Source: an uncultured Planctomycetales bacterium (GTDB taxonomy: Bacteria > Omnitrophota > Gorgyraeia > Zapsychrales > JAHFFX01). Taken from it: a DNA stretch of 64,000 nucleotides. The stretch is from NCBI GenBank assembly GCA_964464475.1, contig CAYXGG010000001.1, positions 87,174 through 151,173 of the forward strand, given 5' to 3'. Below are positions 1 through 64,000 of this stretch, one piece after another. Every line of letters begins with the position of its first letter. Positions within the stretch are counted from its first letter, which is position 1. The notes under the pieces are model-generated. The model did no database searches, was not told the DNA's origin, and saw nothing but the letters and a program-made list of their open reading frames with translations. The position numbers were made by a program, and so were the translations under genes.

Positions 1-247
1 CCGGCGCTATTGAAAAATCTACAGAGTATTCTCACTCTGTACACGTCCTTTTTAGTAGTGTGTCTGCCATTCTTTACTTAACCGCGTTTGGCGTGCAAGA
101 TTGGATTCATTCCTTGGGGATTATTTTGATTATTGTGGTATTCGCGGTCATGATTCCGTGTTGTGCCAGTGGTATCGCCTTTCCACTCTTTTGCGCGCAT
201 CGCAATTGTCACCATGGTCCTCAGGGTGAAGAAATTTCTTGAAATTT

Positions 248-2356
248 ATGGTTCAGAAATCGACCAAGCCGTTATTGAAAATAGGTTCCCGATCTAGCTT
301 GCTCGCCAAAGTGCAAGTACGCGAAGTCTTGGCGTTATTGCGGCAGCAAAAAGTTGCCGTAAATCCGTGTTTTTTTTGGTTTAGTACCTCCGGGGATCGC
401 GATCGTCAAACGCTGCTTTCTCAGGAATTTGCCGGAGATTTCTTTACGGACGCTTTAGATCAAGCGTTGCTGGCTGGGACGATTGATGTGGCGATTCATA
501 GCGCTAAAGATTTGCCTGAGGATTTACCTCCGGGCTTGGCGATATTCGCGTTAACTGCTTCCGAAGATGAATCAGATGCGCTTGTTGCTGCCCAGCGTCT
601 AAAAGATTTACCGGTGGGAGCGCGTATCGGAACCAGTAGCGGGCTACGCCAGCAGGCCGTTCTCGGGATTAATTCCAAAGTGCGGTTAATTCCGGTTCGA
701 GGGACAGTGGACGAACGCTTGACTCTTTTGGATCAAGGGAAACTGGATGGTTTGATTGTGGCGACGTGCGCTTTGAAAAGATTGGGTCTAAATAAGCGAA
801 TAAAAGAAATAATGCCGTGGGAGACCATGCCTCTCCAAGGGCAGCTGGCGGTCGTAGGGCGAAGCAATGATGTGAAGCTTAGGAAGCTTCTTGCCAGTAT
901 CGACGTTCGTCAGCGTTATGGAAAAGTCTATTTAGTGGGTGCGGGACCGGGAGCTCCAGATTTAATGACGTTACGCGGGATTGAGGCGTTAAAGCGGGCT
1001 GATTGCGTTTTTTATGATTATTTGGTAGATCCTCGTTTGCTGGCTTACGCGTCGTCGAAGGCGGAGAAGGTTTATGTAGGTAAGAGAAAAGGAAAACATT
1101 CCATGCCGCAGGCTAAGCTTTCGCGGCTGCTTTTGGATCGGGCTCGTTCTGGTAAGGTGGTCGTACGCCTTAAAGGGGGGGATCCTTTAGTTTTTGGTCG
1201 CGGTGCAGAGGAAATGAATTATCTTCATTCCTATAAAGTCGACTGTGAGGTGATTCCAGGAATTAGCTCAGCAACAGGGATTCCCTCAAGTCTGAGTTTG
1301 CCTTTAACAGCCCGTCGGGTGGCGTCTTCAGTAGCATTCTTAAGTGGTCATGGTGAAGCGGAACCTGAGCGATCAGCTAAGGCACTGCGTATTCCGCAGG
1401 CGGATACGTTGATTTTCTTTATGGGGTTGACTAAACTTGATGCTATTGTTAAGCAGCTTATCCGTCAAGGTTGGAACAAGCAGACGCCGGTGCTGATTAT
1501 TTCCAAAGGGACCACCCGTGATCAACGATTGATTCAGGGCACGCTGGCGGATATTGTCGATAGAGTTGATCAAATCAGGTTGCCGCCGCCGGCCTTAATC
1601 ATGGTGGGAGAAGTTTTGAAATTGTCGCAAGATTTTAGAACTCAATTTGGCAGCCAACCGTTTTTCTCTAAGCCTAAAGCACCATTAACCAGTAAAAGCC
1701 TATTGTATTTAGGTACACGTCCTGAAAAGTATCGAGTTTTGGGTCGCATGATTCCTTTTCCGATGATTGCCATTAAGCGCGTTCAACCCTCAGCGGAGGA
1801 GATGAGTCGTGTTTTGGCGCAATTTAGTTTTTATTCGCTCGTTATTTTTACCAGCGCTCATAGTGTTAATTTTTTCATCAAACTTTTGCGGGAATACAGC
1901 GTTGATTTGAAATATCTAAGGTCTAAAAGCATTGCTGTCGTCGGTCAGGACACGGCAGAAGCGTTGCGCCAATATTTTCTGACGCCACAGTTCGTTGCTA
2001 CTCAGGAAACAAGCGAAGGGCTTTGGCAAGTTCTTCATGAACAGTATTCTGTTAAAGGTAAGAATATTCTTTTCCCGCGTTCGAATTTATCCAATCCATT
2101 TTTGAAAGCGCACTTACAACAGGCTGGGGCTCACGTTACCGAACTAACCGTATACCAGAATATTAAGCCGCCCAAGCGGCCCTTACCTGCTTTGAACAAG
2201 GTGTCATCGGTTTTTTTCTCCAGTCCTTCAACGGTGATTAATTTTCTTAAGGACTATCAGCAGATTCCTCAAGGTTGGCAAATTTATGCCAAAGGAGAGC
2301 GAACCAGGGATTATTTGCGGGAACGGGGATATGTCGCGGCTATGGTGCAACTGTGA
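248..2356 (+). CDS. Tri-domain heme/siroheme enzyme: porphobilinogen deaminase N-terminal domains (HemC-like, about residues 1-225), then uroporphyrinogen-III C-methyltransferase (CobA/SUMT), then uroporphyrinogen-III synthase (HemD)
   Basis: The N-terminus (LKIGSRSSLLAKVQ...IDVAIHSAKDLP) matches HemC domains 1-2. The middle (VYLVGAGPGAPDLMTLRG...LKGGDPLVFGRGAEE) is the SUMT signature. The C-terminus (VIFTSAHSV...FFSSPSTV) matches HemD motifs. The ORF opens at TTG 239; the first ATG is at 248. Confidence 0.8.
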   Translation: MVQKSTKPLLKIGSRSSLLAKVQVREVLALLRQQKVAVNPCFFWFSTSGDRDRQTLLSQEFAGDFFTDALDQALLAGTIDVAIHSAKDLPEDLPPGLAIFALTASEDESDALVAAQRLKDLPVGARIGTSSGLRQQAVLGINSKVRLIPVRGTVDERLTLLDQGKLDGLIVATCALKRLGLNKRIKEIMPWETMPLQGQLAVVGRSNDVKLRKLLASIDVRQRYGKVYLVGAGPGAPDLMTLRGIEALKRADCVFYDYLVDPRLLAYASSKAEKVYVGKRKGKHSMPQAKLSRLLLDRARSGKVVVRLKGGDPLVFGRGAEEMNYLHSYKVDCEVIPGISSATGIPSSLSLPLTARRVASSVAFLSGHGEAEPERSAKALRIPQADTLIFFMGLTKLDAIVKQLIRQGWNKQTPVLIISKGTTRDQRLIQGTLADIVDRVDQIRLPPPALIMVGEVLKLSQDFRTQFGSQPFFSKPKAPLTSKSLLYLGTRPEKYRVLGRMIPFPMIAIKRVQPSAEEMSRVLAQFSFYSLVIFTSAHSVNFFIKLLREYSVDLKYLRSKSIAVVGQDTAEALRQYFLTPQFVATQETSEGLWQVLHEQYSVKGKNILFPRSNLSNPFLKAHLQQAGAHVTELTVYQNIKPPKRPLPALNKVSSVFFSSPSTVINFLKDYQQIPQGWQIYAKGERTRDYLRERGYVAAMVQL

Positions 2357-2380
2357 AACAGATAAATATGTGAGGAAATC

Positions 2381-3349
2381 ATGACTCGTTTTCGTCGATT
2401 AAGAGGGACGGCACCGTTAAGAGCGCTAGTTAGAGAAACTCGTTTATCTCCAGAAGATTTGCTTCAACCATTTTTTGTGCGCGAGGGCAAAAATAAACAG
2501 GAAGCGATCCTCTCCATGCCGGGAATTTATCGTTATAGCCTTGACCGCCTTCTAAAACCTGTTGAACAGTATTATGTTTCTGGGGGGCGAGCTATCGTTT
2601 TGTTTGGCATTCCGGACCACAAGGACCCTCGAGGGACCAGAGCGTACGCGGACAATAATATTGTCGCTAAGGCGATTGGGGCGATTAAAAAAAGGTTACC
2701 GGAGCTCGTGATTATCACCGATGTGTGTTTATGTGCGTATACGTCGCATGGTCATTGTGGCGTGGTTGTCGGCAATCAAATAGATAATGACGCGACGTTG
2801 GATTTGTTGGCCAAGATGGCCGTAACTTTGGCTCAGGCGGGTGCTGATGTGATCGCTCCTTCCGATATGATGGATCATCGAGTGGCCAGTATTCGATGTG
2901 CTTTAGACAAGAAAGGTTTTATTAATATTCCTATTTTGTCTTACGCTGTGAAGTACGCTTCCGCGTTTTATGGACCATTTCGTTCGGCCGTAGACTCCAC
3001 GCCACAATTCGGCGATCGAAGAACTTATCAAATGGATCCGGCCAACGCGCGGGAAGCGCTCAAGGAGGCGCGACAGGATATTTTGGAGGGCGCGGATTTG
3101 ATTATGGTTAAGCCGGCCTTAGCGTATGTGGATATCATTTCAAAATTGAGAAAAGAAACAACTGTCCCGATTGTGGGTTATAGTGTGAGCGGTGAGTATT
3201 CGATGATTAAAGCGGCGGCTCGTTCGGGGTGGCTCAACGAGAGAGAGGTTGCTCTGGAAAGCTTGTTGTGTATCAAACGTGCGGGAGCGGATTTGATTAT
3301 TTCCTATTATGCTCAGGAGGCGAATCGATGGCTATCCGAAAATCGCTAG
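2381..3349 (+). CDS. hemB: Porphobilinogen synthase (delta-aminolevulinate dehydratase)
   Basis: N-terminal FRRLRGTAPLRALVRETRLSPEDLLQPFFV matches HemB. The cysteine cluster DVCLCAYTSHGHCG is the zinc site. A ribosome-binding site GAGGAAATC lies upstream. Confidence 0.9.
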   Translation: MTRFRRLRGTAPLRALVRETRLSPEDLLQPFFVREGKNKQEAILSMPGIYRYSLDRLLKPVEQYYVSGGRAIVLFGIPDHKDPRGTRAYADNNIVAKAIGAIKKRLPELVIITDVCLCAYTSHGHCGVVVGNQIDNDATLDLLAKMAVTLAQAGADVIAPSDMMDHRVASIRCALDKKGFINIPILSYAVKYASAFYGPFRSAVDSTPQFGDRRTYQMDPANAREALKEARQDILEGADLIMVKPALAYVDIISKLRKETTVPIVGYSVSGEYSMIKAAARSGWLNEREVALESLLCIKRAGADLIISYYAQEANRWLSENR

Positions 3350-4620
3350 CGGCTTTTAATCAAGCCCGTCAAGTGATGGTGGGCGGGGTCAATAGCCCGG
3401 TGCGTTCTTTTATTTCAGTCGGGGGCAATCCGCTGGTGATTGATCATGGCCGTGGGGCCAGCATTGTCGACATTGATGGTCATCGCTATACCGACTATTG
3501 TTTATCTTGGGGAGCGGCCATTTTGGGGCATGCGAATAAAGAAGTCTTGCGAGCGGCTCAGCAGTCAGCGTTAAAAGGATTTAGTTTTGGAACTACGACC
3601 CGCCCAGAAATTGAAATAGCGCAGTTTTTGGTGAAACAGGTGCCTTCTTTAGAGTTGGTTCGATTTGTTAACTCGGGAACTGAGGCGACGATGAGCGCCA
3701 TTCGTGTGGCGCGGGGATACACAAAAAAGCGATTGGTCGTTAAGTTTGATGGGTGTTATCACGGGCATGCGGATGATCTGTTGATCCAGGCTGGGTCAGG
3801 GGTGGCTAAATTACAGGAGTCTTCGAGCCTCGGCGTTCCTCGAGCGCATGTTCAAAATACCATCAGTCTGCCTTTTAATAACACCAAACAATTAACCGAT
3901 ACATTGCATCAATATCGAGAAGATATTGCCTGTGTTATTCTGGAGCCGGTGGCTGGAAATATGGGTGTCGTCGCAGCGCAAAAGGATTTTTTAAAAGTGC
4001 TGCGCTATTTAACTGCGAAATTCAATATTGTGCTTATTTTTGACGAGATTATGTGCGGATTTCGGAGTTGTTTGGGTTGTGTTCAGCAAGAGGTAGGCAT
4101 TATTCCCGATATGACTTGTTTGGGAAAGATAATTGGAGGCGGGTTTCCCGTTGGGGCCTATGGTGGACGAAAAGATATTATGCAGTGTTTAGCCCCGTTA
4201 GGGGGTGTTTATCAGGCCGGAACTTTTGCCGGGAATCCAGTGGTGATGCGCGCGGGGCTAGCCGCACTCAAGCAACTGACTCGTTCAATGTATGCGGAGC
4301 TCAATCAGAAGTCTGAGAAATTTGTTGTGCAGATGAATTCTTTTTTTAGACAGCATCGAATTCCGGCTCATTTTTCAGGATATAAGTCCATGCTTAGTTT
4401 GCGGTTTCGGTCGATGGAGGTTAATGATTATGCCAACGCCCAACAAGCCTCTTCCGGTGAGATTTATGCCAGGTTGTTTAATGTTTTATTGCGTTCGGGG
4501 ATCTACTGGCCACCTGCTGACTTAGAGGCCTTTTTCATTTCCGCTGTTCATACGCAACATGATTTAGAGCGCTTACAAAATATTTTGAAGGATTTCTTTA
4601 TTGCCAAGGGAAAAAACTGA
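3328..4620 (+). CDS. hemL: Glutamate-1-semialdehyde 2,1-aminomutase
   Basis: VMVGGVNSPVRSF, the GGGFPVGAYGG lysine-PLP region and the class-III aminotransferase fold are present. I placed the start at internal ATG 3328; this overlaps the hemB stop by 22 nt. The upstream part of the tracked ORF is an out-of-frame extension. Confidence 0.9.
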   Translation: MAIRKSLAAFNQARQVMVGGVNSPVRSFISVGGNPLVIDHGRGASIVDIDGHRYTDYCLSWGAAILGHANKEVLRAAQQSALKGFSFGTTTRPEIEIAQFLVKQVPSLELVRFVNSGTEATMSAIRVARGYTKKRLVVKFDGCYHGHADDLLIQAGSGVAKLQESSSLGVPRAHVQNTISLPFNNTKQLTDTLHQYREDIACVILEPVAGNMGVVAAQKDFLKVLRYLTAKFNIVLIFDEIMCGFRSCLGCVQQEVGIIPDMTCLGKIIGGGFPVGAYGGRKDIMQCLAPLGGVYQAGTFAGNPVVMRAGLAALKQLTRSMYAELNQKSEKFVVQMNSFFRQHRIPAHFSGYKSMLSLRFRSMEVNDYANAQQASSGEIYARLFNVLLRSGIYWPPADLEAFFISAVHTQHDLERLQNILKDFFIAKGKN

Positions 4621-4705
4621 TCATATTGCAAATATTGGGATTAATTCGCCATTAATTAAATGAGAGTGTTAGAATAGGCGCATTATTTTAAGGAAGGAGC
4701 TAAAT

Positions 4706-5095
4706 ATGCAAAAATTTAAATTATTATCGTTGGCTTTGGTGGTCGCTTTCTCAGTATTTTGTTCAGGGTGTATCCCTTTGCTGGTGGGTGCGGCAGCCGG
4801 AGCCGGTGGGATTATTTGGGTCAAAGGTAAGTTAAAACAAGAGATCCTAGAACCTTTAGATGTTGTCCACGCGGCTGCGGTCAAAGGTTTGCAGAAAATG
4901 GAGCTTCCGGTGATCGTGGATAATAAAGATCAATTAACCGCTAAATTGGAATCTGAGTTTGCGGATCGTGCACGTGTTTGGATTGATTTAGAAGCCTTGA
5001 CGGATAAATCGACCCGAATTGAAATCCGTGTCGGGACTTTGGGAGATGAACAGCGTTCCCGTGAGATTTTAAATAGCATTGAACAGTATCTATAA
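4706..5095 (+). CDS. Small lipoprotein of unknown function
   Basis: Signal peptide with lipobox FCSGC, preceded by ribosome-binding site AAGGAAGGAG. No recognisable catalytic motif. Confidence 0.5.
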   Translation: MQKFKLLSLALVVAFSVFCSGCIPLLVGAAAGAGGIIWVKGKLKQEILEPLDVVHAAAVKGLQKMELPVIVDNKDQLTAKLESEFADRARVWIDLEALTDKSTRIEIRVGTLGDEQRSREILNSIEQYL

Positions 5096-5114
5096 TTGTC
5101 GAGAGAGGGTCATT

Positions 5115-5468
5115 ATGTCAGTTGAAGAATTTTCTACCCGACCATGGGGGAATTATAAGAAATTATTTCAAGAACCCGGAGTCTGGGTCAAACGCGTGGA
5201 AGTGAATGCCGGAGCGCGGTTAAGTTTGCAAAAACACCAGAAGCGTTCCGAAAAATGGATTTTTGTTTATGGGCGAGGTGTCGCCATTGTGGATGGTAAA
5301 GAAATTCCCGTGGAAGCCGGGAGTGTGGTTGATATTCCTTTAGGTGCCGTGCACCGGATTGGGAACACAGGGCAGGATTTGTTGATTTTTATTGAAGTCG
5401 CTACGGGAAGCTATTTAGCGGAGGATGATATTGTACGGCTGCAAGATGATTATGAACGTAAGAGTTAG
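5115..5468 (+). CDS. Cupin-domain protein (mannose-6-phosphate isomerase type II C-terminal-like)
   Basis: RPWGNY...GARLSLQKHQKRSEKWIFVYGRGVAIVDGKEIPVEAGSVVDIPLGAVHRIGNTG is the phosphomannose-isomerase cupin pattern. Start at ATG 5115, after ribosome-binding site GAGAGAGGG. Confidence 0.6.
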   Translation: MSVEEFSTRPWGNYKKLFQEPGVWVKRVEVNAGARLSLQKHQKRSEKWIFVYGRGVAIVDGKEIPVEAGSVVDIPLGAVHRIGNTGQDLLIFIEVATGSYLAEDDIVRLQDDYERKS

Positions 5469-5490
5469 TTGATGTCGTTGGCTCACTTTG

Positions 5491-5527
5491 AAAAAGCCCT
5501 CAATAAAATATTTATTGAGGGCTTTTT
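5491..5527. terminator. Bidirectional intrinsic terminator between the cupin gene and rpoN
   Basis: AAAAAGCCCTCAATAAA-ATAT-TTATTGAGGGCTTTTT forms a perfect 14-bp stem flanked by A/T runs on both sides. Confidence 0.7.
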
Positions 5528-6893
5528 ATTCTTTACGTAAATGTGATGGCAGTATGTTTAATTGCTGACGGTATTTGCTGATGGTTCGGCGGGCGATCGG
5601 CATCCCCTTTTGAGTAAAGCAATCTTGAATTTCCTGATCAGAAAGGGGGGAATGTTTATTTTCAGCGTCTATAAGATCTTTGATTTCTTCTTTAATGCCG
5701 CGACTAGATACTGTTTCGTTATTCCCATCAGATAACGCTTGAGAAAAGAAATATTTTAAAGCAACCGTCCCCAAAGGAGATTCAACGAATTTCCCTTGGA
5801 TAGCTCGACTGATGGTGGATTCATTGCGGTTGATGGCCTCAGCTACATCTTTTAGTGTCATTGGAATAATCGCTGTAGCAGTTCCTTCAAAGAAATCTTT
5901 TTGTTTCTCCAAGATGTATAGCGCGATTTGCTGAATAGTGTTCCCGCGTTGATCAACGCTTTTGATGAAGTTTATCGCGTCTTTAATTTTTTCCTTAATG
6001 AACTCACGTTCATCAGATTTGAGATTCTTATTTTCTAGCATTCTTTGATAAGTCATGTTTACTCTTAATTGGGGAATGCCATCTCGGCAGACGGAGACGC
6101 TGTAGCCTTGAAGGGGGTCCTTTTTGATAATCACGTCTGGTTTGATGTAGATGTTTGCGCTGAGGGGTCGAAAGTTTCTGGCGGGTTTAGGTTCTAAATT
6201 AGCAATCTTTTGGGCAGCTTCCTTGACCGAATCAATATTGACGCCCAGTTTGCGGGCAATATCTGAGAATTTTTTGCGACAAAGTTCATCAAAGCACTCT
6301 GTAATAATACGAGTCGCCAGGTCATGGTGTCCGCTAAAGCGAACCCGAACTTGAATCAATAAGCTTTCTTTGAGGTCTCGAGCGGCAATCCCGATAGGTT
6401 CAAAATGTTGAATAACCTCGAGCACATGCTTAACCAGATTTAGTTGTTCCGGGCAAAGCGACTCTGCGATTTCCTCGCAGGAAATGTTTAAGAAGCCGTC
6501 TTCGTTTAGATTCCCAATGATGGCTTCTCCAATTTTGAGTTGCAGAGGATCATTGAGCTCAAATTTTAGTTGTTCCAAAAGATTTTCTTCCAGGGAAAGT
6601 TTCTTGGTTAAGGGCTTTTCTTCCCATTTTTCATCATCGCTGAGGTATTCTTGTTTTTGTAGTTTAAGTTTTTCCGATTGACGCAGGGCGAATGCTTTTA
6701 ACTCAGCATCATTAATTTCAGGGCTCGGGAGAGGCGAGTTTTCTTCTATTTCCAAGAGGGGATTGTTTTGAAGTTCATGATCAATGGCTTGTGCTAATTC
6801 AGTCAGCGGTAGCTGCAAAACAGCTACTGATTGCTGAAGTAAAGGCGCCATGATTCCTTTTTGGATTTGTTTTGGAGATAAGTTAACTTTCAC
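5526..6893 (-). CDS. rpoN: RNA polymerase sigma-54 factor
   Basis: Region I is glutamine/leucine-rich (MAPLLQQSVAVLQLPLTELAQAI...NPLLE). The C-terminal RpoN box ARRTISKYR and the helix-turn-helix are present. Confidence 0.9.
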   Translation of the reverse strand: MKVNLSPKQIQKGIMAPLLQQSVAVLQLPLTELAQAIDHELQNNPLLEIEENSPLPSPEINDAELKAFALRQSEKLKLQKQEYLSDDEKWEEKPLTKKLSLEENLLEQLKFELNDPLQLKIGEAIIGNLNEDGFLNISCEEIAESLCPEQLNLVKHVLEVIQHFEPIGIAARDLKESLLIQVRVRFSGHHDLATRIITECFDELCRKKFSDIARKLGVNIDSVKEAAQKIANLEPKPARNFRPLSANIYIKPDVIIKKDPLQGYSVSVCRDGIPQLRVNMTYQRMLENKNLKSDEREFIKEKIKDAINFIKSVDQRGNTIQQIALYILEKQKDFFEGTATAIIPMTLKDVAEAINRNESTISRAIQGKFVESPLGTVALKYFFSQALSDGNNETVSSRGIKEEIKDLIDAENKHSPLSDQEIQDCFTQKGMPIARRTISKYRQQLNILPSHLRKE

Positions 6894-7024
6894 AGCAAAA
6901 AGTATACCATGAATAATTTTTGTTTGCCAAATTCAGGGTGAAATGCTGATGAAAATCGTTTAATGTTAATTTTATTGGACACGTCTTAAGTCGTTGGGTA
7001 ATATAAATTTACTCTATGTCCGGA

Positions 7025-7052
7025 TTTGTCTATGACAGTCATGTTGATTTTG
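7025..7052 (+). promoter_or_regulatory. Conserved upstream motif (candidate enhancer / PrsR-binding site), copy 1
   Basis: TTTGTCTATGACAGTCATGTTGATTTTG contains the nested palindromes TGTC-N3-GACA and ATGAC-A-GTCAT. Twenty of its first 21 nt recur at 56044. It lies about 150 bp upstream of the sigma-54 promoter at 7176. Confidence 0.5.
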
Positions 7053-7175
7053 GGCAACATAGGATTTCAATTTTAGTGTTGTGAAAATAATGATTGTTGA
7101 TAATATTGATCGTAAGTTATTTGAAATTATATATTTGCAGCTTTAAGGCAAGAAATTGTCTGGGATTGTCTAGGA

Positions 7176-7191
7176 TGGCATATATTTTGCT
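7176..7191 (+). promoter_or_regulatory. Sigma-54 (-24/-12) promoter for the EPS operon
   Basis: TGGCAT-ATATT-TTGCT matches the consensus TGGCAC-N5-TTGCW with exact GG/GC spacing. It sits 99 bp upstream of the first EPS-operon gene, and rpoN is divergently transcribed. Confidence 0.65.
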
Positions 7192-7289
7192 ATAACATAC
7201 CCGAATCCGATTGGCCCTGGTAATTATGGTGGGCTTAGGCTATACTTGAGCCATTGTGACAGCTCGGTAAAATTTTAGTGGGGTAAATT

Positions 7290-7511
7290 ATGGTAGAAGA
7301 ATTGCTGAACTTGGGGGAACCTGAGAACAAAAAACGTCTGACTATTACTGAAGTGGCTGAAATGGTCGGGATTAGTCCCAAAACTTTAGCCCGCTGGGAG
7401 AAGGTTGGCAAAATTAAGAAACCTAAAAGAGATTGGCGCGGCTGGAGGGTCTACGAAGAAGCCGACGTGCTCAGAATAAAAGAATTTCATGACACAGTTT
7501 TCGAAGTTTAA
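7290..7511 (+). CDS. Small MerR/excisionase-type helix-turn-helix DNA-binding protein
   Basis: LTITEVAEMVGISPKTLARWEKVGKI is a MerR-family helix-turn-helix. It is the first ORF after the sigma-54 promoter. Confidence 0.5.
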   Translation: MVEELLNLGEPENKKRLTITEVAEMVGISPKTLARWEKVGKIKKPKRDWRGWRVYEEADVLRIKEFHDTVFEV

Positions 7512-7536
7512 TTTTAAGATTAAGGAGAGACAACTC

Positions 7537-8358
7537 ATGCGAATCATTAGGATAATTAATCAATTAGTTCTAGGGGTTATGTGTTTTTCCAGCTTAGTTT
7601 GGGCTGAAAATCAAGGAAATTTTGTCGGTGGCGAAAGTGCCCAAGCTAAGGAAAAATGGCGTCCTCGGTCAGAACGAGTGAAAGAGCCAGAGCAAAAAGT
7701 GATCAGTGAGAGTAAAGAGCTAACAGCTGAAGAAATATTGATGCAGGTAGGCACAATGGCTGTTGCTGATGAGAAAGCCTACACATTGGGCATTGATGAT
7801 GTCTTGGAAATTCTGGTTCAGCGCCATCCCGAAGTCTCCGGTCAGTATGTCATTAATGGTGAAGGCAAGATTCAGTACGAATTTGTGGGAGATTTAAGTA
7901 TCGCGGGCTTAACCAAAGAGAAAGTTCGAGATTTAGTGGTTGAGCAATTATCAAAATATATTGTTTCACCCGATGTCACCGTAAAGATTATCGGTTATAA
8001 TAGCAAAGTGGTTTACGTGATCGGCGAAGTCGGTCGTCCAGGAAAGATTTTTATGCGGGGTGATACCATCACCGTTCGTGAAGCCTTGTTGGGCGCAGGA
8101 TTGCCGCTATTGTCTGCCGCAACGAAAAAAACTCGATTGATTACTCCTTCTGCGGATGGAAAACCCGCTCAGAAATTTATTAATGTTGAAGCTCTGCTTT
8201 ATGAAGGTGATTTAAGAGAAAACCTGGTGATGAATCCCGGTGACACGCTTTATATTCCCGCAACTGTTTTGGCAAAAGCTATGCGAGCCATCCAACCCGT
8301 CACACAACCACTGGGAGAAGCAGCGGGTACGACGCGATCGGTTTACCCCGGACTTTAA
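7537..8358 (+). CDS. Polysaccharide export protein (Wza/EpsE-like, Poly_export + SLBB domains)
   Basis: Signal peptide. PDVTVKIIGYNSKVVYVIGEVGRPGKI and GDTLYIP are Wza-family motifs. ATG 7537 follows ribosome-binding site AAGGAGAGA. Confidence 0.8.
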   Translation: MRIIRIINQLVLGVMCFSSLVWAENQGNFVGGESAQAKEKWRPRSERVKEPEQKVISESKELTAEEILMQVGTMAVADEKAYTLGIDDVLEILVQRHPEVSGQYVINGEGKIQYEFVGDLSIAGLTKEKVRDLVVEQLSKYIVSPDVTVKIIGYNSKVVYVIGEVGRPGKIFMRGDTITVREALLGAGLPLLSAATKKTRLITPSADGKPAQKFINVEALLYEGDLRENLVMNPGDTLYIPATVLAKAMRAIQPVTQPLGEAAGTTRSVYPGL

Positions 8359-8399
8359 TTTGAATCAATAGCTAACCAAAAAATAAGGAATTATTCGAT

Positions 8400-9692
8400 A
8401 TGGAAGAATTAAGTCAACAGGCCATTTCTCCGTTAAGTTATTTAAAAATATTTTTCAGGAGAAAAGAGTTACTTGTTGTCCCAATTTATGCGGGATTGAT
8501 CTTGGGTATTTGCGCTGGTTTAATACTGCCCAAGAAATACAAGTCGGCTACCATTATTTTGGTTGAAGAGGGAAAAACGGACAATCCCTTATTCGATAAG
8601 CTTGCCGTATCCACGAGTGTCAATCAAAGAATGAGAGCTATTCAGGAATCAATGTTGAGTTGGAATAGCTTGCTCAAGATGGTGAAAGTTTTGAACCTGG
8701 ATAAGGACGTTAAGAATCAGAGGGACTTGGAATTGTTAATTGAAGAGATTCGGGAAAAATTGTCAATAAAAATTAGAGGGCAGAATATTATTAACTTATC
8801 TTATGAAGGCGATGACCCGCGCACAACCCAAGCGGTCGTCAGGACAATTACAGAGATTTTTATTGAGCGAAATATTGGTATCCAAAATCAAGAAACTTCT
8901 GACGCCATTACTTTTATTGAGGCTCAGTTAAAAGTATATAAGAGTAAAATTAAATCTTCCGAAATTGCTCAACTACAGGATCAGCTTGACTCTCTTTTGG
9001 TGGATTCAACTGATTTGCATCCTCGAGTGAAAGAATTACGAGATAAAATTGATTTAAAGAGAAAAGAATTAGAGAAAGAAAAATTGGAATATACGACGGA
9101 TATAGGGTTTAAAGAAGAACCCAATAATCCTGTCATCGAAGAGATCAAAAAAGCCCTCGATAATTTGGAAACCAATACCGTTTCGTTGAATCCTGCCGCG
9201 AGTAAAGAGGGCGGAAAAGACATGTATAAAGTCATGCTGTTAGACAAAATGGAAAATGTCATGGCTCGCGATGCCGATGTGAATACTGCTATTTATAACA
9301 TGTTGTTGCAGCGATTGGAGACGGCAAAAATTACTCAGCGTTTGCAGGCATCCAAAGAGGGTACTAAATACACTATTCTTGACCCGCCTAGAATTCCGGT
9401 TGAACCATTTCAGCCTAACCGGCTGTTGGTTGCTTTTATGGGGCTCTTTTTAGGTGTTGTCGTTGGCGTGGGACTAGTCCTGATCTCGGAATTTTTGGAT
9501 AAATCATTTTTAGACGTTCAAGAAGCCAAGGAGTATTTGGGGACACCTTTACTTGGTGCCATTTCCAAAATTAATACGGTTGAGAGTATTCGTCAGGAAC
9601 GTGAATCTTCGGGATGGTTTGCCAGCTTGACCATTCTTACCGGAATTATTCTGGTTGTGATTACGGTGGTTGTTTCCAAACTCATTCATTAA
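8400..9692 (+). CDS. Polysaccharide chain-length determinant (Wzz/GumC/EpsF-like polysaccharide co-polymerase)
   Basis: Two transmembrane segments (N- and C-terminal) flank a coiled-coil periplasmic domain. The N-terminus (LSYLKIFFRRKELLVVPI) is typical of the family. Confidence 0.75.
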   Translation: MEELSQQAISPLSYLKIFFRRKELLVVPIYAGLILGICAGLILPKKYKSATIILVEEGKTDNPLFDKLAVSTSVNQRMRAIQESMLSWNSLLKMVKVLNLDKDVKNQRDLELLIEEIREKLSIKIRGQNIINLSYEGDDPRTTQAVVRTITEIFIERNIGIQNQETSDAITFIEAQLKVYKSKIKSSEIAQLQDQLDSLLVDSTDLHPRVKELRDKIDLKRKELEKEKLEYTTDIGFKEEPNNPVIEEIKKALDNLETNTVSLNPAASKEGGKDMYKVMLLDKMENVMARDADVNTAIYNMLLQRLETAKITQRLQASKEGTKYTILDPPRIPVEPFQPNRLLVAFMGLFLGVVVGVGLVLISEFLDKSFLDVQEAKEYLGTPLLGAISKINTVESIRQERESSGWFASLTILTGIILVVITVVVSKLIH

Positions 9693-9710
9693 GGCTTACG
9701 GAGAATCGGA

Positions 9711-10604
9711 ATGTATTTGCAATATTATGGTTTTCAGGAACCGCCCTTTAATATAACGCCGAATTCGCGATTCTTTTTCGCGAGTACCAAGCATACGGAA
9801 GCATTGAATACGATGGTGTACGCTATTTCGGAGCGTAAAGGGTTTGTGGTTATTTCCGGGGATATTGGCTCTGGCAAGACAACGGTTTGCCGTACGCTCG
9901 TCAATCAGCTTGATTCTCGAACTCAGGTCGCGCTGATCACCAATACTTTGCTTAGCGGTCGGGATTTATTGACGGCTATTCTCGATGATTTGGAAATTGA
10001 TTATCGACCAGGTTCAAAAGCTAAATTATTGTCACAGCTTAACGATTATCTTATTCAACAGCTAAAAGATGATAATAATGTGGTGCTCATTATTGATGAA
10101 GCTCAGAATTTAACGCCGTCTTGTTTAGAAGAAGTACGATTGCTTTCTAATTTGGAGACGGAAAACGAAAAATTGATTCAAATTATTTTTCTCGGTCAGC
10201 CAGAGTTGAAAAAGAAATTGGCATTGGCGAGGTTAGAGCAGTTAAGGCAACGAATCGCGGTATATTATCACTTAAGTCCGTTAACGATTGAAGAAACCTT
10301 TGACTATATTTTGCATCGTTTAAAGGTGGCTAGTGGTTCAGATCGGAAGTTTTTTACTGACGGAGCGTTGGATCTTATTTACAAATTTTCTAGGGGTGTT
10401 CCCCGCTTAGTTAATCAGATTTGTGACAGTTCTTTGTTGAGTGGTTATGTCGCTGAAGCTACGATAATCGATGAGAAGATTCTACATGAAGTCATCGCGG
10501 AATCTCCTATGACGCTAATTGCTGGAGAGGTCCGAGTGTCTTCCTCTAAAGAGTCTACACCCCCAGCTGCGGAAGATTTAACTAAGCTGTATTTTAAAGG
10601 CTAG
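9711..10604 (+). CDS. AAA ATPase of the ExeA/GspA family (PEP-CTERM-locus secretion-ATPase-like)
   Basis: QEPPFNITPNSRFFF...Walker A GDIGSGKTT...Walker B VLIIDEAQNL. Only the ATPase domain is present; there is no transmembrane or peptidoglycan-binding domain. Confidence 0.75.
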   Translation: MYLQYYGFQEPPFNITPNSRFFFASTKHTEALNTMVYAISERKGFVVISGDIGSGKTTVCRTLVNQLDSRTQVALITNTLLSGRDLLTAILDDLEIDYRPGSKAKLLSQLNDYLIQQLKDDNNVVLIIDEAQNLTPSCLEEVRLLSNLETENEKLIQIIFLGQPELKKKLALARLEQLRQRIAVYYHLSPLTIEETFDYILHRLKVASGSDRKFFTDGALDLIYKFSRGVPRLVNQICDSSLLSGYVAEATIIDEKILHEVIAESPMTLIAGEVRVSSSKESTPPAAEDLTKLYFKG

Positions 10605-10611
10605 AATTTTA

Positions 10612-11376
10612 ATGAGTAAACTGATTAAGGCACAAGATTATTCCACTCGTCCCAACAAGGTTAATACTCCTCAATCACAACCTCGTGAGACGGCGCAGGA
10701 GTCGTTATCGGCTCAGGATCCCAAAACAGTTAATAGTCCGGTCCTGGATCCTGCCGCGTTAGTGATGACCGAATCAGTAGTTAGTCATGCCGCTGATGCG
10801 GTGCCTCAAGGAAATTATTTAGAAGTTGAGGAAAGTCATAAAGTTAAGAGCTTGAACAAAACGGTGATGTTTTTATTTTTCTTAATAGCATTTTTAGCTA
10901 TTTCGTTCGCGTTGATTACTTACCGTATGATGGACGAAGTGACCAAAAGTCGTGAAGCCAACCAGAAGATTGCGCAGTCTGTTGCTTTACTGGAAAATCG
11001 TCATAAAGAATTTCAACAGCGTATTCAGTTATTGTTGACTCAATCTGCTCAAGAATTTGCTGGTCTAAGAGCTCAAACTGAAGATGTGAGCAAAACTGTT
11101 CAGGCCCAGGGAAATAAACTCGTGGATATTTCTTCGGGGCAGGAATCTTTATTGTCTGACATTGTTGAGAATAAACAGCATTTGGCCAATCGGGACTTAA
11201 CGATGCAAGAATTGACTACGCAGCAAGGTGATCTAGCTGGTCGCCTGAAGGTTCTGGAGAAAGCGGCAAATGAACTGCAGAGCAGACTGAGTGAAATTAA
11301 GAGCAACCCTGTATTGACTGATCCCGCGGAGGTCTTAAGAGACGCCGATCAGCTGTTAAATAGCCCTTCGCAATAA
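10612..11376 (+). CDS. Bitopic membrane protein with a long coiled coil (possible ExeB/GspB-like partner)
   Basis: Single transmembrane segment (MFLFFLIAFLAISFALITY) followed by a heptad-rich, glutamine/leucine-rich segment. No catalytic motifs. Confidence 0.4.
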   Translation: MSKLIKAQDYSTRPNKVNTPQSQPRETAQESLSAQDPKTVNSPVLDPAALVMTESVVSHAADAVPQGNYLEVEESHKVKSLNKTVMFLFFLIAFLAISFALITYRMMDEVTKSREANQKIAQSVALLENRHKEFQQRIQLLLTQSAQEFAGLRAQTEDVSKTVQAQGNKLVDISSGQESLLSDIVENKQHLANRDLTMQELTTQQGDLAGRLKVLEKAANELQSRLSEIKSNPVLTDPAEVLRDADQLLNSPSQ

Positions 11377-11406
11377 GATTTTTATTAAGAAAGGATTTCA
11401 ATAGTC

Positions 11407-12192
11407 ATGGGAAAGATAACAAGTGCTTTAAAAAAGGCGGCAGAAGACAGGATTTCACGAATTGATAAAATCGCCAAGATTAAGGAAGACAGTAAGCTGA
11501 TTGTCAAGAAAGTCGGCGATTCTAAAGTCGATAGCCGGATTGTCTCTTATTTTGATCCGAAAGCGTTGATCACTGAGCAATATAAAGTGCTTCGCACCAA
11601 CTTCCTTTCCTTGAATAAAGGACGTCCACCCAAAACATTAATGATAACGAGTTCGTTGCATTCTGAAGGAAAGACTCTGACGGCTTTGAATTTGGCTATT
11701 TGTTTGGCCCAATCTGTTCATAAGCCAAAGGTATTGTTGATTGATGCCGATATGCGTCGTGGAAGAATTTGTAAATATCTTGGGGTGCATCATGAAAAAG
11801 GATTGAGTGATGTATTAAGCGGAAAGATCGCATTAGAAGATGCGTTATTTCATCTTGATTTGGAAAATTTAACGTTGATGGCTTGTGGTGCGGTGCCTCA
11901 TAATCCGGCGGAACTTTTGTCTTCGGATCAAATGCGAGCTTTGCTACAGGAATTGCGGGGCAGATATGATTATGTATTGATTGACGCGCCGCCAGTCGTT
12001 GCCGTGACCGACGCCGGTATCATAAGCGCGATGGTGGAGGGTGTTTTGATGATTATTCAAGCGGGGCGGACTCAACGTGGGATCGTTGATCGGTCGTTAG
12101 AATTGCTGCAGCAAGCGCATGCCAACGTGGTCGGGCATGTTCTTACCAATATCGAGTATCACTTACCAGAGTACATTTACCGGTATTTGTGA
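11407..12192 (+). CDS. BY-kinase (CpsD/CapB/EpsG-type protein tyrosine kinase/ATPase)
   Basis: Walker A SSLHSEGKT, Walker A' LLIDADMRRG, Walker B VLIDAPP, and a C-terminal tyrosine cluster EYHLPEYIYRYL. Confidence 0.8.
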   Translation: MGKITSALKKAAEDRISRIDKIAKIKEDSKLIVKKVGDSKVDSRIVSYFDPKALITEQYKVLRTNFLSLNKGRPPKTLMITSSLHSEGKTLTALNLAICLAQSVHKPKVLLIDADMRRGRICKYLGVHHEKGLSDVLSGKIALEDALFHLDLENLTLMACGAVPHNPAELLSSDQMRALLQELRGRYDYVLIDAPPVVAVTDAGIISAMVEGVLMIIQAGRTQRGIVDRSLELLQQAHANVVGHVLTNIEYHLPEYIYRYL

Positions 12193-12247
12193 TTCTTTAA
12201 CAATAGAGAAAAGTAATAATTAGTTTTTAGAGAAAGGAAAGTTTATT

Positions 12248-13195
12248 ATGGCAAAGTTTTTGATTACAGGTGGTGCTGGTTTTATTGGCTCGAATATTGC
12301 CGAGTTCTTAATCAAAAAAGGACATTACGTTAGAGTTTTGGATAATTTTTGTTCCGGGAAAATGACCAATTTGGCATTTGCCAAAGGATTAGGTAAGAGC
12401 CGTTTTGAATTAATTAGAGGGGACTTGCGCGATAAAAAAGATTGTGATCGCGCGACGAAAGGCATTACGTATATTTCTCATCAAGCCGCACTCCGGTCTG
12501 TCCCTAAATCAATGTCCGATCCGGAAAGTTATAATGACGTCAATATTAACGGCACGCTATATCTATTGCAGGCTGCGTCAAAAAATAAAGTAAAGCGCCT
12601 GGTCATGGCATCCTCTAGTTCGGTTTATGGTGATACGGATCAATTCCCTCAGGAAGAATCACAATATCCGTTACTCATTTCCCCTTACGCTTTAAGCAAA
12701 TTGACTAATGAATACTATTGTCGAATTTTCTCTAAATTCTTTGGGGTCGAAACGGTGTGCTTGCGGTATTTTAATGTCTTTGGCCCTAAACAAGCTTTGG
12801 ACGATGAATATGCTGTGGTTATTCCGAAATTCATTCATTGCATATTGAATGATCAACCGCCACCCATTTTTGGTAACGGTAAGCAGTCCCGGGATTTCAC
12901 CTATATTGATAATGTGGTTCAGGCCAATTATCTTTCGGCAATCACCCCAGGTATTCAACATGAGGTTTTTAATGTTGCCAACGGTAGAGATAACACGGTC
13001 TTAAACTTGGTTGAGGTACTGAATAAGATTATTGGTAAGAAAATTAAGCCTAAGCTTTTGCCGATTCGCAAGGGCGATGTTTTTAAAACACAGGCCGATA
13101 TTAGCAAAATAAAAAAGAGACTCAAGTTTAACCCAAGTGTTAGTTTTGAGGAAGGTTTAAGGAAGACCGTCGCTTATTTTAGAGAAATTTTGTAA
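12248..13195 (+). CDS. NAD-dependent nucleotide-sugar epimerase (UDP-hexose 4-epimerase family)
   Basis: Rossmann motif ITGGAGFIGSN, catalytic YALSK, and an extended SDR fold. Confidence 0.85.
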   Translation: MAKFLITGGAGFIGSNIAEFLIKKGHYVRVLDNFCSGKMTNLAFAKGLGKSRFELIRGDLRDKKDCDRATKGITYISHQAALRSVPKSMSDPESYNDVNINGTLYLLQAASKNKVKRLVMASSSSVYGDTDQFPQEESQYPLLISPYALSKLTNEYYCRIFSKFFGVETVCLRYFNVFGPKQALDDEYAVVIPKFIHCILNDQPPPIFGNGKQSRDFTYIDNVVQANYLSAITPGIQHEVFNVANGRDNTVLNLVEVLNKIIGKKIKPKLLPIRKGDVFKTQADISKIKKRLKFNPSVSFEEGLRKTVAYFREIL

Positions 13196-13209
13196 GCGTA
13201 AAGAATAAA

Positions 13210-13995
13210 ATGATTAAGAACATTAAAGAAATCATACAGTATCGTGATTTGCTGTGGATGCTGATTATTAGGGATATTCGCATAAGGTACAAACAGGCGG
13301 CTATGGGATTCTTATGGGCGATTTTTATGCCCATCGTGGCCATTTCCGCAGGGATCATTATAAAAAAGGCTATGGCGGTTGTGTCCGGGCAGTACTTTGA
13401 TGAGAAAGTCATCGTATCGATTACTTTTAAAGTACTGCCTTGGACCTTTTTTGTCAGTTCAATCAGGTTTGCGGTGCAGAGTTTGGTAGGTAATGGAGTG
13501 CTGCTTACTAAAATTTATTTCCCGAGGGCCGTCTTACCCTTTGCTTCGACGGCAGCTTGTTTTTTCGATCTATGCATGGCCTCGCTGGTCATTCCGGTAC
13601 TTATCCTAATTTTTAAAATAGAGGTATCCTTGGTATTTTTGTGGCTACCGCTAATACTCTTGTTTGTCGTTCTTTTTACTTTGGGGGTCGGTTTAATTCT
13701 TTCTGCGACGAACCTCTTCTATCGTGATGTAAAGTATATTGTCGAAATCATTTTGATGTTCGGGATTTTCTTTACGCCGGTTTTTTATGAAGCACATTCT
13801 ATGGGGAATTTGAAGAACCTGATTTTATTAAATCCGATAGGTGCATTATTGGACTCAATTTATCATGTTACAGGCCTACTACAGGCTCCAGATTTACTGT
13901 GGTTGATGTATGGAGGGGCTACTTCATTGATCGTTTTCTTTTTTGGTTTTTATGTTTTTAGCCGGTTAGAACCTAATTTTGCTGAGAATGTTTGA
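13210..13995 (+). CDS. ABC-2 type polysaccharide exporter permease (Wzm/KpsM-like), pair 1
   Basis: Six predicted transmembrane helices with an ABC-2 signature (RDIRIRYKQAAMGFLWAIFMP), immediately upstream of a Wzt-like ATPase. Confidence 0.8.
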   Translation: MIKNIKEIIQYRDLLWMLIIRDIRIRYKQAAMGFLWAIFMPIVAISAGIIIKKAMAVVSGQYFDEKVIVSITFKVLPWTFFVSSIRFAVQSLVGNGVLLTKIYFPRAVLPFASTAACFFDLCMASLVIPVLILIFKIEVSLVFLWLPLILLFVVLFTLGVGLILSATNLFYRDVKYIVEIILMFGIFFTPVFYEAHSMGNLKNLILLNPIGALLDSIYHVTGLLQAPDLLWLMYGGATSLIVFFFGFYVFSRLEPNFAENV

Positions 13996-14070
13996 TCGTG
14001 GTTTTAGTTTAGCTAAATAAAAGACAGCAAAACTAATTACCAAATAAGTTTGTGGAAAGGCAAAGTCATT

Positions 14071-15321
14071 ATGAGTGAAGCTGTCATTCAGTTCAAAAAT
14101 GTTTGGAAAAAATTTCAAAAGGGAGAAAAGTTTAACTCTATCCGCGACGCGTTTCCTGCTTTCTTAAACAATCTGGTCAAAAAGAGTAACGGACAAACTG
14201 AGTTAAGAAGTAAGGAATTTTGGGCTTTAAAGAATGTTGATTTTGAGATCAAAAGGGGTGAGGTGGTTGGGGTCTTAGGGCCTAACGGAGCCGGAAAAAG
14301 TACAATCTTGAAGCTGTTATCTCGGATCATGTTCCCGAATCAAGGGAAAATCAATATTAAAGGAAGATTAGCCGCATTAATTGAAGTCTCTGCCGGCTTT
14401 CATCCTGATTTGACGGGACGGGAAAATGTTTATTTGAATGGGACTGTCTTAGGGATGAAAACCCGTGAAATTGATAAGAAATTTGAAGAAATAGTGGACT
14501 TTTCGGGAGTGGAAGAATTCATCGATACACCGGTTAAACGCTATTCTTCGGGTATGTATTCCCGATTGGGTTTTGCTGTTGCCGCTTACATGGATCCTGA
14601 GATCTTATTAGTTGATGAGGTTCTTTCAGTGGGAGACAGTTCTTTTCAAGCGAAGTGTGCGGAGAAAATGCGCGAGCTGTTAAACGGGGGCGCAACCATC
14701 CTCTTGGTTTCGCACAACTTACCATTAATTCAAAGTATGTGTAAGCGCGGTATATTGCTATTAAAAGGAGAAGTCGTTAAGGACGGCCCGATTGCGGAAG
14801 TTTTGCCCTATTATGAAACCGTGATTATTAAAAGTCGAGAACGGCAACTTCTGGAAAAACATCAGGAGAATGTTGAGTTAGGGTTAGCTACTGTTAAAGA
14901 AACTGACATGACTATTGAGGAAGTTCGATTGTTGGATCACCTTGGAAACAAGAAAGACATTTTTACTCTGGGTGAGCAAATTCAAATGGAAATTAATATC
15001 TCTTCCAAAAATGTAATCGAACAGCCATTGTTTAAAGTCGAAATATTGCGTTCAGATGGAGTGGTGTGTTGTGCTGCGAATTCTAAAGATGCTCAATTTC
15101 ATGTGCAGTCTGTTCATAAATCATTAAAGATAAAATTAGATTGGGCAAATTTATTTCTGGCACCGGACATTTATCTGATGAAGGTTTCTGTTTGTGATAA
15201 GGAACTCATCCATACCCATGCGACGCGTTGTCAGGACGTTTTGAAATTTCAAGTAGATCGAGAACGGTTAATTACCAATGCGGTCATGATCCCTGATGTC
15301 AAATGGAGCACAATGAGTTAA
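14071..15321 (+). CDS. ABC transporter ATP-binding protein (Wzt/TagH-like) with a C-terminal substrate-binding extension, pair 1
   Basis: Walker A GPNGAGKST, ABC signature YSSGMYSRL, Walker B LLVDEVLSVGD, and an extra C-terminal domain of about 170 aa. Start at ATG 14071. Confidence 0.85.
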   Translation: MSEAVIQFKNVWKKFQKGEKFNSIRDAFPAFLNNLVKKSNGQTELRSKEFWALKNVDFEIKRGEVVGVLGPNGAGKSTILKLLSRIMFPNQGKINIKGRLAALIEVSAGFHPDLTGRENVYLNGTVLGMKTREIDKKFEEIVDFSGVEEFIDTPVKRYSSGMYSRLGFAVAAYMDPEILLVDEVLSVGDSSFQAKCAEKMRELLNGGATILLVSHNLPLIQSMCKRGILLLKGEVVKDGPIAEVLPYYETVIIKSRERQLLEKHQENVELGLATVKETDMTIEEVRLLDHLGNKKDIFTLGEQIQMEINISSKNVIEQPLFKVEILRSDGVVCCAANSKDAQFHVQSVHKSLKIKLDWANLFLAPDIYLMKVSVCDKELIHTHATRCQDVLKFQVDRERLITNAVMIPDVKWSTMS

Positions 15322-15343
15322 TAGTAATTTTAATTCTATCTTT

Positions 15344-15376
15344 AACCGATCCAATCTATTGAGATCGGTTTTTTTG
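15344..15376 (+). terminator. Intrinsic terminator after the first Wzt gene
   Basis: AACCGATC-caatctattga-GATCGGTT followed by TTTTTT. Confidence 0.55.
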
Positions 15377-15387
15377 TAATAAGACTC

Positions 15388-17313
15388 ATGATTGACCCAA
15401 ATAAAAAAATTATAGTGCTGTTTCGCAATGATGATCCCGGCGCGCTAAGCAATCCTGAAAAGGAGAAGCGAATTTTGGGGCTCTTTGCTCAATATAACGT
15501 ACCACAGGTATTGGCGGTTATCCCCAATAATATCGAAAATCCCCATTCTTGGTTGCATGGGAAGACCCATTGGCTAGATGAAAATCCTGAACTTATCAAG
15601 TTGCTTCAGGATCACCAGTCGAGGGGTTTAGTGGAGGTGGCTCAACATGGGTTTACCCATCAGACTAACCGATTCCGCCCAAGTATTCGGGAAGAACTAA
15701 CGAACACTAAGTTTTATGCCGGCATTGATCGAAAGTGGTCAGATTATCAACCAGCGCATCCTGAAGGTTATAGTGAGTTTAGCGGTCTTTCTGAGGAAGA
15801 ACAGCGCCAGAGGATTCAATCCGGCCAGGATTATTTAACTAAACACTTTGGTAAGTTGCAGTCCTTTATCTTTCCCTGGAACACGTTTGATTCAACGTCA
15901 TTGAAGATTCTAGAAGAAATGAATTTTAAATATGTGCCAGGAGAGGAAGATGAGTTAAGTTACCCGGGACTTTGCGTGATTGGCGCGTGCAATTGGGACT
16001 GGCATATTGATGATTTTAAAAAATTGTTAAAGAAATTGGAAAGTCTTTCGGGGCGATATTTAGTTCAATTTGGATACCACTCTTGGGAAATAAATGATGA
16101 GATGATTGCCAAGATCGAAGACCTTTTAAAGTATGTTACTAATAATAGCCATTACGGATGCATCTTGCCAAATCAACTGCCGTCGCTGAAGGTTGACTTC
16201 TCAGAAGTCGCCCAGCTAAGGAGAAAATGGATCGATTGTAATTTGAGCTTAAATTTATTTCTCAAAGATCAATTTGAAATTCCAAAATATTACATCTTGT
16301 CGCCTTCCTGGTATAAGTTGCGCATTCTTAAATGCCAGCTATTTAGTTTTATATTCAAGAAATTAGGTCTGGCTCGATGGTATTTAGGGATGTTAGTCGG
16401 ATTTCTGTTTTTCTTGATATGGTCGATGTTAAGAGTTAAGGCCAATGAGTTTAACTTTATAGATGTTTTTCCGGGGGTCATTCTTATGCTTGGAGTACGC
16501 TTTGCGTACTGGTTAAGCGCCCGAACGCATCAGAAGTTATCGTTGAAAATGGTTATAAAATCAGTTTTAAAAAGATTTTTTTCTGAATCAGCTGGCGTAG
16601 ATATCCCTTCAGTGGAGGCTGTTCAGCCAAACCAAGAAAAGAATAGTGAGTTGAAAATTGGAGTAGGCAAGGTCAACTTTGGGGACTTTAACCGAGTAAC
16701 TCCTATTGGGCTTTATTTTGGGGCTGAAAGGGGAACGCCGATAGACCGTTTGTATATTGAGAAATTTTTGAAAGCTCATTCAGCATGCGTTCGAGGAACG
16801 GTTTTAGAATTAGAAGACAATCAGTATACGCGTATTTTTGGAGGCGCTAATGTTACTCAGAGTGATGTATTGAACCTTGATCCCGGAAATCCGCGGGCCA
16901 ACATCATCGGGGACCTGATTAAAGATAGAAATTTGCTGGGTGAAGGTAAGTACGATTGCATCATTATGACCCAAGCTCTTTTTATGATGTATGAATTGCA
17001 GGCAGCAGTTGCTAACCTGTACCGGAGTTTGAAGCCGGGTGGTGATTTGTTGATTACGGTCCCGGGGATCGCCCAGTGGTTAGATAATGAAGGGGCCAGT
17101 TGGGATGATCTGTGGCGATTTACCAGGGCTTCAGTCAGAAAATTATTGGCGGAGAAATTTCCGGAACAAAATATTTCGGTCACGAGTTACGGAAATATTT
17201 ATGTCGCGGTTTCGCTTTTGCATGGTTTGGCATTGGAAGAATTGGATCCTAAGAAATGTGAATTTCAAGACAATAATTATGAGGTCATCCTTGGGGCTCG
17301 CGCTCAAAAATAA
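15388..17313 (+). CDS. Fusion protein: N-terminal deacetylase-like domain, transmembrane segments, C-terminal class-I SAM-dependent methyltransferase domain
   Basis: N-terminal RNDDPG...HGFTHQ resembles predicted polysaccharide deacetylases. The central region is hydrophobic. The C-terminal CIIMTQALFMMYELQAAVANLYRSLKPGGDLLITVPG matches the methyltransferase fold. Confidence 0.5.
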   Translation: MIDPNKKIIVLFRNDDPGALSNPEKEKRILGLFAQYNVPQVLAVIPNNIENPHSWLHGKTHWLDENPELIKLLQDHQSRGLVEVAQHGFTHQTNRFRPSIREELTNTKFYAGIDRKWSDYQPAHPEGYSEFSGLSEEEQRQRIQSGQDYLTKHFGKLQSFIFPWNTFDSTSLKILEEMNFKYVPGEEDELSYPGLCVIGACNWDWHIDDFKKLLKKLESLSGRYLVQFGYHSWEINDEMIAKIEDLLKYVTNNSHYGCILPNQLPSLKVDFSEVAQLRRKWIDCNLSLNLFLKDQFEIPKYYILSPSWYKLRILKCQLFSFIFKKLGLARWYLGMLVGFLFFLIWSMLRVKANEFNFIDVFPGVILMLGVRFAYWLSARTHQKLSLKMVIKSVLKRFFSESAGVDIPSVEAVQPNQEKNSELKIGVGKVNFGDFNRVTPIGLYFGAERGTPIDRLYIEKFLKAHSACVRGTVLELEDNQYTRIFGGANVTQSDVLNLDPGNPRANIIGDLIKDRNLLGEGKYDCIIMTQALFMMYELQAAVANLYRSLKPGGDLLITVPGIAQWLDNEGASWDDLWRFTRASVRKLLAEKFPEQNISVTSYGNIYVAVSLLHGLALEELDPKKCEFQDNNYEVILGARAQK

Positions 17314-19564
17314 TACAGGTGCTTCTGAAAATAAAACAACGACAGTGTCAGGCCGTTTGGTCTGGGTATTGTCATTGTGCCTGATTGTGTCGGTATTCAT
17401 CATGGTTTTCATTCGATCTCAGGAAAACTTGAGTAACGAGGACACGATCTATCATTTACGAATGGGTAAGATCATTTTGGAAGAAGGGTTGCCCAAATTG
17501 GATATGTTGTCTTTTTCGGCCGCCCATAAGCCTTGGCCTAGCCATGAATGGCTTTGGCAACTTTTTATTTTTCGCTTAACTGAATTCGCGGGGATCAATA
17601 GCATTGTTTGGTTACAGTCGTTACTGCTGATCGTGGGGCTTGGCTTACTATTTTTCTGGGGATATCGGAAGGATCTGGTATTTCTAGTTGCCATCGGGTT
17701 ATTGGCGGTTACTTTAGTAAGATCGGATAGATGTTTGATCAGGGTTGACATGGTCAGTTTGTTTTTATCCGTCCTTTTTATGGTATTAATGGACAAAGGA
17801 TTGAATAAACGTTGGGTATTAGTCTTGCTTTTTCTTTTGCAGGTAATTTGGGTTAATATTCATGGTTTCTTTATCTTTGGGCCTTTGGTGGCCATCCTTT
17901 TCTTCATAGCAGAATTTATTAAACGCCATTGCCCTTTACCCTGGGAGTGGAAGCGAGCCTCAAGTGTTTCTCCAGAGGAGTACACTAATCTTAAGATACT
18001 GCCTTGGCTACTCATGGGAGGTTGTTTGATAAATCCTGAGTTTCTCCAGGGAGCTATTTATCCTTTAAAAATATTGTTTGCCGCGAAAAGTGATTCGGCT
18101 CATTTATATACATTTATTAGTGAACTGCAGAGACCTTTTGACCTCGCCGCCATAAGGAATATCCACGTCCAAACAGGATACAAAATAGTCTTTTTGCTGT
18201 CGGGATTAAGTTTTCTTGTGAATTATCGCAAAATCGATTTGAAGGTTCTATTCGTCTGGTTAGCCTTTTTATTATTTTCTTCAAGCGCTTATCGAACTTT
18301 GATTTTTTGGGGGCCGCCTGCCTATTGGGTCATGATGGCTAACTTATCCAAGATTGATTTTAGTCATTTCTATCATAGAAATGATTCTTTCAGTAAATGT
18401 ATTCGAATTGCCTGCTTGGGTATTTTGGTTTATTTGTTAACTGCCGTAAGTCAGCAGATCGTGATGAAGATCAAAAATAATAAGACTTTTGACCCTGTTA
18501 GCCAAACTTATGTGAGTGCTTATGGGAGATTCTGGGAAAGCCGGTCAATTAAGAAAATTTTGGATTTTATAGTGTCTAACAATTTGCAGGGTAATTTTGT
18601 TAATTCATTGGAGTCAGGGCTCCATCTTTCCTATCGGGCGTATCCGCATATTAAGACTTTTTTCGATGGCCGTGTCGAAATATACGACCGGGAAGTTTTT
18701 GATCAGTATGTGCGTATTAGACATGAGGGGGACTGGGAACTGTTTAATCAGCTGGCCCAGAAACATGATGTGTCGGGATTTTTGTTAACGCACTTAGAAG
18801 AGGGTTTCCCCGCAAATGATTTTCTTAAGAAGATGATCCATTCAGATTTATGGAAACTGGTTTATTTAGATTATGATGGCGTTGTCTTCCTTAAGAATTC
18901 GACCCTGAATCAAGCAGTCATACAAAAGAACCTTATTGATTTGGATCGCTGGGAAACTGGCCCCACCACAGTGAGTTATACCTATCCAGATCCGGCTATT
19001 GCGCAAGTGTATCTAAAACGTGCTGTGCTTTTAGAAGCATTAGGCTTCCCTCAGAAGGCTCGAACCGAAATGGAGCAGGCTTTAATTATTTCTCCGAGCG
19101 ATTCAGATTTGCTCTTGCGAGCTGCAAAGCTGGATGGCATTGTTGGAAACTATTCAGCGCAAGTCGAGAAATCTTTAGTGTTACTTAATCAATCGCCGCG
19201 AAGTATCAAGTTAATGTTATTGGGGCTCATTGCGTATTTGAATAACGGACAATGGGATGAGGCCAATGAAATAAGTCTCAGGATGTTGAAGCAACAGCCT
19301 CAAGATCCGCGCTGTCACCTGGGGAGAGGACTAGTATTTCTTGCTCAGGGATTGGAACAAAACGTATGGGAAGCCCTGGATAAGGCGTTAGATTTGGGAT
19401 TAGACGTTGCCCTGCTGACAGATTTGGTGGAGAGTGCAGACCGGTGGAATAAAGTAGAAATTTTGAAAAGAGTGGCTTCCAGAATTCTCGAAAGAAATAA
19501 TTTAGCTAACGATATAAGGAAAAAGCTAGTGACTTTAACCAACGTAGGTTCAACAGAAAAATAG
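17279..19564 (+). CDS. Polytopic membrane protein (about 10 transmembrane helices) with C-terminal TPR repeats
   Basis: The first ~430 aa are hydrophobic and the C-terminal ~300 aa are TPR-like. Start chosen at ATG 17279; the tracked ORF begins earlier inside the previous gene. It overlaps the previous stop by 35 nt. Confidence 0.5.
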   Translation: MRSSLGLALKNNTGASENKTTTVSGRLVWVLSLCLIVSVFIMVFIRSQENLSNEDTIYHLRMGKIILEEGLPKLDMLSFSAAHKPWPSHEWLWQLFIFRLTEFAGINSIVWLQSLLLIVGLGLLFFWGYRKDLVFLVAIGLLAVTLVRSDRCLIRVDMVSLFLSVLFMVLMDKGLNKRWVLVLLFLLQVIWVNIHGFFIFGPLVAILFFIAEFIKRHCPLPWEWKRASSVSPEEYTNLKILPWLLMGGCLINPEFLQGAIYPLKILFAAKSDSAHLYTFISELQRPFDLAAIRNIHVQTGYKIVFLLSGLSFLVNYRKIDLKVLFVWLAFLLFSSSAYRTLIFWGPPAYWVMMANLSKIDFSHFYHRNDSFSKCIRIACLGILVYLLTAVSQQIVMKIKNNKTFDPVSQTYVSAYGRFWESRSIKKILDFIVSNNLQGNFVNSLESGLHLSYRAYPHIKTFFDGRVEIYDREVFDQYVRIRHEGDWELFNQLAQKHDVSGFLLTHLEEGFPANDFLKKMIHSDLWKLVYLDYDGVVFLKNSTLNQAVIQKNLIDLDRWETGPTTVSYTYPDPAIAQVYLKRAVLLEALGFPQKARTEMEQALIISPSDSDLLLRAAKLDGIVGNYSAQVEKSLVLLNQSPRSIKLMLLGLIAYLNNGQWDEANEISLRMLKQQPQDPRCHLGRGLVFLAQGLEQNVWEALDKALDLGLDVALLTDLVESADRWNKVEILKRVASRILERNNLANDIRKKLVTLTNVGSTEK

Positions 19565-19599
19565 ATTTAAAGTTAAACGCCATCAATAAGGAACCACCA

Positions 19600-20445
19600 A
19601 TGATTTCAGAAGTAGTCACTTATGTACCGGATAATTGCTTAAAGAAAGGTTATTTGGCCTTACTTAAAGAGATTGTTCAGGAGATTGTTAGAAATCGTTG
19701 GCTAACCTTACAGCTTTTTAAAAGAGATTTCTTTGCGTCGTACAAACAGTCGATCGTAGGCATCGTTTGGATTTTTGTTATGCCGTTATTTAATGTGGGG
19801 GCTTTCGTTTTATTAAACCAATCAGGTGTTTTTAATGTCGGAGAGGTTCCTGTTCCTTATCCTTTGTATGCCATTTTAAGTATGTCTTTGTGGCAAATTT
19901 TTGCCGGGGGTTTGATGGCCTGCAGTAGTTCATTAACTAACGCCGGAGACATGTTGACGCGGATTAACTTTAGTCGCAAATCATTGGTTTTTGCCGCCAT
20001 CGGACGTCCTATTGTTTCGTTGCTGATCCAATTTGGTTTAGTCTTTGTCCTATGTTTTTATTATCGGATCACGCCTCATTTAAACGCGATCTACCTTCCT
20101 TTTGTCTTTGTGGCCATTCTTTGTTTAACCGTTAGTTTGGGGATGATCCTGGCGATTCTCAACTCTTTGGTGAAAGATACAGGAAATCTTCTTTATATAT
20201 TATTGATGCTGCTGATGTATTTAACTCCGGTCCTTTATGCGAAACCCTTAAAAGGTCTTCTCGCTGTCATGACTCAATATAACCCAATGTATTATTTGCT
20301 TTCTGCCGGCAGAGATTTGTTTTTATGGGGGGAAATAAAAGAGCTGAATGCTTTTGTATGGGTTGTTTTGGGATCGATTTTACTATTCCTATTTTCTTTG
20401 GTTTTCTTTCATCTCAGTGAATCACGTTTAGCGGAGCGTATATAA
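19600..20445 (+). CDS. ABC-2 type polysaccharide exporter permease (Wzm-like), pair 2
   Basis: Six transmembrane helices with an ABC-2 motif (RDFFASYKQSIVGIVWIFVMP); paralog of the protein at 13210-13995. Confidence 0.75.
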   Translation: MISEVVTYVPDNCLKKGYLALLKEIVQEIVRNRWLTLQLFKRDFFASYKQSIVGIVWIFVMPLFNVGAFVLLNQSGVFNVGEVPVPYPLYAILSMSLWQIFAGGLMACSSSLTNAGDMLTRINFSRKSLVFAAIGRPIVSLLIQFGLVFVLCFYYRITPHLNAIYLPFVFVAILCLTVSLGMILAILNSLVKDTGNLLYILLMLLMYLTPVLYAKPLKGLLAVMTQYNPMYYLLSAGRDLFLWGEIKELNAFVWVVLGSILLFLFSLVFFHLSESRLAERI

Positions 20446-20448
20446 GCT

Positions 20449-21675
20449 ATGAATTCGAACATCGCTATCAGCGTTGAAGGGGTCTCCAAGAAATTTTGTC
20501 GTTCTTTGAAGCGATCCATGGCTTATGGGTTAACCGACATAGGGAGGAATCTTTTGGGATGTTCTTCTCTCCCAGCTAAGGAACGAAAAGAAGAATTTTG
20601 GGCGGTAGATAACGTTTCTTTTCAAATCCAACGAGGAGAATCTTTTGGCTTGATTGGACCAAATGGTTCAGGCAAGACCACTTTATTAAAGATGCTTAAC
20701 GGAATTTTCTGGCCGGATCGTGGTCGCATTGAAATGAGGGGGCGGGTAGGGGCTTTGATTGCCGTAGGCGCGGGTTTCCATCCGATGTTGACGGGACGAG
20801 AAAATGTTTATATTAATGGCGCCATCCTGGGGATGAACAAAAGAGAGATTGACCAAAAATTTGACGCCATCGTGGATTTCGCAGACATTGGAGAATTTAT
20901 CGATGCCCCCGTTAAACACTATTCGAGTGGTATGTTTGTGCGTTTAGGATTTGCCGTGGCGGTTCACGGTAATCCGGAAGTGTTGTTGATTGATGAAGTC
21001 TTGGCGGTAGGAGATAAAGATTTTCAAATGAAGTGTTATCGTAAGATTAACGAAATCCGAACGCAGGGAACAACCGTTATTCTTGTCGCGCATAATGAGT
21101 ACACTATTAGAGAATACACTAACCGCTGCGCGTATTTAAATCATGGTAAAGAGCGGTTTATTGGGTCAAGCGAAGAAGGCATATCGTTGTATATGCGCGA
21201 TATTTTAGAACTTAAGTCAAAGCAAGAAAAGAAGTCAAATACACCTGGCTTTGTTCGTTCTTCTCAATCGCAGCTATTGCCGGTTAAGTTCCTGGATGCG
21301 CAAGGTCGTCAGATTGATTTCCTTGAATCGGGGCAAGAATTAAACATTTTATTTGAATGCGTGCTTGATAAAGAAGTCCAGAATCCGGTTTTTGGCGTTA
21401 ATTTTTATGACAATGCGGGTTTTATGTACTGTGTTAACAGCAGTTATGAAGGGTTTAGTATCCCGGATGCTATCAATGGGCATGTGCGTATAAAAATTCA
21501 AATCCCCCATTTGCATTTACCGATGAATAATTATTTAGTCTCTACCATTATCGCTGAAGGAAATCCTGATAATTTGCTTGATTGGCACGACCGGGAATAT
21601 CGATTTGTGGTGGGACGGGCAGAAAATGCTCGTGGTTCAATAAAGCTTCCAACGCTTTGGAGTGTTGAAAAATGA
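20449..21675 (+). CDS. ABC transporter ATP-binding protein (Wzt-like) with a C-terminal extension, pair 2
   Basis: Walker A GPNGSGKTT, signature YSSGMFVRL, Walker B LLIDEVLAVGD, and a C-terminal ~160-aa domain. Confidence 0.85.
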   Translation: MNSNIAISVEGVSKKFCRSLKRSMAYGLTDIGRNLLGCSSLPAKERKEEFWAVDNVSFQIQRGESFGLIGPNGSGKTTLLKMLNGIFWPDRGRIEMRGRVGALIAVGAGFHPMLTGRENVYINGAILGMNKREIDQKFDAIVDFADIGEFIDAPVKHYSSGMFVRLGFAVAVHGNPEVLLIDEVLAVGDKDFQMKCYRKINEIRTQGTTVILVAHNEYTIREYTNRCAYLNHGKERFIGSSEEGISLYMRDILELKSKQEKKSNTPGFVRSSQSQLLPVKFLDAQGRQIDFLESGQELNILFECVLDKEVQNPVFGVNFYDNAGFMYCVNSSYEGFSIPDAINGHVRIKIQIPHLHLPMNNYLVSTIIAEGNPDNLLDWHDREYRFVVGRAENARGSIKLPTLWSVEK

Positions 21676-22850
21676 ATTCTACTAATAAAAAGCGATTGGC
21701 TGTTGTGCCTACAGATCCGATTGAACTGTATTTGAATTCCGGCTATGGGGCAAAATGGCTCAAAGAATACTTCAACCCGTTGAAATTTTTTGATGAAGTC
21801 TATGTGCTCTCGCCGAATGAGAAGGACAATCCTGATTTGCTGGGTATGCAAGCGATCAGAACCACCAGCACACAGTTCGCACGGCGTCTCAAGGAACTGC
21901 GCATTGATGTGGTCCGGGCCTACGGGGCCTTTTGGCCGTGTGAGTTGGCTTGCACCAATAAGGTAAACAACGTCCCCGTCGTAGTATCAGTTCATGACAC
22001 GAATCCAGAATTATTATGGGATTCAATTGCCAAAGCGGACGCGGTGTATGCGATGACTCATGAGGTCAGGCGATTAGTTTTGGATAAACATAAGAATCCG
22101 GATCGCGTTTGGGTGCTGCCAAATCGGATTCATTTCGATTATATGCGTCCGTATTCTAAAGAAGAGATTGGTTCAGAATTAGACAGTAAATATCCATTTA
22201 AATATAAATTGATTCATGTCGGCCGCAGGAGCAAACAAAAGAATTTAGACAATATTATTAAGTCTTTGAAGGTTTTAGGAAAGGATTATTGTTTGTTAGC
22301 TGTGGGTAAAGGGGATGCTCAGGAATATATCAGCCTTGCCCGTGACTGGGGTGTTCTGGATCAATGTTTCTTTATCGAAGCCATTTCTAATGAGGAATTG
22401 GCTAAATACTATTCTTGGGCGGATTGCGTTTGTATGCCCAGTCGATGGGAAGGCTTTGGCATGGTCATTTCCGAAGCTTTAGCCGCTGAGGGTGTTTTGT
22501 TGACTTCAGATTTACCACCGATGACGGAATTTGTGCAGCATGGGTTTAATGGTTTGCTTTTAAAAGATTTGGAAAATCATCAGGCGTTGGCCGAATTGGT
22601 TAGACAAGCCTGCACGGATGTTGGTCTACGGAAAATTCTAAAATCTAACGCTCGCAAGAGCGTGGAATGCTTTGAACAAAGCAAAGTGGATACTTTAGAG
22701 GCGAGTTATTATCAAAAAGTTTTAGATTTAAAAGAACAAGGGGCTTTTCGTCAGTCCTGGAAACAGAAAGTTTTCTACTCATCAATTGGGAAGAAAGTCC
22801 GCCCGATGATTCCCATGAGCATCAGAAAAAGATTTCTAGGAACGGTGTAA
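21672..22850 (+). CDS. Glycosyltransferase family 4 (GT-B, group 1)
   Basis: EX7E region CMPSRWEGFGMVISEAL. Confidence 0.7.
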   Translation: MNSTNKKRLAVVPTDPIELYLNSGYGAKWLKEYFNPLKFFDEVYVLSPNEKDNPDLLGMQAIRTTSTQFARRLKELRIDVVRAYGAFWPCELACTNKVNNVPVVVSVHDTNPELLWDSIAKADAVYAMTHEVRRLVLDKHKNPDRVWVLPNRIHFDYMRPYSKEEIGSELDSKYPFKYKLIHVGRRSKQKNLDNIIKSLKVLGKDYCLLAVGKGDAQEYISLARDWGVLDQCFFIEAISNEELAKYYSWADCVCMPSRWEGFGMVISEALAAEGVLLTSDLPPMTEFVQHGFNGLLLKDLENHQALAELVRQACTDVGLRKILKSNARKSVECFEQSKVDTLEASYYQKVLDLKEQGAFRQSWKQKVFYSSIGKKVRPMIPMSIRKRFLGTV

Positions 22851-22873
22851 TTCTTAAACGCAGTGAGGAAAAA

Positions 22874-25186
22874 ATGCTATCCAAATTATTAAATCCCTTA
22901 AGAAAAAAATTTAAACAACCCATTATTGACGGGATCTATCGGTTTTTAATGCGCAGTTCAAAATATCTCTGGGGACGGAAGCCTTTTGATATTGAAGAAT
23001 TAAAGTTACTCACCGAAGCCTTGGCTTCTCAGAATCTTTTCGGCGTGGACGGTAAGATGGTGCCTGCCTTTGAAAAAGAATTCGCCCATCTTTATGGTGT
23101 TCCTTATGCCGTCGCTTCGACTTCGGGAACGGCCGCGATCCATACCGCGCTAGGCGCGCTTGATTTAAACCCTGGGGACGAGGTGATTACCGCGCCGATT
23201 ACGGACTTAGGTACGGTGATTCCGATTCTTTCGTTAAATGCTATCCCGGTTTTCGCGGACATCGACGCTAGCTATAACATGGATCCCCGTGATGTGGAGC
23301 GAAAAATAACCGACCGTACGCGTGCTATTGTCGTCGTGCACCTTTTTGGAAACCCTTGTGATATGGACGCGATGGTGGCGATCGCTAGGAAACATAAAAT
23401 TCCGCTTATCGAAGATTGTTCGCAATCTCATGTGACCTCCTATAAGGGTAGGTACGTTGGGACGATCGGCGATATTGGCTGTTTCAGTTTTCAACAATCA
23501 AAACATATGACGACGGGGGATGGAGGGATGACCATCACCTCCAACGCAGCCTATTATGAACGGATGAAGCTTTATGTGGATAAAGGGTTCATGCGCAAAG
23601 GGTGGGGCGCTCGCGCTTACGGGTTTCATGCGCCCAATTATCGCATGAACGAATTGACCGCAGCGGTTGGGCGGGCCCAAATTAAGAAGGTAAAAGCTGT
23701 CGTTCAGAAACGCCATGAAATGGGAAGTCTTTTAACGTCATTATTGAGTAATGTTCCTGGTTTAACAACGGCACCCGTAACTGACGGAGGGTATCATTCG
23801 TACTGGTTGTATCCTTTGCTCACAGAAGGAATCGATATTGAATTATTTGCCAAGGAAATGATTAAGTCTCATTTTTGGAGCGCTCCGGGATATACAGGTA
23901 AACCCATTTATTTGTGCAGTGAGTCATTGACGGCTAAGAAAACTTACGGCAATTCGCAGTTCCCTTTTAATTCTACTTTTGCCAGTAAGAAATACGAGTA
24001 TGTTGAGGGTCTTTGTCCAAAAGCGGAAATGACCTTGAAACAGTTAGTTACCATGCCTTGGGATGAGAGCTGGGATGAACTAAGGGTGCGGAAAGCTGCC
24101 GAGGTGATTAAGTCTACCTTGGCGCGCGTGAGGAGCGGTGAAGAGAGTTCTTTGAAAGCTGTCGCTCAAACTAAGGCGCCTGTGAATGCGAAGCAAACCG
24201 AGCATTCTGTTTCCCCGCAAGCTACTCTCAATATTGGCATTATTGGTTGTGGCCAGATGGGGCGTTGGCATTTAGACGCTTATAAAAAGAACCTGCAGGT
24301 TAAATGCGTGGCTTTTGTCGACACAGACTTAAAGAAAGCTGAAGAGTTCGCGCAAGAAGTCGGCGGCAAAGCGTATGATAGCACCTCAAAAATGTTGGCT
24401 CAGGAGAAATTGGATGGGGTCAGTGTTTGTACGATCCCTTCAACCCATGAGCGTATTGTTTTGGATTTGTTGAGTGCAGGTGTAAATGTGTTGTGTGAGA
24501 AACCTTTAGCCATTTCGGTAAGAGAGGCTGCTGCGATGATGGCCAAGGCCAAAGAAAAAGAGCGGCTATGTTTGACGGCGTTTAAGTTTCGGTTCTTTGA
24601 AGAAGTCACCCGGGCTAAAGAAATCATTGATTCCGGGGCCCTGGGGAAAATTTATAACTTTCGTCTGATGTTCGGCGGGCAGATCAATATGGAAGGGACG
24701 TGGTTTGCCAACAAGTCATTGTCTGGGGGCGGTATTATCATGGATAACGGACCGCACGCCTTTGATTTGATTCATTATTTGTTGGGATCTTTGCATAAAG
24801 TCAACGCACATGCCAGTACGTTTCAAAATATCCAAGTTGAAGATACGGCGCAAGTTTCTGTGACTTTATCGAATGGTACCGTCGGCACTGTGGACGTAAG
24901 CTGGAATACCGTTCTTCCTGCTGCCAATTATTTGGAGATTTATGGAGAAAATGGTTGTTTGTTTTTGGACTTCGGGGGAATTACCTATAAATATAAAACT
25001 TGGGATAGTTTTAAGCGAGTCGCCAACTTAGGAGATATTAAACAAGCTTTTCAAAGACAAATTAATCATTTTGTCGAGGCGATTCCAAATCAAAAAACAA
25101 CCGTGATTACAAACCAAGATGGCTTGCTAGCTCAAGAATGGATTGAACAGGCCTATCAATCGCTTGCAGGAGTTGTTGAAAAATGA
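22874..25186 (+). CDS. Bifunctional DegT/DnrJ/EryC1-type PLP sugar aminotransferase (N-terminal) fused to a Gfo/Idh/MocA NAD-dependent oxidoreductase (C-terminal); WbpE-WbpB-like
   Basis: The N-terminal ~420 aa show the DegT pattern (GDEVITAPITDLGTV...SFQQSKHMTTGDGG with the PLP lysine). The C-terminal ~330 aa show the Gfo/Idh/MocA pattern (IGIIGCGQMGRWH...EKPLAISVREA). Confidence 0.8.
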   Translation: MLSKLLNPLRKKFKQPIIDGIYRFLMRSSKYLWGRKPFDIEELKLLTEALASQNLFGVDGKMVPAFEKEFAHLYGVPYAVASTSGTAAIHTALGALDLNPGDEVITAPITDLGTVIPILSLNAIPVFADIDASYNMDPRDVERKITDRTRAIVVVHLFGNPCDMDAMVAIARKHKIPLIEDCSQSHVTSYKGRYVGTIGDIGCFSFQQSKHMTTGDGGMTITSNAAYYERMKLYVDKGFMRKGWGARAYGFHAPNYRMNELTAAVGRAQIKKVKAVVQKRHEMGSLLTSLLSNVPGLTTAPVTDGGYHSYWLYPLLTEGIDIELFAKEMIKSHFWSAPGYTGKPIYLCSESLTAKKTYGNSQFPFNSTFASKKYEYVEGLCPKAEMTLKQLVTMPWDESWDELRVRKAAEVIKSTLARVRSGEESSLKAVAQTKAPVNAKQTEHSVSPQATLNIGIIGCGQMGRWHLDAYKKNLQVKCVAFVDTDLKKAEEFAQEVGGKAYDSTSKMLAQEKLDGVSVCTIPSTHERIVLDLLSAGVNVLCEKPLAISVREAAAMMAKAKEKERLCLTAFKFRFFEEVTRAKEIIDSGALGKIYNFRLMFGGQINMEGTWFANKSLSGGGIIMDNGPHAFDLIHYLLGSLHKVNAHASTFQNIQVEDTAQVSVTLSNGTVGTVDVSWNTVLPAANYLEIYGENGCLFLDFGGITYKYKTWDSFKRVANLGDIKQAFQRQINHFVEAIPNQKTTVITNQDGLLAQEWIEQAYQSLAGVVEK

Positions 25187-26517
25187 CAGTGGCTGCGCTG
25201 GACAAACAACGAGTGAATTTCTTTGTCTTGGGGTTAAATATGGCAGTTGCGCTTCTGTCGCTGGCTGGGTGCTTCTATTTGCAATATTATCATCCGGCAA
25301 GCTACGCCCAACTCGTTTTGGAAGATTGTTGGGGAGAGTATGGAACGTTTTGTGCCTATTTATTGGCAGCCTTATTGCTGTTGTTGGTGATGATAAAAAA
25401 GCCGTCATTCTTTAAATTTGGCTACATTGGCTTGGCTATCGTTCTTTTTGTGATCGGCATGGAGGAAATCAGCTGGGGACAGAGAATATTAAATTTCTCA
25501 ACCCCGGAAGTCATGAAAAAACTTAATTATCAGTCCGAAGTTTCAGTTCATAATATTTTGGATAATTATTTCGATATTCAATCGTTGTTTATTTATGCGA
25601 TTAGTTTCTGGGTAATGTTAGTGCCTTGGTTGCTTAAGAAATTTGCTAGCTTAAGATACTGGTTCGAGAAGCTTGGACTTCCGGTTTTTCCTCCGGAGAC
25701 GACTCCCTTATTTCTTGTTTCTTTAGGTCTTACGATCACTGCACCGTTTATCAGTAATGATGAAATAAAAGAGTTGTTGTTGGCTTTTGCCTTTTTGTTC
25801 ATGTCCGTCATTATTTTTGGGCGTGTGTTTTCTTCAGACAAAGTGAAAAGTGTTGATGTATTGCGCCATTTGATGGTTGTCTTGATTTTGGGTGTTGTCC
25901 TGACGGGCGCCATGGTGCGTTTTTGGGGGTCAAAATGGAAGGATGAAGGGCGATTTAAGGGACAACTACATTGGATGGCGGCGATTGAATATGGGAAAAA
26001 GAATTTGCCACGTCAACAGCAACAATTGTTTGAATATATCTTGGCAGAACCACATTTTCATCGTCCAGAGACGTTGATACAATTTGGCCTTGCTTTAGCT
26101 AAACACAAAAACCCGAAAGCACAGGCAATCTTGGAGATGGCTTTGAGGCAAGAAGTGATCAAACAACAAAAAGATCCAGGGAATCCAAAATATAGTCGCA
26201 ATCTTGGTTTAATTTACTACTTGATGGGACGGGGGGATGCTTCAGTTCAGGAATTAAATTTAGCGTTAAAGAAGGGATTAGCTCATTTAGCAGAAAGCGG
26301 TCGCTCGGGGGATTTTGATCAGATCTTTTCGGTTTTTGAAACTAATATTATCCGACGTGATTATGCCGCAGCTCGAAAGAATATTGACGAAGCAACGAAA
26401 AGCGTATCGCTCAGTGAACAAGCTATTAAAGTTGAGCTTTGGGAAGAGCGCTTGGAGTCAATTGAAAAGCTTTCTTACGAACAGTTTTTGCAATTATTGC
26501 AATTTATGTATTTGTAA
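25183..26517 (+). CDS. Membrane protein (about 6 N-terminal transmembrane helices) with a C-terminal soluble helical domain; unknown function
   Basis: Hydrophobicity pattern only; no catalytic motifs. Confidence 0.4.
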   Translation: MTVAALDKQRVNFFVLGLNMAVALLSLAGCFYLQYYHPASYAQLVLEDCWGEYGTFCAYLLAALLLLLVMIKKPSFFKFGYIGLAIVLFVIGMEEISWGQRILNFSTPEVMKKLNYQSEVSVHNILDNYFDIQSLFIYAISFWVMLVPWLLKKFASLRYWFEKLGLPVFPPETTPLFLVSLGLTITAPFISNDEIKELLLAFAFLFMSVIIFGRVFSSDKVKSVDVLRHLMVVLILGVVLTGAMVRFWGSKWKDEGRFKGQLHWMAAIEYGKKNLPRQQQQLFEYILAEPHFHRPETLIQFGLALAKHKNPKAQAILEMALRQEVIKQQKDPGNPKYSRNLGLIYYLMGRGDASVQELNLALKKGLAHLAESGRSGDFDQIFSVFETNIIRRDYAAARKNIDEATKSVSLSEQAIKVELWEERLESIEKLSYEQFLQLLQFMYL

Positions 26518-26542
26518 AATCATAAATAAATGAGGTCATGCG

Positions 26543-27544
26543 ATGAATAATATGAATCCTGCTAAAACGTCTTCAGAAAAAGGGGCCTTGCAAAATCTAA
26601 TTGATAAAGTTTTCCAACTGAAGAATCAGAAGCGAAATTCTTTGGCCCTGGCTATTGATTGGGTCAAGCGCAATCGCGTTGAGGGGAGCGGGATCCTAGT
26701 TCACCACCTTTCCGGTGACGTGACACCCGAAGTCACGGGATATTTAATTGCTTCGTTATATAACGCCGGGGAGAAAGAATTAGCTATTGATTTGGCGCGA
26801 TGGGAGGCCTCCATTCAATTGCCTAACGGCGCCTTTACCGCGCCGGGTTCTCGCGTCGCTTATACGTTTGATACCGCCCAAGTAATCAGAGGGTTTCTGA
26901 CGGTAGCGCCAGATTTACCTGAGATCAAAGAAAATTTAGCGTCCGCTTGTAGATTTGTTGCTGGCCAAATCGATGAGCAGGGAGAAGTTCATACGCCGGA
27001 TGACAGCATTTGGGCACTTCCGGATGGTAGTAAGTTATCACCATATTGTAATTTGTATTGCTTGGCTCCATTAAAGTCCGGGGGTGAATTACTTAATGAA
27101 TCAAGTTTCGTACAAGCGGCGAATCGCGCGCTCGCGTACTACAAAAGTAAGCCGGATATAACTGAGTTCAAACCACAATTAGGGACTTTGTCACATATTT
27201 TCGGTTATATGATGGAAGCTTTAGCTGAGATGGGAGAACATGATTTGGCCAAAAAGGGATTAGAGCAAGCTTGGAAATTACAGCGGGAAGACGGGTATGT
27301 GCCGGCGTACCCTGGTGCCACTTGGATGTGTTCAACGGGATTGGCCCAGCTGGGAATTGCCAGTTGGATGATTGGTTGGAAAGAGCCAGCGTTAAAAGCT
27401 TTAAGTTATTTGGAAAAAATTCAAAATAAAAGTGGAGGGTTTTTCGGTGGCTATGGGCCAGGAGCGCAATACTTTGCTAAGGAAGAGATCTGCTGGGCCA
27501 ATAAGTTTTTTATAGATTTAAATTTGTTAATTAGAGGAACATAA
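26543..27544 (+). CDS. Hypothetical protein (possible alpha/alpha-toroid, prenyltransferase/terpene-cyclase-like fold)
   Basis: Ribosome-binding site TGAGGT and a clean ORF. Weak aromatic-rich repeats only. Confidence 0.35.
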   Translation: MNNMNPAKTSSEKGALQNLIDKVFQLKNQKRNSLALAIDWVKRNRVEGSGILVHHLSGDVTPEVTGYLIASLYNAGEKELAIDLARWEASIQLPNGAFTAPGSRVAYTFDTAQVIRGFLTVAPDLPEIKENLASACRFVAGQIDEQGEVHTPDDSIWALPDGSKLSPYCNLYCLAPLKSGGELLNESSFVQAANRALAYYKSKPDITEFKPQLGTLSHIFGYMMEALAEMGEHDLAKKGLEQAWKLQREDGYVPAYPGATWMCSTGLAQLGIASWMIGWKEPALKALSYLEKIQNKSGGFFGGYGPGAQYFAKEEICWANKFFIDLNLLIRGT

Positions 27545-27545
27545 A

Positions 27546-28295
27546 TTGCAACCTTGGAATTTAAAACCGGAAGAGTGGTCAAAAATATTAGGCGACGAGA
27601 CAGCGCCGGCCCAAGCGGCTAAAGGTGTCCTGTCGGGTCAGCACCTTCCTTGGGTAAATAATTTAATTGAATTGGCTGCGGGTTCCGAATCCACTTTAGA
27701 TTTAGGCAGTGGCCGTGGAGAAAATTCAGCGATATTGGCCTGTCACGGCAAGAAGACCACGCTATTGGATTGGGCGCAGGATAATATTAGTTTTAGCCGA
27801 CAGCTTTATTCATTGATTGGCAAGACGGGTGAATTTGTTCAAGCAGACATGACCAAGCCCTTACCTTTTCCCGATAACTCGTTTGATCTGGTATTCAGCT
27901 GTGGCGTTTTTGAATATTTCAAAGATGATCAAATTTCGGCCATCTTAAAAGAAGCTTTTCGCGTCGCAAAGAAAAGGGTTGTCATCCTGATCCCTAACGC
28001 GTTGTCTATTCCTTATCGGGTTGGTATGGGTTATTTAAAATTAAGAAAACAATGGCATTGGGGTGGAGAAAAACCATTTGCTACCTTAAAACCTTTTTTT
28101 AGGAAGTGTGCGGCGAGGAATATTCAAGAATTTAGTGTAGGGACAAAACACTCATTAGCTTTTCTTTCTATGCGTGGGGGAGCGCTCGCGCAGAATTTCT
28201 TGATTAAGTCTTTAAAACTCACTGATCATTCTCGGCCTGCAAAGTTGCGCCAAGGATATTTGCTGATTACAGCAGGAGACAAAATTAATGAGTAA
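27546..28295 (+). CDS. Class I SAM-dependent methyltransferase
   Basis: Motif I LDLGSGRGENSAILA, then DLVFSCGVFEYF. TTG start. Confidence 0.6.
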   Translation: MQPWNLKPEEWSKILGDETAPAQAAKGVLSGQHLPWVNNLIELAAGSESTLDLGSGRGENSAILACHGKKTTLLDWAQDNISFSRQLYSLIGKTGEFVQADMTKPLPFPDNSFDLVFSCGVFEYFKDDQISAILKEAFRVAKKRVVILIPNALSIPYRVGMGYLKLRKQWHWGGEKPFATLKPFFRKCAARNIQEFSVGTKHSLAFLSMRGGALAQNFLIKSLKLTDHSRPAKLRQGYLLITAGDKINE

Positions 28296-29418
28296 AAAAA
28301 TAACATTATTAGTGGTTTTTGGAACGAGGCCGGAAGTTATTAAACTTGCCCCATTGGTCAAAGAGATCAGGAGATATCCGAGCCAATTTAATTGCTTGGT
28401 TTGTTTCACGGGTCAACACCGACAGATGGTGGAGCCACTCTTGAAGCTTTTCGGCATTAAAGTTGATGTGCATTTAAAGCTGATGAAAAAGAATCAGACC
28501 TTAGAGCATATCACCAACGTTGTTTTGAAAGAAATTGGGAATTGTATTAAGGAAAAGGGAGTTGATTGTGTGGTTGTTCAGGGCGATACCACGACTGCAA
28601 TGGCGGCCGCCTTGGCTGGATTTTATCAAAAAATTAAAGTCGCACATGTGGAAGCAGGATTGCGCACAGGTAATAAGTATCATCCTTTTCCGGAGGAGAT
28701 TAATCGTAAAATTATTGATTCCTTTGCAGATATGTATTTTGCGCATACTAAATTAGCTAAGGAAAATTTACTTGCAGAAGGTATCTCCGCAACGAAGATC
28801 GAAGTCACAGGCAATACAGTTATTGATACGCTATTGGAGACATCCAGTAAAGCATATAATTTTTCCAAAACACCTTTAATGACTGCAGTCTCAGATCCTA
28901 GAAAATTAATTTTAATGACTGCTCATCGCCGTGAAAATTTTGGGAATCCGATCAAAGATATCTGTGCAGCCGTTAAGCATTTGGCTTGTCGACATGAAAA
29001 GAACTTGAAATTTATTTATCCGGTTCATTTAAATCCTAATATTAAGAAGCCTGTTTATGAAATTCTCGGGAATATCCCGAATGTTTATTTGGTTGATCCT
29101 CTGGAGTATTTACCGATGGTTCATCTGATTAAACAATCGTATTTAGTCTTAACGGATTCTGGAGGCCTTCAAGAGGAGGCTCCAAGCTTGGGGAAGCCTG
29201 TTTTAGTTTTGCGAGAAACGACAGAGCGTCCGGAAGGGGTGACCGCAGGTTGCGTGGAGGTTGTTGGGACAAGAAAAGCCCAAATTATTGCTAAAGTTGA
29301 ATCGTTATTATCTAATAAACATAAGTACCTTAAGATGTCCCGATCCGTAAATCCATATGGTGATGGTCAGGCAAGTATGCGAATTGTTAAAAGGTTTAAA
29401 AGAGAGCTTGTTAAGTGA
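28288..29418 (+). CDS. wecB: UDP-N-acetylglucosamine 2-epimerase (non-hydrolysing)
   Basis: VVFGTRPEVIKLAPL...HVEAGLRT...DSGGLQEEAPSLGKPVLVLRETTERPEG. Confidence 0.85.
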   Translation: MSKKITLLVVFGTRPEVIKLAPLVKEIRRYPSQFNCLVCFTGQHRQMVEPLLKLFGIKVDVHLKLMKKNQTLEHITNVVLKEIGNCIKEKGVDCVVVQGDTTTAMAAALAGFYQKIKVAHVEAGLRTGNKYHPFPEEINRKIIDSFADMYFAHTKLAKENLLAEGISATKIEVTGNTVIDTLLETSSKAYNFSKTPLMTAVSDPRKLILMTAHRRENFGNPIKDICAAVKHLACRHEKNLKFIYPVHLNPNIKKPVYEILGNIPNVYLVDPLEYLPMVHLIKQSYLVLTDSGGLQEEAPSLGKPVLVLRETTERPEGVTAGCVEVVGTRKAQIIAKVESLLSNKHKYLKMSRSVNPYGDGQASMRIVKRFKRELVK

Positions 29419-29422
29419 TCAT

Positions 29423-32400
29423 ATGAATAGTTCCGCAGCTACTCCCCTACTAACGATTATTGTTCTGGTTAAGAATAATATTAGTATTTTGAATTCTATT
29501 CGCTCTCAATTAGCGTTTCTCCCCGATGGAAATTTTGAAATTTTAGTTTTGGGATTATATCGAGTCAATAATATTGTCCTTCCGGAAGAATTCAAAAATG
29601 ATTTTAGAATTCGTGTTCTTAATCCGAAGCAATTAGTCAAAAATTATGTTCATGCCCTGAATTACGCCCTAGCCGAAGTCAAGGGCGAGTATCTCACGTG
29701 GGTTAGGGATGATTATGATTTCGAGCCAGGAGCCATTAAGTTAATGCTCGAGTCCGTAATGGCTTCTGGAAAAAGTTTCGTTTATGCGAATTATCGACAG
29801 ATGGATCCTGGGCGCAATTATTCCATTCCCATGCGCTTAGGTAAGCGCCCCAGCGTTTATGAGTGGAATTTTATCGGGCATTGTTTTTTGTTAAAGACCC
29901 GACTTCTCCAAATGACCGGTGGTTTTAATTTAAAATTTGATTGTGCTGCCGAGTATCAATGGTGGCGAAAAATTTTTCATTCTTCCCAGGTGGGTTACTT
30001 GGATATTTTTTTGCTTACCTGTTTAAGGTTGAGGCACTGGGTCAGCTTGGAAGAGCGTTTTAAAATGCCCGTTTTAGGTACTCTGGTGGCGCTTAGTTTT
30101 CGGCCGTTGCGTTGGGCGAGGATGTTACGGGTATTTGAGTTCCTATCCGAAGAAATTGCCGCGGCCAACCTGGATGAAGGACGCGTAGTATTATTTATGA
30201 AGGAGTTGTTTCTTATTATTCGGCGATTCTCGTTATTGACGTGGGGGATTTGCAAATTTTTTTGGAAAATAATTCTATTTAAGAACTCGCGGACTAGAAA
30301 GAAGGAGGCTCTAGACATAGCGCTAAGAACTAATTTCATTATAGGTGAAGAGCAACGGAAGAAGATTTTGTGTATTGTCCCAGAAATTGTACTGGGCGGG
30401 TCTGAAAAAGTCTTGCGTGATATTGTGGAGGGATTGCAGGGTGATCAAGTCGATTTTTATCTTTTCTCCTCAGAAAAAGATGATAACGAGTGGTGTCGAA
30501 GTTTTAGGAAGCTATTTAAAGGAGAGGTATTGCTGCGAAAAGACGAGATGTTCTCGGAAAGACTATATCATCAGTTTCTTAAAGCTACGATACAGAAGAT
30601 TGACCCGGGTATTGTCTTATTTACAAATTCGGAGATCACGTATCGTTTGTTGCCGCAATTAAAGAAATTATTTAGCGAAATTCGATTTATGGATATCGTT
30701 CATATCGAAGATTTTGTCGCTTCAACGAAAGAGTACATTCCATTAGCTCCTTTTATCAAACGCAGAATATGTATTAGTCATAAATTACGAGAGCGCTTAA
30801 TTGAAAAATATCGCGAAGCCGATTTGCCCAGAGAATTGGAGCAGCGGTTGATCACGATTCACAACGGCAATGACATGGTTCTATTTTCGCGGGATAAAAA
30901 CTCTCGGACTGATGTTTTTCGAAGGCAACATAATATTCCTTTGGATGCCCAGGTGATTAGTTTTGTTGGTCGTCTATCTGAAGAGAAAAGGCCGGAATTG
31001 TTTGTTGATATTATGGCCAACCTTTGCCAGGTTATGGGAAATTTTCCGCTTGCGTTTATTATGGCCGGGGATGGCGATGAGGAGCAAAATGTAAGAGAGA
31101 AAATCAAAACAAAGGGATTAAACGATAAATTTTTCATGGTTGGTACTTTGAAGAAGCTTGAGGTTAAAAGTTTGCTGGCCGAATCAACGATGTTAATTTT
31201 GACATCTCGCGTGGAGGGAATCCCTTTAGTGATGGTGGAAGCTATGGCCATGCAGCTACCGGTTATTGTCCCTCGAGTAGGTGCTGTTGAGGAAGTGATC
31301 CAACATAAAGAGAACGGGTTTGTCGTGTCCTCCGATCCAGACGCGATGAATCAAGAGGTTGTTGAGATCGCGAAGAAATTATTAACGCAAGCCCACTGGC
31401 GAGAGGACATAGGTCATAAAGCTAGGATTTCGGTGCAACACGAGTTTTCATTAGAAAAGATGGTGGATCGATATCGTGATGAACTTTTAGGAGAGGCCTC
31501 AACTCGCCTGGGCCCCTTAGCTCAATTGAAAGAAGCGACAAATGTTATTGATTCACCAGAAATCAGCATAGTTTTGCCTACTTACAATGGATTGTCAAAA
31601 GGTTTGAAAAGGTCTATCGATAGTTGCTTGGCCCAAACGTTTACAAACTTTGAGTTGATTATCGTGGATGATTGTTCTGATGAAGAAATTTATGAGTTAG
31701 TTAGATCCTATGGTGACAACCGAGTGCGCTATCTAAGGAACTTTAGAAACTTGCGTCTACCACGTTCATTAAATGTAGGTTTCTCTTACGCGCGAGGAAA
31801 ATACCTAACTTGGACTTCAGACGATAACTTTTATGATCCGCAAGCTTTGAAAAAAATGTTGGATTATTTGCGGGAGACATCCGGAGAATTTGTGTACGCG
31901 GACTATTTTGAATTCCGCAATGAAAAACTCGATCAGGCCACGAGGATCTATCTAGCCGATCCAAGCAAACTTAAAGAAATAAATTGCGTTATGGGGTGCT
32001 TTCTTTACTCGCGGAAAGTGATGGATTTAGTGGGGGTGTATGACCCCGAAATGGAGATTATCGAAGATTATGACTATTGGACCCGCGTTGCGGAAAAGTT
32101 TACGCTACTTCATTTAAAAGAACCTTTGTATTATTATCAGTACCATGAAAAATCTTTAACAACTCAGAAAGAATTGGAGGCAAGAATCTCATTCTTTTTG
32201 TTTCGTACTAAGAATGGAGAATATAAGCCTAAAGACTGGATATGGATTTTCCGATATCTTGCTTTGGAGAAGAAAACCGGTATCACTAAGCGCGTATTGC
32301 TTCCTTTTGTTTATGTTGATTCAATTTATTCTCGAGGGCCCAAATTGGTTAGCGAAGTGAATGATTATATTGCGTCCAAAGGCGCATTTAAGAAAGTTGT

Positions 32401-32428
32401 TGCTCGTTTAAAAAATATTATGCAATGA
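29423..32428 (+). CDS. Triple-domain glycosyltransferase (GT2-like, then GT4, then GT2)
   Basis: N-terminal LLTIIVLVKNN is GT-A-like. The central EGIPLVMVEAMAMQLPVIVPRVGA is a GT4 EX7E. The C-terminal ISIVLPTYNG...ELIIVDDCSDE is GT2. Confidence 0.7.
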   Translation: MNSSAATPLLTIIVLVKNNISILNSIRSQLAFLPDGNFEILVLGLYRVNNIVLPEEFKNDFRIRVLNPKQLVKNYVHALNYALAEVKGEYLTWVRDDYDFEPGAIKLMLESVMASGKSFVYANYRQMDPGRNYSIPMRLGKRPSVYEWNFIGHCFLLKTRLLQMTGGFNLKFDCAAEYQWWRKIFHSSQVGYLDIFLLTCLRLRHWVSLEERFKMPVLGTLVALSFRPLRWARMLRVFEFLSEEIAAANLDEGRVVLFMKELFLIIRRFSLLTWGICKFFWKIILFKNSRTRKKEALDIALRTNFIIGEEQRKKILCIVPEIVLGGSEKVLRDIVEGLQGDQVDFYLFSSEKDDNEWCRSFRKLFKGEVLLRKDEMFSERLYHQFLKATIQKIDPGIVLFTNSEITYRLLPQLKKLFSEIRFMDIVHIEDFVASTKEYIPLAPFIKRRICISHKLRERLIEKYREADLPRELEQRLITIHNGNDMVLFSRDKNSRTDVFRRQHNIPLDAQVISFVGRLSEEKRPELFVDIMANLCQVMGNFPLAFIMAGDGDEEQNVREKIKTKGLNDKFFMVGTLKKLEVKSLLAESTMLILTSRVEGIPLVMVEAMAMQLPVIVPRVGAVEEVIQHKENGFVVSSDPDAMNQEVVEIAKKLLTQAHWREDIGHKARISVQHEFSLEKMVDRYRDELLGEASTRLGPLAQLKEATNVIDSPEISIVLPTYNGLSKGLKRSIDSCLAQTFTNFELIIVDDCSDEEIYELVRSYGDNRVRYLRNFRNLRLPRSLNVGFSYARGKYLTWTSDDNFYDPQALKKMLDYLRETSGEFVYADYFEFRNEKLDQATRIYLADPSKLKEINCVMGCFLYSRKVMDLVGVYDPEMEIIEDYDYWTRVAEKFTLLHLKEPLYYYQYHEKSLTTQKELEARISFFLFRTKNGEYKPKDWIWIFRYLALEKKTGITKRVLLPFVYVDSIYSRGPKLVSEVNDYIASKGAFKKVVARLKNIMQ

Positions 32429-32438
32429 GGTGTGGTCA

Positions 32439-33650
32439 ATGATAAGTGAAAGCAAAGGAAAGCATTTTGTTTTGTTGAGGAATTTCCCCCCAACGGCCGA
32501 CTGGGGAGGGACAGAGGTCGTTTTGTTAGATTGGTTGGCTCGAGTAGACTATACCAGGTGCCGCGTGACGGTATTGGTGCCGGAAGGCTCGGCTAAAATA
32601 TTTGTCAGTAAGTTGGGGGATAAAAATTTACCAGTCAATTTTGTCGAAAGTGATTTTGGCCGTTATGTCAGAGGACGCAAACAGTTCCAAAAGATGGCTG
32701 AGATACTTAAGGGCCTGAAGCCTAATGGGATTATTTTTGTCATGGGTTGGTATGAGGACTTTAACCTGATGCATGTTTTGGCGGCTACTTTTGTTTGCCC
32801 GGGACGTGTTTATATGCATGAAAATGTGGGACCGCTGCCTCGATACCCCGTGACCCCCAAGAAGTATTTTGGCTTGATCCCTTCTTTGAATTTATGGTGG
32901 CGGAAAATGCAATTTGCTGAGTACTCAAAAGCCTATCTCACGAGAAAAGTAATTACCGTTAGTGAAGACGTTAAGAAGATTTTTGTACGTACGTGGGCGT
33001 ACCCGAGCTTTAAGGTTCGGGTTTCCTACCATGGGATAGATACGCAAAAATACAAGCCGTCTATTGAAGTCAGGAATCGTTTGAGAGCTAATATGGGCGT
33101 GGCTCAAGAGGATATTATTATCGTGGCTACAGCGAGGTTATTCCATTTTAAGTGTTTAGATCGTCTCATTAATGCGTTTGATGAAGTTGCCAGTGATTTT
33201 CCAAAGGCGAAGTTGATGCTGGCGGGGATAGGGCCGTTAGAGCAAGAGCTGAAAGCATTAGCCCAGCAAAAGAAAAGTGCAGCCCGAATTAGCTTTCTGG
33301 GTTTTGTTCATAATGTTAAAGAATTATTACAAATGAGCGATATTTATGTCCTTTGTTCTGACAATGAAGGCTTGAGTCTTGCGTTAATGGAAGCAATGTC
33401 CAGCGGGTTGATTTGTGTTTCTACTAAATGTCCTGGATCCCCCGAGGCGATTTCAGATGGCAGGAGTGGGTTTTTAGTGGATAAGAGCACTCAGGGTGTT
33501 TGGGACGGATTAAAGAAAGTTCTGAGTCTATCTGACGAAAATCGACAGGAGATGTCCCGTTTGGCTAGAGAGACCGCCGCAGAAAAATTTGATGTTGAGA
33601 AAAATAGCCGGAGAGTGTTGGCCATATTTGGGGTCCCGTATCAAAGCTAA
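32439..33650 (+). CDS. Glycosyltransferase family 4 (PEP-CTERM-locus sugar transferase-like), tandem paralog A
   Basis: EGLSLALMEAMSSGLICVST. Its N-terminus parallels that of the next gene. Confidence 0.7.
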   Translation: MISESKGKHFVLLRNFPPTADWGGTEVVLLDWLARVDYTRCRVTVLVPEGSAKIFVSKLGDKNLPVNFVESDFGRYVRGRKQFQKMAEILKGLKPNGIIFVMGWYEDFNLMHVLAATFVCPGRVYMHENVGPLPRYPVTPKKYFGLIPSLNLWWRKMQFAEYSKAYLTRKVITVSEDVKKIFVRTWAYPSFKVRVSYHGIDTQKYKPSIEVRNRLRANMGVAQEDIIIVATARLFHFKCLDRLINAFDEVASDFPKAKLMLAGIGPLEQELKALAQQKKSAARISFLGFVHNVKELLQMSDIYVLCSDNEGLSLALMEAMSSGLICVSTKCPGSPEAISDGRSGFLVDKSTQGVWDGLKKVLSLSDENRQEMSRLARETAAEKFDVEKNSRRVLAIFGVPYQS

Positions 33651-33652
33651 TT

Positions 33653-34858
33653 ATGTCTCAGGCAGATCAGAAATTTCATTTTGTGCTTTTGCGCAGACCG
33701 CCGGAATTTCCGACCTGGGGTGGTTTAGAAAAATTAATGCTGGAATGGTTAGAGCGTGTTGACTATAACCATTGCCGAGTGACTTTGGTCATTTCTCCAG
33801 GATGGAAAGAATTTGTTACCGCAAAATTTGTTGAAAAGAAATTGCCGGTTAACGTTGAAGAATTTCCGTTTGTTTATAAAGGTAATCCTTGGAAGAAGTT
33901 TTTTTCTCTTTGGGCGTACTTGGGAAGATTAAGCCCCTCGGTTCTGGTTTATATGCAGGGGTCTTTTGTCTGTTTTAGCTTTGCTTATGTGTTGGCTGGT
34001 TACTTAAGAACCGGTGGAAAAATTTTTATGCATGAGAATTTGGTTCCCGCTCCGCCTTTGCCAAAACCAAGTAATCGGTATTTCGGTTTATGCTCGAGGT
34101 TGAACCTCTGGTGGTATAAGGAGAAATTTTTTTATCCATTAAGGGCGGTCATTTCTCAAAAAGTATTCACGGTAAGTCAAGAAATGCGCGATACCTTGTT
34201 ATCTCAATGGAATTACCCGGCAAACAAAGTGTTTGTGAGCTATCACGGGATTGATCGCGCTAAGTTTGCTCCGGATCCGATTGTTAGGGATAAGATGCGT
34301 CAAAAGCATCACTTGGACCAAAACACGCCCGTCATTATTTCTACTGCAAGGTTCTTTAAGGTTAAAGCATTGCCACGATTGTTGGAGGCTTTTGAATTAT
34401 TGAGTCGAGATAATTCGATGATTAGGCTTTTTCTTTTGGGTACAGGTCCGTTAGAAGACGACTTGAAAAAACAGGCCAATTCTTTGGCTTGTAAGGATCA
34501 GATTCTATTTTTGGGGCACCAGGACAACGTGGGTGATTATTTGAAAATGAGCGATATCTTTGTCTTGTCGAGTGATTTTGAGGGACTTAGCTTGGCTTTT
34601 CTGGAGGCAATGGCGTCCGGCTTGATTTGTGTGTCAACGGATTGTAATGGGGCCAAAGAGGTTATTCAAGATAAGATCAATGCTTTTATCGTTGAAAAAA
34701 GTGTTGAAGGCGTTCGACAAGGACTTAGTCAAGCGGTGAGTTTAACTCAACAACAAAGAGCAGCGATGTCACGTAATGCTATCGATTTTGTGGGGCGGAA
34801 TTTTGATGTCACGCAAAACGTGCCGAGGGTTTTGCAAGAGATGCGGGTGCCTTGTTAG
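33653..34858 (+). CDS. Glycosyltransferase family 4, tandem paralog B
   Basis: EGLSLAFLEAMASGLICVST; the N-terminal FVLLRRPPEFPTWGGLEK parallels paralog A. Confidence 0.7.
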   Translation: MSQADQKFHFVLLRRPPEFPTWGGLEKLMLEWLERVDYNHCRVTLVISPGWKEFVTAKFVEKKLPVNVEEFPFVYKGNPWKKFFSLWAYLGRLSPSVLVYMQGSFVCFSFAYVLAGYLRTGGKIFMHENLVPAPPLPKPSNRYFGLCSRLNLWWYKEKFFYPLRAVISQKVFTVSQEMRDTLLSQWNYPANKVFVSYHGIDRAKFAPDPIVRDKMRQKHHLDQNTPVIISTARFFKVKALPRLLEAFELLSRDNSMIRLFLLGTGPLEDDLKKQANSLACKDQILFLGHQDNVGDYLKMSDIFVLSSDFEGLSLAFLEAMASGLICVSTDCNGAKEVIQDKINAFIVEKSVEGVRQGLSQAVSLTQQQRAAMSRNAIDFVGRNFDVTQNVPRVLQEMRVPC

Positions 34859-34906
34859 GTATCCGCTGTTGTTTTAAAACTTAGAATGAAGTATACGTAA
34901 ATCAAT

Positions 34907-36100
34907 ATGAATATTTTCTTGGTTTGTCCGAACTTTCATCGACATCTGGGAGGGACGGAAACATTTGTCTATGAATATGCTAGAACTCTTGCGCTGAAAG
35001 GGCATAAGGTTTTCGTTGTTTGTGTTGATGAAGGAGATTTTCATAGACAATTTATTCCGGGTGTCGAGATGTGCAATATTTCATTGAAGTTAATGAAGGG
35101 GTTAGGTTGGTTCGAGAAATTTTTTCCAGTATCAGAGTTGATGCTATCGTTTTCTGCGTTTCAAGAAGTAAGAAAGAAAGAGAAGTTTGTTAAAGTTGAT
35201 GTTGTTGAGGTCATGGACTATTTTAGGTCCGGTATTTTCTTTGCATTAAACAAAAGATTCCCTTTAGTGTTGCGGATGCATGGATGGATGTTTAATTGGC
35301 AGGGGAAGAAGCTGACTGCGTTAGGCAACCTCAGTTTGTTTCAGTGGTGGCAGAAGATAATGGCTCAAAAGGTAATTTCATCCGCGGATGAAGTGATTTC
35401 TGTTTCACGCGATTTTGCGGAGTATGCTTCTTTGGCTTGGAGTTTTCAGGGGAAAGAAGTAACGGTTGTTCATAATGCCGTTAATCAATTAATTTATTCA
35501 CCTCTTCAAGGCATAAAGAAAGAAAAGTCCGTCCTCTTTGTGGGAAAGATTTCTAAAATTAAAGGCGTGGCTGTTTTAGCTAAAGCGATTCCAGAAATTC
35601 TGAAGGACTTCCCGGACGTTAAGTTTTATTTCGCAGGGCGAGATGTTTATTGGCCGGATGAACAGATGACAGGTCAGGAATTCTTAAAAAAAGTTGTTCC
35701 CAATCGAAATCTTGTTTTTCTTGGTGAATTGACTCAAGATAAATTGGTGCCGTACTATCAGAAAATGGAGGTCTGTGTTTTTCCTTCCATGTACGAGCCA
35801 TTTGGGTTGGTCGCTATTGAGGCTATGGCCTGTCAGTGTGCTATCGTGGCTTCTAATACGGGAGGCATAAAAGAGATCGTAGAATCTGATAAGGATGGGC
35901 TTCTGGTACCTCCTGATGAACCTGTTCTTTTGGCGAGGGCCTTGATTAAAATGTTGCAAGACGAGAATTTTCGAGCTAAGTGTGTCACCAGCGCTTTATC
36001 AAAAGTTTCTAGATGTTTTACGCTTGACCGATTGGTGGAGCAGTCACTAGTCGTCTATGAGCAGGCTATGAGGAAGAACGGTGGAGACAAAAGAGAATAA
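34907..36100 (+). CDS. Glycosyltransferase family 4
   Basis: EPFGLVAIEAMACQCAIVASNTGG. Confidence 0.7.
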   Translation: MNIFLVCPNFHRHLGGTETFVYEYARTLALKGHKVFVVCVDEGDFHRQFIPGVEMCNISLKLMKGLGWFEKFFPVSELMLSFSAFQEVRKKEKFVKVDVVEVMDYFRSGIFFALNKRFPLVLRMHGWMFNWQGKKLTALGNLSLFQWWQKIMAQKVISSADEVISVSRDFAEYASLAWSFQGKEVTVVHNAVNQLIYSPLQGIKKEKSVLFVGKISKIKGVAVLAKAIPEILKDFPDVKFYFAGRDVYWPDEQMTGQEFLKKVVPNRNLVFLGELTQDKLVPYYQKMEVCVFPSMYEPFGLVAIEAMACQCAIVASNTGGIKEIVESDKDGLLVPPDEPVLLARALIKMLQDENFRAKCVTSALSKVSRCFTLDRLVEQSLVVYEQAMRKNGGDKRE

Positions 36101-36101
36101 T

Positions 36102-37052
36102 ATGCCTAAAGTCAGCGTAATAGTCTCAGTTTATAATAAAGAGAACTACATCCAAGAAACGATTGATAGCGCACTGAACCAAACCTTTAAGGATTTTGAG
36201 GTTATCGCGGTTGACGACGGATCAACGGATAAATCTCGAGAAATTTTGGAGTCCTATGGGGACAAAATTATTCGTGTTTATCAAAGAAATGGATGTCCGC
36301 CAGCCACAATGAACGCAGGGGCCAAGGTCGCGAGGGGGAAATATCTTGCGATATTGGATGGGGATGATGTTTGGTTGCCACGGTTTTTAGAAAAGCAGGT
36401 AGCCGTTTTGGAGGCTCGCAATGATCTGGCTTTTGTTTGTTCAGCGGTAGACTTTATAGATCACAAGGGCGACTATTTAAGGTCTTCTGTCGCAGGGGCC
36501 AAACGAGAAAAAAGTTTTCTGAGTCTTTTGTCAGATAATTTTGTTTGGCATTCTTCGGTTTTGTTGCGTAAATCTTTTTTTGATGCGGCCGGAGGATATG
36601 ATACGCGTCTTTTTTCTCCTTATGATTTTGATCTTTGGCTGCGTTTAACAAAACAACATCCTTTTGAATATAATCCCGAGATATTAGTAAAATACCGCCA
36701 ACATGCGGGAGGAATAAGTAAGAAATTACAGGAAAATCTTGATGAGCATATCATCATCTATAACAAGCCGGAGATTGTTTCAGGGCTGAACTTGTTTCAA
36801 AAATCTAAGTTTAAATCTTTGGTCTACTATCGTTATGCAATGCTTTTTGCCAGAGCAAAGCAATATTTATCTGCGGCAAATTGTTATGGGAGCGCCATTG
36901 CTACTTGTCCACTTGTTGGGGTTTATTTTTACACGCACGAAACGCAAAGGATGCGTCATAGCTTACCTTATCGATTGCTTAAACCGTATTTTATGCCCTG
37001 TTATTATCTTTTAAAGTTATTAAATCAACGAATAAAGAAAATCAAGGAGTGA
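36102..37052 (+). CDS. Glycosyltransferase family 2
   Basis: MPKVSVIVSVYNKE...VIAVDDGSTD...DGDD. Start chosen by analogy with the two following GT2 genes. Confidence 0.7.
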   Translation: MPKVSVIVSVYNKENYIQETIDSALNQTFKDFEVIAVDDGSTDKSREILESYGDKIIRVYQRNGCPPATMNAGAKVARGKYLAILDGDDVWLPRFLEKQVAVLEARNDLAFVCSAVDFIDHKGDYLRSSVAGAKREKSFLSLLSDNFVWHSSVLLRKSFFDAAGGYDTRLFSPYDFDLWLRLTKQHPFEYNPEILVKYRQHAGGISKKLQENLDEHIIIYNKPEIVSGLNLFQKSKFKSLVYYRYAMLFARAKQYLSAANCYGSAIATCPLVGVYFYTHETQRMRHSLPYRLLKPYFMPCYYLLKLLNQRIKKIKE

Positions 37053-37055
37053 AAA

Positions 37056-37955
37056 TTGCCAAAGGTTAGTATTTTGATACCTTGTTATAATGTCGCAAAA
37101 TATTTGCCTGAATCCATGGATAGCGTTTTGCGTCAAACATTCCAAGATTACGAAGTAATTATTATTGATGATGGCTCAAGGGACAATATCGGTGAAATTG
37201 TGAAGCAATATATCGCCGATTATCCGCAAGTATGCATACGGTATTTGCATCAAGAGAATTCAGGGCTTTCGATGGCAAGAAATTTAGGCGTCAAACACGC
37301 TATGGGTGATTATTTGGCACTTTTAGATGCTGATGATAAGTGGACACCGGAACACCTAAGAAAGTCTGTGTCTGTTTTGGATGAATTTCCTGAAGTAGGT
37401 TTGGTCCACGCTAATATATCTCGATTCACTAGCTCTGGCCAAGATCTGGGTGTTCCGCAACGACGAGAAGAATTCCTGTCAGGAGAAATCTTTGAACATA
37501 TCTTCTTGAGGCGCGCGGATATTTCTTGCCCAACGGTAGTTTTTCGAAAAAGTTGTATTGAGTCGGTCGGGCCATTCGATGCAAACTTGGCAAGGTTAGG
37601 ATGCGAGGATAGAGAGCTTTGGTTAAGAATTGCTCAGAAATTCAAGTTTAAATATATTCCTGAGGTCTTGGCGTACTATCGTGTCAGTCCGGACAGTATG
37701 AGTCGAAATGTTGAGAAAATGTTTGCTGCCAGAATTTATGTAGTTAATAAATTTTTTCCGGAGAATTTTCATCACCCACTGCGTGATCAAGCTTTGGCTA
37801 AGATTCATAGAGATTTAGGGGATGAATTGCTCGTCGCTCAGCAGTATCCTGTGGCGAGGCAAGAGTACCGTAAGTCGTTAGCATATCGTCCTTTTCAGTT
37901 CTGGACTTGGCTTAACTTGCTGAAGACTTTATTGATAATAAAAAAACATGCCTAA
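37056..37955 (+). CDS. Glycosyltransferase family 2
   Basis: MPKVSILIPCYNV...VIIIDDGSRD...DADD. TTG start after ribosome-binding site AAGGAG. Confidence 0.7.
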   Translation: MPKVSILIPCYNVAKYLPESMDSVLRQTFQDYEVIIIDDGSRDNIGEIVKQYIADYPQVCIRYLHQENSGLSMARNLGVKHAMGDYLALLDADDKWTPEHLRKSVSVLDEFPEVGLVHANISRFTSSGQDLGVPQRREEFLSGEIFEHIFLRRADISCPTVVFRKSCIESVGPFDANLARLGCEDRELWLRIAQKFKFKYIPEVLAYYRVSPDSMSRNVEKMFAARIYVVNKFFPENFHHPLRDQALAKIHRDLGDELLVAQQYPVARQEYRKSLAYRPFQFWTWLNLLKTLLIIKKHA

Positions 37956-38889
37956 TGTAAGCGTCATCATAATTAGTAAAAACCGTCAAACCCTATTGCA
38001 GGAGGCCATTGGCAGTGTTTTATTGCAGACGTATCAAGATATTGAACTTATTGTCGTTGACGATGATTCGGCTGATAATACGGCCCAGATTGTTCAAGAC
38101 ATTAAATCGTCGGTGAAGATACCCATAAAATATGTAAGAATTTCTAATAGAAACGCTCGGCATGGTTTAGGATATTTGCGTAATGCCGCTATCAAATTAG
38201 CTGACGGTGAGTATATAGCTTGTTTGGATGACGACGATATCTGGTATCCACAAAAACTGCAGAAGCAATTGGAATTCTTTTCCGAGCGCCCGGAGCGTCA
38301 GTTGATTTTCTCCAACGCACTCGTTAAAGATTCTGTGTTGGGTAAGGTATCCAAATACGTGACCGAAGAATGGGCGGAGCGCCTCAAGAAAAGTTTTTAT
38401 TATAGTCTAATGGAAAAGAATTTTATCCCGTTTAGCTCAGTAATGTTCCGTCATGAAGGATTGAAAGACACTGGATTTTTTAATGAGTCAGTTGTCTATT
38501 TGGACGATTATGAATTTGTTTTAAGAATGGCGAGTATGTTTAGGATTGATTTTCTCGATGAGGTTTTGATGGATTACCGAATTCAGAACGATAATTTTAG
38601 TCATAAGAAAATTGTTAGATATTCGGCCTCCAAATTGTTTTGGGATAATTATATTCTTCCTGAGAAATTTCAGTCTGCCTTAGGTAGAAAAATTGTACGT
38701 TCGCAAAGAGCTAAGGAGAATTATTGTTTGGCCTACGCGTATCTACAGAATGGGGATTCAAGAATGGGTAAGGAATATTTATTAAATTCGATCAGGCATT
38801 GGCCTTTGTACAGTTGGCAGCAATATTACTATTTCTTGATTGCTTTGCTTCCGGAAAAAATAGTTGGTTGTTTAAGACAATATGAATGA
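37948..38889 (+). CDS. Glycosyltransferase family 2
   Basis: MPNVSVIIISKN...LIVVDDDSAD...DDDD. Confidence 0.7.
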   Translation: MPNVSVIIISKNRQTLLQEAIGSVLLQTYQDIELIVVDDDSADNTAQIVQDIKSSVKIPIKYVRISNRNARHGLGYLRNAAIKLADGEYIACLDDDDIWYPQKLQKQLEFFSERPERQLIFSNALVKDSVLGKVSKYVTEEWAERLKKSFYYSLMEKNFIPFSSVMFRHEGLKDTGFFNESVVYLDDYEFVLRMASMFRIDFLDEVLMDYRIQNDNFSHKKIVRYSASKLFWDNYILPEKFQSALGRKIVRSQRAKENYCLAYAYLQNGDSRMGKEYLLNSIRHWPLYSWQQYYYFLIALLPEKIVGCLRQYE

Positions 38890-38910
38890 TCTTGAAGGGA
38901 GATCTGAAAT

Positions 38911-39444
38911 ATGTTTGCTGATTTTCGAGTGGATGTCAGTCGCTATTTGAGAGGCAAAGGGAAGAAAGAATTGATTTATTTGATTTTTGAACAGGGGATT
39001 TGGGCGATCGCCGTTTATCGATTCGGACGCTGGGTCCGGGAGGTCAAAATTCCTATCGTTTCACGAATTCTAAAATTAATTGCCTTTTTGTTATTTAAAA
39101 ATATAGAAATACTTACGGGTATTTCTTTACCTGCAAGTGCTCGGATTGGAAAAGGTTTTTATGTCGGACATTTTGGTGGGATCATTTTGCACAGTGATGC
39201 GGTATTAGGTGAACATTGTTCGATAGGTCCAGGCGTTCTGATTGGGACCAGAGGAATGGGGAATTTAGGGGTTCCGATTCTGGGGGACAACGTTTATGTG
39301 GGTGTTGGAGCTAAATTGCTTGGGGGGATAAAGATCGGGAATAATGTTCGTATCGGCGCGAATGCCGTGGTCCTTAAAGACGTTCCAGATGATGCGACGG
39401 TCGTAGGCATTCCGGCCAGAGTCATCACTAAGAGGGAAAAATGA
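38911..39444 (+). CDS. Hexapeptide-repeat acyltransferase (serine O-acetyltransferase / WcaB / WbpD-like sugar acetyltransferase)
   Basis: Left-handed beta-helix repeats (IGPGVLIGTRG...VYVGVGAKLLGGIKIGNNVRIGANAVV), with an N-terminus like CysE. Confidence 0.7.
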   Translation: MFADFRVDVSRYLRGKGKKELIYLIFEQGIWAIAVYRFGRWVREVKIPIVSRILKLIAFLLFKNIEILTGISLPASARIGKGFYVGHFGGIILHSDAVLGEHCSIGPGVLIGTRGMGNLGVPILGDNVYVGVGAKLLGGIKIGNNVRIGANAVVLKDVPDDATVVGIPARVITKREK

Positions 39445-40847
39445 TTGGTTATTTAAAACAATTTGTTCCTCTTTCATTGTATTTATGCACTATTGCTTGC
39501 TGCCTTCTGGCCCTAACCGGAAGGCCGAAATTTGCTCTGCTTTGCGTTACTTTTTTGCTTCCTTTGCGCAATATAGTTGATAAGTTTGCTATGTATCCAG
39601 GGGGGAGCGACCTAGTTGATCTGCTCATTCTTTCTTCTATATTCGGAAGTTTTCTTTCTTCCATGATGAATAGAAACAAATTATTTTCCCCATCTTCCTT
39701 AACGGCTATTATTTTGGGAACCATCTTTTATATGTATCTTTCGGTTTGGAAGGGTTACGTGACTTTGGATTATTTCACACCCTTAGATTTTAGTGATGAT
39801 CGAGTCCAGGATTGGAAAAATTTTGTGTTGTTGCCCATTTTGTATTTCTGCGTCATTAATATTTGTAAGAAAAGAGAAGATATCTGGCAAATGTTAAAAG
39901 TCATGGCCCTCTCGGTTGCAGTTAGCGCTTACTATACGGCCAATCAAGTGACTTGGTATAGTATGGTTTCGAGAAAGAAAATTAATGGTACTTTTGTTTT
40001 TCTCGGTCCGAATGAGGTGGCCGCTTTCTTAAATGTCATGGCTTTGGTTGCGATTGCTTTCTTTTTTGTAGTTAAGGGTAAGAAAATTAAATTATTTCTG
40101 GCCGGGCTCATCACGGTAAAGATTTTCTGTATTTTGTTCCTTTTCTCTCGTGCCGCTTACATGGGGTTAGTGGCCGGATGCACGCTTTTATTCGCTTTCA
40201 AAAAACCATGGTTGTTGGTGCCGTTATTTATAGTAGCCGTTTTTTGGGAATCTATTCTCCCGCATGATGTTATTGTCCGTATTACAGAGACGACCGATGA
40301 ATATGGACAGCTTGAAGAATCGGCAGAACATCGCGTGCTTATTTGGCAAGATAGCATTGATTTGTGGCAGCAGGATCCTGTTTTTGGCATAGGTTTTGGT
40401 GCCTTTAGGAAAATGGGATTGATCCTTGGGGACACACACAATATTTATTTAAAAATTCTTTCAGAACAGGGCTTAGTGGGAATACTTTTCTTTGCTTTAT
40501 TGATTTTTGGATTAATAAGAGAAGGGCTTCGTTTAGTTAAAATGAGTAAAGAAGAGCTTGCTCAGGGACTTGGGTATGGACTGGCTTTTGGGGTCGTAGT
40601 CATCTTAGTAAATAATTTCTTTGGTGATCGCTGGACTTATCTTGAAATGGCTGCGTATTACTGGATTATTGCGGGATTGACTACCTCAATGATCAATATT
40701 TTAAAGAATAATAGTACTTCAGAAATTTCAACGCCTCCTTCGCGTAAAAAGAAGATAAAGAGAAGCAAAACTAGCCTGCCAACTTATATCGACCCCGAGA
40801 GAACACTGCCTAGGACAAATTCTAATTCTCGGCCGAACACGCGTTAA
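39441..40847 (+). CDS. O-antigen ligase / Wzy_C-domain polymerase-like membrane protein (exosortase-system-associated type)
   Basis: About 10 transmembrane helices and a periplasmic loop with HRVLIWQDSIDLWQQDPVFGIGFGAF (Wzy_C motif). Basic C-terminal tail. Confidence 0.65.
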   Translation: MIGYLKQFVPLSLYLCTIACCLLALTGRPKFALLCVTFLLPLRNIVDKFAMYPGGSDLVDLLILSSIFGSFLSSMMNRNKLFSPSSLTAIILGTIFYMYLSVWKGYVTLDYFTPLDFSDDRVQDWKNFVLLPILYFCVINICKKREDIWQMLKVMALSVAVSAYYTANQVTWYSMVSRKKINGTFVFLGPNEVAAFLNVMALVAIAFFFVVKGKKIKLFLAGLITVKIFCILFLFSRAAYMGLVAGCTLLFAFKKPWLLVPLFIVAVFWESILPHDVIVRITETTDEYGQLEESAEHRVLIWQDSIDLWQQDPVFGIGFGAFRKMGLILGDTHNIYLKILSEQGLVGILFFALLIFGLIREGLRLVKMSKEELAQGLGYGLAFGVVVILVNNFFGDRWTYLEMAAYYWIIAGLTTSMINILKNNSTSEISTPPSRKKKIKRSKTSLPTYIDPERTLPRTNSNSRPNTR

Positions 40848-40868
40848 TCCCAATTAAAATTTCTAAAA

Positions 40869-42002
40869 ATGAAAAGGCATTTGGTGTTATTGACGGATTG
40901 CTTAGAGGATGTTGAGGCTGGCGCCGAGCGGCAGATCTTTGAACTGGCGAATAGAATCCATAAGGATCAATATCGGGTGACGGTTGTGAGTTTAGGTTTA
41001 CCACCCAAAGAAAGGGTTAAAGTTCTTTTAGCCAAGGGAGGTGTTCAATTCTTGCATTGGCCGGTAAAAAGAATTTATGGATGGTCAGGGTTAATTCAGG
41101 GGATGCGGTTTCGTGCTTTCTTGGTAAAGGAAAAGGTTGATATCTTGCAGACGTATCATTTTGGGTCTGATATCTGGGGTGCTTTGTGGGGCTCGCTGGC
41201 AGGAGTTAAAAACATTATTTCTAATCGACGCGATATGGGGTTTTGGCGCAAGACATCGCATATCGTCACGTATAAATTATTGAATGGTAACGTTAAGAAA
41301 ATTGTGACTGTGACGGCCTCGGTGAAGCAGTTGGTTCAAGAGACCGAAGGTGTTGCTGAACAGAAGGTGGATGTCATTTATAACGGCGTTGAGTTAACTT
41401 TTACGGAAAGATCAAATACCGATATCATTGTCGAGCGAGCTCAGTTGGGCATTGGGCCTAAGGATTTGGTCGTTGTCCACGTGGCTAATATTCGCCCCGT
41501 TAAAGGGCACAAATATCTCATCGCCGCCATGCAAGAAGTCGTCAAAAAGCACCCTAATCTTAAATTGCTTTTGATCGGCGATGATACCCAAGATGGAGAG
41601 ATGCAAGAATTAGTTGCTCAGAAGAATTTAGAACAACATATTTTGTTCTTGGGTAAACGTCAGGATGCAAGAATGTTGGTTGATTTGGCAGATATTTGCG
41701 TTTTGCCTTCCTTAAGTGAAGGGATGTCCAATGCCATTCTCGAATATATGGCTGCGGGAAAGCCGGTCATTGCCAGTGCCGTGGGAGGAAATCCTGAATT
41801 AATAACTCCAGAGGTTAACGGTTTATTAGTGCCAGCCAAAGATTCCTCAGCGTTAGCTGCGGCCTTACAAAAATTGATTGAATCGCCAGAATCTCGCGCT
41901 CGCATGGGGCAGTCAGGTCTGGCGAAAGTTCAATCTGAGTTTACGATGGCAACGATGATCCATAAATACGAAAGACTTTACGATGCCTGCTTCGGGTCCT
42001 AA
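40869..42002 (+). CDS. Glycosyltransferase family 4
   Basis: EGMSNAILEYMAAGKPVIASAVGG. Confidence 0.7.
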   Translation: MKRHLVLLTDCLEDVEAGAERQIFELANRIHKDQYRVTVVSLGLPPKERVKVLLAKGGVQFLHWPVKRIYGWSGLIQGMRFRAFLVKEKVDILQTYHFGSDIWGALWGSLAGVKNIISNRRDMGFWRKTSHIVTYKLLNGNVKKIVTVTASVKQLVQETEGVAEQKVDVIYNGVELTFTERSNTDIIVERAQLGIGPKDLVVVHVANIRPVKGHKYLIAAMQEVVKKHPNLKLLLIGDDTQDGEMQELVAQKNLEQHILFLGKRQDARMLVDLADICVLPSLSEGMSNAILEYMAAGKPVIASAVGGNPELITPEVNGLLVPAKDSSALAAALQKLIESPESRARMGQSGLAKVQSEFTMATMIHKYERLYDACFGS

Positions 42003-43104
42003 GAAAGTTTTACATTTTATTAGCAGTAGCGGTTTATTTGGAGCGGAGCAGGTACTATTAACGCTTTGTCGAGGAGCTGACCGTAGTCAATATGAATTGA
42101 TAGTCGCGGCCTTAGAAGATCAACGTTCGCCGAATACGGCTATCCTGCAAGCCGCAGAAGCATTAGGCATTGCGACCTTTAAATTATCAAGCCGAGGTCG
42201 CTTTGACTTGGCTGCGGTGAAGGCTTTGTTGGAATTATTGCGATCACAACAAATTGATTTGATTCACTCGCATAATTATAAGTCCAATATGATTGCTTGG
42301 TTGGCGTCATTGAGGCAAAAAGTCGCTTTGTTATCCACGGCACATGGCTATACAGGTGTCTCGACTGCCGTCAAGATGTATGAAGCCTGTGACCGGTGGA
42401 TTTTACGGAACTTTTTTGACCGGGTTGTGGTCGTTGCTGATTCCATATTATTTAATTGGGTTTCTCAGAAGAAAGTAACCATTTGCAACGGAATTGATAT
42501 TCAGCGTTATAAGCTAATTAAAGAAGAAGGGAACTCTTGGCGTAAAAAATGGGGTATTGCGCCAGACGATTTGGTGATTGGATCGGTCGGGCGATTAAGT
42601 CTTGAAAAAAATTATGTTTTGTTATTGAAGGCGGTTCTTCGAGTTTTAAAGGCTAACTCAAAAGTGAAAGTTTTGTTGGTGGGGGATGGACCTCAAAGGC
42701 AGGAATTAAGTCAATTTATTAATGAACATGGTTTGCAAAAGCGGGTTATTTTGGCTGGTTTGCAACCTAATACTGCGCCACTTTATCAAGTCATGGATAT
42801 TTTTGTCCTGTGTTCAACCACCGAGGGAGTTCCTATGGTCTTAGCTGAAGCGATGGCCGCTGGGGTTCCGATTATTGCGACCAAAGTCGGAGGAGTCTCG
42901 AAAATGTTGGAAGAAGGAAAAAATGGTTGCTTGGTTGATTCTCAGGATGAATTGGGATTAACGGAAGCATTAGAGGAATTGCTAGCCAAGCCGGAGAAAC
43001 GCGCGCAGCTAATAATCAACGCGCAATTGACGGTAGAAAATAATTATTCAGCATCTCGGATGTGTAAACAATATCAACAGCTCTATGAGGAAATATTGCG
43101 ATGA
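41983..43104 (+). CDS. Glycosyltransferase family 4
   Basis: EGVPMVLAEAMAAGVPIIATKVGG. Confidence 0.7.
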   Translation: MPASGPKKVLHFISSSGLFGAEQVLLTLCRGADRSQYELIVAALEDQRSPNTAILQAAEALGIATFKLSSRGRFDLAAVKALLELLRSQQIDLIHSHNYKSNMIAWLASLRQKVALLSTAHGYTGVSTAVKMYEACDRWILRNFFDRVVVVADSILFNWVSQKKVTICNGIDIQRYKLIKEEGNSWRKKWGIAPDDLVIGSVGRLSLEKNYVLLLKAVLRVLKANSKVKVLLVGDGPQRQELSQFINEHGLQKRVILAGLQPNTAPLYQVMDIFVLCSTTEGVPMVLAEAMAAGVPIIATKVGGVSKMLEEGKNGCLVDSQDELGLTEALEELLAKPEKRAQLIINAQLTVENNYSASRMCKQYQQLYEEILR

Positions 43105-44303
43105 TGCGTGTGCTTTTTTTAGCGCCCCGTTTACCGATACCGGCAGACACCGGGGGTAAAATTCGGACGCTCAATATACTTAAACAGATGACGAAGTGGG
43201 CTCAGGTGCATTTGGCATGTTTTTCTTTTGATGCCGCTGACAAAGAGCATGTTCCTTCTTTAGCTAGGTTAGGAGTAGAGGTTACTTTAGTCCCTTTGGG
43301 TGAATCATCTTTCTTGCAGAAAGTGTTAGGGGTGGTCATCGCTCCTTTGCCATTTTCGATTGGAAAATACAATTCGGCCCAAATGGTTGAAGCGCTTAAA
43401 GCGCTGAGAGTTCATCAGGGTTTCGACGCGGTGCATATCGATCATTTACATATGGCACATTATCGCTCTTTGTTTGACGGATTACCGACGGTGATGGATG
43501 AACACAATGTGGAGTACATGATTTTAAATCGTTGTGCTAAGGTTGAGAAAAAGTTGGCGAAGAAAATTATTTATGAACAACAAGCCGGCAAAATGAAAGC
43601 TTTTGAGAAAAAACAAGCGTCAGCGTTTAGTCGGGTCCTGGCGGTATCTCAGGATGATCGAAAGATTTTGCTTGAGTTAAACGATGCTCAAGTTCCGGTG
43701 GAAGTGATCCCTAATGGAGTGGATACGGATTTCTTTCAGTCAGAGCCGCAACGATATGCCTCTGAGAAGGCTATTGTTTTTACGGGTTCCTTGGATTGGC
43801 TGCCTAATGAAGATGCGGTAGTGTGGTTTGGTAACGAAATTTTACCTCTTATTTGGCAGCAAATGCCTGAAGTGAAGTTTTATGTAGTAGGAAAATCTCC
43901 TTCGCCACAAATTCTGGCTCTACAGCATAAGGATGCTCGGGTGATCGTTACCGGGCGGGTGGATGACGTTCGACCGGTCATGGATAAGGCTCAGGTTTTT
44001 GTTTGTCCTATTCGGGTTGGGGGAGGGACGCGTTTAAAGATCCTTGAAGCCATGTCGATGAAGAAAGCGGTTGTTTCGACGACCATTGGGGCCGAAGGTA
44101 TTGCTCATACCAATGGCAAGAATATTATTCTGGCGGATGATGTTTCGTCCTTTGCCGAGGCGACGCTAAAATTGTTGCGAGATCCGGCGGCCTGCGTGAA
44201 GCTTGGGGCCGCCGGTCGTGAACTAGTCACCGGTCAATATGATTGGAATTTTGTCGGACGAACGTTAAGCGTGATTTATCATGAACTCATCGCGGGTCGT
44301 TAG
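43101..44303 (+). CDS. Glycosyltransferase family 4 (PEP-CTERM/exosortase-associated sugar transferase Stp1-like)
   Basis: The N-terminus (RVLFLAPRLPIPADTGGKIRTLNILK) matches the Stp1-type start; GT-B fold. Confidence 0.7.
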   Translation: MMRVLFLAPRLPIPADTGGKIRTLNILKQMTKWAQVHLACFSFDAADKEHVPSLARLGVEVTLVPLGESSFLQKVLGVVIAPLPFSIGKYNSAQMVEALKALRVHQGFDAVHIDHLHMAHYRSLFDGLPTVMDEHNVEYMILNRCAKVEKKLAKKIIYEQQAGKMKAFEKKQASAFSRVLAVSQDDRKILLELNDAQVPVEVIPNGVDTDFFQSEPQRYASEKAIVFTGSLDWLPNEDAVVWFGNEILPLIWQQMPEVKFYVVGKSPSPQILALQHKDARVIVTGRVDDVRPVMDKAQVFVCPIRVGGGTRLKILEAMSMKKAVVSTTIGAEGIAHTNGKNIILADDVSSFAEATLKLLRDPAACVKLGAAGRELVTGQYDWNFVGRTLSVIYHELIAGR

Positions 44304-45861
44304 ATGCTTGGTCTTTTTATTAGGAATGGTCGTCGGGGCAGGTTGCGCGGCGATAGGAGTATATAAATTATATAAAATTTACAAACATAGAAAAGTAACC
44401 TCCCAGTCCTATCGGGATGCCTCACAGTCGGTTGCTGAACATTGTGCCGAGTATCAATTAAATTTAGAAGTCGACGCGCGAAAACCCCTCCATAAGATTA
44501 GTCCACTGCTGTATGGCTCTAACCTAACTCCCAAAACGGAATACGAGAAAGACGTTATTGATTTAAGTAAAGAATTAGGAATTACGAATTTTCGTTTCCC
44601 TGGCGGCGAATCCAATGGTTATCGTTGGCAAACCGGTGATTTTGATTTTGACGATCGTTTAGATGACGCGCCGCTGTCAGATTTAGAACATGTAATTGAA
44701 TTTGTTAAGATGGGTGGCCAATCTTTAGTTATCCAAGTCAATCTAGAATCGGGGACGCCTCAGGAAGCTGCGGAATGGGTGAGGCGCATGAATAAGGTTA
44801 GCGGCTTTAGAGTTGACTATTGGGAAATCGGCAATGAGCCCTATGGGGATTGGGATCGGGCTTTCCGTTCTCCAGAAGAATATGCGGCCAACATTAGAGA
44901 TTATGCCAGGGCCATGAAAGCTGTTGATCCTACCATCAAGATTGGTGCCAGTTTAGGGGGACCCAATTATCCAGTTTTTGATCGAACCGTCATTAAAGAA
45001 GCTGGAGATTTCTTTGATTTTATTTCTTATCATTGGTATCCCAATCATACGAATAAAAACACGCCCTACTTAAATCGTTTGCATCCCTTGCCGGAAGAAG
45101 TGATGGCTAATGGGTTGGCGATTGAGCCTTTGGTAAAAAGATTCCGGCGTTTAATTGCGCGGTATGCTCCGCAGCGTGTGGACAAGATTGACATCGGTAT
45201 CCTGGAGTGGGATGGTTCTTGGGATGGCGCTGCTTCGGACCTGAATTTTGAATATAAAGGTGAAATGTGGGCGCTATCTAACGCAATCTTTTTTGCTGAT
45301 GCGTTAGGTCTGATGGCGACCCAGCAAGTGGTGTTGGCCAATCAATATTCTTATCAAGAAGTCATGCATGGCCTTATTCGCGGATGGGATCGGAAGGCCG
45401 GATGGGGTGGTAGTCGTTGGGATGGTCAGACGATCCGTCCTAAAGGCTTGGCTTTTCAATTGTTGGCTCGCTCATTTGGAAATGAGTTGCTCAGAAGTCA
45501 TTTGAGTGGCTCGCCAGCCTACAATAAAGAAACCGATTGGCGGGCAGATTCTTTTGTCGGGAAGGTTCCCTACGTGACGGCTTATGCCAGTCAATATTCG
45601 CACAACAAGAAGGTCGCAGTGCTGATTGTTAATAAGCATAGCTCCTGTGAGTTTGCCGTTAATTTAGAGGTCCAGGGGGGTAAGCTGGGGAACCTAGCAA
45701 GCTGGCAAAAGATTACCGGGCCAACGTTATCCGCTCAGAACGATGGGGCTCCCGGGACAGTTATGATCGCGCCGGGAGATGTTGCTGAACAAAAAATTCC
45801 CTCTCAGTTGAAAATTGCTCCACGATCCATAAATTTATTTGAGCTAAATTTAGAAAAATGA
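44281..45861 (+). CDS. Membrane-anchored glycoside hydrolase (clan GH-A TIM barrel; PslG/GH39-GH5-like EPS glycanase)
   Basis: N-terminal transmembrane anchor. WEIGNEPYGDW carries the catalytic acid (NEP). The (beta/alpha)8 pattern is about 480 aa. Confidence 0.6.
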   Translation: MNSSRVVRCLVFLLGMVVGAGCAAIGVYKLYKIYKHRKVTSQSYRDASQSVAEHCAEYQLNLEVDARKPLHKISPLLYGSNLTPKTEYEKDVIDLSKELGITNFRFPGGESNGYRWQTGDFDFDDRLDDAPLSDLEHVIEFVKMGGQSLVIQVNLESGTPQEAAEWVRRMNKVSGFRVDYWEIGNEPYGDWDRAFRSPEEYAANIRDYARAMKAVDPTIKIGASLGGPNYPVFDRTVIKEAGDFFDFISYHWYPNHTNKNTPYLNRLHPLPEEVMANGLAIEPLVKRFRRLIARYAPQRVDKIDIGILEWDGSWDGAASDLNFEYKGEMWALSNAIFFADALGLMATQQVVLANQYSYQEVMHGLIRGWDRKAGWGGSRWDGQTIRPKGLAFQLLARSFGNELLRSHLSGSPAYNKETDWRADSFVGKVPYVTAYASQYSHNKKVAVLIVNKHSSCEFAVNLEVQGGKLGNLASWQKITGPTLSAQNDGAPGTVMIAPGDVAEQKIPSQLKIAPRSINLFELNLEK

Positions 45862-46505
45862 GTATAATGGGACCCTCGTTAAAGAAAGTTTTTGTTAGTG
45901 GTTTGCTAACCGGAATGATGATGGTCGCTCTTGGGGCGTCGGGTGGGGTGATGCTGTATCGTTCTTTTACTCATGGCGATGGATTAGGATACCTAAAGTA
46001 TTACTATAAAAAGTTCAAAGCATCAACGGCGCCGATAGGAAAGAAAACGGAATTTTTATTAGATTTTGAAGATTCAAAAGATAGTGTGTTCTTTAAATCC
46101 AGTGACGGCGGTATCATCCAGGTGATAGATTTGCCGGAGGGTAAAGGAAAGGCGCTCAGTTTCCAATCGGATCGAGCTGTCGGTTTCCCGGGCATTGTTT
46201 GGCAAGAGTATTCAGCTGCTGAGTGTTTCAACTGGAGGTCAAAGAGGAGTCTGGAATTTGATGTGTTTAATAGCGGCGATCATCAGATCGCTTTGCACGT
46301 AAAAGTCAAGAATGGATTAGATCGTGACGTTAGATCAGAGGATCAAGTTTTTTACCTTAGACCGCAGGCCTGGGAGCATATTTCACTGTCATTGCTGAGT
46401 GGTCCGGGTGCAAAAGAATTCAATTGTGTTTCGTATCTTAAGATTTTTGTGGAACGCCCTCCGCAGGCGGTGAATATACTGGTAGATAATTTTTCTTTGA
46501 ATTAA
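45858..46505 (+). CDS. Membrane-anchored beta-sandwich protein (possible carbohydrate-binding module); unknown function
   Basis: N-terminal transmembrane segment then a ~170-aa beta-rich domain. Start overlaps the preceding stop by 4 nt. Confidence 0.4.
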   Translation: MSIMGPSLKKVFVSGLLTGMMMVALGASGGVMLYRSFTHGDGLGYLKYYYKKFKASTAPIGKKTEFLLDFEDSKDSVFFKSSDGGIIQVIDLPEGKGKALSFQSDRAVGFPGIVWQEYSAAECFNWRSKRSLEFDVFNSGDHQIALHVKVKNGLDRDVRSEDQVFYLRPQAWEHISLSLLSGPGAKEFNCVSYLKIFVERPPQAVNILVDNFSLN

Positions 46506-46525
46506 TAGTTGATTATTTCTAGATT

Positions 46526-47287
46526 ATGGGTTCTAATCATTCAGTCGTATTGATGTATCATGCCGTGATTCGGGACAAATACCAAATTCCTCCCGATCGC
46601 GAAGATGGCGCTGAGCTTTATGATTTAGCGGTAGAAGCTTTTGCGGACCATTTAAGGCAAATTAAAGCAGAAGGAATTTCGGTCATCAAAGCCGAAGATT
46701 TGAAGAAGGAGGAGGGGGTCATCATCACGTTTGATGATGGCGAAATGAATAATTATACTGAGGCTTTCCCGCTACTAAAGCAATTTGGGTTCCCCGGTTA
46801 TTTTTTCATCACTGCCGATCGCATAGGTAAGTCAGGTTACATGGACTGGCCCCAGCTTAAAGAATTATGCCAGGCTGGAATGGTGATTGGTTCCCATGGT
46901 CTCACCCACCGTGTCCTTACTTCATTAAATCCATCCGAGCTTCATCAAGAGCTCTTTGAGTCAAAACGCATTTTAGAGGCCCATTTGGGGCAAATGGTTG
47001 ATTCTTTTTCGGTGCCTAGGGGTTTTGTTTCTCTATTAGTAGCTGAGCAAGCCAGGCAGGCCGGTTATAGGCATATTTTCATTTCTGGAAGCGGTCCCAA
47101 GAATTGGGGAAATCTGATAGCGCGAACGGCCGTAAAGTCAAATTGGACTCAGCAAAGATTTTCTTTGGCTTTAATTGGTAAGGTACCTTTGCAAGAACAG
47201 ATTTTTGAAGGGGTTAAAGCTGCTAGTAAACGCTTTCTGGGGCAAGCTGGATATAATTCGTTAAGATCAAAATTGTTGGGTAAATAA
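46526..47287 (+). CDS. Polysaccharide deacetylase (NodB homology, PEP-CTERM-locus type)
   Basis: TFDDG, HGLTHR and the HSVLMYHAV motifs. Confidence 0.75.
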   Translation: MGSNHSVVLMYHAVIRDKYQIPPDREDGAELYDLAVEAFADHLRQIKAEGISVIKAEDLKKEEGVIITFDDGEMNNYTEAFPLLKQFGFPGYFFITADRIGKSGYMDWPQLKELCQAGMVIGSHGLTHRVLTSLNPSELHQELFESKRILEAHLGQMVDSFSVPRGFVSLLVAEQARQAGYRHIFISGSGPKNWGNLIARTAVKSNWTQQRFSLALIGKVPLQEQIFEGVKAASKRFLGQAGYNSLRSKLLGK

Positions 47288-47369
47288 AAGGAATAATTAA
47301 TTCTCTAACTAATTGCAGTAAATAAACTTATAATTCTGTTAGAGTTTTTAGTTATTTTCTGCTGGGGAT

Positions 47370-47397
47370 TTGACAACTGGAGGAGGGGTGCTATACT
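47370..47397 (+). promoter_or_regulatory. Sigma-70 promoter driving the riboswitch leader
   Basis: TTGACA-N16-TATACT. Confidence 0.5.
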
Positions 47398-47439
47398 TTC
47401 GGCTGAAAGAAGTTCTCGATCTTTAAATAGCTGACTGAT

Positions 47440-47580
47440 ACTAGTAAACCATTCGGAAGAGTGGGACACAAAGCTAACCATGCTTTCTAGAGGTTCTTAA
47501 GGAAGCAGGTGCTCCAGTCCGTAGATGGCTGGAGTAGGGCCTAACCCCGTGTTGTGGATGTTGCCGGGCAGGTTGCCAGT
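47440..47580 (+). promoter_or_regulatory. Candidate c-di-GMP-I (GEMM) riboswitch aptamer
   Basis: GUAAACCAUUCGGAAGAGUGGGACACAAAGC reproduces the GEMM junction elements. These are the G-CAAA junction, a P2 hairpin CCAUUC-GGAA-GAGUGG with a GNRA loop, and GAC-ACAAAGC. It is followed by a CUCCAG...CUGGAGUAGG hairpin and a CCUAACC receptor-like element. From memory it closely resembles V. cholerae Vc2 (CAAACCAUUCGAAAGAGUGGGACGCAAAGCC). Confidence 0.45.
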
Positions 47581-47641
47581 TGCCAAAGCAGAGATAAGAT
47601 CGGTTAAATTAGCCGTTGTTAAGCTTTTAACTGATAATTGA

Positions 47642-47690
47642 CCTATTCTCAAAGGCGTGTCCATGTTCCGAGAGTAGGTTTTTTTATTTT
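47642..47690 (+). terminator. Intrinsic terminator (riboswitch expression platform)
   Basis: CCTATTCTC-19 nt-GAGAGTAGG followed by TTTTTTTATTTT, 54 bp before the ATG of the beta-helix gene. Confidence 0.55.
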
Positions 47691-47743
47691 ATGAGAAAAA
47701 ATTTCATCTATTCATTATCCAGGTTTCAGAAAGGGGTGCAACG

Positions 47744-50575
47744 ATGAGAAAAAACACAATAACAGTTCTTTTTCTGATGGGCTTTTGTTGGGGAGTGTCA
47801 GTTCCCTTAACGGAAGCGGCAACCTATTTTGTTCGACCAGATGGGGGTAACGCCACTCAGTGTACTGGTTTGAATGATGCCGCGTATCCAGGCAGCGGTA
47901 CCGCTCAAGCCTGTGCTTTAAATCACCCCTTTTGGGTGCTAGCTCCCAAGGGAAATAACCCATCCAAAATGCGAGGAGGGGATACCTTAATTATTGATGG
48001 TTCAAACAAAGCTCAATACATGATGGGTTGGGGAGCCCCCAATATTAACGATACGAGCATTTGTTATTCTGCATGGCCATGGGATTGTACGATGCGTCCG
48101 ATCCCTTCAGGTCCTGATCCGGCTCATCCTACCAGGATTTTGGGTAAGGGATGGGACACGGGTTGCGCCAATCCTCCTCAATTATGGGGTAAAGAAAAAG
48201 CATGGCATATTCTGACCTTGGCTGGAAGTAATAACGTAGAGGTCCAATGCTTGGAAATTACTGACCATGACCAGTGTCAATACTTGGGGCCTAATGGTTG
48301 TAATAACAGTAATGCCCCTTTTGGAAACTATGCGGTGATGGGTATTTTTGCCCAAGATAGTAATAATGTATTACTGAAGAATTTAAATATTCATGGTCTG
48401 CACACGGGTATAAAAGCAGGAAGAATTAAAGATTGGACCGTGGACAACACTAAAATCGTAGGGAACTCTTTTGTTGGCTGGAATGGTGATTTAGGCGGTG
48501 GAGTTAGTTCATCAAATTCAGGAACAATCACTTTTAATAAGAGTGTGATTGCTTATAGCGGTTGCGGTGAAACTTATCCGGGCAATCAACCGTATAACTG
48601 CTATAGCCAGGATCAAGGTGGCTATGGTGACGGTTTCGGAACAGAGAAAACGGGCGGAAACTGGATATTTAACAATGTGGATTTTAGCCATAATGTTTCC
48701 GATGGTTTAGATCTTCTTTATCATGATGGCAATGGTTCAATAACCATTAAACGGTCTCGATTTGAGGGCAATGCAGGAAACCAAGTTAAAACGGCGGGAA
48801 GTGCTGTAATAGAGAATTCGCTGTTGGTTGGAAATTGTGGTTACTTTAAAGATAAAGCATTCACTTATTCGGTCGGTGGTTTTAACCATTGTCGTGCCGC
48901 AGGCTCGACCTTAGCCGCTTTATTTTTCACCGGGAGCAAAGTCAGCTTGATGAATTCAACTCTTACCGGAAATGGTGACTCATTGATTATTTCTTCAGGA
49001 TCTACCTGTAATGGGACAGAATCCTTTACCTCAAGAAATAATATTATACTCGGTGGCACGGAATTCAACGATGGGGCCGACCTTAGCTCGTTGTATTATG
49101 CAACTGGAGCTATGGGAAATGGTGATGGGCCATGTGGAGCTGTTCAATTTGTGGACGCAGGTTCTGTATATTGGAACATAAAGAACCAAGTCAATGTTTG
49201 TGCCCAAAGACCGGGTTCTAAATGTGCTGATCCAAAATTTATTGGTCCAGTTGTTAAATATTTTTCTGGTGATGCTTATAATTTAGCTTTGAACGCAGAT
49301 AGTCCTGCGCGTAGTTTTGCCCAGGAATTAACTGGTATGTCGACGTTGGATTATAATAATTTTGACCGTGGATCAGATTGGGATTCGGGTGCTCTGGAAT
49401 ATGGCTCTGTATCTACCGTTGCGGCCGCCAGTATCTGTGGGAATAAATTAGTCGAGTATCCTGAGCAGTGTGATGACGGTAATTTAGTCAACGGTGATGG
49501 ATGTAATGCCTCATGCATCATTGAATCGCCTTCTGTCCCAGTGTGTGGTAATAAGGTTAAAGAAGGATCTGAACAATGTGATGACGGTAATCTAACGAAT
49601 GGCGATGGATGTAATAATGTTTGTCAAATCGAAGTGGCATCGCCGGTTTGTGGAAACGGTAAATTAGAGAGTTCAGAGCAGTGTGATGACGGCAACGTTT
49701 TAAATAATGATGGATGTAGCAGCGTTTGCCAGGTAGAGATTCTATCTGTTTGCGGTAACGCGAAGCTTGAGAGTGGTGAGCAATGCGATGATGGTAATAA
49801 GGTAAGTGGTGATGGGTGCTCTAGTTCTTGTGTAAGAGAGTTACCCATTTGCGGAAATGCTAAGTTGGAAGGTTCAGAGCAGTGTGACGATGGTAACTTA
49901 ATTAGCGGAGATGGGTGCTCTAGTTCTTGTGTGAAAGAGCTGCCGGTCTGTGGTAACGCGAAGCTCGAGAGTGGTGAGCAGTGCGATGATGGAAATAACA
50001 CCAATAATGATGGTTGCTCAAGCTCTTGTTTAAAAGAGAGTTTACCAGTCTGCGGAAATGGCATTAAAGAAGGAACCGAGGTTTGTGACGACGGCAACCT
50101 AGTGAGTAATGATGGCTGTAATAGCATTTGCAAAGCGGAATGGTGTGGTAACGGTATTAAAGAAGGACCGGAGCAATGCGATGATGGCAACTGGATTAAT
50201 CGGGATGGTTGCAGCGCATTGTGTATTTTGGAAAGTGTTAAACCAGTTTGCGGAAATGGAAAAAAAGAAGGAACCGAAGCTTGTGACGATGGAAATTTGG
50301 TGAGTAATGATGGGTGCTCAAGTAGCTGTAGTATTGAGCAAACACCTATCCCTGTGTGCGGAAATGAAAAGATAGAATCCCCTGAAACGTGCGATGATGG
50401 TAATAGAACTAGTGGGGATGGATGTAGCAGCAGTTGCCAAAAAGAGGTGGTAACGACCAGGCCGGTTTGTGGTAACGGTAAGTTGGAAGGTTCAGAACAG
50501 TGCGATGATGGTAACCGAGTCAGCGGTGACGGATGTAACCGCTATTGCAAAAAGGAGAGAATAAGAACCAGGTAA
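47744..50575 (+). CDS. Secreted 943-aa protein: N-terminal right-handed parallel beta-helix (pectate-lyase-like) domain plus 13 tandem cysteine-rich repeats
   Basis: Signal peptide (MRKNTITVLFLMGFCWGVSVPLTEA). Asparagine/glycine-rich beta-helix rungs with NNV repeats. About 565 aa of CGNxKxExxEQCDDGNxxxGDGCxxxC repeats (Myxococcus cysteine-rich repeat type). No PEP-CTERM tail. Confidence 0.8.
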   Translation: MRKNTITVLFLMGFCWGVSVPLTEAATYFVRPDGGNATQCTGLNDAAYPGSGTAQACALNHPFWVLAPKGNNPSKMRGGDTLIIDGSNKAQYMMGWGAPNINDTSICYSAWPWDCTMRPIPSGPDPAHPTRILGKGWDTGCANPPQLWGKEKAWHILTLAGSNNVEVQCLEITDHDQCQYLGPNGCNNSNAPFGNYAVMGIFAQDSNNVLLKNLNIHGLHTGIKAGRIKDWTVDNTKIVGNSFVGWNGDLGGGVSSSNSGTITFNKSVIAYSGCGETYPGNQPYNCYSQDQGGYGDGFGTEKTGGNWIFNNVDFSHNVSDGLDLLYHDGNGSITIKRSRFEGNAGNQVKTAGSAVIENSLLVGNCGYFKDKAFTYSVGGFNHCRAAGSTLAALFFTGSKVSLMNSTLTGNGDSLIISSGSTCNGTESFTSRNNIILGGTEFNDGADLSSLYYATGAMGNGDGPCGAVQFVDAGSVYWNIKNQVNVCAQRPGSKCADPKFIGPVVKYFSGDAYNLALNADSPARSFAQELTGMSTLDYNNFDRGSDWDSGALEYGSVSTVAAASICGNKLVEYPEQCDDGNLVNGDGCNASCIIESPSVPVCGNKVKEGSEQCDDGNLTNGDGCNNVCQIEVASPVCGNGKLESSEQCDDGNVLNNDGCSSVCQVEILSVCGNAKLESGEQCDDGNKVSGDGCSSSCVRELPICGNAKLEGSEQCDDGNLISGDGCSSSCVKELPVCGNAKLESGEQCDDGNNTNNDGCSSSCLKESLPVCGNGIKEGTEVCDDGNLVSNDGCNSICKAEWCGNGIKEGPEQCDDGNWINRDGCSALCILESVKPVCGNGKKEGTEACDDGNLVSNDGCSSSCSIEQTPIPVCGNEKIESPETCDDGNRTSGDGCSSSCQKEVVTTRPVCGNGKLEGSEQCDDGNRVSGDGCNRYCKKERIRTR
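49438..50565 (+). repeat. Thirteen imperfect tandem DNA repeats (about 114-120 bp) encoding the cysteine-rich modules
   Basis: Near-identical units recur, e.g. ggtaacgcgaagctYgagagtggtgagcaRtgcgatgatgg at about 49747 and 49955, and gatgggtgctctagttcttgtgt at 49811 and 49911. Confidence 0.85.
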
Positions 50576-50589
50576 TACTCCTTACCCCG

Positions 50590-50634
50590 CGCCCGGGAGA
50601 AGCTCCCCCCAGCTTCTTCCGGGCGATTTTTTTT
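50590..50634 (+). terminator. Intrinsic terminator after the beta-helix gene
   Basis: CGCCCGGGAGAAGCT-CCCCCC-AGCTTCTTCCGGGCG then ATTTTTTTTT. Confidence 0.8.
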
Positions 50635-50658
50635 AGGTTGAATGGCTGTATTATGGCT

Positions 50659-50686
50659 TGACAATACTTAATTCGGCTTTGATAAT
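50659..50686 (+). promoter_or_regulatory. Candidate sigma-70 promoter for the pilin-like/exosortase operon
   Basis: TTGACA-N16-GATAAT. It lies only about 12 nt before ATG 50699, so the transcript would be nearly leaderless. Confidence 0.3.
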
Positions 50687-50698
50687 TAAAAATTAATT

Positions 50699-51109
50699 AT
50701 GGTCGGTCCAAATTGCAAATTTAGTACTCATCCTTTTAAAAGAACTGGTTTTTCGCTTGTTGAATTATTAATTTCCGCGTTTGTTCTAAGCGTTGGAATC
50801 GCGGGAACGCTTATGTTCTTTACTTCCGCTTTGATTTCAGCAGATTTTGCTTTAGAGACTACTTTGGCTACATCTCATGCCGAGTTGATATTTGAAGAAA
50901 TGCGCTCCAAGGAAGCAATCCAAGAAATTACTTTTGTTGATTGGAATGAGTGGTTAAAAAAGCAGGATGTTAGCTTATTGCCCGAAGAGGCGGTTGAAAT
51001 TTCATATCTTGATCCAGCGAAAAGTCCTTTCCCCGTCAGCATGAAGGTTTCCTGGAGAGGGCGAGCCAGAATTCAAACCCAGGAATTTTATACTACTTTT
51101 ATTAAATGA
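50699..51109 (+). CDS. Prepilin-type N-terminal cleavage/methylation domain protein (minor pilin/pseudopilin-like)
   Basis: KRTGFSLVELLISAFVLSVGIAGTLMFF matches the G-F-[ST]-L-[IV]-E class-III signal peptide. Confidence 0.65.
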   Translation: MVGPNCKFSTHPFKRTGFSLVELLISAFVLSVGIAGTLMFFTSALISADFALETTLATSHAELIFEEMRSKEAIQEITFVDWNEWLKKQDVSLLPEEAVEISYLDPAKSPFPVSMKVSWRGRARIQTQEFYTTFIK

Positions 51110-51591
51110 ATTTTATTCGTCAGAAGCGAGCTTATACATTAATTGAAGTGTTAGTTAGTATCGCTATTTTTTCATTCATTCTGATGGCGCTTTATCAAAT
51201 GTTTGCTGTTGGTAATCGCTCCTGGGCTAACTATAACGAAAAGGTCGCTTTGCAGCGGGAGATTCGTTGGTCCATGTACGCCGTAGTCAAAGAGTTAAGA
51301 GAAGCCAAAAACATTTTTGTTACGGATGATTCTGAGAAAGTAAAAATTGCTTTTAAGAAAGACAATTTAGGAAGCTTTGCTTTCGTTTTTATGAAAACTG
51401 GGCAACAGAGAAATAAATTATTTTTCGAGCGACCTAATCAAAAGCGGGTTCTCTCTAGCAGTGTAACAAATCTTAAAGTAGATCAAATCAGTAAACACCT
51501 GATAGAAATTGAAATTACGGGAATGAAGCAGCCGTTGTTTTCCAAATTGATTACTTTTAAGCTAAAGCAACGGATTCTTCTTAGGAACTAA
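51106..51591 (+). CDS. Prepilin-type N-terminal domain protein (pseudopilin-like, variant Ala at the cleavage site)
   Basis: QKRAYTLIEVLVSIAIFSFILMAL. Start overlaps the previous stop (ATGA). Confidence 0.6.
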   Translation: MNFIRQKRAYTLIEVLVSIAIFSFILMALYQMFAVGNRSWANYNEKVALQREIRWSMYAVVKELREAKNIFVTDDSEKVKIAFKKDNLGSFAFVFMKTGQQRNKLFFERPNQKRVLSSSVTNLKVDQISKHLIEIEITGMKQPLFSKLITFKLKQRILLRN

Positions 51592-51596
51592 ATTTC

Positions 51597-52751
51597 ATGA
51601 TTTGCTCTCAAATGAAAAGAAGTCGATTGCGTAACGAACGAGGGTCTATATTAATTTTTGCTTATTTTTTGTTGGCTTTTCTCGTGACGTTATCGGCGGG
51701 TTTTGCTTTAACCAATTTTGGAGAATTAAATGATAGTCGGCGCTATTTGAATTCGGTAAAGGCGTTTTGGCTTGCGGAAGCGGCACTTAATGAGTATTTG
51801 CAAGAGCCAGAAATATTAGACGGTTTTCGTCAGAAGACATTGGAATATCCTGGGGGGCAGGTTGTTTTGCAAAAAGATGATTCTCAGCCCATGCTGCGAA
51901 TTCTTACGGCAAAAGCTAATGTGAGTGGCAGCGAACGTGAAATTACGATGGAATTCCCAGCACATGCACCGGAAGTTTTTAATAATACTATTTCTGCTCG
52001 CGGGGACATAGACTTAAGTGGCAGTAAGATTTCAGCCACTTTTACCGGTAAAACAAAAGTAAGCGGAAAGTTAAGAAAATCATATAAATTCGGTAGTGCA
52101 ATTTTTGAAGATTTAAGTGAGAACGTTGATAAGAATTTGGTGACGATGTTTTACCCGGACGCTAATAATAATGGTGTTGTTGATGAATTCGATGATTTTG
52201 TGGCTATTAATCGTAATATTATCGAGAATTATTCTTCTGATGAGGTGGTTTATTTGCGAGGCAATGATACATTTACGGTGGTCCCCGATGCTAAGCTGGC
52301 GGGTAAGAAAATTTTATATGCCGAGGGTACTAAGAGTGGAAAGGGAAGTGTCGTGATTCAGTTTACCGGAGAACTTAATCCAGAAGAAAATCTTACGGTG
52401 ATTTCCACCGGAACGGTAAGCTTTAATCAGTTGGGAGGGCAGACCGACTCGCAGTTAAATATTATTGCCTGGGAAGGGTATCGAGAGATGGCCACGTTGC
52501 CAGGAGAGCATAAGGGCATTACCTACACGCATGGGAGTGCCGTTATCGATCGAATTCATGAAGAATCTGTTTCGCATGGAATTTTGGTCGCTCACAGTGG
52601 CGTTTCGGTGAAAGAAATTTGGGCGAATAAGCTTTTTCAATACGCTGATCCTCGAGTCAAAGGGCTAATCCCTCCTGGTTTTGAAGGTATGATTGGCGGG
52701 AAGCTTTCGGCTGGATACTTGTCGGAGCCGAGTGTCTGGAGGGAAAAATAA
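51597..52751 (+). CDS. PilX-N-like minor pilin/pseudopilin-associated protein
   Basis: NERGSILIFAYFLLAFLVTLSAGFA resembles the PilX_N domain, with a ~330-aa beta-rich C-terminal part. Confidence 0.5.
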   Translation: MICSQMKRSRLRNERGSILIFAYFLLAFLVTLSAGFALTNFGELNDSRRYLNSVKAFWLAEAALNEYLQEPEILDGFRQKTLEYPGGQVVLQKDDSQPMLRILTAKANVSGSEREITMEFPAHAPEVFNNTISARGDIDLSGSKISATFTGKTKVSGKLRKSYKFGSAIFEDLSENVDKNLVTMFYPDANNNGVVDEFDDFVAINRNIIENYSSDEVVYLRGNDTFTVVPDAKLAGKKILYAEGTKSGKGSVVIQFTGELNPEENLTVISTGTVSFNQLGGQTDSQLNIIAWEGYREMATLPGEHKGITYTHGSAVIDRIHEESVSHGILVAHSGVSVKEIWANKLFQYADPRVKGLIPPGFEGMIGGKLSAGYLSEPSVWREK

Positions 52752-52752
52752 T

Positions 52753-53295
52753 ATGATCCGAAATCCCTGGGTGTGGGGCGCGGCATTTCTTCTTGTATTT
52801 TTAGGCTTTGGTTCTTTAAATCGATGGGTTAGCCATAAGATGCAGCGGAATTTGGGGTCTGCTGTGATTGCGAATTCAGAATTGAAAGAATCTAAAAAAC
52901 AAGATGGATTTATGCAGCTTCCTTTAGATTTTGCAAGCTGGAACATTTTGCCTGGAAAAAAGGCGGATGACCCCGCTAAATTCGGAATTATTGTCTCAAA
53001 AGATGCCTCGCATAATAACGTGGCTCAATGGGAGCAGGGTGCCAAGAAATCTATGCAAGGGGTCAGATCAATCTCTACGGTCGGTGAAGTCAAAGACAAA
53101 GATAAGGTTAAGATATCTTTGTCTTTGGAAGAATATCAGCAAAAGGTTAATCTTATTAATTTGGAGATTGAATCCGTTGAGTTAGAATTAGAGAGTATGC
53201 CCAGCGATCCGGAATTGCTTTCTAAATTGCAAGGTTTGACGATAATGAAGGCGACGCTAGAGTCATTAAAAAACAAAATTATTTCAAAGTTGTGA
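52753..53295 (+). CDS. Small bitopic membrane protein with a C-terminal coiled coil
   Basis: One transmembrane segment (WVWGAAFLLVFLGFGSL) and a heptad-repeat tail. Start at ATG 52753; the tracked ORF has an upstream out-of-frame-neighbour extension. Confidence 0.45.
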   Translation: MIRNPWVWGAAFLLVFLGFGSLNRWVSHKMQRNLGSAVIANSELKESKKQDGFMQLPLDFASWNILPGKKADDPAKFGIIVSKDASHNNVAQWEQGAKKSMQGVRSISTVGEVKDKDKVKISLSLEEYQQKVNLINLEIESVELELESMPSDPELLSKLQGLTIMKATLESLKNKIISKL

Positions 53296-53296
53296 T

Positions 53297-54481
53297 ATGG
53301 AATTATTAATGGTTGTGTATTTCTGGTTTTTTCTATTTGCCATTGTTTTTTGCTATTTTGGTTATCCATCGATTCTGGCTTTGGTGAGCCGCTGGCGGGG
53401 TTGCGCTGTTGCCGTAAGCCCTAGTGAGGCGGCCCGGGTATCGGTTATTATTGCGGTTTGCAATGAAGAGGATGTTCTTGAACGTAAGTTGAATAATATT
53501 TTTTCTTTAGAGTTCCCTTCTCAATTTGAAATTTTGATTGGTTCGGATGGTTCTACAGATCAAACAGAAAGAATTCTTAAAGATTATAAAGACGAGAGAT
53601 TGAGGCCTTATGTTTATTCTGAACGTAGGGGGAAAATAGCAGTCATTGCTGATTTGGTGACGCAAGCCAAAGGGGATATCGTTGTTTTTACTGATGCTAG
53701 ACAGCAATTTGCGAAAAATGCGATAGTGGAACTAGTTAAAAATTTTGGGGATCCAAAGGTGGGCTGTGTTAGTGGAGAGTTGGTGTTTCATAGCAGTCAG
53801 GGAACTACAGGCAAAGGTATTCAATTGTATTGGGATTATGAGAAATGGTTGCGGCGCATGGAGAGTCAGATCCACTCTATGTTGGGAGCGACGGGTGCCA
53901 TTTATGCGATCAGAAAAGAGTTGTTTGTGAAGCCGCCGCCTGATGTTGTTCTCGATGATATGTACATTCCTTTAAAGATTGTAGCCGGTGGCTATCGCGC
54001 TATTTTTGAAGAAAATGCTCGTGCCTATGATCACGTTGCGGAAGATGGGGGAGAGGAGTATTCTCGAAAAACTAGAACGCTTTACGGTAACTTTCAAATA
54101 TTCACTTTATTCTCTGAATTGTTTGATCTTCGGAAAAGTCCGGTGGCCTTGCAGTTGTTGTTTCATAAGTTTCTAAGAGTCGTGGTGCCGTTCTTAATGA
54201 TTGCGTTTTTTGCAACTAATATTTTTTTGATTCCTCATGGTTGGTTCTTTTTCTCGGTTATGCTAGGGCAAATTTTATTTTATGGATTAGCGCTTTTAGG
54301 ATGGTGGTCTAGAAAAAATAGTTCTTTTCTGGATAAGTATATTAATAAACTTTCTGCTATCCCTTATGTTTTTTGTTTGTTAAATTATTCTGCTTTTATT
54401 GGTTTCGTTCGATTTGTTAAAAGGGATCAGGCCGTTGCCTGGCAAAAGGCGCGTTCGGCTAGGGAAGCCGCCAATTGCTAA
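53297..54481 (+). CDS. Membrane glycosyltransferase family 2 (cellulose/chitin-synthase-like, exosortase-associated)
   Basis: VSVIIAVCNEEDVLERKL...ILIGSDGSTDQT...FTDARQ, with N- and C-terminal transmembrane helices. Confidence 0.7.
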   Translation: MELLMVVYFWFFLFAIVFCYFGYPSILALVSRWRGCAVAVSPSEAARVSVIIAVCNEEDVLERKLNNIFSLEFPSQFEILIGSDGSTDQTERILKDYKDERLRPYVYSERRGKIAVIADLVTQAKGDIVVFTDARQQFAKNAIVELVKNFGDPKVGCVSGELVFHSSQGTTGKGIQLYWDYEKWLRRMESQIHSMLGATGAIYAIRKELFVKPPPDVVLDDMYIPLKIVAGGYRAIFEENARAYDHVAEDGGEEYSRKTRTLYGNFQIFTLFSELFDLRKSPVALQLLFHKFLRVVVPFLMIAFFATNIFLIPHGWFFFSVMLGQILFYGLALLGWWSRKNSSFLDKYINKLSAIPYVFCLLNYSAFIGFVRFVKRDQAVAWQKARSAREAANC

Positions 54482-54487
54482 TTCGTT

Positions 54488-55306
54488 ATGCCAATTATTA
54501 GAAAATATGCCGCAGAGTTGTTGGTCGGTGGGCTTTTTTTGTTAGCCTATTTTCCTATTTTATTATGGATGTTTAGTCGTTGGTTTGCGAGAGACTCTTA
54601 CTATAGTCACGGGATATTGGTTCCTTTTGTGGCCGCTTTTTTAATCTGGCAAAATCGGGATGAATTAACTAAAATTCAGAGAGTTCCAGATTATCGTGGG
54701 CTGATATTGATTTTTATCGGTCTATTTGTTTTAGTGGTTAGTTCGACGTTAAGAATATACTTTTCAGCGGCGTTTAGTATGCCCATAGTTTTAGTTGGGC
54801 TGGTGATGCTTTTTGGGGGAAATAGTTTATTGAAGGCTCTTTCGTTCCCGCTGGCGTTCACATTATTCATGATCCCATTGCCAGAGGTCGTTATTACCAA
54901 TATTAGTTTTAATATGAAAATATTTGCGGCGCAAATTGCCACGCATGTTTTAAATAATAATCTAAGAATGCCAGCGGTACGCGAGGGGAGTCTTATTAAA
55001 ATGCGCAGTGCCTATGTCATGGTGGATGATGTGTGTAGTGGTTTAAGATCGCTTATTTCATTGACTGCTTTGGGTAGTGTTTTTGCTTACTGGTTAAAGG
55101 GCGCTTGGTGGAAGAGGTTGCTTCTATTTGCTTCAACGATCCCCATTGCCATTATTACCAATGTCGTTCGGATTATCTTTCTTTCCGCAGTGAGTGAGAT
55201 TTGGGGGCCACAATACGCTTCTGGATTTTTGCATGATCTTTCGGGGTTTTTGGTTTTTGGATTGGCCTTCTTATTATTATTTGCAGTTTCAAAGCTAATA
55301 GAATAA
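54488..55306 (+). CDS. Exosortase (EpsH/XrtA family transpeptidase)
   Basis: Eight transmembrane helices. The conserved Cys lies in MVDDVCSGLRSLISL and the Arg in ITNVVRIIFL. The N-terminus MPIIRKYAAELLVGGLFLLAYFPILLWMFSRW is typical. Confidence 0.85.
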   Translation: MPIIRKYAAELLVGGLFLLAYFPILLWMFSRWFARDSYYSHGILVPFVAAFLIWQNRDELTKIQRVPDYRGLILIFIGLFVLVVSSTLRIYFSAAFSMPIVLVGLVMLFGGNSLLKALSFPLAFTLFMIPLPEVVITNISFNMKIFAAQIATHVLNNNLRMPAVREGSLIKMRSAYVMVDDVCSGLRSLISLTALGSVFAYWLKGAWWKRLLLFASTIPIAIITNVVRIIFLSAVSEIWGPQYASGFLHDLSGFLVFGLAFLLLFAVSKLIE

Positions 55307-55307
55307 A

Positions 55308-55949
55308 ATGTTGATAAAAAAATCAGCTTATGTAGTAATTTTGGTTTCATTTTTGGGGGTCGGGTTCATTTCTTGGTTGTTGTATTTTAAAGATCAGAAC
55401 CAACAAGATACGGTTAATATTCAAGTTTTCCCGAAGGCTATAGCTGACTGGAGCGGGGTAGATCAAGTTATTAGCGAAGAAGACTATGCTATTTTGGAAA
55501 CCAGAAATGTTCTGGCTCGAAGATACACTCAGGCTGGTACGGGTCGACAAATAGATTTACTTATTGTTTATTCAGAGCATAATCGTAAAGTGTCTCATCC
55601 TCCCGAGATTTGTTTTACGGGTGGTGGGTTGTCTATTCTGGAAAGTAAGCGCGCAGTCTTAAATCTAGATAAGAACGGCCGAGGGTTAGAAGCGGTGCGG
55701 CTGCTTATGGATTTGAAGGGAACGCCGCTGTATTCCTTCTATTGGTTTAAAGTCGGTAATTCTGTAACCTCTAACTACTGGAGGCAACAATTTTTGATTG
55801 CTTTAAAGATTTTTTCTGGGCAACCGCATAGTAGCGCCTTGATAAGGTTGACATTAGAAATAAAACTGGATGACAAAATCGAAGCCGTTGCTACTGCGGA
55901 GAAGTTCGCCGATCTTGTTTTTCCTGCCGTAAAGCAGTATCTGCCGTAA
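55308..55949 (+). CDS. EpsI-family exosortase-associated protein
   Basis: N-terminal transmembrane segment then the EpsI domain, immediately after the exosortase gene (1-nt gap). Confidence 0.75.
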   Translation: MLIKKSAYVVILVSFLGVGFISWLLYFKDQNQQDTVNIQVFPKAIADWSGVDQVISEEDYAILETRNVLARRYTQAGTGRQIDLLIVYSEHNRKVSHPPEICFTGGGLSILESKRAVLNLDKNGRGLEAVRLLMDLKGTPLYSFYWFKVGNSVTSNYWRQQFLIALKIFSGQPHSSALIRLTLEIKLDDKIEAVATAEKFADLVFPAVKQYLP

Positions 55950-56043
55950 TTCTTCGCGCTGCAGAGTGCTAATTGACTAGGTTTAGGAATTTGCTGCTTT
56001 TTTTAAACATGTGTTGTGTCGGATAAACACTGGTAATGGGGTG

Positions 56044-56072
56044 TTTGTCTAGGACAGTCATGTATTTGATTG
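56044..56072 (+). promoter_or_regulatory. Conserved upstream motif (candidate enhancer / PrsR-binding site), copy 2
   Basis: TTTGTCTAGGACAGTCATGTATTTGATTG matches copy 1 at 7025 (20 of the first 21 nt identical). It lies about 127 bp upstream of the sigma-54 promoter at 56173. Confidence 0.5.
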
Positions 56073-56172
56073 TTTTGCATCTTGGGGGCTAATATTGTGC
56101 CGCAAGTATAATGATTCCAATTGTTTGTGAAATAAAAATAAAATTGCCCTAAATTTAAATAAGATTATATTT

Positions 56173-56188
56173 TGGCACAAAATTTGCT
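56173..56188 (+). promoter_or_regulatory. Sigma-54 (-24/-12) promoter
   Basis: TGGCAC-AAAAT-TTGCT matches the consensus perfectly, 47 bp upstream of ATG 56235. Confidence 0.7.
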
Positions 56189-56234
56189 CATGTACAGGTA
56201 ACCGTACGCAACCAGGTTAACACAAAGGATAAAA

Positions 56235-57059
56235 ATGAGTCGATATACTAAATTAATATTTTTGAGCATATTAGCAATTTTGACCGTGGTAAGTACTGTT
56301 TTTGCTATACCGGTTAAATCTGATGACGCTAGGGAAGTCATAGAAGAGGCAAGGATTTCTCAAATTCCGGCTCAGTTGCCAACAGATTCGAAGTCTAGAG
56401 CTCCGGAGCCCACGTCCATGGCGCTTTTTGGGAGTGGTATATTGGGGATGGTTGTCAGTTTCTTTCGTCGTACCTATATTTTGATAAAGAGAGCATTTGA
56501 TGTTTTTGCTGCGATCCTAGGTTTGCTGTTCTTGGCGCCGCTTTTTGTTATTGCCGCTTTCTTGATAAAATTTACTTCAAAAGGGCCAATTATTTATAAG
56601 CAAGTTAGAGTTGGAAAAAACGGTAAGCTTTTTGAAATTTATAAATTTCGTTCAATGCGTACGGATGCTGAAAAAGATAGTGGCCCTGTTTGGGCTAAAG
56701 CCAACGATAATCGTCTCATCCCGCCGGGAAAATTTTTAAGAAAAACCCGAATTGATGAATTACCTCAATTTATTAATGTTCTAAAAGGTGATATGAGCTT
56801 GATCGGGCCTCGTCCGGAGCGACCTGTTTTTGTTGAGAAATTTAAAGAAGTTATTCCTGACTACGAGAAGCGTCTGGCCGTCAAACCTGGGATTACGGGA
56901 TTAGCTCAAGTGTGGCATAAATATGATGAAACGATTGAGGATGTTAAAAAGAAAATTCGTTATGATTTGGTTTATATTAAAAAAGTCAATTTGTGGACTG
57001 ATTTAGGAATATTTTTTAGAACATTTCGAGTTGTTATTACTGGTCAAGGCGCTCAATAA
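56235..57059 (+). CDS. Bacterial sugar transferase (polyprenyl-phosphate phosphoglycosyl transferase, small WbaP/PglC type) with an in-frame N-terminal signal peptide plus PEP-CTERM-like motif
   Basis: Residues 1-79 form a signal peptide and ...SRAPEPTSMALFGSGILGMVVSFFRR (PEP, a transmembrane helix, then RR). This runs without a stop into IKRAFDVFAAILGLLFLAPLF...GPIIYKQVRVGKNGKLFEIYKFRSMR...GPRPERP, the sugar-transferase core. A TTG at 56481 would give a typical MIKRAFD start but has no ribosome-binding site. Confidence 0.7.
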   Translation: MSRYTKLIFLSILAILTVVSTVFAIPVKSDDAREVIEEARISQIPAQLPTDSKSRAPEPTSMALFGSGILGMVVSFFRRTYILIKRAFDVFAAILGLLFLAPLFVIAAFLIKFTSKGPIIYKQVRVGKNGKLFEIYKFRSMRTDAEKDSGPVWAKANDNRLIPPGKFLRKTRIDELPQFINVLKGDMSLIGPRPERPVFVEKFKEVIPDYEKRLAVKPGITGLAQVWHKYDETIEDVKKKIRYDLVYIKKVNLWTDLGIFFRTFRVVITGQGAQ

Positions 57060-57146
57060 ATTTGTATTGTACGCGTATTTCAGGAGATGTAGTAAATTTT
57101 AGAAAACGAAAAAAGTAAACAAGAAAGTATTAAGGAGAAAATTCAA

Positions 57147-57428
57147 ATGAAAAGTACATTTTCAAAGTTAAAAATTTTATCTTTGTTAGGATTTATGCCT
57201 GCAATTTATGGTTGTGGGGCTGGTGGTGGGGCTTTAGGGGCTCTTTTTGGTGCAGTGGGTGGAGGTGTTGCTTCAGCTTTTGGTGGAGGTGGTTCTTTAG
57301 CGTTAGACAGTGGGGGTGGCAGTGGTGGTATTGGTGTTGCGACATTTCATAATCCAGAACCCACATCAATGGCATTATTAGGAACAGGGATGGCTGCCAT
57401 GGCGCTTTATCGAAAGTTTAAGAAATAG
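57147..57428 (+). CDS. Small glycine-rich PEP-CTERM protein (exosortase substrate)
   Basis: Signal peptide (possible lipobox IYGC), about 45 aa of glycine-rich low-complexity sequence, then C-terminal PEPTSMALLGTGMAAMALYRKFKK. Ribosome-binding site TAAGGAG. Confidence 0.8.
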   Translation: MKSTFSKLKILSLLGFMPAIYGCGAGGGALGALFGAVGGGVASAFGGGGSLALDSGGGSGGIGVATFHNPEPTSMALLGTGMAAMALYRKFKK

Positions 57429-57460
57429 TGATTTGATTGCTGTTGAGCTTATTGTTTAAA

Positions 57461-57497
57461 GAGGCGGCGGGTGAGATATTCACCTGTCGCCTTTTTT
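57461..57497 (+). terminator. Intrinsic terminator after the PEP-CTERM gene
   Basis: GGCGGCGGGTGA-GATAT-TCACCTGTCGCC (12-bp stem with two G-U wobbles) followed by TTTTTTTT. Confidence 0.8.
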
Positions 57498-57524
57498 TTG
57501 AATAGGCAAATTAATCTGAACTGG

Positions 57525-57552
57525 AATTGACAGCCACATGTCAAATGATAGA
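57525..57552 (+). promoter_or_regulatory. Candidate sigma-70 promoter with an overlapping inverted repeat
   Basis: TTGACA-N16-TAGAAT. The inverted repeat TGACA-gccaca-TGTCA overlaps the -35 region. Confidence 0.4.
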
Positions 57553-57609
57553 ATTAATCACAAGTCGTTGATAAATAAATAATTTATAAACTATTATAGA
57601 TAAAGAATC

Positions 57610-58479
57610 ATGCCTTCTCGAAGTAGTAAACACGTCATATCCTTACTGAAAACTGCTATTGTTGCGATAGTCGAGCATCCAATAATTTTGTTTCCTTTTT
57701 TGATTTTGGTATTTATTCAATTGTTGCTTCTAGAGGTTTTATTTTTTTCTCCGCGCTATCCTTTGTCAATATTTTTCTCCCCATTGATTCGCACTTTATA
57801 TGGAGAAGCTTTTTTACATTACCCAAACAACTTTATATTAATACCTAAACTTTTTCAATATGTGCAAATGGGGACGTACATTTTCTTTGCTAGTTATTTA
57901 ATTGGGGTATGTGTTGAAATTATTTACCTTATTAATGCCGAAAAGAAATTTACCCTAAGAGCTGTTTTTCGTAGCGTCTTGTCTAGATACGTACATTTAT
58001 TGATGGCGGCAGTAGTCATGTACGTAACGTTTTATTTATTCTTTAGTTCTTATGATGTTTTGTTGCAGCGAGCGAGAATGATTAGATCTGAAGCAGGGGT
58101 TTTCTTCTTAATAAAGGAAATAATTGTTGTTGCCACGCCTTATGTCAACCTTTTTGTAGGAGCCTTGGCGACCGCCCTATATGCATTTGTGGTTCCTTTT
58201 ATCGTGATTGACAGGAAAAAAGTATTTGTAGCAATATGGGAGAATTTTCGTTTATTAAGTAAATCATTTTGGATGGTTTTAGTCACGGTTATTCTGGCAA
58301 CAATGCTGTATTTGCCCATTTTATTTTTTCGGAATAACGTCGGCCTGTGGGCCGATGATTACTTTCCAAGTCTAAGGGTTTGGATTATTGTAATCAGTAT
58401 TATCGTTCAAGCCTTTATTGATTGCGTTATCTATTCGAGTCTAACAAGTTATTTTCTTTTTCTGAAAGAGCAGAAATGA
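57610..58479 (+). CDS. Polytopic membrane protein, unknown function
   Basis: About 8 transmembrane helices; no motifs. Confidence 0.45.
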   Translation: MPSRSSKHVISLLKTAIVAIVEHPIILFPFLILVFIQLLLLEVLFFSPRYPLSIFFSPLIRTLYGEAFLHYPNNFILIPKLFQYVQMGTYIFFASYLIGVCVEIIYLINAEKKFTLRAVFRSVLSRYVHLLMAAVVMYVTFYLFFSSYDVLLQRARMIRSEAGVFFLIKEIIVVATPYVNLFVGALATALYAFVVPFIVIDRKKVFVAIWENFRLLSKSFWMVLVTVILATMLYLPILFFRNNVGLWADDYFPSLRVWIIVISIIVQAFIDCVIYSSLTSYFLFLKEQK

Positions 58480-59384
58480 AGAAGTGCATTGTTTTTATGG
58501 TTCTTGTTTTGGGCGGGATGTTTCTTTTATTTACTGTTTTGGGTCAAGATGGTGATTATGGCGCAGAACAAGAAATGTGGATAGCTAACAAGAAATTTAA
58601 ATTAATTACTCTGGATCCGGCTAATACTCCAGATCAGGAATTTATTAGATTAGAAAAGGTTTATCGAAAAGTAATTAATCGGTACCCGAACTCGTATTTA
58701 ATTAATCAGGCGTATCTTAATATTGGAAGAATGTATGTCTATAAACGAGATTATCGACTAGCTAGAGAGAAGTATCAGGAGATAATAAGAAATTTTCCTC
58801 AAAATCGGATCCTGACATCTGAGGCTTGGATCGCGATGGGGCAGAGTTTTGAGCTGGAGGAGAACTCGCAGGAGGCATTGAGAATTTATAAAATGGTGAT
58901 TAACCAGTTTTCGGAGACTGACTCTGGGCTAATGGCTCCGCTGTATGTAATAAACTTTTTGAAGAAACTAAAGAAAGATGAGGATCTTGAGGAGTTTTTG
59001 ATTCAAGTTGAGCCGCATTATCGAAATTTAGCTAGTAAGCACAAGGGGTCAGCCTTAGAGATTAAATCATTACGTATGTTAACAAACGCTTATTTGCAGC
59101 AAGAGAAATGGGATGCCGCCGTATCTGTCTTGGGAGATATATTATTGCAGTCAATGGCTTCAAGCCAATTGACTCCACAAGAGGCAAATGTTCTTATAAG
59201 ATCAATAAACGCTATCTCAATTACTGAATTGAAGAATTATGATTTGCCGATTAAAATCTACGAAGAATTTATTGCCAGTTACCCTAACCACGGTCTTAGT
59301 CGCCTCATGAAGGAATTGATTAAAGCTTTGACTGCTTTGAAATCTCAGAAGGCGGAGTTTACTCCAAAGAGTTTTGTGCCATGA
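58476..59384 (+). CDS. Secreted TPR-repeat protein
   Basis: Signal peptide (MKKCIVFMVLVLGGMFLLFTVLG) and TPR-like helical repeats (YLNIGRMYVYKRDYRLAREKYQEIIRNFP). ATGA overlap with the previous gene. Confidence 0.55.
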   Translation: MKKCIVFMVLVLGGMFLLFTVLGQDGDYGAEQEMWIANKKFKLITLDPANTPDQEFIRLEKVYRKVINRYPNSYLINQAYLNIGRMYVYKRDYRLAREKYQEIIRNFPQNRILTSEAWIAMGQSFELEENSQEALRIYKMVINQFSETDSGLMAPLYVINFLKKLKKDEDLEEFLIQVEPHYRNLASKHKGSALEIKSLRMLTNAYLQQEKWDAAVSVLGDILLQSMASSQLTPQEANVLIRSINAISITELKNYDLPIKIYEEFIASYPNHGLSRLMKELIKALTALKSQKAEFTPKSFVP

Positions 59385-60700
59385 AAACTACTTCTGCTCA
59401 ACATTCTGAAGAGATGCTTTTGGGAAAGCCCAATGCTTTTCAAAAAGTCAGCGACATTTGTTCCGGTGTTAATTCGGTCAAAGACGAAAACGAGTTGCTG
59501 ACTCAGAATCTGGGTCAACTCTTAGAGCTATTCTCAGCCAGGAGGGGCTCGATATTTATTTTTAATGCCCGGCGAAAAGAGTTGGATCTTAAGGTATCTA
59601 AAGGAATGGCTACAGCTGAACAGAAACATTTGGTCAAGCGTATGGGGGAGGGAGTGGTTGGGAAAGTTGCAGAATTGAAGCAGCCAATTGTGGTTGATGA
59701 TATCTCTAAGGACGATCGGTTTCATAATTATCATGCTCGGGGAAGTTATCGTTCACCTTCTTTCATTTGTGCTCCTTTGTTGTTAAAAGATCAGTTGTTG
59801 GGAGTCATTAGTATCGCAGACAAAGTATCTGGACAGAGGTTTAGTAAAGATGAATTGCTTTTGCTCGACTTTTTGTCGAGTCAGATAGCCTTGAATTATA
59901 AACGGATAAAGTTATATAAGAAATTCAGAAATGTTATTAAAGAGGCGCAAAGTTTAAAGAACGCTTTGGGAAAAAAGTCCGATGAGGCTAATCAGCTCAG
60001 AAAACAGATCGTTGTTCAAGAAAAGTTTGCTTCTATTGGTAAATTGGCGGGTGGAATCGCGCATGAGTTTAATAATCCACTTGACGGGGTTATTCGATAC
60101 ACGAATCTTTCTTTAGAACATCTGAAGAATGATGATGTTGTTCGTGGGTATCTGTTGGAAATAAGGCAAGGATTGCATCGAATGGCCAATATTGTTAGGA
60201 ATTTATTGGCTTGTTCCCGAAATACTCAGGCAAGTATGCAAAAGGTTGATGTGAATCATCGAATTGAGCAGGTCGTGAATGGACTGCAGTCAGATTTTTT
60301 TATGAAGGGAATTAATTTGCGGAAGGATTTCTCTAAAGATATTCCGCTGGTCGTTGATTTAGGGTTAGACTTGATTTTCTCTAATTTACTAAGAAATGCT
60401 ATTGATGCGGTAAAATCAGGCGGTACTATAAAAATATCTACAAGGTTTGCTCAAGAAGTTCTTACTATCCGAGTTGAGGATAATGGATGCGGGATTCCCT
60501 CCGAAATGATGGAGCAGATATTTGAACCATTCTTCACCACTAAGGATATCGAGAAGGGGTGCGGTTTGGGTTTAACAATTGTAGATGAGATTGTCAAAAG
60601 TTATGGCGGGCGTATCCATTTGGAGAGTGCGCCGGATAAAGGAACGGCTTTTACGATCACATTACCAGCGAAGGTATCTACTTATGCAAAAAAACACTAA
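59381..60700 (+). CDS. Cytoplasmic GAF-domain sensor histidine kinase (PrsK-like position)
   Basis: GAF domain (GVVGKVAELKQPIVVDDISKDDRF). HisKA with the phospho-accepting His in GGIAHEFNNPL. HATPase_c N/G boxes (LRNAIDA, DNGCGIP, GCGLGL). No transmembrane segments. Confidence 0.8.
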   Translation: MKTTSAQHSEEMLLGKPNAFQKVSDICSGVNSVKDENELLTQNLGQLLELFSARRGSIFIFNARRKELDLKVSKGMATAEQKHLVKRMGEGVVGKVAELKQPIVVDDISKDDRFHNYHARGSYRSPSFICAPLLLKDQLLGVISIADKVSGQRFSKDELLLLDFLSSQIALNYKRIKLYKKFRNVIKEAQSLKNALGKKSDEANQLRKQIVVQEKFASIGKLAGGIAHEFNNPLDGVIRYTNLSLEHLKNDDVVRGYLLEIRQGLHRMANIVRNLLACSRNTQASMQKVDVNHRIEQVVNGLQSDFFMKGINLRKDFSKDIPLVVDLGLDLIFSNLLRNAIDAVKSGGTIKISTRFAQEVLTIRVEDNGCGIPSEMMEQIFEPFFTTKDIEKGCGLGLTIVDEIVKSYGGRIHLESAPDKGTAFTITLPAKVSTYAKKH

Positions 60701-62096
60701 CAATCATCTTCATATTTTGATTGTCGATGATGAGCCTTTGATACGTCAATCATTGTTTGAAAGTCTGAGGATTGAAGGTTTTCAAGCCACGATGTCGAGT
60801 AATGGCGAAGATGCCTTGGAAAAGTTAAGAAATAACAAAGTAGATATTCTATTAACTGATTTAAAGTTGCCCAAAATGTCCGGTATTCAATTGTTAGAGA
60901 AAGTTAAAAAAGACTACCCGCAAATTGAGGTGATTTTGATTACGGGATTTGGAACGATCGAGACGGCTGTTGAAGCGATGCGTAAAGGCGCTTACGACTA
61001 TATTACTAAGCCAATAAATGACCAAGAGGTGCGTTTGATTTTGCAGAAAATTGTGGAAAAGAAACAGATTCTGCAAGAAAACCAAGATTTAAAGAAAATT
61101 ATTGATAGAACGACGCCTAATTCATTTTGTAGTTTAGTCGGTCGCAGCGAGAAAATGCAGAAAGTTTATCAGATCATTGAATCAGTGGCGAGCACAAATG
61201 CGACTATATTAATTAATGGGGAGAGTGGCACGGGTAAAGGAATGACGGCTAACGCTATTCATCAAAGCGATCGACTCCGCGGCGATAAGCCATTTGTAGA
61301 GGTTAGTTGTGGGGCTTTATCGGAAACTTTGTTGGAAAGTGAGCTGTTTGGTCATGTGAAAGGGGCGTTTACGGGTGCAATTAAGGATAAGGAGGGGCGT
61401 TTTGAATTTGCCAAAGGGGGTACCATCTTTCTCGATGAAATTGACGCCTTTTCGCCTAATTTGCAGGTTAAGTTATTGAGGGTTCTTCAAGATGGGGTTT
61501 TTGAAAGAGTGGGGGATAATAAAACGCGCCACGCGGATGTGCGAATTATTGTGGCTACTAACCAAAATCTAAATGAATTGGTCGCGAAGGGGAAGTTTCG
61601 AGAGGATTTGTATTATCGCATTAATGTCATTGCCATTCCTTTGCCACCCTTAAGAGAGCGTCGGGATGATATTGAGTTTTTAGCCAAATTCTTTATTGAG
61701 AAATACAGTAAAATTAATCGTAAGTCTGTGTCTGGGCTTTCATTGGAAGCTTTGGATCTTTTTAAGGGGTACCATTGGCCTGGAAATGTTCGAGAGCTCG
61801 AAAATGCTATTGAGGGTGCTGTTATTATGGCCAAAAAAGAAATAATTCAAAAAGAGGATATTCCATCTGTTAATCGGATGTTGGAGGGGTATGGCGCTCG
61901 CTCGGCGATGGTTGGTTCGAGTTCAGATTTGGATCAATCTCTGAAGAAAAATTTAGAAACACCTGAGAAAGAACTTATTCTTGCAGTGTTAGAAGAATGT
62001 CGCTGGAATAGAAATAAGGCTGCTGAAAGGTTAGGAATTAATCGGACCACGTTGTATAACAAAATGAAGAAGTACAATATATCTTTTGATAAATAA
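60684..62096 (+). CDS. Sigma-54-dependent response regulator (NtrC family; PEP-CTERM-box regulator PrsR-like)
   Basis: Receiver domain (ILIVDDEP...D in DLKLPKMSG). AAA+ Walker A GESGTGKG, the GAFTGA motif and the ESELFGH arginine-finger region. C-terminal Fis-type helix-turn-helix (RWNRNKAAERLGINRTTLYNKMKK). Start at internal ATG 60684; the upstream part of the tracked ORF is an out-of-frame extension into the kinase gene. Confidence 0.85.
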   Translation: MQKNTNNHLHILIVDDEPLIRQSLFESLRIEGFQATMSSNGEDALEKLRNNKVDILLTDLKLPKMSGIQLLEKVKKDYPQIEVILITGFGTIETAVEAMRKGAYDYITKPINDQEVRLILQKIVEKKQILQENQDLKKIIDRTTPNSFCSLVGRSEKMQKVYQIIESVASTNATILINGESGTGKGMTANAIHQSDRLRGDKPFVEVSCGALSETLLESELFGHVKGAFTGAIKDKEGRFEFAKGGTIFLDEIDAFSPNLQVKLLRVLQDGVFERVGDNKTRHADVRIIVATNQNLNELVAKGKFREDLYYRINVIAIPLPPLRERRDDIEFLAKFFIEKYSKINRKSVSGLSLEALDLFKGYHWPGNVRELENAIEGAVIMAKKEIIQKEDIPSVNRMLEGYGARSAMVGSSSDLDQSLKKNLETPEKELILAVLEECRWNRNKAAERLGINRTTLYNKMKKYNISFDK

Positions 62097-62117
62097 TAAT
62101 TTGCAAACATTTTTCTT

Positions 62118-63197
62118 ATGATGCCCGAAGATTTCAAAAATATGGCAACTGAGTTAATTGTTAAGGATCGGTGGGCCGGATTGCTGGCTCATTTTACCGA
62201 GGCTTTAAGAATTAATTTATTCTTAATGGATTGTGAAGGGAGGATCGTTTTACCGTCCTCTAAGGGCCGTTTTGGCAGCTCTTTGCTGGCAAATTCGGCT
62301 TTCGCTGGTGATTTGGTCTCAAATCCCGGAAATTTTCTAAAGAAATTCGTAAGCAGTAGCGGACATTACCTAGAAAATAAAATGCCTGCTGGCTTTTATT
62401 CCTATGCAATTCCGATTATTGGGAAGGATAGTGAGATTCTAGCGTATTTGATTGTTGGCCCCGTAATTATTGGACAGAGATTGGACAAACAAGATTATCG
62501 TAGTGCTGCGCGCAATATGGGTCTTGATGAGGAAGAATTTCTGGAAGTAGTTGATGAAGTAAAAGTTTTGTCTCATCTGTCGCTAAAAGCAACCCTGGAT
62601 CTTTTGGCTGAAGTGCTTGAATATGGCGTTCAAATGAATTCTCAAAAACAAGAGTTGGAGCATCTAAAGCTAAATATGGGTCTGCTTTCTGTTAAAGCTT
62701 CTCAAGAGCTCAAAGATATATATTCTTCTATATATTTTGATGAGTTGCTAGTGTCGCTTTTAGATGCGGCATTAAGTATGTCTAAAGCTGATACCGGTTC
62801 AGTCATGCTTGTTGATAAAGAAGGAAAAGGCTTGAGTATTAAAGCTTCTAGGGGGGTTTCTAAGAGTTATACGGAGAGTTCAATCATTCCATTGGGGCAA
62901 GGCTTGGCAGGTTGGGTAGTTCAACATAAAAAACCTCTTGTAATCTCTGGTGAAACTGAAAATAACCGAATTAAGCATCTTCTGAAAAGGCCAGAAATTA
63001 GGCAATCGTTGGTAATTCCGTTAGCTGTACAAAATACCATTTTGGGAGTTCTAAATTTGAGTACGTATTCAAAGGAGATCAGTATTTCTTCAGAACAAAC
63101 TTTTCAAGCAGTTTCCCACCTAGTTAGTTTAACCGCATCCGCATTGCTTAATATTCAGCAGAAAATTGAGACAGCGCCGCCTAATCAAATTGCTTAG
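62118..63197 (+). CDS. Sensor protein with an N-terminal PocR-like ligand-binding region and a C-terminal GAF domain; no output domain
   Basis: The C-terminal ~150 aa show a GAF pattern (DTGSVMLVDKEGKGLSIKASRG...LGQGLAGWVV...LVIPL). The N-terminal assignment is weak. Confidence 0.45.
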   Translation: MMPEDFKNMATELIVKDRWAGLLAHFTEALRINLFLMDCEGRIVLPSSKGRFGSSLLANSAFAGDLVSNPGNFLKKFVSSSGHYLENKMPAGFYSYAIPIIGKDSEILAYLIVGPVIIGQRLDKQDYRSAARNMGLDEEEFLEVVDEVKVLSHLSLKATLDLLAEVLEYGVQMNSQKQELEHLKLNMGLLSVKASQELKDIYSSIYFDELLVSLLDAALSMSKADTGSVMLVDKEGKGLSIKASRGVSKSYTESSIIPLGQGLAGWVVQHKKPLVISGETENNRIKHLLKRPEIRQSLVIPLAVQNTILGVLNLSTYSKEISISSEQTFQAVSHLVSLTASALLNIQQKIETAPPNQIA

Positions 63198-63330
63198 GAA
63201 TTGCGTATGGCTCTAATCACAAGTCTTTTTTGGGGATATTAATTAGCGCCCATCTTTACTTCCCATAATATATGTTATGTTAACTATGTGATTAGGAGAG
63301 GAGGTTTTTCCTTGGCATCCTTGGTAGTTG

Positions 63331-63774
63331 TTAGTCGCTAATTAACTTAAAGTTATTGATATCTGGGGTCTTCTGGGTTGGGGTCATACTTTCGATAGAG
63401 TTTGGTTCAATTTCAATGAGGACAAATTTAGGGTCTGAAGGGCTGGAAAAGTATTGCCTAAGCATGGGAATGTTGTTCCAGACCAGCTCCTTGTTTTCTA
63501 AGTTTTCGCTAATCCTTCCTATCCCGGTTATCCTGCAGTAGGACATTTTCCGGTCAATGTAGCAAAGTTCAATTTTGGGGTTTATTTTGACTTGCTGAAT
63601 GGTCCTGGAATGGCTTAAAATTGCCAATAATAATGTACCATCATCAGCCAAATGCGGCATCATGGGTCTCACTCGGGGTTGATCATTTTCTACTGTTGCT
63701 AGGCAGCCGAATCCAGCGTCCTTTATGAGGTCAATAATCCAGTTTCTTTTTAAGGCCAATTGGGGGTCTTCCAT
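63331..63774 (-). CDS. Pyridoxamine 5'-phosphate oxidase-like FMN-binding split-barrel protein
   Basis: GFGCLATVENDQPRVRPMMP...LLLAILSHSRTIQQVKINPKIELCY fits the PNPOx-like fold. Confidence 0.55.
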   Translation of the reverse strand: MEDPQLALKRNWIIDLIKDAGFGCLATVENDQPRVRPMMPHLADDGTLLLAILSHSRTIQQVKINPKIELCYIDRKMSYCRITGIGRISENLENKELVWNNIPMLRQYFSSPSDPKFVLIEIEPNSIESMTPTQKTPDINNFKLISD

Positions 63775-63803
63775 GATCTATTCTCTCCTGTTTGGTTTAA
63801 ATA

Positions 63804-64000
63804 CTAATGCTGTATATTGAATTTTGAAGTATTTAAAGCTTGATGGTTGTTTAGTTTAACTAACTCAGCCGCAATTGAAATGGCTATTTCTTCTGGTGTT
63901 TGGGCTCCAATATCGAGTCCCATGGGAGCCCTAATTTTGTTGATTTTTTTTTCAGATAGCTTAAGTTCTCTTAATTTTCTGATGAATTTTATTTTCTTGA
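63804..64000 (-). CDS. XdhC/CoxI-family protein, C-terminal fragment (gene runs off the window end)
   Basis: The minus-strand translation ...KINKIRAPMGLDIGAQTPEEIAISIAAELVKLNN matches the XdhC Rossmann C-terminus (PIGLDIGAETPEEIA). Stop codon at 63804-63806. Confidence 0.5.
   Translation of the reverse strand, partial: KKIKFIRKLRELKLSEKKINKIRAPMGLDIGAQTPEEIAISIAAELVKLNNHQALNTSKFNIQH

Follow-up and report, generated by a model that had tools for sequence, protein, structure and literature searches.

Three prepilin-like genes and a gene for a small membrane protein stand directly ahead of genes for a membrane glycosyltransferase (GT2), an exosortase, and EpsI in the window analyzed here, a 64-kb stretch of DNA from the metagenome-assembled genome of an uncultured Omnitrophota bacterium. 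What are pilins doing in an exosortase operon? A reading of the stretch made from sequence alone called this link unusual, and indeed we found no published description of a pilus-tip cassette joined to an exosortase operon. That sequence-only reading also proposed an uncharacterized assembly or secretion module working with exosortase, a proposal that fared less well.

Seven plus-strand open reading frames (ORFs) occupy 50699-55949, with spacing of 6 nt or less throughout (Table 1). The first junction is a 4-nt ATGA overlap at 51106-51109 and is followed, in gene order, by gaps of 5, 1, 1, 6, and 1 nt, so that both the tight packing and the junction sizes reported previously were reproduced. 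The terminator reported ahead of the operon was also recovered and is the top-scoring hairpin across 11 kb; like hairpins lie 3' of the orthologous upstream gene in loci L004, L006, and L007. The sigma-70-like match that follows it would give a leader of only ~6 nt, and the region holds 26 promoter-like matches versus 24.9 expected from shuffled sequence. A possible sigma-54 box (TGGCTG-N5-TGGCT, 50643-50658) has the right GG/GC spacing but is not kept upstream of the orthologs in L004, L006, and L007 and was rejected. Judged from gene spacing alone, the seven genes are probably co-transcribed. Relatives keep the packing of the operon. Where genes have been inserted, they encode only deacetylases that modify EPS or else a toxin-antitoxin pair, and they all share the strand of the operon.

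Table 1. Features of the pilin-exosortase operon and its flanks (window positions; the arrow in motifs marks the cleavage site).
Feature	Position	Strand	Evidence
c-di-GMP-I-type riboswitch-like element	47433-47587	+	RF01051 32.6 bits vs gathering score 35, E 1.4e-4, 101-nt insert
Secreted protein, 943 aa	47744-50575	+	11 cysteine-rich DUF4215/TIGR02232 repeats
Intrinsic terminator	50590-50634	+	15-bp stem, 10 G-C pairs, T run; between DUF4215 gene and pilin operon
Sigma-70-like promoter match TTGACA-17-GATAAT	50658-50686	+	Consensus match only
Minor pilin 1, 136 aa, PilV/GspI-like	50699-51109	+	Motif G↓FSLVE with Glu5; PF07963 25.7 bits; TIGR02523 30.5 bits (sub-cutoff)
Minor pilin 2, 161 aa, GspJ-like	51106-51591	+	Motif A↓YTLIE with Glu5; PF07963 31.3 bits; TIGR01711 34.3 bits (sub-cutoff)
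Tip pilin, 384 aa	51597-52751	+	GspK/ComZ-like pilin domain without Glu5 plus ice-binding-protein-like beta-solenoid
Fourth cassette gene, 180 aa	52753-53295	+	N-terminal TM helix; motifs DPxxYG(I/M)xV and TQxxWD; C-terminal helical TPR-like hairpin
Membrane GT2, synthase-type, PgaC/NodC-like	53297-54481	+	PF00535 77 bits; TIGR03937 60.8 bits (sub-cutoff)
Exosortase, generic, XrtA-like	54488-55306	+	PF09721 226.7 bits; TIGR02602 179.8 vs 105.55; TIGR03109 175.1 vs 208
EpsI, exosortase-associated	55308-55949	+	PF11984 110.6 bits; TIGR02914 79.4 vs 42.8
Priming sugar-phosphate transferase	56235-57059	+	PF02397 231 bits; PF07589 21.7 vs 20.7; TIGR03025 312.6 vs 295.55
Gly-rich PEP-CTERM protein, 93 aa	57147-57428	+	PF07589 22.9 bits

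The first three products run from small to medium to large, the order of gspI-J-K. Pilins 1 and 2 carry class III signal peptides, in which a G/A↓(F/M/Y)xxxE cleavage and methylation motif precedes a hydrophobic helix, and both pass the Pfam N_methyl (PF07963) cutoff of 21.2 bits. The sequence-only reading had given such peptides to all three proteins. In the 384-aa protein, however, the helix (G↓SILIF) lacks Glu5, and its PilX_N-like assignment draws indirect support from PF14341 in one homolog and from a structure model; the protein itself has no Pfam match. The AF2 model (pLDDT 91) shows a long N-terminal helix on an antiparallel sheet, the alpha-beta pilin fold, then a beta-solenoid and one further C-terminal strand. 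This last strand fits the solenoid being an inserted module. The best match to the whole protein was the Thermus tip pilin ComZ, with GspK next, and as modeled it has the ComZ-like combination of a pilin domain with an ice-binding-protein-type beta-solenoid. Profile searches of the PDB with pilins 1 and 2 (family alignments A5 and A4, respectively) matched the N-terminal helix only, and a single-sequence structure model of pilin 2 (pLDDT 51) was unusable. Overall, these findings support the earlier view that the three proteins are minor-pilin- or pseudopilin-like.

The start of the fourth gene (cc180) is the first ATG within a longer ORF, which opens with TTG at 52693. We found this gene directly 3' of the tip pilin gene in most cassettes and in all contexts. 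A homolog search with the 180-aa protein returned only itself, and its family was assembled by position within the loci. This family gave no Pfam match above cut-off and, against PDB profiles, a TPR-like hairpin match only. In L165 an ORF of 102 aa takes its place, with no detectable relation to the 180-aa protein.

Clear profile matches confirm the GT2, the exosortase, and EpsI. The exosortase belongs to the family defined by TIGR02602 and PF09721, and its Cys183, Arg228, and His249, which we take to be the catalytic residues, are invariant in the family alignment (A6). It falls below the TIGR03109 cutoff for the XrtA subtype, and the neighboring XrtA-system models are also just below cutoff. 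Further downstream, the priming transferase has a signal peptide, and a PEP-CTERM module lies within the protein ahead of its catalytic domain; this motif is kept in all of the distinct orthologs examined (17/17). Among all ORFs of the window, the 93-aa protein alone has a PEP-CTERM motif at its C terminus, and it is likely an exosortase substrate. The remaining window content is made up of heme genes, rpoN, and the EPS locus.

As noted before us, no assembly machinery is encoded nearby. We found no T2SSE or T2SSF homologs anywhere in the 64-kb window, and no secretin or prepilin peptidase domain among its ORFs scanned against Pfam (all but five ORFs at 36081-43104 and those under 120 aa). PilB, PilC, PilD, and secretin were not traced to any genome with an exosortase-linked cassette, the genome of this window included, and comparison of WGS prefixes gave no match. 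T4aP genes are reported from nearly all Omnitrophota classes (PMC10066038). In ~10 loci, homologous cassettes adjoin GGDEF-MshEN-PilB-PilB-PilC genes (T2SSE-T2SSE-T2SSF). In L165 the cassette is flanked by the major pilin gene and pilM (HMM matches 47-56 bits), and the PilB/PilC cluster type seen there continues in related clusters through PilN-like, PilO, and secretin genes. Since homologous cassettes adjoin pilus-machinery genes, we infer that the set studied here is a type IVa minor-pilin (tip/priming) set whose machinery is encoded elsewhere. The absence of ATPase, platform, and secretin genes from the operon is therefore what is normal for minor-pilin operons.

The three pilin-like genes and the small membrane protein gene form a four-gene cassette that is conserved across the phylum Omnitrophota and found in at least three unrelated contexts. 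The sequence-only reading had suggested looking for its gene order in other genomes. We found that the order DUF4215 gene, three pilins, small membrane protein, GT2, exosortase, EpsI, and sugar transferase is kept in ~20 species-level Omnitrophota genomes, and in a tree of the tip pilin the exosortase-linked copies form one clade. Close exosortase orthologs (54-61% identity) also occur without the cassette. These are nested inside the linked clade, which implies that the cassette was repeatedly lost or relocated, and since cassette-less orthologs exist, the exosortase does not need the cassette in cis. Thus the link between cassette and exosortase is real and conserved but optional. Together with the presence of the family in type IV pilus clusters elsewhere, these orthologs argue against the module proposed earlier, and the cassette is very probably not a new secretion machine. 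The same reading had named two findings that would count against it. One, that the pilin-like genes belong to a complete type IV pilus cluster elsewhere, is true of the family in other genomes; the other, a gene order that is not conserved, was not what we observed.

The explanation to which we lean is that 50699-53295 is a paralogous type IVa minor-pilin cassette, providing an alternative pilus tip that is co-expressed with an XrtA-like EPS/PEP-CTERM system. The cassette comprises a GspI/PilV-like pilin, a GspJ-like pilin, a solenoid-bearing GspK/ComZ-like tip subunit, and a conserved bitopic membrane protein. In one Omnitrophota lineage it has come to lead the GT2-exosortase-EpsI operon within an XrtA-like exopolysaccharide locus. 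A housekeeping prepilin peptidase would process the three pilins, which would then form a priming/tip complex on a PilB/PilC/PilMNOPQ machine whose genes lie at other sites in the genome. Polymerization of the major pilin below this complex would yield a solenoid-capped pilus. If cassette and exosortase genes share a transcript, production of this tip variant would coincide with that of the EPS/PEP-CTERM matrix. The solenoid tip would probably be an adhesin for polysaccharide or for the surface of a partner cell. The operon also suggests that Omnitrophota keep several paralogous cassettes and in this way swap pilus tips.

A plainer account is that an ordinary T4aP minor-pilin operon and the DUF4215 gene happened to be inserted in a long co-directional EPS locus and were inherited vertically, without being functionally connected to either exosortase or EPS. 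The unrelated contexts of the cassette and the nested exosortase orthologs that lack the triad agree with this account. Moreover, with the entire EPS locus syntenic, a conserved junction does not count as independent evidence. The linked tip pilins also show slight sequence specialization, in that only 7 clade-specific positions separate them from the unlinked sister type, and a new ligand is not clearly indicated. However, position, strand, and minimal gaps are kept over ~20 species whose tip pilins average ~47% identity, and the interval between cassette and GT2 never holds anything but EPS genes and one toxin-antitoxin pair. In favor of the explanation to which we lean, tip-pilin pairwise distances correlate with those of the exosortase (r 0.64) as well as with those of pilin 2 (r 0.69). 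In addition, a linked (L006) and an unlinked (L021) cassette share one contig; the keeping of a second, unlinked copy in one genome suggests sub-functionalization. Of the competing accounts this one survives best, and we consider it unlikely.

We regard it as quite improbable that the linked cassette builds a dedicated pilus or pseudopilus that makes direct contact with exosortase products through its solenoid tip and bitopic partner, perhaps ferrying PEP-CTERM-processed proteins or the GT2 polymer or anchoring them at the cell surface; if true, this would supply the missing outer-envelope step of exosortase systems in this lineage. Still less probable is a dedicated short pseudopilus, formed by the three pseudopilins and the small membrane protein, that works directly with exosortase and moves PEP-CTERM-processed proteins or GT2 polymer across the envelope, which would be a new secretion route. 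Such a pseudopilus would suit a cassette that shares one tightly packed unit with GT2, exosortase, and EpsI, all co-transcribed if spacing is a guide, and the name of model NF038304 assigns the Hps pseudopilins of cyanobacteria to polysaccharide secretion. A further point in its favor is that the route of exosortase cargo across the outer membrane is still an open question (PMC12188702). However, ATPase and platform genes are absent from the operon and window, the ORFs scanned yielded neither a peptidase nor a secretin, the same family occurs in ordinary T4aP clusters, and exosortase orthologs do without a cassette in cis. The locus also already encodes a Wza-like exporter, Wzz/tyrosine-kinase proteins, and ABC-2/Wzt export genes.

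Ahead of the operon, a riboswitch had been reported before the DUF4215 gene. We found no Rfam match at gathering score here, but a sub-threshold c-di-GMP-I match is present and the orthologous position is above threshold in five relatives, with RF03167 at 59.5-61 bits in L004, L006, L007, and L009 and RF01051 at 44.8 bits in L013. The element lies upstream of the DUF4215 gene, in a separate transcription unit from the cassette. Least probable of all is a T2SS-like pseudopilus tip dedicated to export of this riboswitch-controlled DUF4215 protein: the DUF4215 gene lies directly 5' of the cassette in all linked loci whose upstream sequence extends far enough, and gene order and Glu5 pattern are GspI-J-K-like, but the two units are divided by a terminator, no DUF4215 gene adjoins the unlinked cassettes, L089 has a DUF4215-like gene 3' of EpsI with no cassette, and the machinery clusters of relatives are of the PilM/PilO/secretin type, with no GspC, GspL, or GspM genes seen.

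In Pseudomonas and Neisseria the T4aP core minor pilins FimU-PilV-PilW-PilX, with PilY1, are encoded in an operon apart from pilB/C/D and pilMNOPQ. Our favored minor-pilin cassette likewise forms a separate operon, with the same presumed role of priming assembly and presenting a tip adhesin, but it has three pilins rather than four, no PilY1, and an extra conserved bitopic protein, and minor pilin 1 scores 30.5 against the PilV model cutoff of 52.2. Compared with the GspI-GspJ-GspK tip of the T2SS (PDB 3CI0), equivalog scores are below cutoff (GspI TIGR01707, 18.7 vs 44.35; GspJ TIGR01711, 34.3 vs 64.85) and the NCBIfam GspK model has no match in the cassette. The third pilin shares with GspK the lack of Glu5, but its insert is a beta-solenoid, whereas that of GspK is a helical domain. 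None of the gspC, D, E, F, L, and M genes of T2SS operons was found among the window ORFs scanned. The 384-aa protein shows only 10-14% sequence identity in comparison with ComZ-PilA2, the tip of the competence pilus in Thermus thermophilus (PDB 6QVI; PMC6561018), and is shorter than the ComZ crystal chain, which has 518 residues. Moreover, ComZ belongs to a competence locus, whereas the 384-aa gene lies in an EPS/exosortase operon with no competence genes near the cassette. With the cassette, tip proteins of the ComZ type ("pilin plus solenoid") are now seen in a second lineage, and outside competence. Of the four-gene Verru_Chthon pilin-like cassette (TIGR02596-02600), only TIGR02599 matches (27.1 vs 256.5 bits), over the N-terminal 59 residues only, and this assignment was rejected.

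The hormogonium polysaccharide system of Nostoc punctiforme, with its HpsB-D pseudopilins, glycosyltransferases, and cyanoexosortase CrtB, is similar in that it functionally joins three elements: a type IV pilus or pseudopilins, a secreted polysaccharide, and PEP-CTERM proteins processed by exosortase (PMC12188702). Its genes are dispersed over several loci, with crtB in a Wzx/Wzy-type locus, and no joint pseudopilin-exosortase operon is described for it (PMC12188702). Membership of our pilins in HpsB-D was rejected (HpsC model NF038304, 12.4 bits vs cutoff 200). With the XrtA/PEP-CTERM EPS system (Haft 2006, PMC1569441) the window shares exosortase, EpsI, a Wza-like exporter, a chain-length determinant, an associated ATPase, a tyrosine kinase, a PrsR-like sigma-54 regulator, rpoN, and PEP-CTERM proteins. 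It differs in that all XrtA-specific models are below cutoff, the operon includes a pilin cassette, and the priming transferase contains a PEP-CTERM module. The practical value of the link is modest, given recognizable parts, an optional association, and organisms not yet open to experiment. Nevertheless, the interaction of type IV pili with self-made polysaccharide is known from few model organisms only, and here the link has been conserved among deeply diverged members of a phylum that is uncultured and largely host-associated. For the surface delivery and retention of exosortase cargo and matrix, which are still unsettled, the fusion of a pilus-tip cassette and exosortase at the level of the operon gives a concrete connection between pili and exosortase systems that can be tested.

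The sequence-only reading had placed seven plus-strand ORFs in this operon, and we found all of them at exactly those positions (see table). Their tight packing was also borne out: the first two ORFs overlap by 4 nt (ATGA), and the later junctions are spaced by 5, 1, 1, 6 and 1 nt. The terminator before them was confirmed as a 15-bp stem with a T run and is the top-ranking terminator-like site within 11 kb; a similar hairpin lies 3' of the orthologous upstream gene in three relatives. A promoter scan of the region gave a TTGACA-17-GATAAT match. Since promoter-like hits were equally frequent in shuffled sequence, we regard this match as a consensus hit only. Proteins 1 and 2, called pilin-like from sequence, both scored above the Pfam N_methyl threshold, and the GT2, exosortase and EpsI identities were unambiguous. 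The exosortase scored above the cutoff of the generic exosortase model and below that of the XrtA model (175 vs 208).

Positions of features in the window and in related loci from other genomes (L numbers)
Feature	Sequence	Position	Strand	Remark
rpoN	window	5526-6893	-	on one flank of EPS locus
c-di-GMP-I-type riboswitch	window	47433-47587		degraded copy
Terminator	window	50590-50634
Promoter-like match	window	50658-50686
Pilin 1	window	50699-51109	+
Pilin 2	window	51106-51591	+
Tip protein	window	51597-52751	+	384 aa
Fourth protein	window	52753-53295	+	180 aa
GT2	window	53297-54481	+
Exosortase	window	54488-55306	+
EpsI	window	55308-55949	+
Priming sugar transferase	window	56235-57059
GAF histidine kinase and PrsR-like sigma-54 activator	window	59381-62096	+	downstream flank of EPS locus
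Riboswitch	L004	5628-5712		Rfam
Riboswitch	L006	686-782		Rfam
Riboswitch	L007	3151-3233		Rfam
Riboswitch	L009	5733-5810		Rfam
Riboswitch	L013	454-524		Rfam
AbiEii/HTH pair	L013	8684-9954
Split tip-pilin gene	L031	7417-8548
Split tip-pilin gene	L032	2966-4109
PilB-linked cassette	L003	9701-16284
Tandem cassettes	L040	4321-11630

All 76 homologues of the 384-aa tip protein came from Candidatus Omnitrophota or metagenome sequences, and scanning a single genome of each species gave 79 loci, all in Omnitrophota MAGs, some mislabelled. Many MAG titles read "uncultured Planctomycetales", "Planctomycetia" or "Gammaproteobacteria" and carry the Omnitrophota-specific cassette (L008, L009, L014, L017, L020 and others); these titles are probably wrong. 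The ORFs of all loci, with starts from our own ORF caller, were searched with the window proteins and PilB/PilC-type proteins from one locus. We found that a small pilin, a medium pilin and a large protein form an invariant unit, with the gene for the fourth protein directly next in almost every context, PilB-linked ones included. The cassette occurs in three genomic contexts: linked to exosortase, on its own in a housekeeping neighbourhood (as between valS and nadC), or adjoining PilB/PilC genes. The linked architecture of the window (DUF4215 protein / cassette-GT2-exosortase-EpsI / PEP-CTERM sugar transferase) recurs in about 20 species-level genomes and in metagenome contigs, so the gene order proposed for checking does co-occur elsewhere.

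In about 10 loci the cassette directly adjoins GGDEF, MshEN, two PilB-like ATPases, PilC and a pilin. The full cluster in PilC-homologue contexts of Omnitrophota comprises MshEN, two PilB-like ATPases, PilC, a major pilin, PilM, PilN-like, PilO, PilP-like and a secretin. One of these clusters has ORFs matching the pilin 1, pilin 2 and tip profiles at 47-56 bits, positioned between the major pilin gene and pilM. None of the PilB or PilC genes could be assigned to a genome that carries a linked cassette. From the position of these ORFs and the PilB/PilC adjacency we conclude that the family is the T4aP minor-pilin set of Omnitrophota, nearly all classes of which are reported to have T4aP genes (PMC10066038). 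As the sequence-only reading had noted, T2SSE/T2SSF homologues are absent from the 64-kb window, and we found no secretin or prepilin peptidase domain in the scanned window ORFs (those of at least 120 aa, apart from five at 36081-43104). That reading remarked on the missing machinery and suggested that the pilin-exosortase link may mark an uncharacterised surface-assembly or secretion module. However, minor-pilin operons normally carry no machinery genes (Pseudomonas fimU-pilVWXY1E), and this family also occurs in T4aP clusters, so the absence is ordinary.

In the AlphaFold model of the tip protein, made with a 74-sequence alignment (pLDDT 91, pTM 0.79), a long helix at the N-terminus (14-69) leads into a pilin sheet of four strands (79-122); a beta-solenoid (about 132-350) and one last strand follow. 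Glu5 is present in proteins 1 and 2 and absent from protein 3; this pattern and the small-medium-large size order are those of GspI-GspJ-GspK. The window pilins score under the cutoffs of the GspI, GspJ and PilV models, which therefore indicates resemblance and not membership. The fourth protein is bitopic and 155-210 aa long across loci (alignment A3); "DPxxYG(I/M)xV" and "TQxxWD" are its conserved motifs, and its C-terminal part is helical. It matched no Pfam family above cut-off, and its sole resemblance in the PDB was a TPR-like hairpin ("DPxN"). Its gene defines an unannotated family; in one sub-branch of the linked clade a deacetylase takes its place. In some Omnitrophota, two or three pilin1-pilin2-tip cassettes follow one another in a tandem array (L040, L041, L063, L066, L076, L003), which suggests interchangeable pilus tips.

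PilB-linked cassettes (L003, L044-L047, L052, L072, L078) are always accompanied by a GAF-GGDEF protein, a separate MshEN protein of 148 aa and two PilB-like ATPases with MshEN domains, which suggests that c-di-GMP controls pilus assembly in Omnitrophota. Upstream of the gene for the DUF4215 repeat protein, five relatives carry c-di-GMP-I-type riboswitches above Rfam thresholds, four of them the c-di-GMP-I-GGC variant. In the window, the riboswitch named in the sequence-only reading is a degraded, sub-threshold match to this family (32.6 vs 35 bits), in which about 101 nt replace a 33-nt stretch of the model. A c-di-GMP theme thus runs through the data, from the riboswitch by the DUF4215 gene to the GGDEF and MshEN domains of the machinery clusters.

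Neighbour-joining of the tip protein (all our trees lack support values) places every exosortase-linked copy in a single clade, and the sister clade is unlinked or PilB-linked. A linked copy (L006) shares a 39-kb contig with one of the sister type (L021); the two are therefore paralogues within one genome. Genes of the linked clade remain co-directional and tightly spaced, and apart from polysaccharide deacetylases and one AbiEii/HTH pair nothing is inserted between the cassette and GT2. This toxin/antitoxin-like pair lies on the same strand in L013 and has equivalents in L015 and L032. In two linked loci the tip-pilin gene is broken into two ORFs; these are frameshifts, from decay or assembly error. 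Pairwise distances of the tip pilin correlated with those of exosortase (r 0.64) to nearly the same degree as with those of pilin 2 (r 0.69).

Searching from the exosortase side, we found orthologues of 54-61% identity, a range also found inside the linked clade, in loci that have the same EPS neighbours yet are cassette-free (L087, L088, L089, L096, L115); no pilin ORF occurs within the 1.6-8 kb available upstream. In the exosortase tree these branch from within the linked group, and the outgroups lack the cassette. The simplest history is one insertion followed by several losses or relocations; the link is conserved but facultative. The cassette-free loci, and the little clade-specific change in linked tip pilins, would also fit an incidental synteny; given the preserved strand and spacing in the linked clade, we consider this unlikely, though it is the strongest rival.

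Heme biosynthesis genes and rpoN make up the rest of the window together with a long EPS locus, which encodes a Wza-like exporter, Wzz/GNVR, an "XrtA-associated" ATPase, a tyrosine kinase, two ABC-2/Wzt pairs, many glycosyltransferases and Wzy. All XrtA-system models scored just short of their cutoffs (PrsR-like activator, TIGR02915, 412 vs 503), suggesting that the Omnitrophota form of the XrtA system is divergent. In the EPS-priming sugar-phosphate transferase, a signal peptide and some 30 residues in the periplasm precede a complete PEP-CTERM module "RAPEPTSMALFGSGILGMVVSFFRR", which is followed by the Bac_transf domain. This internal motif is kept in 17/17 distinct orthologues examined (L004-L027), and our literature search found no published account of such a module on a priming transferase. 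An exosortase signal inside the initiating enzyme suggests that a small peptide may be cleaved or that the transferase may dock to exosortase.

We propose that the cassette would supply an alternative tip/priming complex for a T4aP machine presumably encoded elsewhere in the genome, assuming processing and a tip location. Placed first in the exosortase operon, and if co-transcribed with it, it would tie a tip variant to matrix production, with the beta-solenoid as a putative exposed adhesin for a presumed ligand. With family members beside PilB/PilC, a dedicated exosortase-coupled pseudopilus seems improbable. A secretion device for the neighbouring DUF4215 protein would suit the Gsp-like pattern but is very improbable, as cassettes outside the exosortase context lack a DUF4215 neighbour.

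A full-text literature search found no description of an operon joining exosortase/PEP-CTERM with pseudopilins, minor pilins or type IV pili, and two Omnitrophota genome surveys (one is PMC10066038) do not mention exosortase. The nearest functional precedent is Nostoc, where there is interplay among T4P motility, hormogonium polysaccharide, pseudopilins and cyanoexosortase B; the polysaccharide genes of that system are scattered over several genomic loci (PMC12188702).

Follow-up and report, generated by a model that had tools for sequence, protein, structure and literature searches.

The stretch of DNA analysed here, which we refer to as the window, comprises 64 kb of a Candidatus Omnitrophota genome and carries a very large exopolysaccharide (EPS)/exosortase locus (Table 1). 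Close to one end, rpoN is divergent from a promoter that we call PA and that precedes an HTH73-Wza-chain-length-ATPase EPS operon, in which the small BldC-like protein HTH73 is followed by a Wza-like exporter, a chain-length determinant, an ATPase of the PEP-CTERM system and a tyrosine autokinase, and then by ca. 40 kb of genes for sugar-modifying enzymes and glycosyltransferases. Towards the other end, genes for a GT2 glycosyltransferase, an exosortase and EpsI (the latter two at 54488-55949) lie upstream of a second promoter, PB, which is contained in a 285-bp gap between the end of EpsI at 55949 and the start of a priming phosphoglycosyl transferase (PGT) at 56235. The PGT gene is followed by that of a small PEP-CTERM protein, an intrinsic terminator and a block of regulatory genes with a sigma-70-like promoter in front of it.

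Table 1. Features of the EPS/exosortase locus, numbered by position in the 64-kb window
Feature	Position	Strand	Remarks
rpoN (sigma-54)	5526-6893	-	401 bits against a cutoff of 277; divergent from PA
Distal palindrome-like site TGTT-N10-GACA	6964-6981		Weak
PA composite enhancer	7017-7059	+	TGTC (7017), TGTC-N3-GACA (7027-7037) and perfect palindrome TGTT-N10-AACA (7042-7059, at -134)
Two more TGTC units, TGTCTGGGAT and TGTCTAGGA	7157-7175	+	Abutting the -24 element of PA
Predicted sigma-54 promoter PA, TGGCAT-N5-TTGCT (TGGCAT-ATATT-TTGCT)	7176-7191	+	One mismatch; conserved in 41 metagenome loci
HTH73, 73-aa BldC-like protein	7290-7511	+	MerR winged-helix domain only; first gene after PA
Perfect 18-bp palindrome TGTT-gtgtcggata-AACA	56012-56029		At -161 of PB; probable upstream activating sequence
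20-mer with two 10-bp direct-repeat units, TGTCTAGGAC (56046-55) and AGTCATGTAT (56056-65)	56044-56065	+	
Degenerate copy, ATGTA-N11-GCAT, of the second palindrome of export-operon promoters, including 'TGATTGT...GCAT'	56060-56080		Weak; from alignment
Predicted sigma-54 promoter PB, TGGCAC-N5-TTGCT	56173-56188	+	Consensus match and conservation
PGT, 274 aa	56235-57059	+	Bac_transf domain at residues 85-268
Small glycine-rich PEP-CTERM protein, 93 aa	57147-57428	+	Second gene of the sigma-54 unit
Intrinsic terminator, 17-bp GC-rich stem and T8	57459-57500	+	-39.3 kcal/mol, z = -5.9
Sigma-70-like promoter TTGACA-16-TAGAAT with extended TG	57527-57554	+	11/12 matches; consensus match only
Conserved membrane protein	57610-58479	+	Family unknown; syntenic with the kinase and regulator genes
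TPR protein	58422-59384	+	Next to the kinase gene, on its upstream side; synteny as for the membrane protein
Soluble histidine kinase, 439 aa	59381-60700	+	GAF, HisKA and HATPase domains
NtrC-type response regulator/enhancer-binding protein	60585-62096	+	Receiver, AAA+ (GAFTGA) and Fis-type HTH
PocR-GAF sensory protein	62118-63197	+	Last gene of the regulatory block

At PB, the sequence TGGCACAAAATTTGCT holds the GG (56174-75) and GC (56186-87) of a sigma-54 promoter at a distance of 10 nt and agrees with the consensus in full, as the earlier note on this DNA had stated for TGGCAC-AAAAT-TTGCT. It is the single perfect match to TGGCACN5TTGCW on either strand of the 64-kb window, with ca. 0.04 expected from base composition. 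The transcription start is predicted near 56198-56200, an AAGGA ribosome-binding site lies downstream at 56224-56228, and the -12 element is 47 nt from the ATG at 56235. PA shows the same spacing of GG and GC with one mismatch, and each of the two promoters is found in a large intergenic gap, of which the otherwise densely coding window has few, and is co-oriented with the genes downstream. The genome further encodes both rpoN and an AAA+ activator with a GAFTGA motif. Two additional candidates in the window, a third match to TGGC-N7-TTGCW at 25364 and a sigma-54-like site with one mismatch at 44935 on the minus strand, fall within coding sequence without enhancer motifs and were dismissed as chance occurrences.

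What places PB beyond chance is its conservation rather than the consensus match in one sequence. A search with PGT that admitted one genome per species gave 33 Candidatus Omnitrophota loci (L002-L034), of which all except L007 include DNA upstream of PGT, and a metagenome search with the Wza-like protein gave 64 loci of the export operon; all were compared as gene neighbourhoods with flanks of 6 kb or less. All 32 Omnitrophota species loci with upstream DNA have the pattern TGGCAY-N5-NTGCT in front of their PGT orthologue. The 359 kb of PGT loci, read on both strands, contain 35 matches, 30 of them at this site and one more, in L031, likewise upstream of PGT. In the export-operon loci (296 kb, both strands) there are 42 matches, of which 41 are found in front of HTH73. 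Matches elsewhere number five in the PGT loci, the one in L031 included, and one in the export loci, in ca. 0.65 Mb read on both strands. Gene order is kept around both promoters, as GT2-exosortase-EpsI-[promoter]-PGT-PEP-CTERM-membrane protein-TPR-HK-EBP-GAF among the Omnitrophota PGT loci and as rpoN(-)-[promoter]-HTH73-Wza-chain-length determinant in nearly all of the 64 metagenome loci, with the divergent rpoN arrangement recurring in ca. 40 of these. The comparison of orthologous loci that the earlier note had proposed therefore came out in favour of conservation at both promoters. Being intergenic, co-oriented with PGT, close to its start and conserved, the site at 56173-56188 is a real, evolutionarily conserved sigma-54 promoter, and its dependence on RpoN is what we infer from these sequence features.

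The terminator downstream of the small PEP-CTERM gene is strong, so that the unit transcribed from PB most simply comprises PGT and this PEP-CTERM protein. The claim that PEP-CTERM and priming-transferase genes stand behind PB thus holds for PGT and one small PEP-CTERM gene and for none further, as the terminator at 57459-57500 intervenes. A terminator between EpsI and the enhancer was looked for and none was found (z = +1), which leaves room for transcriptional read-through from the upstream genes, and this may be a further contributor to PGT expression. A 943-aa DUF4215 protein was considered as another member of the system and rejected, as it carries no PEP-CTERM sorting signal and has no sigma-54 site upstream.

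A 20-nt core had been reported to occur identically upstream of both promoters, ca. 127 bp in front of PB. The 20-mer TTTGTCTAGGACAGTCATGT at 56044-56063 does have a counterpart, TTTGTCTATGACAGTCATGT at 7025-7044, which falls inside the PA composite enhancer, but one base differs between the two (19 of 20 equal), and the start-to-start distance to the -24 TGG of PB is 129 bp, with the first TGTC located at -127. When the window was shuffled 100 times, there were 0 matches to the 20-mer at up to 3 mismatches. Local alignment lengthens the similarity to TTTGTCTAKGACAGTCATG(TAT)TTGATT and finds none beyond ca. 28 bp; in the 'TGATTGT...GCAT' extension, which had also been described as shared, the resemblance between the two sites is only loose. 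The reading of the 20-nt core as a single motif does not stand, and we describe it instead as part of a composite of direct repeats and a palindrome.

The direct repeats are built on TGTC. In the 20-mer at PB, the first 10-bp unit doubles as a palindrome, TGTC-N3-GACA (56046-56056), and the second unit reads AGTC, not TGTC. Once the PGT loci are anchored on their -24 element, TGTC on the plus strand is enriched at -160 to -100, with a count of 31 in the -120 bin vs ca. 2 in background bins, and its reverse complement GACA shows no enrichment upstream of PGT in these same loci. Of 38 pairs of neighbouring TGTCs in the PGT loci, 25 have a spacing of exactly 10 bp. Arrays of 2-4 units in TGTC-N6-TGTC spacing were found in ca. 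20 species loci and are almost confined to the sigma-54 promoters. The strict form TGTC-N3-GACA was tried as the conserved unit and discarded, and the direct-repeat description was adopted since this form is missing from most PGT loci. Promoter-proximal TGTC units like those abutting the -24 element of PA are seen in few orthologues only.

The most widely conserved element was missed in the earlier note and is the palindrome TGTT-N10-AACA, present upstream of both promoters in the window (56012-56029 and 7042-7059). Written as TGT-N12-ACA, it occurs in 24 of 33 PGT upstream regions, compared to 0.04 expected per 200 bp. The palindrome is present in 37 of 43 distinct export-operon loci, where its median position is -135 and most copies fall between -132 and -138; outliers near -124, -117 and -145 are displaced by about one helical turn. 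The ca. 100 bp between palindrome and promoter are not conserved in sequence in the export-operon loci; that the spacing is kept all the same is as expected of an enhancer that acts by looping. In around ten PGT loci there is no TGTC array, although promoter and palindrome are present and the recognition helix of the syntenic regulator is the same, and in such array-less loci the palindrome, at -137 to -147, is the only conserved upstream element.

At the export operon, 41 distinct loci can be aligned with hardly a gap to the composite TTTCC-N5-TGTCCTGGT-N-TGTCC-N-GGACAG-NN-ATGTT-N-ATTCTTTTAAACA. The 20-mer corresponds to the TGTCyrGGACAgnnATGT centre of this consensus, and the core TGTCyrGGACAgnnATGTT is found at the orthologous position in ca. 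40 independent metagenome loci. An nhmmer model of the entire export-operon enhancer (112 positions) matches the window at 6962-7051 (E = 1.3e-6) and gives weak matches at the TGTC part of PGT loci, with no significant match at 56044. We therefore abandoned the idea of one colinear module for both promoter classes, which rather share elements: TGTC repeats and the TGTT-N10-AACA palindrome are common to both and constrained in position, and in the window the palindrome comes after the repeats at PA and before them at PB. The distal palindrome-like site at PA overlaps the -35 hexamer of a possible sigma-70 promoter (-35 TGGACA at 6976-81, -10 TAATAT at 6999-7004). The pattern of a sigma-70 promoter overlapping the PA enhancer, by analogy to glnAp1/p2, is present in the window but recurs in 8 of 40 orthologues only and was set aside as weak.

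As to the proteins that might read these elements, the response regulator and histidine kinase genes are syntenic with PB in other species. The conserved part of the response regulator begins near 60708; it matches Sigma54_activat at 229 bits and has the VKGAFTGA sequence, a Walker A motif and the receiver Asp. The recognition helix of its HTH, LGINRTTLYNKMKKY, is near-invariant in orthologues, whether or not these have TGTC arrays. Profile searches revealed no specific similarity of the regulator to PilR and gave it no NtrC or NifA equivalog status; its DNA-binding domain alone, compared to NCBIfam, is a generic Fis-type HTH without a discriminating family, and such a generic domain does not predict the DNA site. 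Of the 64 metagenome loci, 59 encode HTH73, at 49-87% identity. Its MerR Pfam domain covers residues 18-55, and like BldC-family proteins it consists of ca. 70 aa of MerR-type winged-helix HTH without a dimerisation coiled-coil. Among PDB entries, the BldC-DNA structures 6AMA and 6AMK (E = 6.5e-6 and 1.6e-5) are its best matches except for one full-length MerR regulator, though it scores 31.1 bits against the NCBIfam BldC model NF033787 with its cutoff of 77 bits.

We favour, with a probability of roughly three in four and on the strength of sequence comparison, an overall reading in which sigma-54 at PB would drive a PGT and PEP-CTERM unit from a composite enhancer, with the response regulator as the likely occupant of the palindrome and HTH73 as the candidate for the repeats. 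Sigma-54 RNA polymerase at PB would transcribe PGT and the small PEP-CTERM gene and stop at the terminator, and activation would come from the composite enhancer ca. 100-165 bp upstream, a vocabulary of elements that PA would use as well. The GAF histidine kinase is predicted to phosphorylate the adjacent NtrC-type response regulator (ca. 60708-62096), which in its phosphorylated form would bind TGTT-N10-AACA at both promoters and, from there, contact the sigma-54 holoenzyme via DNA looping. HTH73 might bind the TGTC(Y/W)(W)(R)G repeats (56046-56065, 7017-7037 and 7157-7175) head-to-tail at their 10-bp spacing. Since HTH73 is the first product of PA, it could, if bound to the repeats, connect the two operons in an architectural or feedback role. 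The view that the genes behind PB and the export operon come under common control by sigma-54 and an enhancer-binding protein, as had been suggested before, gains support from the shared motifs and the syntenic regulators.

The two DNA-binding assignments rest on different arguments. The palindrome is probably the site of the response regulator because the recognition helix is nearly invariant with or without arrays, because the palindrome is the sole conserved element in array-less PGT loci and because the repeats lie on opposite sides of it at PA and PB. Such a pairing would be in the manner of the NifA upstream activating sequence (UAS), TGT-N10-ACA, another well-known case being the NtrC sites at glnAp2. 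The resemblance extends to a TGT...ACA dyad more than 100 bp upstream of the -24/-12 elements at a helical-phase distance and to an AAA+ activator with GAFTGA, whereas the spacing here is TGT-N12-ACA, the regulator is no NtrC or NifA equivalog and an extra array of direct repeats is present. The TGTC arrays, for their part, appear as candidate sites of HTH73 by analogy, as phased direct repeats of variable number suit a BldC-like protein. Streptomyces BldC bends DNA and occupies it head-to-tail, on direct repeats of ca. 9 bp that vary in number (PMC5859096; PDB 6AMA, 6AMK). HTH73 is like BldC in its size of ca. 70 aa and in having a MerR-type winged helix only, without coiled-coil, and the TGTC arrays are likewise direct, phased and made of 2-4 units; the BldC repeat consensus, however, is AATTNNNN(C), unlike the TGTC seen here. 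Some loci with HTH73 (e.g., L082, L122, L134, L136 and L137) lack clear TGTC repeats, and this speaks against our reading, as do the AGTC of the second repeat unit and the degenerate state of the downstream palindrome at PB. That HTH73 polymerises head-to-tail on the TGTC repeats beside the activator palindrome, as an IHF-like architectural or feedback part of Omnitrophota sigma-54 enhancers, is a tentative proposal that we would not bet on at even odds.

The assignments could also be exchanged, such that the response regulator would bind the TGTC repeats in the way of PilR and the palindrome would be left to HTH73, a nucleoid protein or another factor. Jin, Ishimoto and Lory (1994) reportedly located Pseudomonas aeruginosa PilR on four tandem (N)4-6(C/G)TGTC repeats in front of pilA, a gene with a sigma-54 promoter, and these TGTC repeats, at a spacing of about one turn, are much like those at PB. 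The repeats of the window lie at -130 to -95, a classical distance for an enhancer, with 10-bp phasing, and promoter and response regulator gene are in synteny. The likeness to pilA ends with the targets, which are EPS and PEP-CTERM genes here and type IV pilin there, and with the presence of a more widely conserved palindrome beside the repeats. Against an exchange speak the ca. ten PGT loci that have the promoter, a regulator with the same helix and the palindrome and yet no TGTC array, and the finding that repeats occur on either side of the palindrome while, in the export-operon loci, it is the distance from palindrome to promoter that is constrained. Activators with a Fis-type HTH generally bind inverted repeats, as dimers, and this further disfavours the exchange, so that we regard it as unlikely, though deserving of some weight.

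Explanations that deny the upstream block a role as an enhancer fare far worse than the preferred composite one. If the conserved block were an RNA element (a leader, small RNA or riboregulator) transcribed from an upstream sigma-70-like promoter, its palindromes would be hairpins, and the conservation of the export-class block over ca. 110 bp, including the 'loop' ATTCTTTTA of the palindrome, would make sense, as would the TGGACA-N17-TAATAT that precedes the block in the window and recurs in 8 of 40 loci. But this sigma-70 pattern is missing from the remaining 32 of 40 loci, the stems would be 4-5 bp only, and the two putative helices display no compensatory changes, with departures from pairing left uncompensated and pairing no better than in shuffles; Rfam has no match in these regions. 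The PGT loci moreover carry the elements in another order and number, and such a difference between promoter classes argues for protein-binding sites rather than a fold. We consider an RNA element very improbable. Still smaller is the chance that the 20-mer is a coincidence or a recently copied intragenomic repeat (mobile, REP-like or from gene conversion) of no regulatory role, in which case the -24/-12 elements alone would be meaningful, or neither. The two copies of the window, equal at 19 of 20 bases, are indeed closer to each other than to orthologous copies elsewhere, but the core occurs in ca. 40 independent metagenome loci and TGTC arrays in ca. 20 species loci, the position of the core relative to -24 is constrained, the 64 kb contain no further copies and the similarity ends by ca. 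28 bp. Conservation has effectively refuted the idea of a copied repeat.

The composite enhancers invite comparison with the regulation of PEP-CTERM genes in Proteobacteria. There, Haft et al. (2006, PMC1569441) found upstream of PEP-CTERM genes a motif of 17 nt that has TTTACA at its end and, ca. 63 nt downstream of it, a sigma-54 motif; the phylogenetic profile of this site, which was found only in Proteobacteria, matches PrsR, PrsK and PrsT. In Aquincola, pepA, a PEP-CTERM gene, was shown by experiment to depend on RpoN (PMC9850573). The locus studied here resembles the PrsK/PrsR/PrsT system in that the PEP-CTERM genes of an exosortase/EPS locus stand behind a large intergenic region, which contains an activator motif and then -24/-12 elements, with a priming sugar transferase included and with a linked TPR protein, histidine kinase and NtrC-type response regulator. 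The proteobacterial arrangement of a TPR gene beside those of kinase and regulator, in the neighbourhood of exosortase and EPS genes, is indeed present, and the TPR protein (58422-59384) had no match to a PrsT model. The regulator, unlike PrsR, reaches 411.6 bits vs a cutoff of 502.6 for TIGR02915 (AtoC scores higher, at 456.5, which is also below its own cutoff), and the kinase is soluble with a GAF domain, unlike the transmembrane PrsK, and scores 96.8 bits in its catalytic part only vs a cutoff of 300 for TIGR02916. The 260 bp in front of PA and of PB were checked for TTTACA and its complement TGTAAA and contain neither. In place of the site described by Haft et al., there are TGTT-N10-AACA and 10-bp TGTC repeats, and the spacer is ca. 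100-130 bp vs ca. 63 nt; other differences are the Omnitrophota host, the use of the same enhancer on an export/assembly operon and the BldC-like protein alongside. With PB and PA, a regulatory scheme known from Proteobacteria occurs in a form specific to this phylum, and this form stands outside the PrsK/PrsR/PrsT family.

Omnitrophota are uncultured and mostly ultra-small bacteria, and to the best of our knowledge nothing is known experimentally about their gene regulation. A library search for papers that link Omnitrophota with exosortase, PEP-CTERM or sigma-54 returned none. The locus offers a concrete candidate regulon for this phylum, for which two sigma-54 promoters, a palindrome of defined sequence, repeats in phase and the candidate trans factors can be named and which would control the export of exopolysaccharide, the committed step of priming and a substrate of the exosortase. 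It extends the idea of a 'PEP-CTERM box' introduced by Haft et al. beyond Proteobacteria, to a phylum in which cis elements and sensors are different, and finding the scheme there with different elements suggests that the coupling of sigma-54 to exosortase/EPS genes is either ancient or has evolved repeatedly.

The most interesting question that the locus raises is that of a possible BldC-like partner at a sigma-54 enhancer, for which the TGTC arrays are a natural candidate DNA target. We know of no case of BldC acting at sigma-54 enhancers. If HTH73 did bind there, then a feed-forward circuit would couple the export of EPS with the priming enzyme and with exosortase substrates; the architecture of the enhancer would be a new one, and BldC-like proteins would have a first function outside Actinobacteria.

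A separate observation concerns PGT itself, which carries in its N-terminal part a PEP-CTERM-like module (residues 56-80) as well as a signal peptide. This fusion of a PEP-CTERM sorting signal to a priming glycosyltransferase is conserved, and it could tie the exosortase, physically or proteolytically, to the start of polysaccharide synthesis.

The priming phosphoglycosyl transferase (PGT) of the window (56235-57059) carries an unusual N-terminal part, residues 1-84. Besides a signal peptide and 30-60 aa of variable sequence, it contains a PEP-CTERM-like module (APEPTSMALFGSGILGMVVSFFRR) that exceeds the cutoff of Pfam PF07589 (21.7 bits versus 20.7) and is immediately followed by the monotopic catalytic domain. 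This layout is kept in essentially all 33 Omnitrophota orthologues (L002-L034), and the module is very similar to the sorting signal in the product of the next gene (PEPTSMALLGTGMAAMALYRKFKK). The membrane topology of the PGT also fits, and the priming enzyme might therefore itself be recognized or cleaved by the exosortase. In a literature search, we found no paper describing a PEP-CTERM-like module on a priming PGT.

The exosortase and EpsI, a separate protein, are encoded at 54488-55949. Of the exosortase models, the exosortase exceeded the cutoff of 8TM_EpsH alone, the general one (179.8 bits; cutoff 105.55). It scored below the cutoff of every named subtype model, of which XrtD, XrtW and XrtA came closest, and may represent an unclassified subtype.

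Downstream of the PGT, a predicted terminator followed by a sigma-70 pattern (57459-57554; see table) parts the sigma-54-driven PGT/PEP-CTERM unit from the regulatory block of membrane protein, TPR, histidine kinase (HK), NtrC-type response regulator (EBP) and GAF genes. In some other Omnitrophota, the PGT/regulatory and export operons appear to lie side by side: the GAF gene of this block is directly followed by a sigma-54 site in one locus (L025, at 12418) and by rpoN in another (L026, 10299-10790).

Noncoding features in the window
Feature	Position	Basis
Strong intrinsic terminator	57459-57500	
Near-consensus sigma-70 promoter, TTGACA-16-TAGAAT with TG	57527-57554	sequence pattern
456-bp intergenic region before the gene for a 943-aa DUF4215-repeat protein	47288-47743	

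In about 59 of the 64 metagenome loci compared (L082-L145), the EPS export operon begins with the gene for a BldC-like protein of 73 aa (window 7290-7511) that consists of a MerR domain only and has an invariant wing, KRDWRGWRVY. Across these loci, the gene always has a sigma-54 promoter upstream, and rpoN is usually divergent from it. In the window's export-operon promoter, two TGTC units (TGTCTGGGAT and TGTCTAGGA, 7157-7175) lie right next to the -24 element and could constitute an autoregulatory operator; only a few orthologues (e.g., L091, L123 and L125) have comparable units close to the promoter. Immediately 5' of the enhancer repeats lies a sigma-70-like -35/-10 pair, TGGACA-17-TAATAT (6976-7004), which overlaps the distal palindrome-like site. 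Its placement beside the enhancer recalls the glnAp1/glnAp2 layout, and patterns of this type were found in only 8 of 40 orthologous export-operon loci.

Elsewhere in the window, the intergenic region preceding the DUF4215-repeat gene contains a sigma-70-like TTGACA-N17-TATACT near 47372 and a long, GC-richer leader with a T-run at its end. This leader folds somewhat better than shuffled sequences (z = -2.8), had no match in an Rfam search and may be an uncharacterized leader or small RNA. Near the start of the window, a single 705-aa ORF (239-2356) joins hydroxymethylbilane synthase, uroporphyrinogen-III C-methyltransferase and uroporphyrinogen-III synthase domains (HemC-CobA-HemD) and is followed by hemB and hemL.

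Follow-up and report, generated by a model that had tools for sequence, protein, structure and literature searches.

A PEP-CTERM sorting signal joined in frame to a priming phosphoglycosyl transferase encoded beside an exosortase in Omnitrophota

The 64-kb stretch of DNA analysed here (the window) encodes a priming phosphoglycosyl transferase (PGT) that carries an internal PEP-CTERM module and lies beside an exosortase gene. Judged from its homologues, the PEP-CTERM/PGT fusion is genuine, ancient and strongly selected. The presence of a conserved tag on a priming PGT next to an exosortase suggests, by inference, a physical coupling of both machines. Based on our observations, we consider it probable, with some reservation, that the PGT is a ligand of the co-encoded exosortase/EpsI through its tag, being either docked or cleaved. 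This is an inference, as no binding or cleavage data exist.

Architecture of the tagged PGT

The PGT gene is preceded by the sequence AAGGA, 6 nt upstream of its ATG. Its parts, in order, are as follows:

56235..57059, + strand: PEP-CTERM-tagged small monotopic PGT gene; ORF of 274 aa plus stop, ATG start
56235..56306, + strand: putative signal peptide, codons 1-24, MSRYTKLIFLSILAILTVVSTVFA; hydrophobic at 4-29, two K/R in the n-region
56307..56399, + strand: predicted periplasmic spacer of 31 aa, codons 25-55, IPVKSDDAREVIEEARISQIPAQLPTDSKSR; poorly conserved
56400..56471, + strand: PEP-CTERM module, codons 56-79, APEP followed by TSMALFGSGILGMVVSFF and RR; PF07589
56472..56573, + strand: basic linker TYILIKR and re-entrant membrane helix AFDVFAAILGLLFLAPLFVIAAFLIKF, codons 80-113; placed by alignment with PglC
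56574..57056, + strand: catalytic domain, predicted cytoplasmic, codons 114-274; placed by PF02397 and by alignment with WbaP 8t53 and PglC

Residues 56-79 (APEPTSMALFGSGILGMVVSFFRR) match PF07589 with 21.7 bits against a gathering cutoff of 20.7 (E 2e-4), over model positions 2-24 of 24, and TIGR02595 gave no report for this tag at E <= 0.01. The profile match of the single window sequence is borderline; the precomputed PF07589 matches found in many PGT homologues reinforce the assignment. The tripartite anatomy of a PEP-CTERM signal, i.e. Pro-Glu-Pro, a hydrophobic helix of ~14-18 residues and a basic cluster, is met by P57-E58-P59, residues 60-77 and R78-R79, respectively. As in canonical PEP-CTERM proteins (PMC1569441), there is a stretch that resembles a signal peptide, the PEP motif abuts a Gly-rich helix followed by a basic cluster, and the PF07589 cutoff is passed. 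The criterion of C-terminal location is not met: canonical domains lie at the extreme C-terminus, with a median of 3 residues after the domain (Haft 2006, PMC1569441), whereas the signal of the PGT is followed by a whole enzyme of 195 residues.

Bac_transf (PF02397) covers residues 85-268 with 231.2 bits (cutoff 27), and the criterion of TIGR03025 (exopolysaccharide biosynthesis polyprenyl glycosylphosphotransferase) is met with 312.6 bits (cutoff 295.55). That of TIGR03013 is not (273.7 vs 393.35); its alignment, of residues 82-273 to model positions 252-442, is limited to the catalytic part. Because the solved PglC structures (8g1n, 8e37; E ~1e-30) align only from residue 83 and WbaP 8t53 (E 2.7e-35) from residue 76, the first ~82 residues come on top of a complete small PglC-type PGT. 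The core-only definition of Sm-PGTs (PMC10312794) is not met, owing to these 82 extra N-terminal residues, which include a membrane-spanning helix. The catalytic domain has the motifs KFRSM, an Asp174-Glu175 dyad in RIDELPQ, and GPRPERP. The re-entrant helix is kinked at A101-P102 and, with K85, R86, D89, P102, D174 and E175, the re-entrant-helix and Asp-Glu dyad criterion is fulfilled.

From residue 83 onwards the protein thus resembles PglC (8g1n, 8e37), with its K-R...D...(S/A)-P re-entrant helix, KFR(S/T)M, Asp-Glu dyad and GPRPERP. PglC, however, lacks any sequence in front of this helix and is exclusively monotopic (classification in PMC10312794), whereas the window PGT would be bitopic plus re-entrant, with a membrane-spanning helix and a periplasmic segment. 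The initial annotation had read the first 79 codons as a signal peptide, a spacer and a PEP-CTERM signal running into a complete transferase; the PF07589 and PF02397 matches bear this out, with signal-peptide cleavage remaining inferred. The signal peptidase I site VFA/IP (signal peptide ending TVFA/IP) was judged only from the -3/-1 rule and from the conserved family consensus TAWA/T. The AF2 pLDDT of the spacer is below 50. An identical protein (P0001) is present in public data, on a 167-kb contig.

Membrane topology

Three segments of the PGT are hydrophobic: residues 4-29 (signal peptide), 60-77 (tag helix) and 86-115 (re-entrant helix). Four K/R are located between the PGT helices (residues 78-89), which is consistent with a tag helix running from outside to inside. 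The topology that we infer, with an out-to-in tag helix and a cytoplasmic catalytic domain, agrees with these charges and with the PglC homology from residue 83, and corresponds to the N-out/C-in helix, re-entrant helix and cytoplasmic catalysis proposed at the outset.

AF2 placed helices at residues 69-99 and 101-114, with a break at residue 100, and in both models the tag helix, the linker and the first half of the re-entrant helix form one straight helix. A straight continuous helix of this kind cannot be right in a membrane, and the predictions are uninformative on docking or membrane geometry. The idea that the tag helix is longer than substrate helices was dropped, as, by eye, a run of ~15 hydrophobic residues precedes any polar or basic one in both.

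The exosortase locus

The neighbouring features referred to below are:

54488..55306, + strand: exosortase, 272 aa, presumed partner of the tag; PF09721 226.7 bits
55308..55949, + strand: EpsI, exosortase-associated periplasmic protein, 213 aa; TIGR02914 79.4 vs 42.8, PF11984 110.6 bits
56173..56187, + strand: sigma-54-type promoter consensus TGGCACaaaatTTGC, 48 nt ahead of the start codon of the PGT gene
57147..57428, + strand: canonical C-terminal PEP-CTERM substrate, 93 aa, Gly-rich, with lipobox-like AIYG/C; TIGR02595 21.7 vs 16, PF07589 22.9 bits
59381..60700, + strand: GAF histidine kinase, likely regulator; GAF, HisKA and HATPase_c domains; conserved in related loci L001-L003
60585..62096, + strand: sigma-54-dependent response regulator; Response_reg, Sigma54_activat and HTH_8 domains; conserved in L001, L003 and L088

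The criterion of exosortase co-occurrence is met: the PGT start codon lies 929 nt past the end of the exosortase gene and 286 nt past that of the EpsI gene. The exosortase passes TIGR02602 (179.8 vs 105.55) and the TIGR04178 signature (75.5 vs 23) and keeps the Cys, Arg, His signature, with Cys183 (DDVCSGLRS) and His249 (FLHDLSG) present. No named Xrt type reaches its cutoff for this protein (XrtA 175.1 vs 208), and the partner exosortases of five relatives follow the same pattern, i.e. the general model and no named type. The locus does not qualify as an XrtA-type system, since Xrt-type cutoffs and PrsK are both missed; the histidine kinase was rejected as PrsK with a TIGR02916 score of only 96.8 vs 300.

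The gene order exosortase-EpsI-PGT is kept in L001-L003. Exosortase and EpsI genes were found within ~6 kb of the PGT gene, usually within 3 kb, in the window and at least seven related loci. The exosortase gene is near the PGT gene in L001-L003, L005 and L086-L089, within 3 kb in each except L005; L004 has EpsI only, 7 kb from the PGT gene. PGT genes are common in exosortase loci anyway, e.g. those of the TIGR03013 family, so adjacency alone is no proof of an interaction through the tag.

Only two PEP/helix/basic motifs occur within the window, one in the PGT and the other in the 93-aa PEP-CTERM protein. The gene of the latter follows the PGT gene after a gap of 87 nt (not the 88 bp given initially), its product ends with NPEPTSMALLGTGMAAMALYRKFKK, the stop codon coming directly after the basic tail, and orthologues are present in L001 and L003.

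The element at 56173..56187 is the only exact match to TGGCAC-N5-TTGC in the window. The same exact consensus also lies just upstream of the orthologous PGT gene in both L001 and L003; in L002 it sits at the called start of the gene. Its action as a promoter is inferred from sequence alone; the PGT and 93-aa PEP-CTERM genes are probably co-transcribed from it, and the response regulator, the true start of which is probably downstream of 60585, is its likely activator.

With a PGT beside exosortase and EpsI, a polysaccharide locus and sigma-54-type two-component regulators, this arrangement resembles canonical PEP-CTERM/exosortase (EpsH/Xrt) systems. A Bac_transf-type priming PGT in an exosortase locus is also a likeness to TIGR03013 (EpsB_2, a PGT genomically linked to XrtA), for which gene context already implies a functional PGT-exosortase association. 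Unlike in TIGR03013, the recognition signal in the window is itself physically fused to a PGT, and this PGT is small; TIGR03013 proteins are large PGTs and are not known to carry a PEP module.

Conservation of the tag in close homologues

The 120 closest homologues of the PGT (59-81% identity) come from Omnitrophota wherever named and were drawn from independent assemblies (NCBI, ENA, JGI, Logan). All except one (119/120) have xAPEP at the same place, and in 118 exactly 28 residues separate the PEP motif from the K-R-x-x-D of the re-entrant helix. The same spacing was also observed in ~36 of the 149 nearest 50%-identity cluster representatives, divergent subfamilies included.

The mean top-residue frequency is 0.79 in the tag and 0.83 in the catalytic domain vs 0.38 in the spacer and 0.39 in the signal peptide, which argues for selection on the tag, not on the sequence preceding it. 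In a 40-sequence alignment the tag residues A56, P57, E58, P59, G66, G71 and M72 are invariant, as are Y81, K85, R86, D89, P102, D174, E175 and the P192-P197 stretch. The junction RRTYxxxKR is kept at the protein level across the family, and the helix retains LFGSGxLGM, a Gly-rich pattern typical of its PEP-CTERM counterparts. Ordinary PEP-CTERM tails have been described as fast-evolving and more similar within than between species, whereas the tag of the PGT is conserved between species like the catalytic domain. The initial annotation had left two alternatives, of which a real tag on the priming enzyme is supported by the tag conservation and by the exosortase genes near the PGT in related loci.

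Sequence ahead of the tag in distant relatives

The sequence ahead of the tag varies among relatives from 0 to ~265 aa; in contrast to canonical PEP-CTERM proteins, this part is short, poorly conserved, or absent. Some distant relatives have a domain of 60-265 aa in this position. The best-sampled of these, the 245-aa N-terminal domain of P0201-type PGTs, shares 54-57% identity with stand-alone PEP-CTERM proteins (P0413-P0417), which end 2-8 residues past the PEP-CTERM helix, and it is conserved at 42-82% identity in the fused proteins.

Other relatives begin with the tag itself: MPEP opens 83 of the 116 closest homologues of P0246, and an alignment of 58 proteins selected by this start shows no variation at M1, P2, E3 or P4. 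A check of the DNA in L005, L086 and L087 revealed in-frame stops 11-47 codons upstream of the MPEP-start genes and ribosome-binding sites 8-9 nt before their ATG; no hydrophobic leader was found ahead of these starts. As MPEP-start relatives have nothing ahead, the part preceding the tag is dispensable, and the likely role of the tag shifts from sorting of the enzyme towards its tethering to the exosortase. From these comparisons, the constant unit is the PEP motif, the transmembrane helix, the basic linker and the re-entrant helix.

The tagged PGT is common in Omnitrophota, and at least one MAG with the label Planctomycetota has it too, as the source of one member of the MPEP-start group; the taxonomy of tagged PGTs rests on few source names. 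In a scan of genome collections with an alignment of the tag and re-entrant helix, the matches listed were ordinary PGTs of many phyla with the generic FxxYKFRTM.

These relatives bear on the possibility that the exosortase truly cleaves the PGT as a substrate. It would cut at the PEP motif, the N-terminal part would be released or transferred, and the PGT would be the retained fragment; the cut would act as a switch that matures or activates the enzyme, or would deliver cargo and enzyme together in stoichiometric amounts. The released part would be a 31-aa peptide in the window and a folded domain in the long-form relatives. This overlaps with the docked-or-cleaved ligand proposed above and differs from it only by needing cleavage for function. 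All three canonical parts of a sorting signal are present and pass the Pfam cutoff, the long-form N-terminal domain is elsewhere a normal, presumably cleaved PEP-CTERM cargo and remains conserved when fused, and exosortases are regarded as Cys endopeptidases or possible transpeptidases (Haft 2023, 10.1101/2023.06.07.544157). However, the MPEP-start relatives have no residue to release and yet keep an invariant M-P-E-P (in sequences chosen for that start), the low conservation of the spacer in the family of the window PGT makes a functional released peptide unlikely, and no cleavage data exist. We regard obligatory cleavage as rather unlikely, without ruling it out.

In some relatives (the PGT of L089, with FPW, and P0155 and P0149) the PEP motif is lost while the helix and the spacing are kept, so the helix must have some PEP-independent role. 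It is conceivable that the module is a mere membrane anchor left by fusion with an ancestral PEP-CTERM gene, which makes the enzyme bitopic or stabilises the re-entrant helix, the PEP motif surviving for local structure (helix capping at the interface) without any exosortase interaction. The PEP-less variants speak for it, as do the rigid helical connection between the tag and re-entrant helices in AF2 and the weak covariation with local substrates. Concerning the latter, PEPTSMAL is common to the window PGT and the neighbouring 93-aa protein, as noted initially, and the tag of the L004 PGT shares 61-62% identity with the tails of two adjacent PEP-CTERM proteins, but clear local similarity is limited to these two cases. 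Over the loci, the identity between PGT tag and substrates was 0.37 within a locus (20 pairs) vs 0.31 between loci (160 pairs), values that show too little covariation to be of use. We considered whether the L004 PGT (P0151) has an N-terminal domain paralogous to the adjacent PEP-CTERM proteins and rejected this, only the ~30-residue tag being alignable. A pure anchor leaves unexplained why APEP shows no variation in an alignment of 40 sequences that are about 60% identical, why the tag is as conserved as the catalytic core, and why so many P0246 homologues start with MPEP. The kept Gly-rich pattern and the exosortase gene near the PGT in the window and at least seven related loci also stand against it, and we find it improbable.

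The second alternative of the initial annotation, an artefact or recent accident in which a lost stop or a frameshift joined a small PEP-CTERM gene, of the kind present in the locus, to a transferase initiated at the in-frame TTG at 56481 just ahead of the PglC-homologous region, can be set aside as refuted: this TTG is codon 83 (Leu), variable in the family and, as had been stated, without a Shine-Dalgarno sequence, whereas the ortholog comparison proposed at that time returned the same in-frame gene in 119/120 homologues of independent assembly, with a junction kept at the protein level, an invariant Y81 and an identical single gene in three syntenic loci.

Proposed role of the tag

We return to the PGT as a ligand of the exosortase. 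In the model that we propose, the re-entrant helix is preceded, at a fixed 28 residues, by a complete exosortase recognition module, with PEP at the periplasmic face, the Gly-rich transmembrane helix, and the basic cluster facing the cytoplasm; in the window PGT the signal peptide and the 31-aa spacer would have no other task than to bring PEP to the outer face. The PEP helix of the PGT would be bound in the substrate site of the exosortase, and the PGT would either be held as a docked pseudo-substrate or be clipped at PEP, with the fragment of helix and PGT staying in the membrane. The start of polysaccharide synthesis on undecaprenyl phosphate would thereby take place at, or come under the control of, the machinery for processing PEP-CTERM proteins. 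Binding, cleavage and functional coupling are all inferred. We know of no experiment or structure in which an exosortase binds or cleaves an internal PEP-CTERM, which counts against the model, as does the view that non-C-terminal instances are probably non-functional (Haft et al. 2006, PMC1569441).

A more elaborate version is speculative and, in our opinion, unlikely. The PEP helix of the PGT would occupy the active-site groove of the exosortase, and in this single membrane complex exosortase and glycan initiation would gate each other. Either PEP-CTERM substrates would displace or clip the PGT tag, switching priming on, or the lipid-linked glycan made by the PGT would be the acceptor for the transfer of PEP-CTERM proteins. 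A partial precedent is offered by archaeosortase ArtA and PGF-CTERM, which share a homologous enzyme family and a tripartite signal (10.1101/2023.06.07.544157). With ArtA, loss of the helix is linked to the substrate becoming attached to a membrane lipid (10.1101/2023.06.07.544157), which is a precedent for sorting coupled to lipid-linked chemistry. However, the signal of ArtA substrates is located at their very C-terminus, and no case of an enzyme following it has been described.

Among PGTs, the nearest parallel is with large (WbaP/WcaJ) and bifunctional monoPGTs, in which a PGT core has N-terminal accessory elements thought to regulate or organise the enzyme (PMC10312794). Unlike the large monoPGTs, the window PGT has neither a four-helix bundle nor a PF13727 nucleotide-sensing domain, and its accessory element is a protein-sorting signal, a type not mentioned in the classification summary of PMC10312794. 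We did not find the PEP-CTERM/PGT fusion in the literature searched; a mention in Haft 2012 (J Bacteriol) or in database notes is not excluded.

The conserved internal tag contradicts the working assumption that PEP-CTERM motifs away from the C-terminus are degenerate. The classification of PGTs (small, large and bifunctional) gains an N-terminal accessory type, a protein-sorting signal. To our knowledge, twenty years after PEP-CTERM and exosortase were defined, neither the attachment target of exosortases nor the reason for their constant setting in exopolysaccharide loci is known. A conserved PGT with an exosortase recognition signal is a natural "Rosetta stone" linking exosortase and polysaccharide assembly. 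The tagged PGT exists with a full cargo domain, a short peptide or nothing ahead of the tag and, together with the exosortase, constitutes a small tractable pair for studies of binding, cleavage site, transpeptidation and regulation. Omnitrophota are a poorly understood, mostly uncultured phylum. The fusion hints at how use of the scarce undecaprenyl-phosphate pool could be tied to a secretion or anchoring machine. If the PEP helix of the PGT does occupy the exosortase groove, this would be the first direct molecular link from exosortase to polysaccharide assembly.

Domain organisation of the tagged transferase

The phosphoglycosyl transferase (PGT) gene of the window encodes an unusual N-terminal extension, with the following components.

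Features of the tagged PGT
56235-57059, + strand: ORF of the PEP-CTERM-tagged PGT, 274 residues
N-terminal, + strand: signal peptide, MSRYTKLIFLSILAILTVVSTVFA
Between signal peptide and tag, + strand: spacer, IPVKSDDAREVIEEARISQIPAQLPTDSKSR
Residues 56-79, + strand: PEP-CTERM tag, APEPTSMALFGSGILGMVVSFFRR
Directly after the tag, + strand: TYILIKRAFDVF..., running into a complete sugar-phosphate transferase

The order proposed in the initial annotation, i.e. signal peptide, spacer, tag and then a complete sugar transferase in frame, was confirmed by the ORF and by two Pfam matches: PF07589 (PEP-CTERM) at residues 56-79, with 21.7 bits barely over the gathering cutoff of 20.7, and PF02397 (Bac_transf) at residues 85-268, with 231 bits. 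The protein passes the NCBIfam model TIGR03025 (312.6 versus a cutoff of 295.55) and stays below the cutoff of TIGR03013, the XrtA-system PGT model (273.7 versus 393.35). Alignments begin at residue 83 with solved PglC and at residue 76 with WbaP, therefore the first ~82 residues come on top of a complete small monotopic PGT.

Hydropathy analysis revealed three hydrophobic segments (residues 4-29, 60-77 and 86-115), with four K/R residues between the second and the third. This is consistent with the N-out/C-in helix, re-entrant helix and cytoplasmic catalysis put forward initially, and the predicted topology, judged from sequence, fits a tag helix running from outside to inside, followed by a re-entrant helix and a cytoplasmic catalytic domain.

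Genomic context

The window is a large polysaccharide island with a Wzm/Wzt ABC transporter, many GT4 and GT2 glycosyltransferases, sugar-modifying enzymes and one Wzy_C-like protein. The PGT lies within the following block.

Features around the tagged PGT
53297-54481: GT2, upstream neighbour of the exosortase
54488-55306, + strand: exosortase (TIGR04178 and TIGR02602; Cys183 in DDVCSGLRS, His249)
55308-55949, + strand: EpsI, between the exosortase and PGT genes
56173-56187, + strand: exact sigma-54 promoter consensus TGGCAC-N5-TTGC, 48 nt 5' of the PGT start
57147-57428, + strand: canonical PEP-CTERM protein, 93 aa, ending NPEPTSMALLGTGMAAMALYRKFKK
57610-58479, + strand: polytopic membrane protein (~280-300 aa), no Pfam or NCBIfam match

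The downstream protein is, as first noted, a bona fide PEP-CTERM protein with NCBIfam and Pfam matches; the gap separating it from the PGT gene measures 87 nt, not 88 bp. It and the PGT carry the only two PEP/helix/basic motifs of the whole window. This small protein is Gly-rich, with a lipobox-like AIYG/C site and an NPEP-type motif (HNPEP in the window and in related locus L003, TNPEP in L001), an unusual combination of predicted lipoprotein and exosortase substrate. Its gene is kept downstream of the tagged PGT at ~10111 in L001 and ~10092 in L003.

Next come genes for the membrane protein (289 aa), a TPR protein, a GAF histidine kinase, a sigma-54-dependent response regulator and a PocR/GAF protein. 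The listed start of the TPR gene (58422-59384, +) overlaps the upstream gene by 58 nt, and the true start is probably an internal MKKCIVF. That of the response regulator (60585-62096, +) overlaps by 116 nt; it probably lies nearer residue 40, since the receiver domain begins at residue 44. The window gene order is kept around PGT orthologues (~60% identity) in three other assemblies (L001-L003) and, with small insertions, in L088, a locus of the short-spacer Omnitrophota subfamily.

The polytopic membrane protein is conserved downstream of tagged PGT or PEP-CTERM genes.

The same membrane protein in related loci
L001 10480-11343
L002 14259-15134
L003 10461-11330
L004 9589-10458
L088 13084-13932
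L089 7171-8004
L090 5600-6496

A TPR gene follows it directly in 7 of 8 loci, the exception being L089, where a PEP-CTERM gene lies between. The protein may be a component, so far uncharacterised, of this exosortase subtype.

Nowhere else in the 64 kb is the sigma-54 consensus matched exactly. It also occurs upstream of the orthologous PGT in L001 (7935-7949) and L003 (7954-7968), and in L002 (8002-8016) it lies across the called start; the gene as called there (P0077) is therefore probably too long at its 5' end. These promoter-like sites suggest that the PGT gene and its small PEP-CTERM neighbour, 87 nt further on, form one unit activated via sigma-54.

The window exosortase fell below the NCBIfam cutoffs of XrtA, XrtD, XrtW and all other named Xrt types, and no named type was reached by the partner exosortases of L001, L005, L086, L087 or L088. 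In this type-level comparison the exosortases beside PEP-tagged PGTs met only the general model TIGR02602, and they may represent one or more unnamed subtypes. In L087 exosortase and EpsI are fused.

Elsewhere in the island, 47744-50575 (+) encodes a 943-aa secreted protein without PEP-CTERM, in which an N-terminal domain precedes ~13 tandem Cys-rich repeats (CGNxKxExxEQCDDGNxxxxDGCxxxC). Between it and the GT2/exosortase block (50699-52751, +) lie at least two consecutive genes with prepilin-type N-termini (50699-51109, FSLVELLIS; 51106-51591, YTLIEVLVS), and after them a 384-aa gene whose product begins with a hydrophobic stretch.

Conservation of the fusion

A search of 5.8 billion proteins gave thousands of relatives, of which the best 120 (59-81% identity, 250-330 aa) were analysed. 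All those whose source names an organism belong to Omnitrophota/Omnitrophica, and many carry precomputed PF07589 and PF02397 matches. The motif xAPEP is present in 119 of the 120, and 118 have exactly 28 residues between the first PEP proline and the K-R-x-x-D with which the re-entrant helix opens. A 40-sequence alignment gave the tag/junction consensus KSRAPEPxTLALFGSGxLGMIxSFVRRTYxxxKRxFD, with A56, P57, E58, P59, G66, G71, M72 and Y81 invariant. The mean frequency of the commonest residue (117-sequence alignment) is 0.79 in the tag, near the 0.83 of the catalytic domain, and only 0.38 in the spacer and 0.39 in the signal peptide. The conserved tag, junction and spacing indicate that translation continues in frame across the junction and that strong purifying selection acts on it.

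These data bear on the two readings offered at first, a genuine tag on the priming enzyme or a recent stop loss between two genes. The first is supported by the tag conservation; the second is contradicted by the in-frame fusion in the orthologues, and the TTG at 56481 is merely codon 83, a position variable across homologues. An artefact, whether assembly error or lost stop, is thus essentially excluded. The fusion is real and conserved, and the family is a clear counter-example to Haft et al. (PMC1569441), who considered PEP-CTERM instances away from the C-terminus to be probably non-functional.

Diversity of the region preceding the tag

A profile of the tag and re-entrant helix was compared with 1.84 billion 50%-identity representatives. 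Among the 149 best, ~36 have the PEP/helix/basic module before the re-entrant helix in the same 28-residue register, and they differ in what precedes PEP. Class A (Omnitrophota, including the window) has a signal peptide and 8-45 residues.

In class B, a signal peptide and a 60-265-aa domain are found. One such domain, 245 aa long, is common to ~18 full-length relatives of the class B protein P0201 (among them P0391, P0395, P0397 and P0405) and also stands alone, at 54-57% identity, in P0413-P0417, which stop 2-8 residues past the tag helix, like ordinary PEP-CTERM proteins. The fused and stand-alone forms are a textbook Rosetta-stone pair. Class B PGTs have an Arg-rich insert of ~25 aa (e.g. 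DKRFSQRRVNQRKISDRRRKEA) in the catalytic domain before KFRTM. Class B locus L004 shows EpsI only, 7 kb from the PGT, and neither exosortase nor EpsI was found in the 13.5 kb examined of L090, where the PGT lies 4 kb from the contig end.

Class C proteins start with MPEP, as do 83 of the 116 closest homologues of P0246, one of them named Planctomycetota. M1, P2, E3 and P4 do not vary across 58 aligned sequences, all chosen for the MPEP start. The start is real, since at three loci in-frame stops lie 11-47 codons upstream of the ATG, no hydrophobic leader was found upstream of MPEP, and good ribosome-binding sites lie 8-9 nt 5' of the ATG. Exosortase and EpsI are near the PGT in class C loci L005, L086 and L087.

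A few PEP-less relatives retain the signal peptide, extra helix and 28-residue spacing. The L089 PGT (6285-7166, +) has FPW in place of PEP, with the exosortase locus still present, and PEP is similarly lost in the homologues P0155 and P0149. By eye only, the C-terminal extension of P0149 resembles a penicillin-binding-protein transpeptidase domain.

The PEP-tagged PGT is widespread in Omnitrophota and occurs in at least one MAG labelled Planctomycetota. The source of another homologue, P0379, gives 'Candidatus Bathyarchaeia archaeon'; the likeliest explanation is a bacterial contig wrongly binned into an archaeal MAG.

Possible role of the tag

Across the family, the PEP, helix, basic linker and re-entrant helix in fixed register and a neighbouring exosortase system are constant, while the supposed cargo ranges from none to a folded domain. 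Variable cargo beside a constant unit argues against a tag that serves to sort something, and the constant unit with its adjacent exosortase points to the tag itself as the functional element. The tag would then be a transmembrane ligand for exosortase, joined to the priming enzyme. We consider it fairly probable that exosortase recognises the PGT, in a tethering or pseudo-substrate form; binding is inferred.

AF2 modelled the window PGT (mean pLDDT 74.6) with a helix at 69-99 continuing into the re-entrant helix, and the class C PGT (mean pLDDT 88) with a helix at 4-44 and a kink before Pro47. A rigid connection between PEP helix and PGT is suggested by the constant 28-residue register and by the linker, which is predicted with confidence to be helical; such a connection would fix the position of the active site relative to the PEP motif. 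The straight modelled helix is impossible in a bilayer, and the models are no evidence for docking.

In a closely related version of the recognition reading, cleavage is obligatory and the PGT is the fragment that stays behind; class B favours this version and class C speaks against it, and we regard it as possible though unlikely. Both the chemistry of exosortase (endopeptidase versus one-step transpeptidase) and its acceptor are unsettled (Haft 2023, 10.1101/2023.06.07.544157). The most far-reaching reading compatible with the data, a gated PGT-exosortase complex or the lipid-linked PGT product as transpeptidation acceptor, is likewise possible though unlikely, channelling and gating being inferred. 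A PEP-independent membrane anchor, to which the existence of PEP-less variants lends some support, remains a minor and improbable rival.

Relation to known systems

The window protein resembles PglC-type small PGTs in profile, re-entrant helix and catalytic dyad (all tests passed), but it exceeds the "core only" definition of Sm-PGTs and lacks every accessory domain known from Lg-PGTs (PMC10312794). Likewise, its tag passes the anatomical and Pfam profile tests of PEP-CTERM but not the defining C-terminal position. The genomic association of PGT and exosortase was already known (TIGR03013; Haft 2006, PMC1569441), PF02397 being among the families co-located with exosortase (Haft 2006, PMC1569441). 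On the other hand, we found no description of a recognition signal fused to a PGT in the full-text literature (subscription papers and database comments not covered), no NCBIfam model captures the fusion, and source annotations of tagged PGTs read only "sugar transferase" or "polyprenyl glycosylphosphotransferase". As far as could be determined, the fusion is undescribed. It combines known kinds, a PEP-CTERM signal and a small PGT, and is not a new category; the value of the tagged PGT is that of a natural experiment, which joins exosortase recognition to glycan priming.
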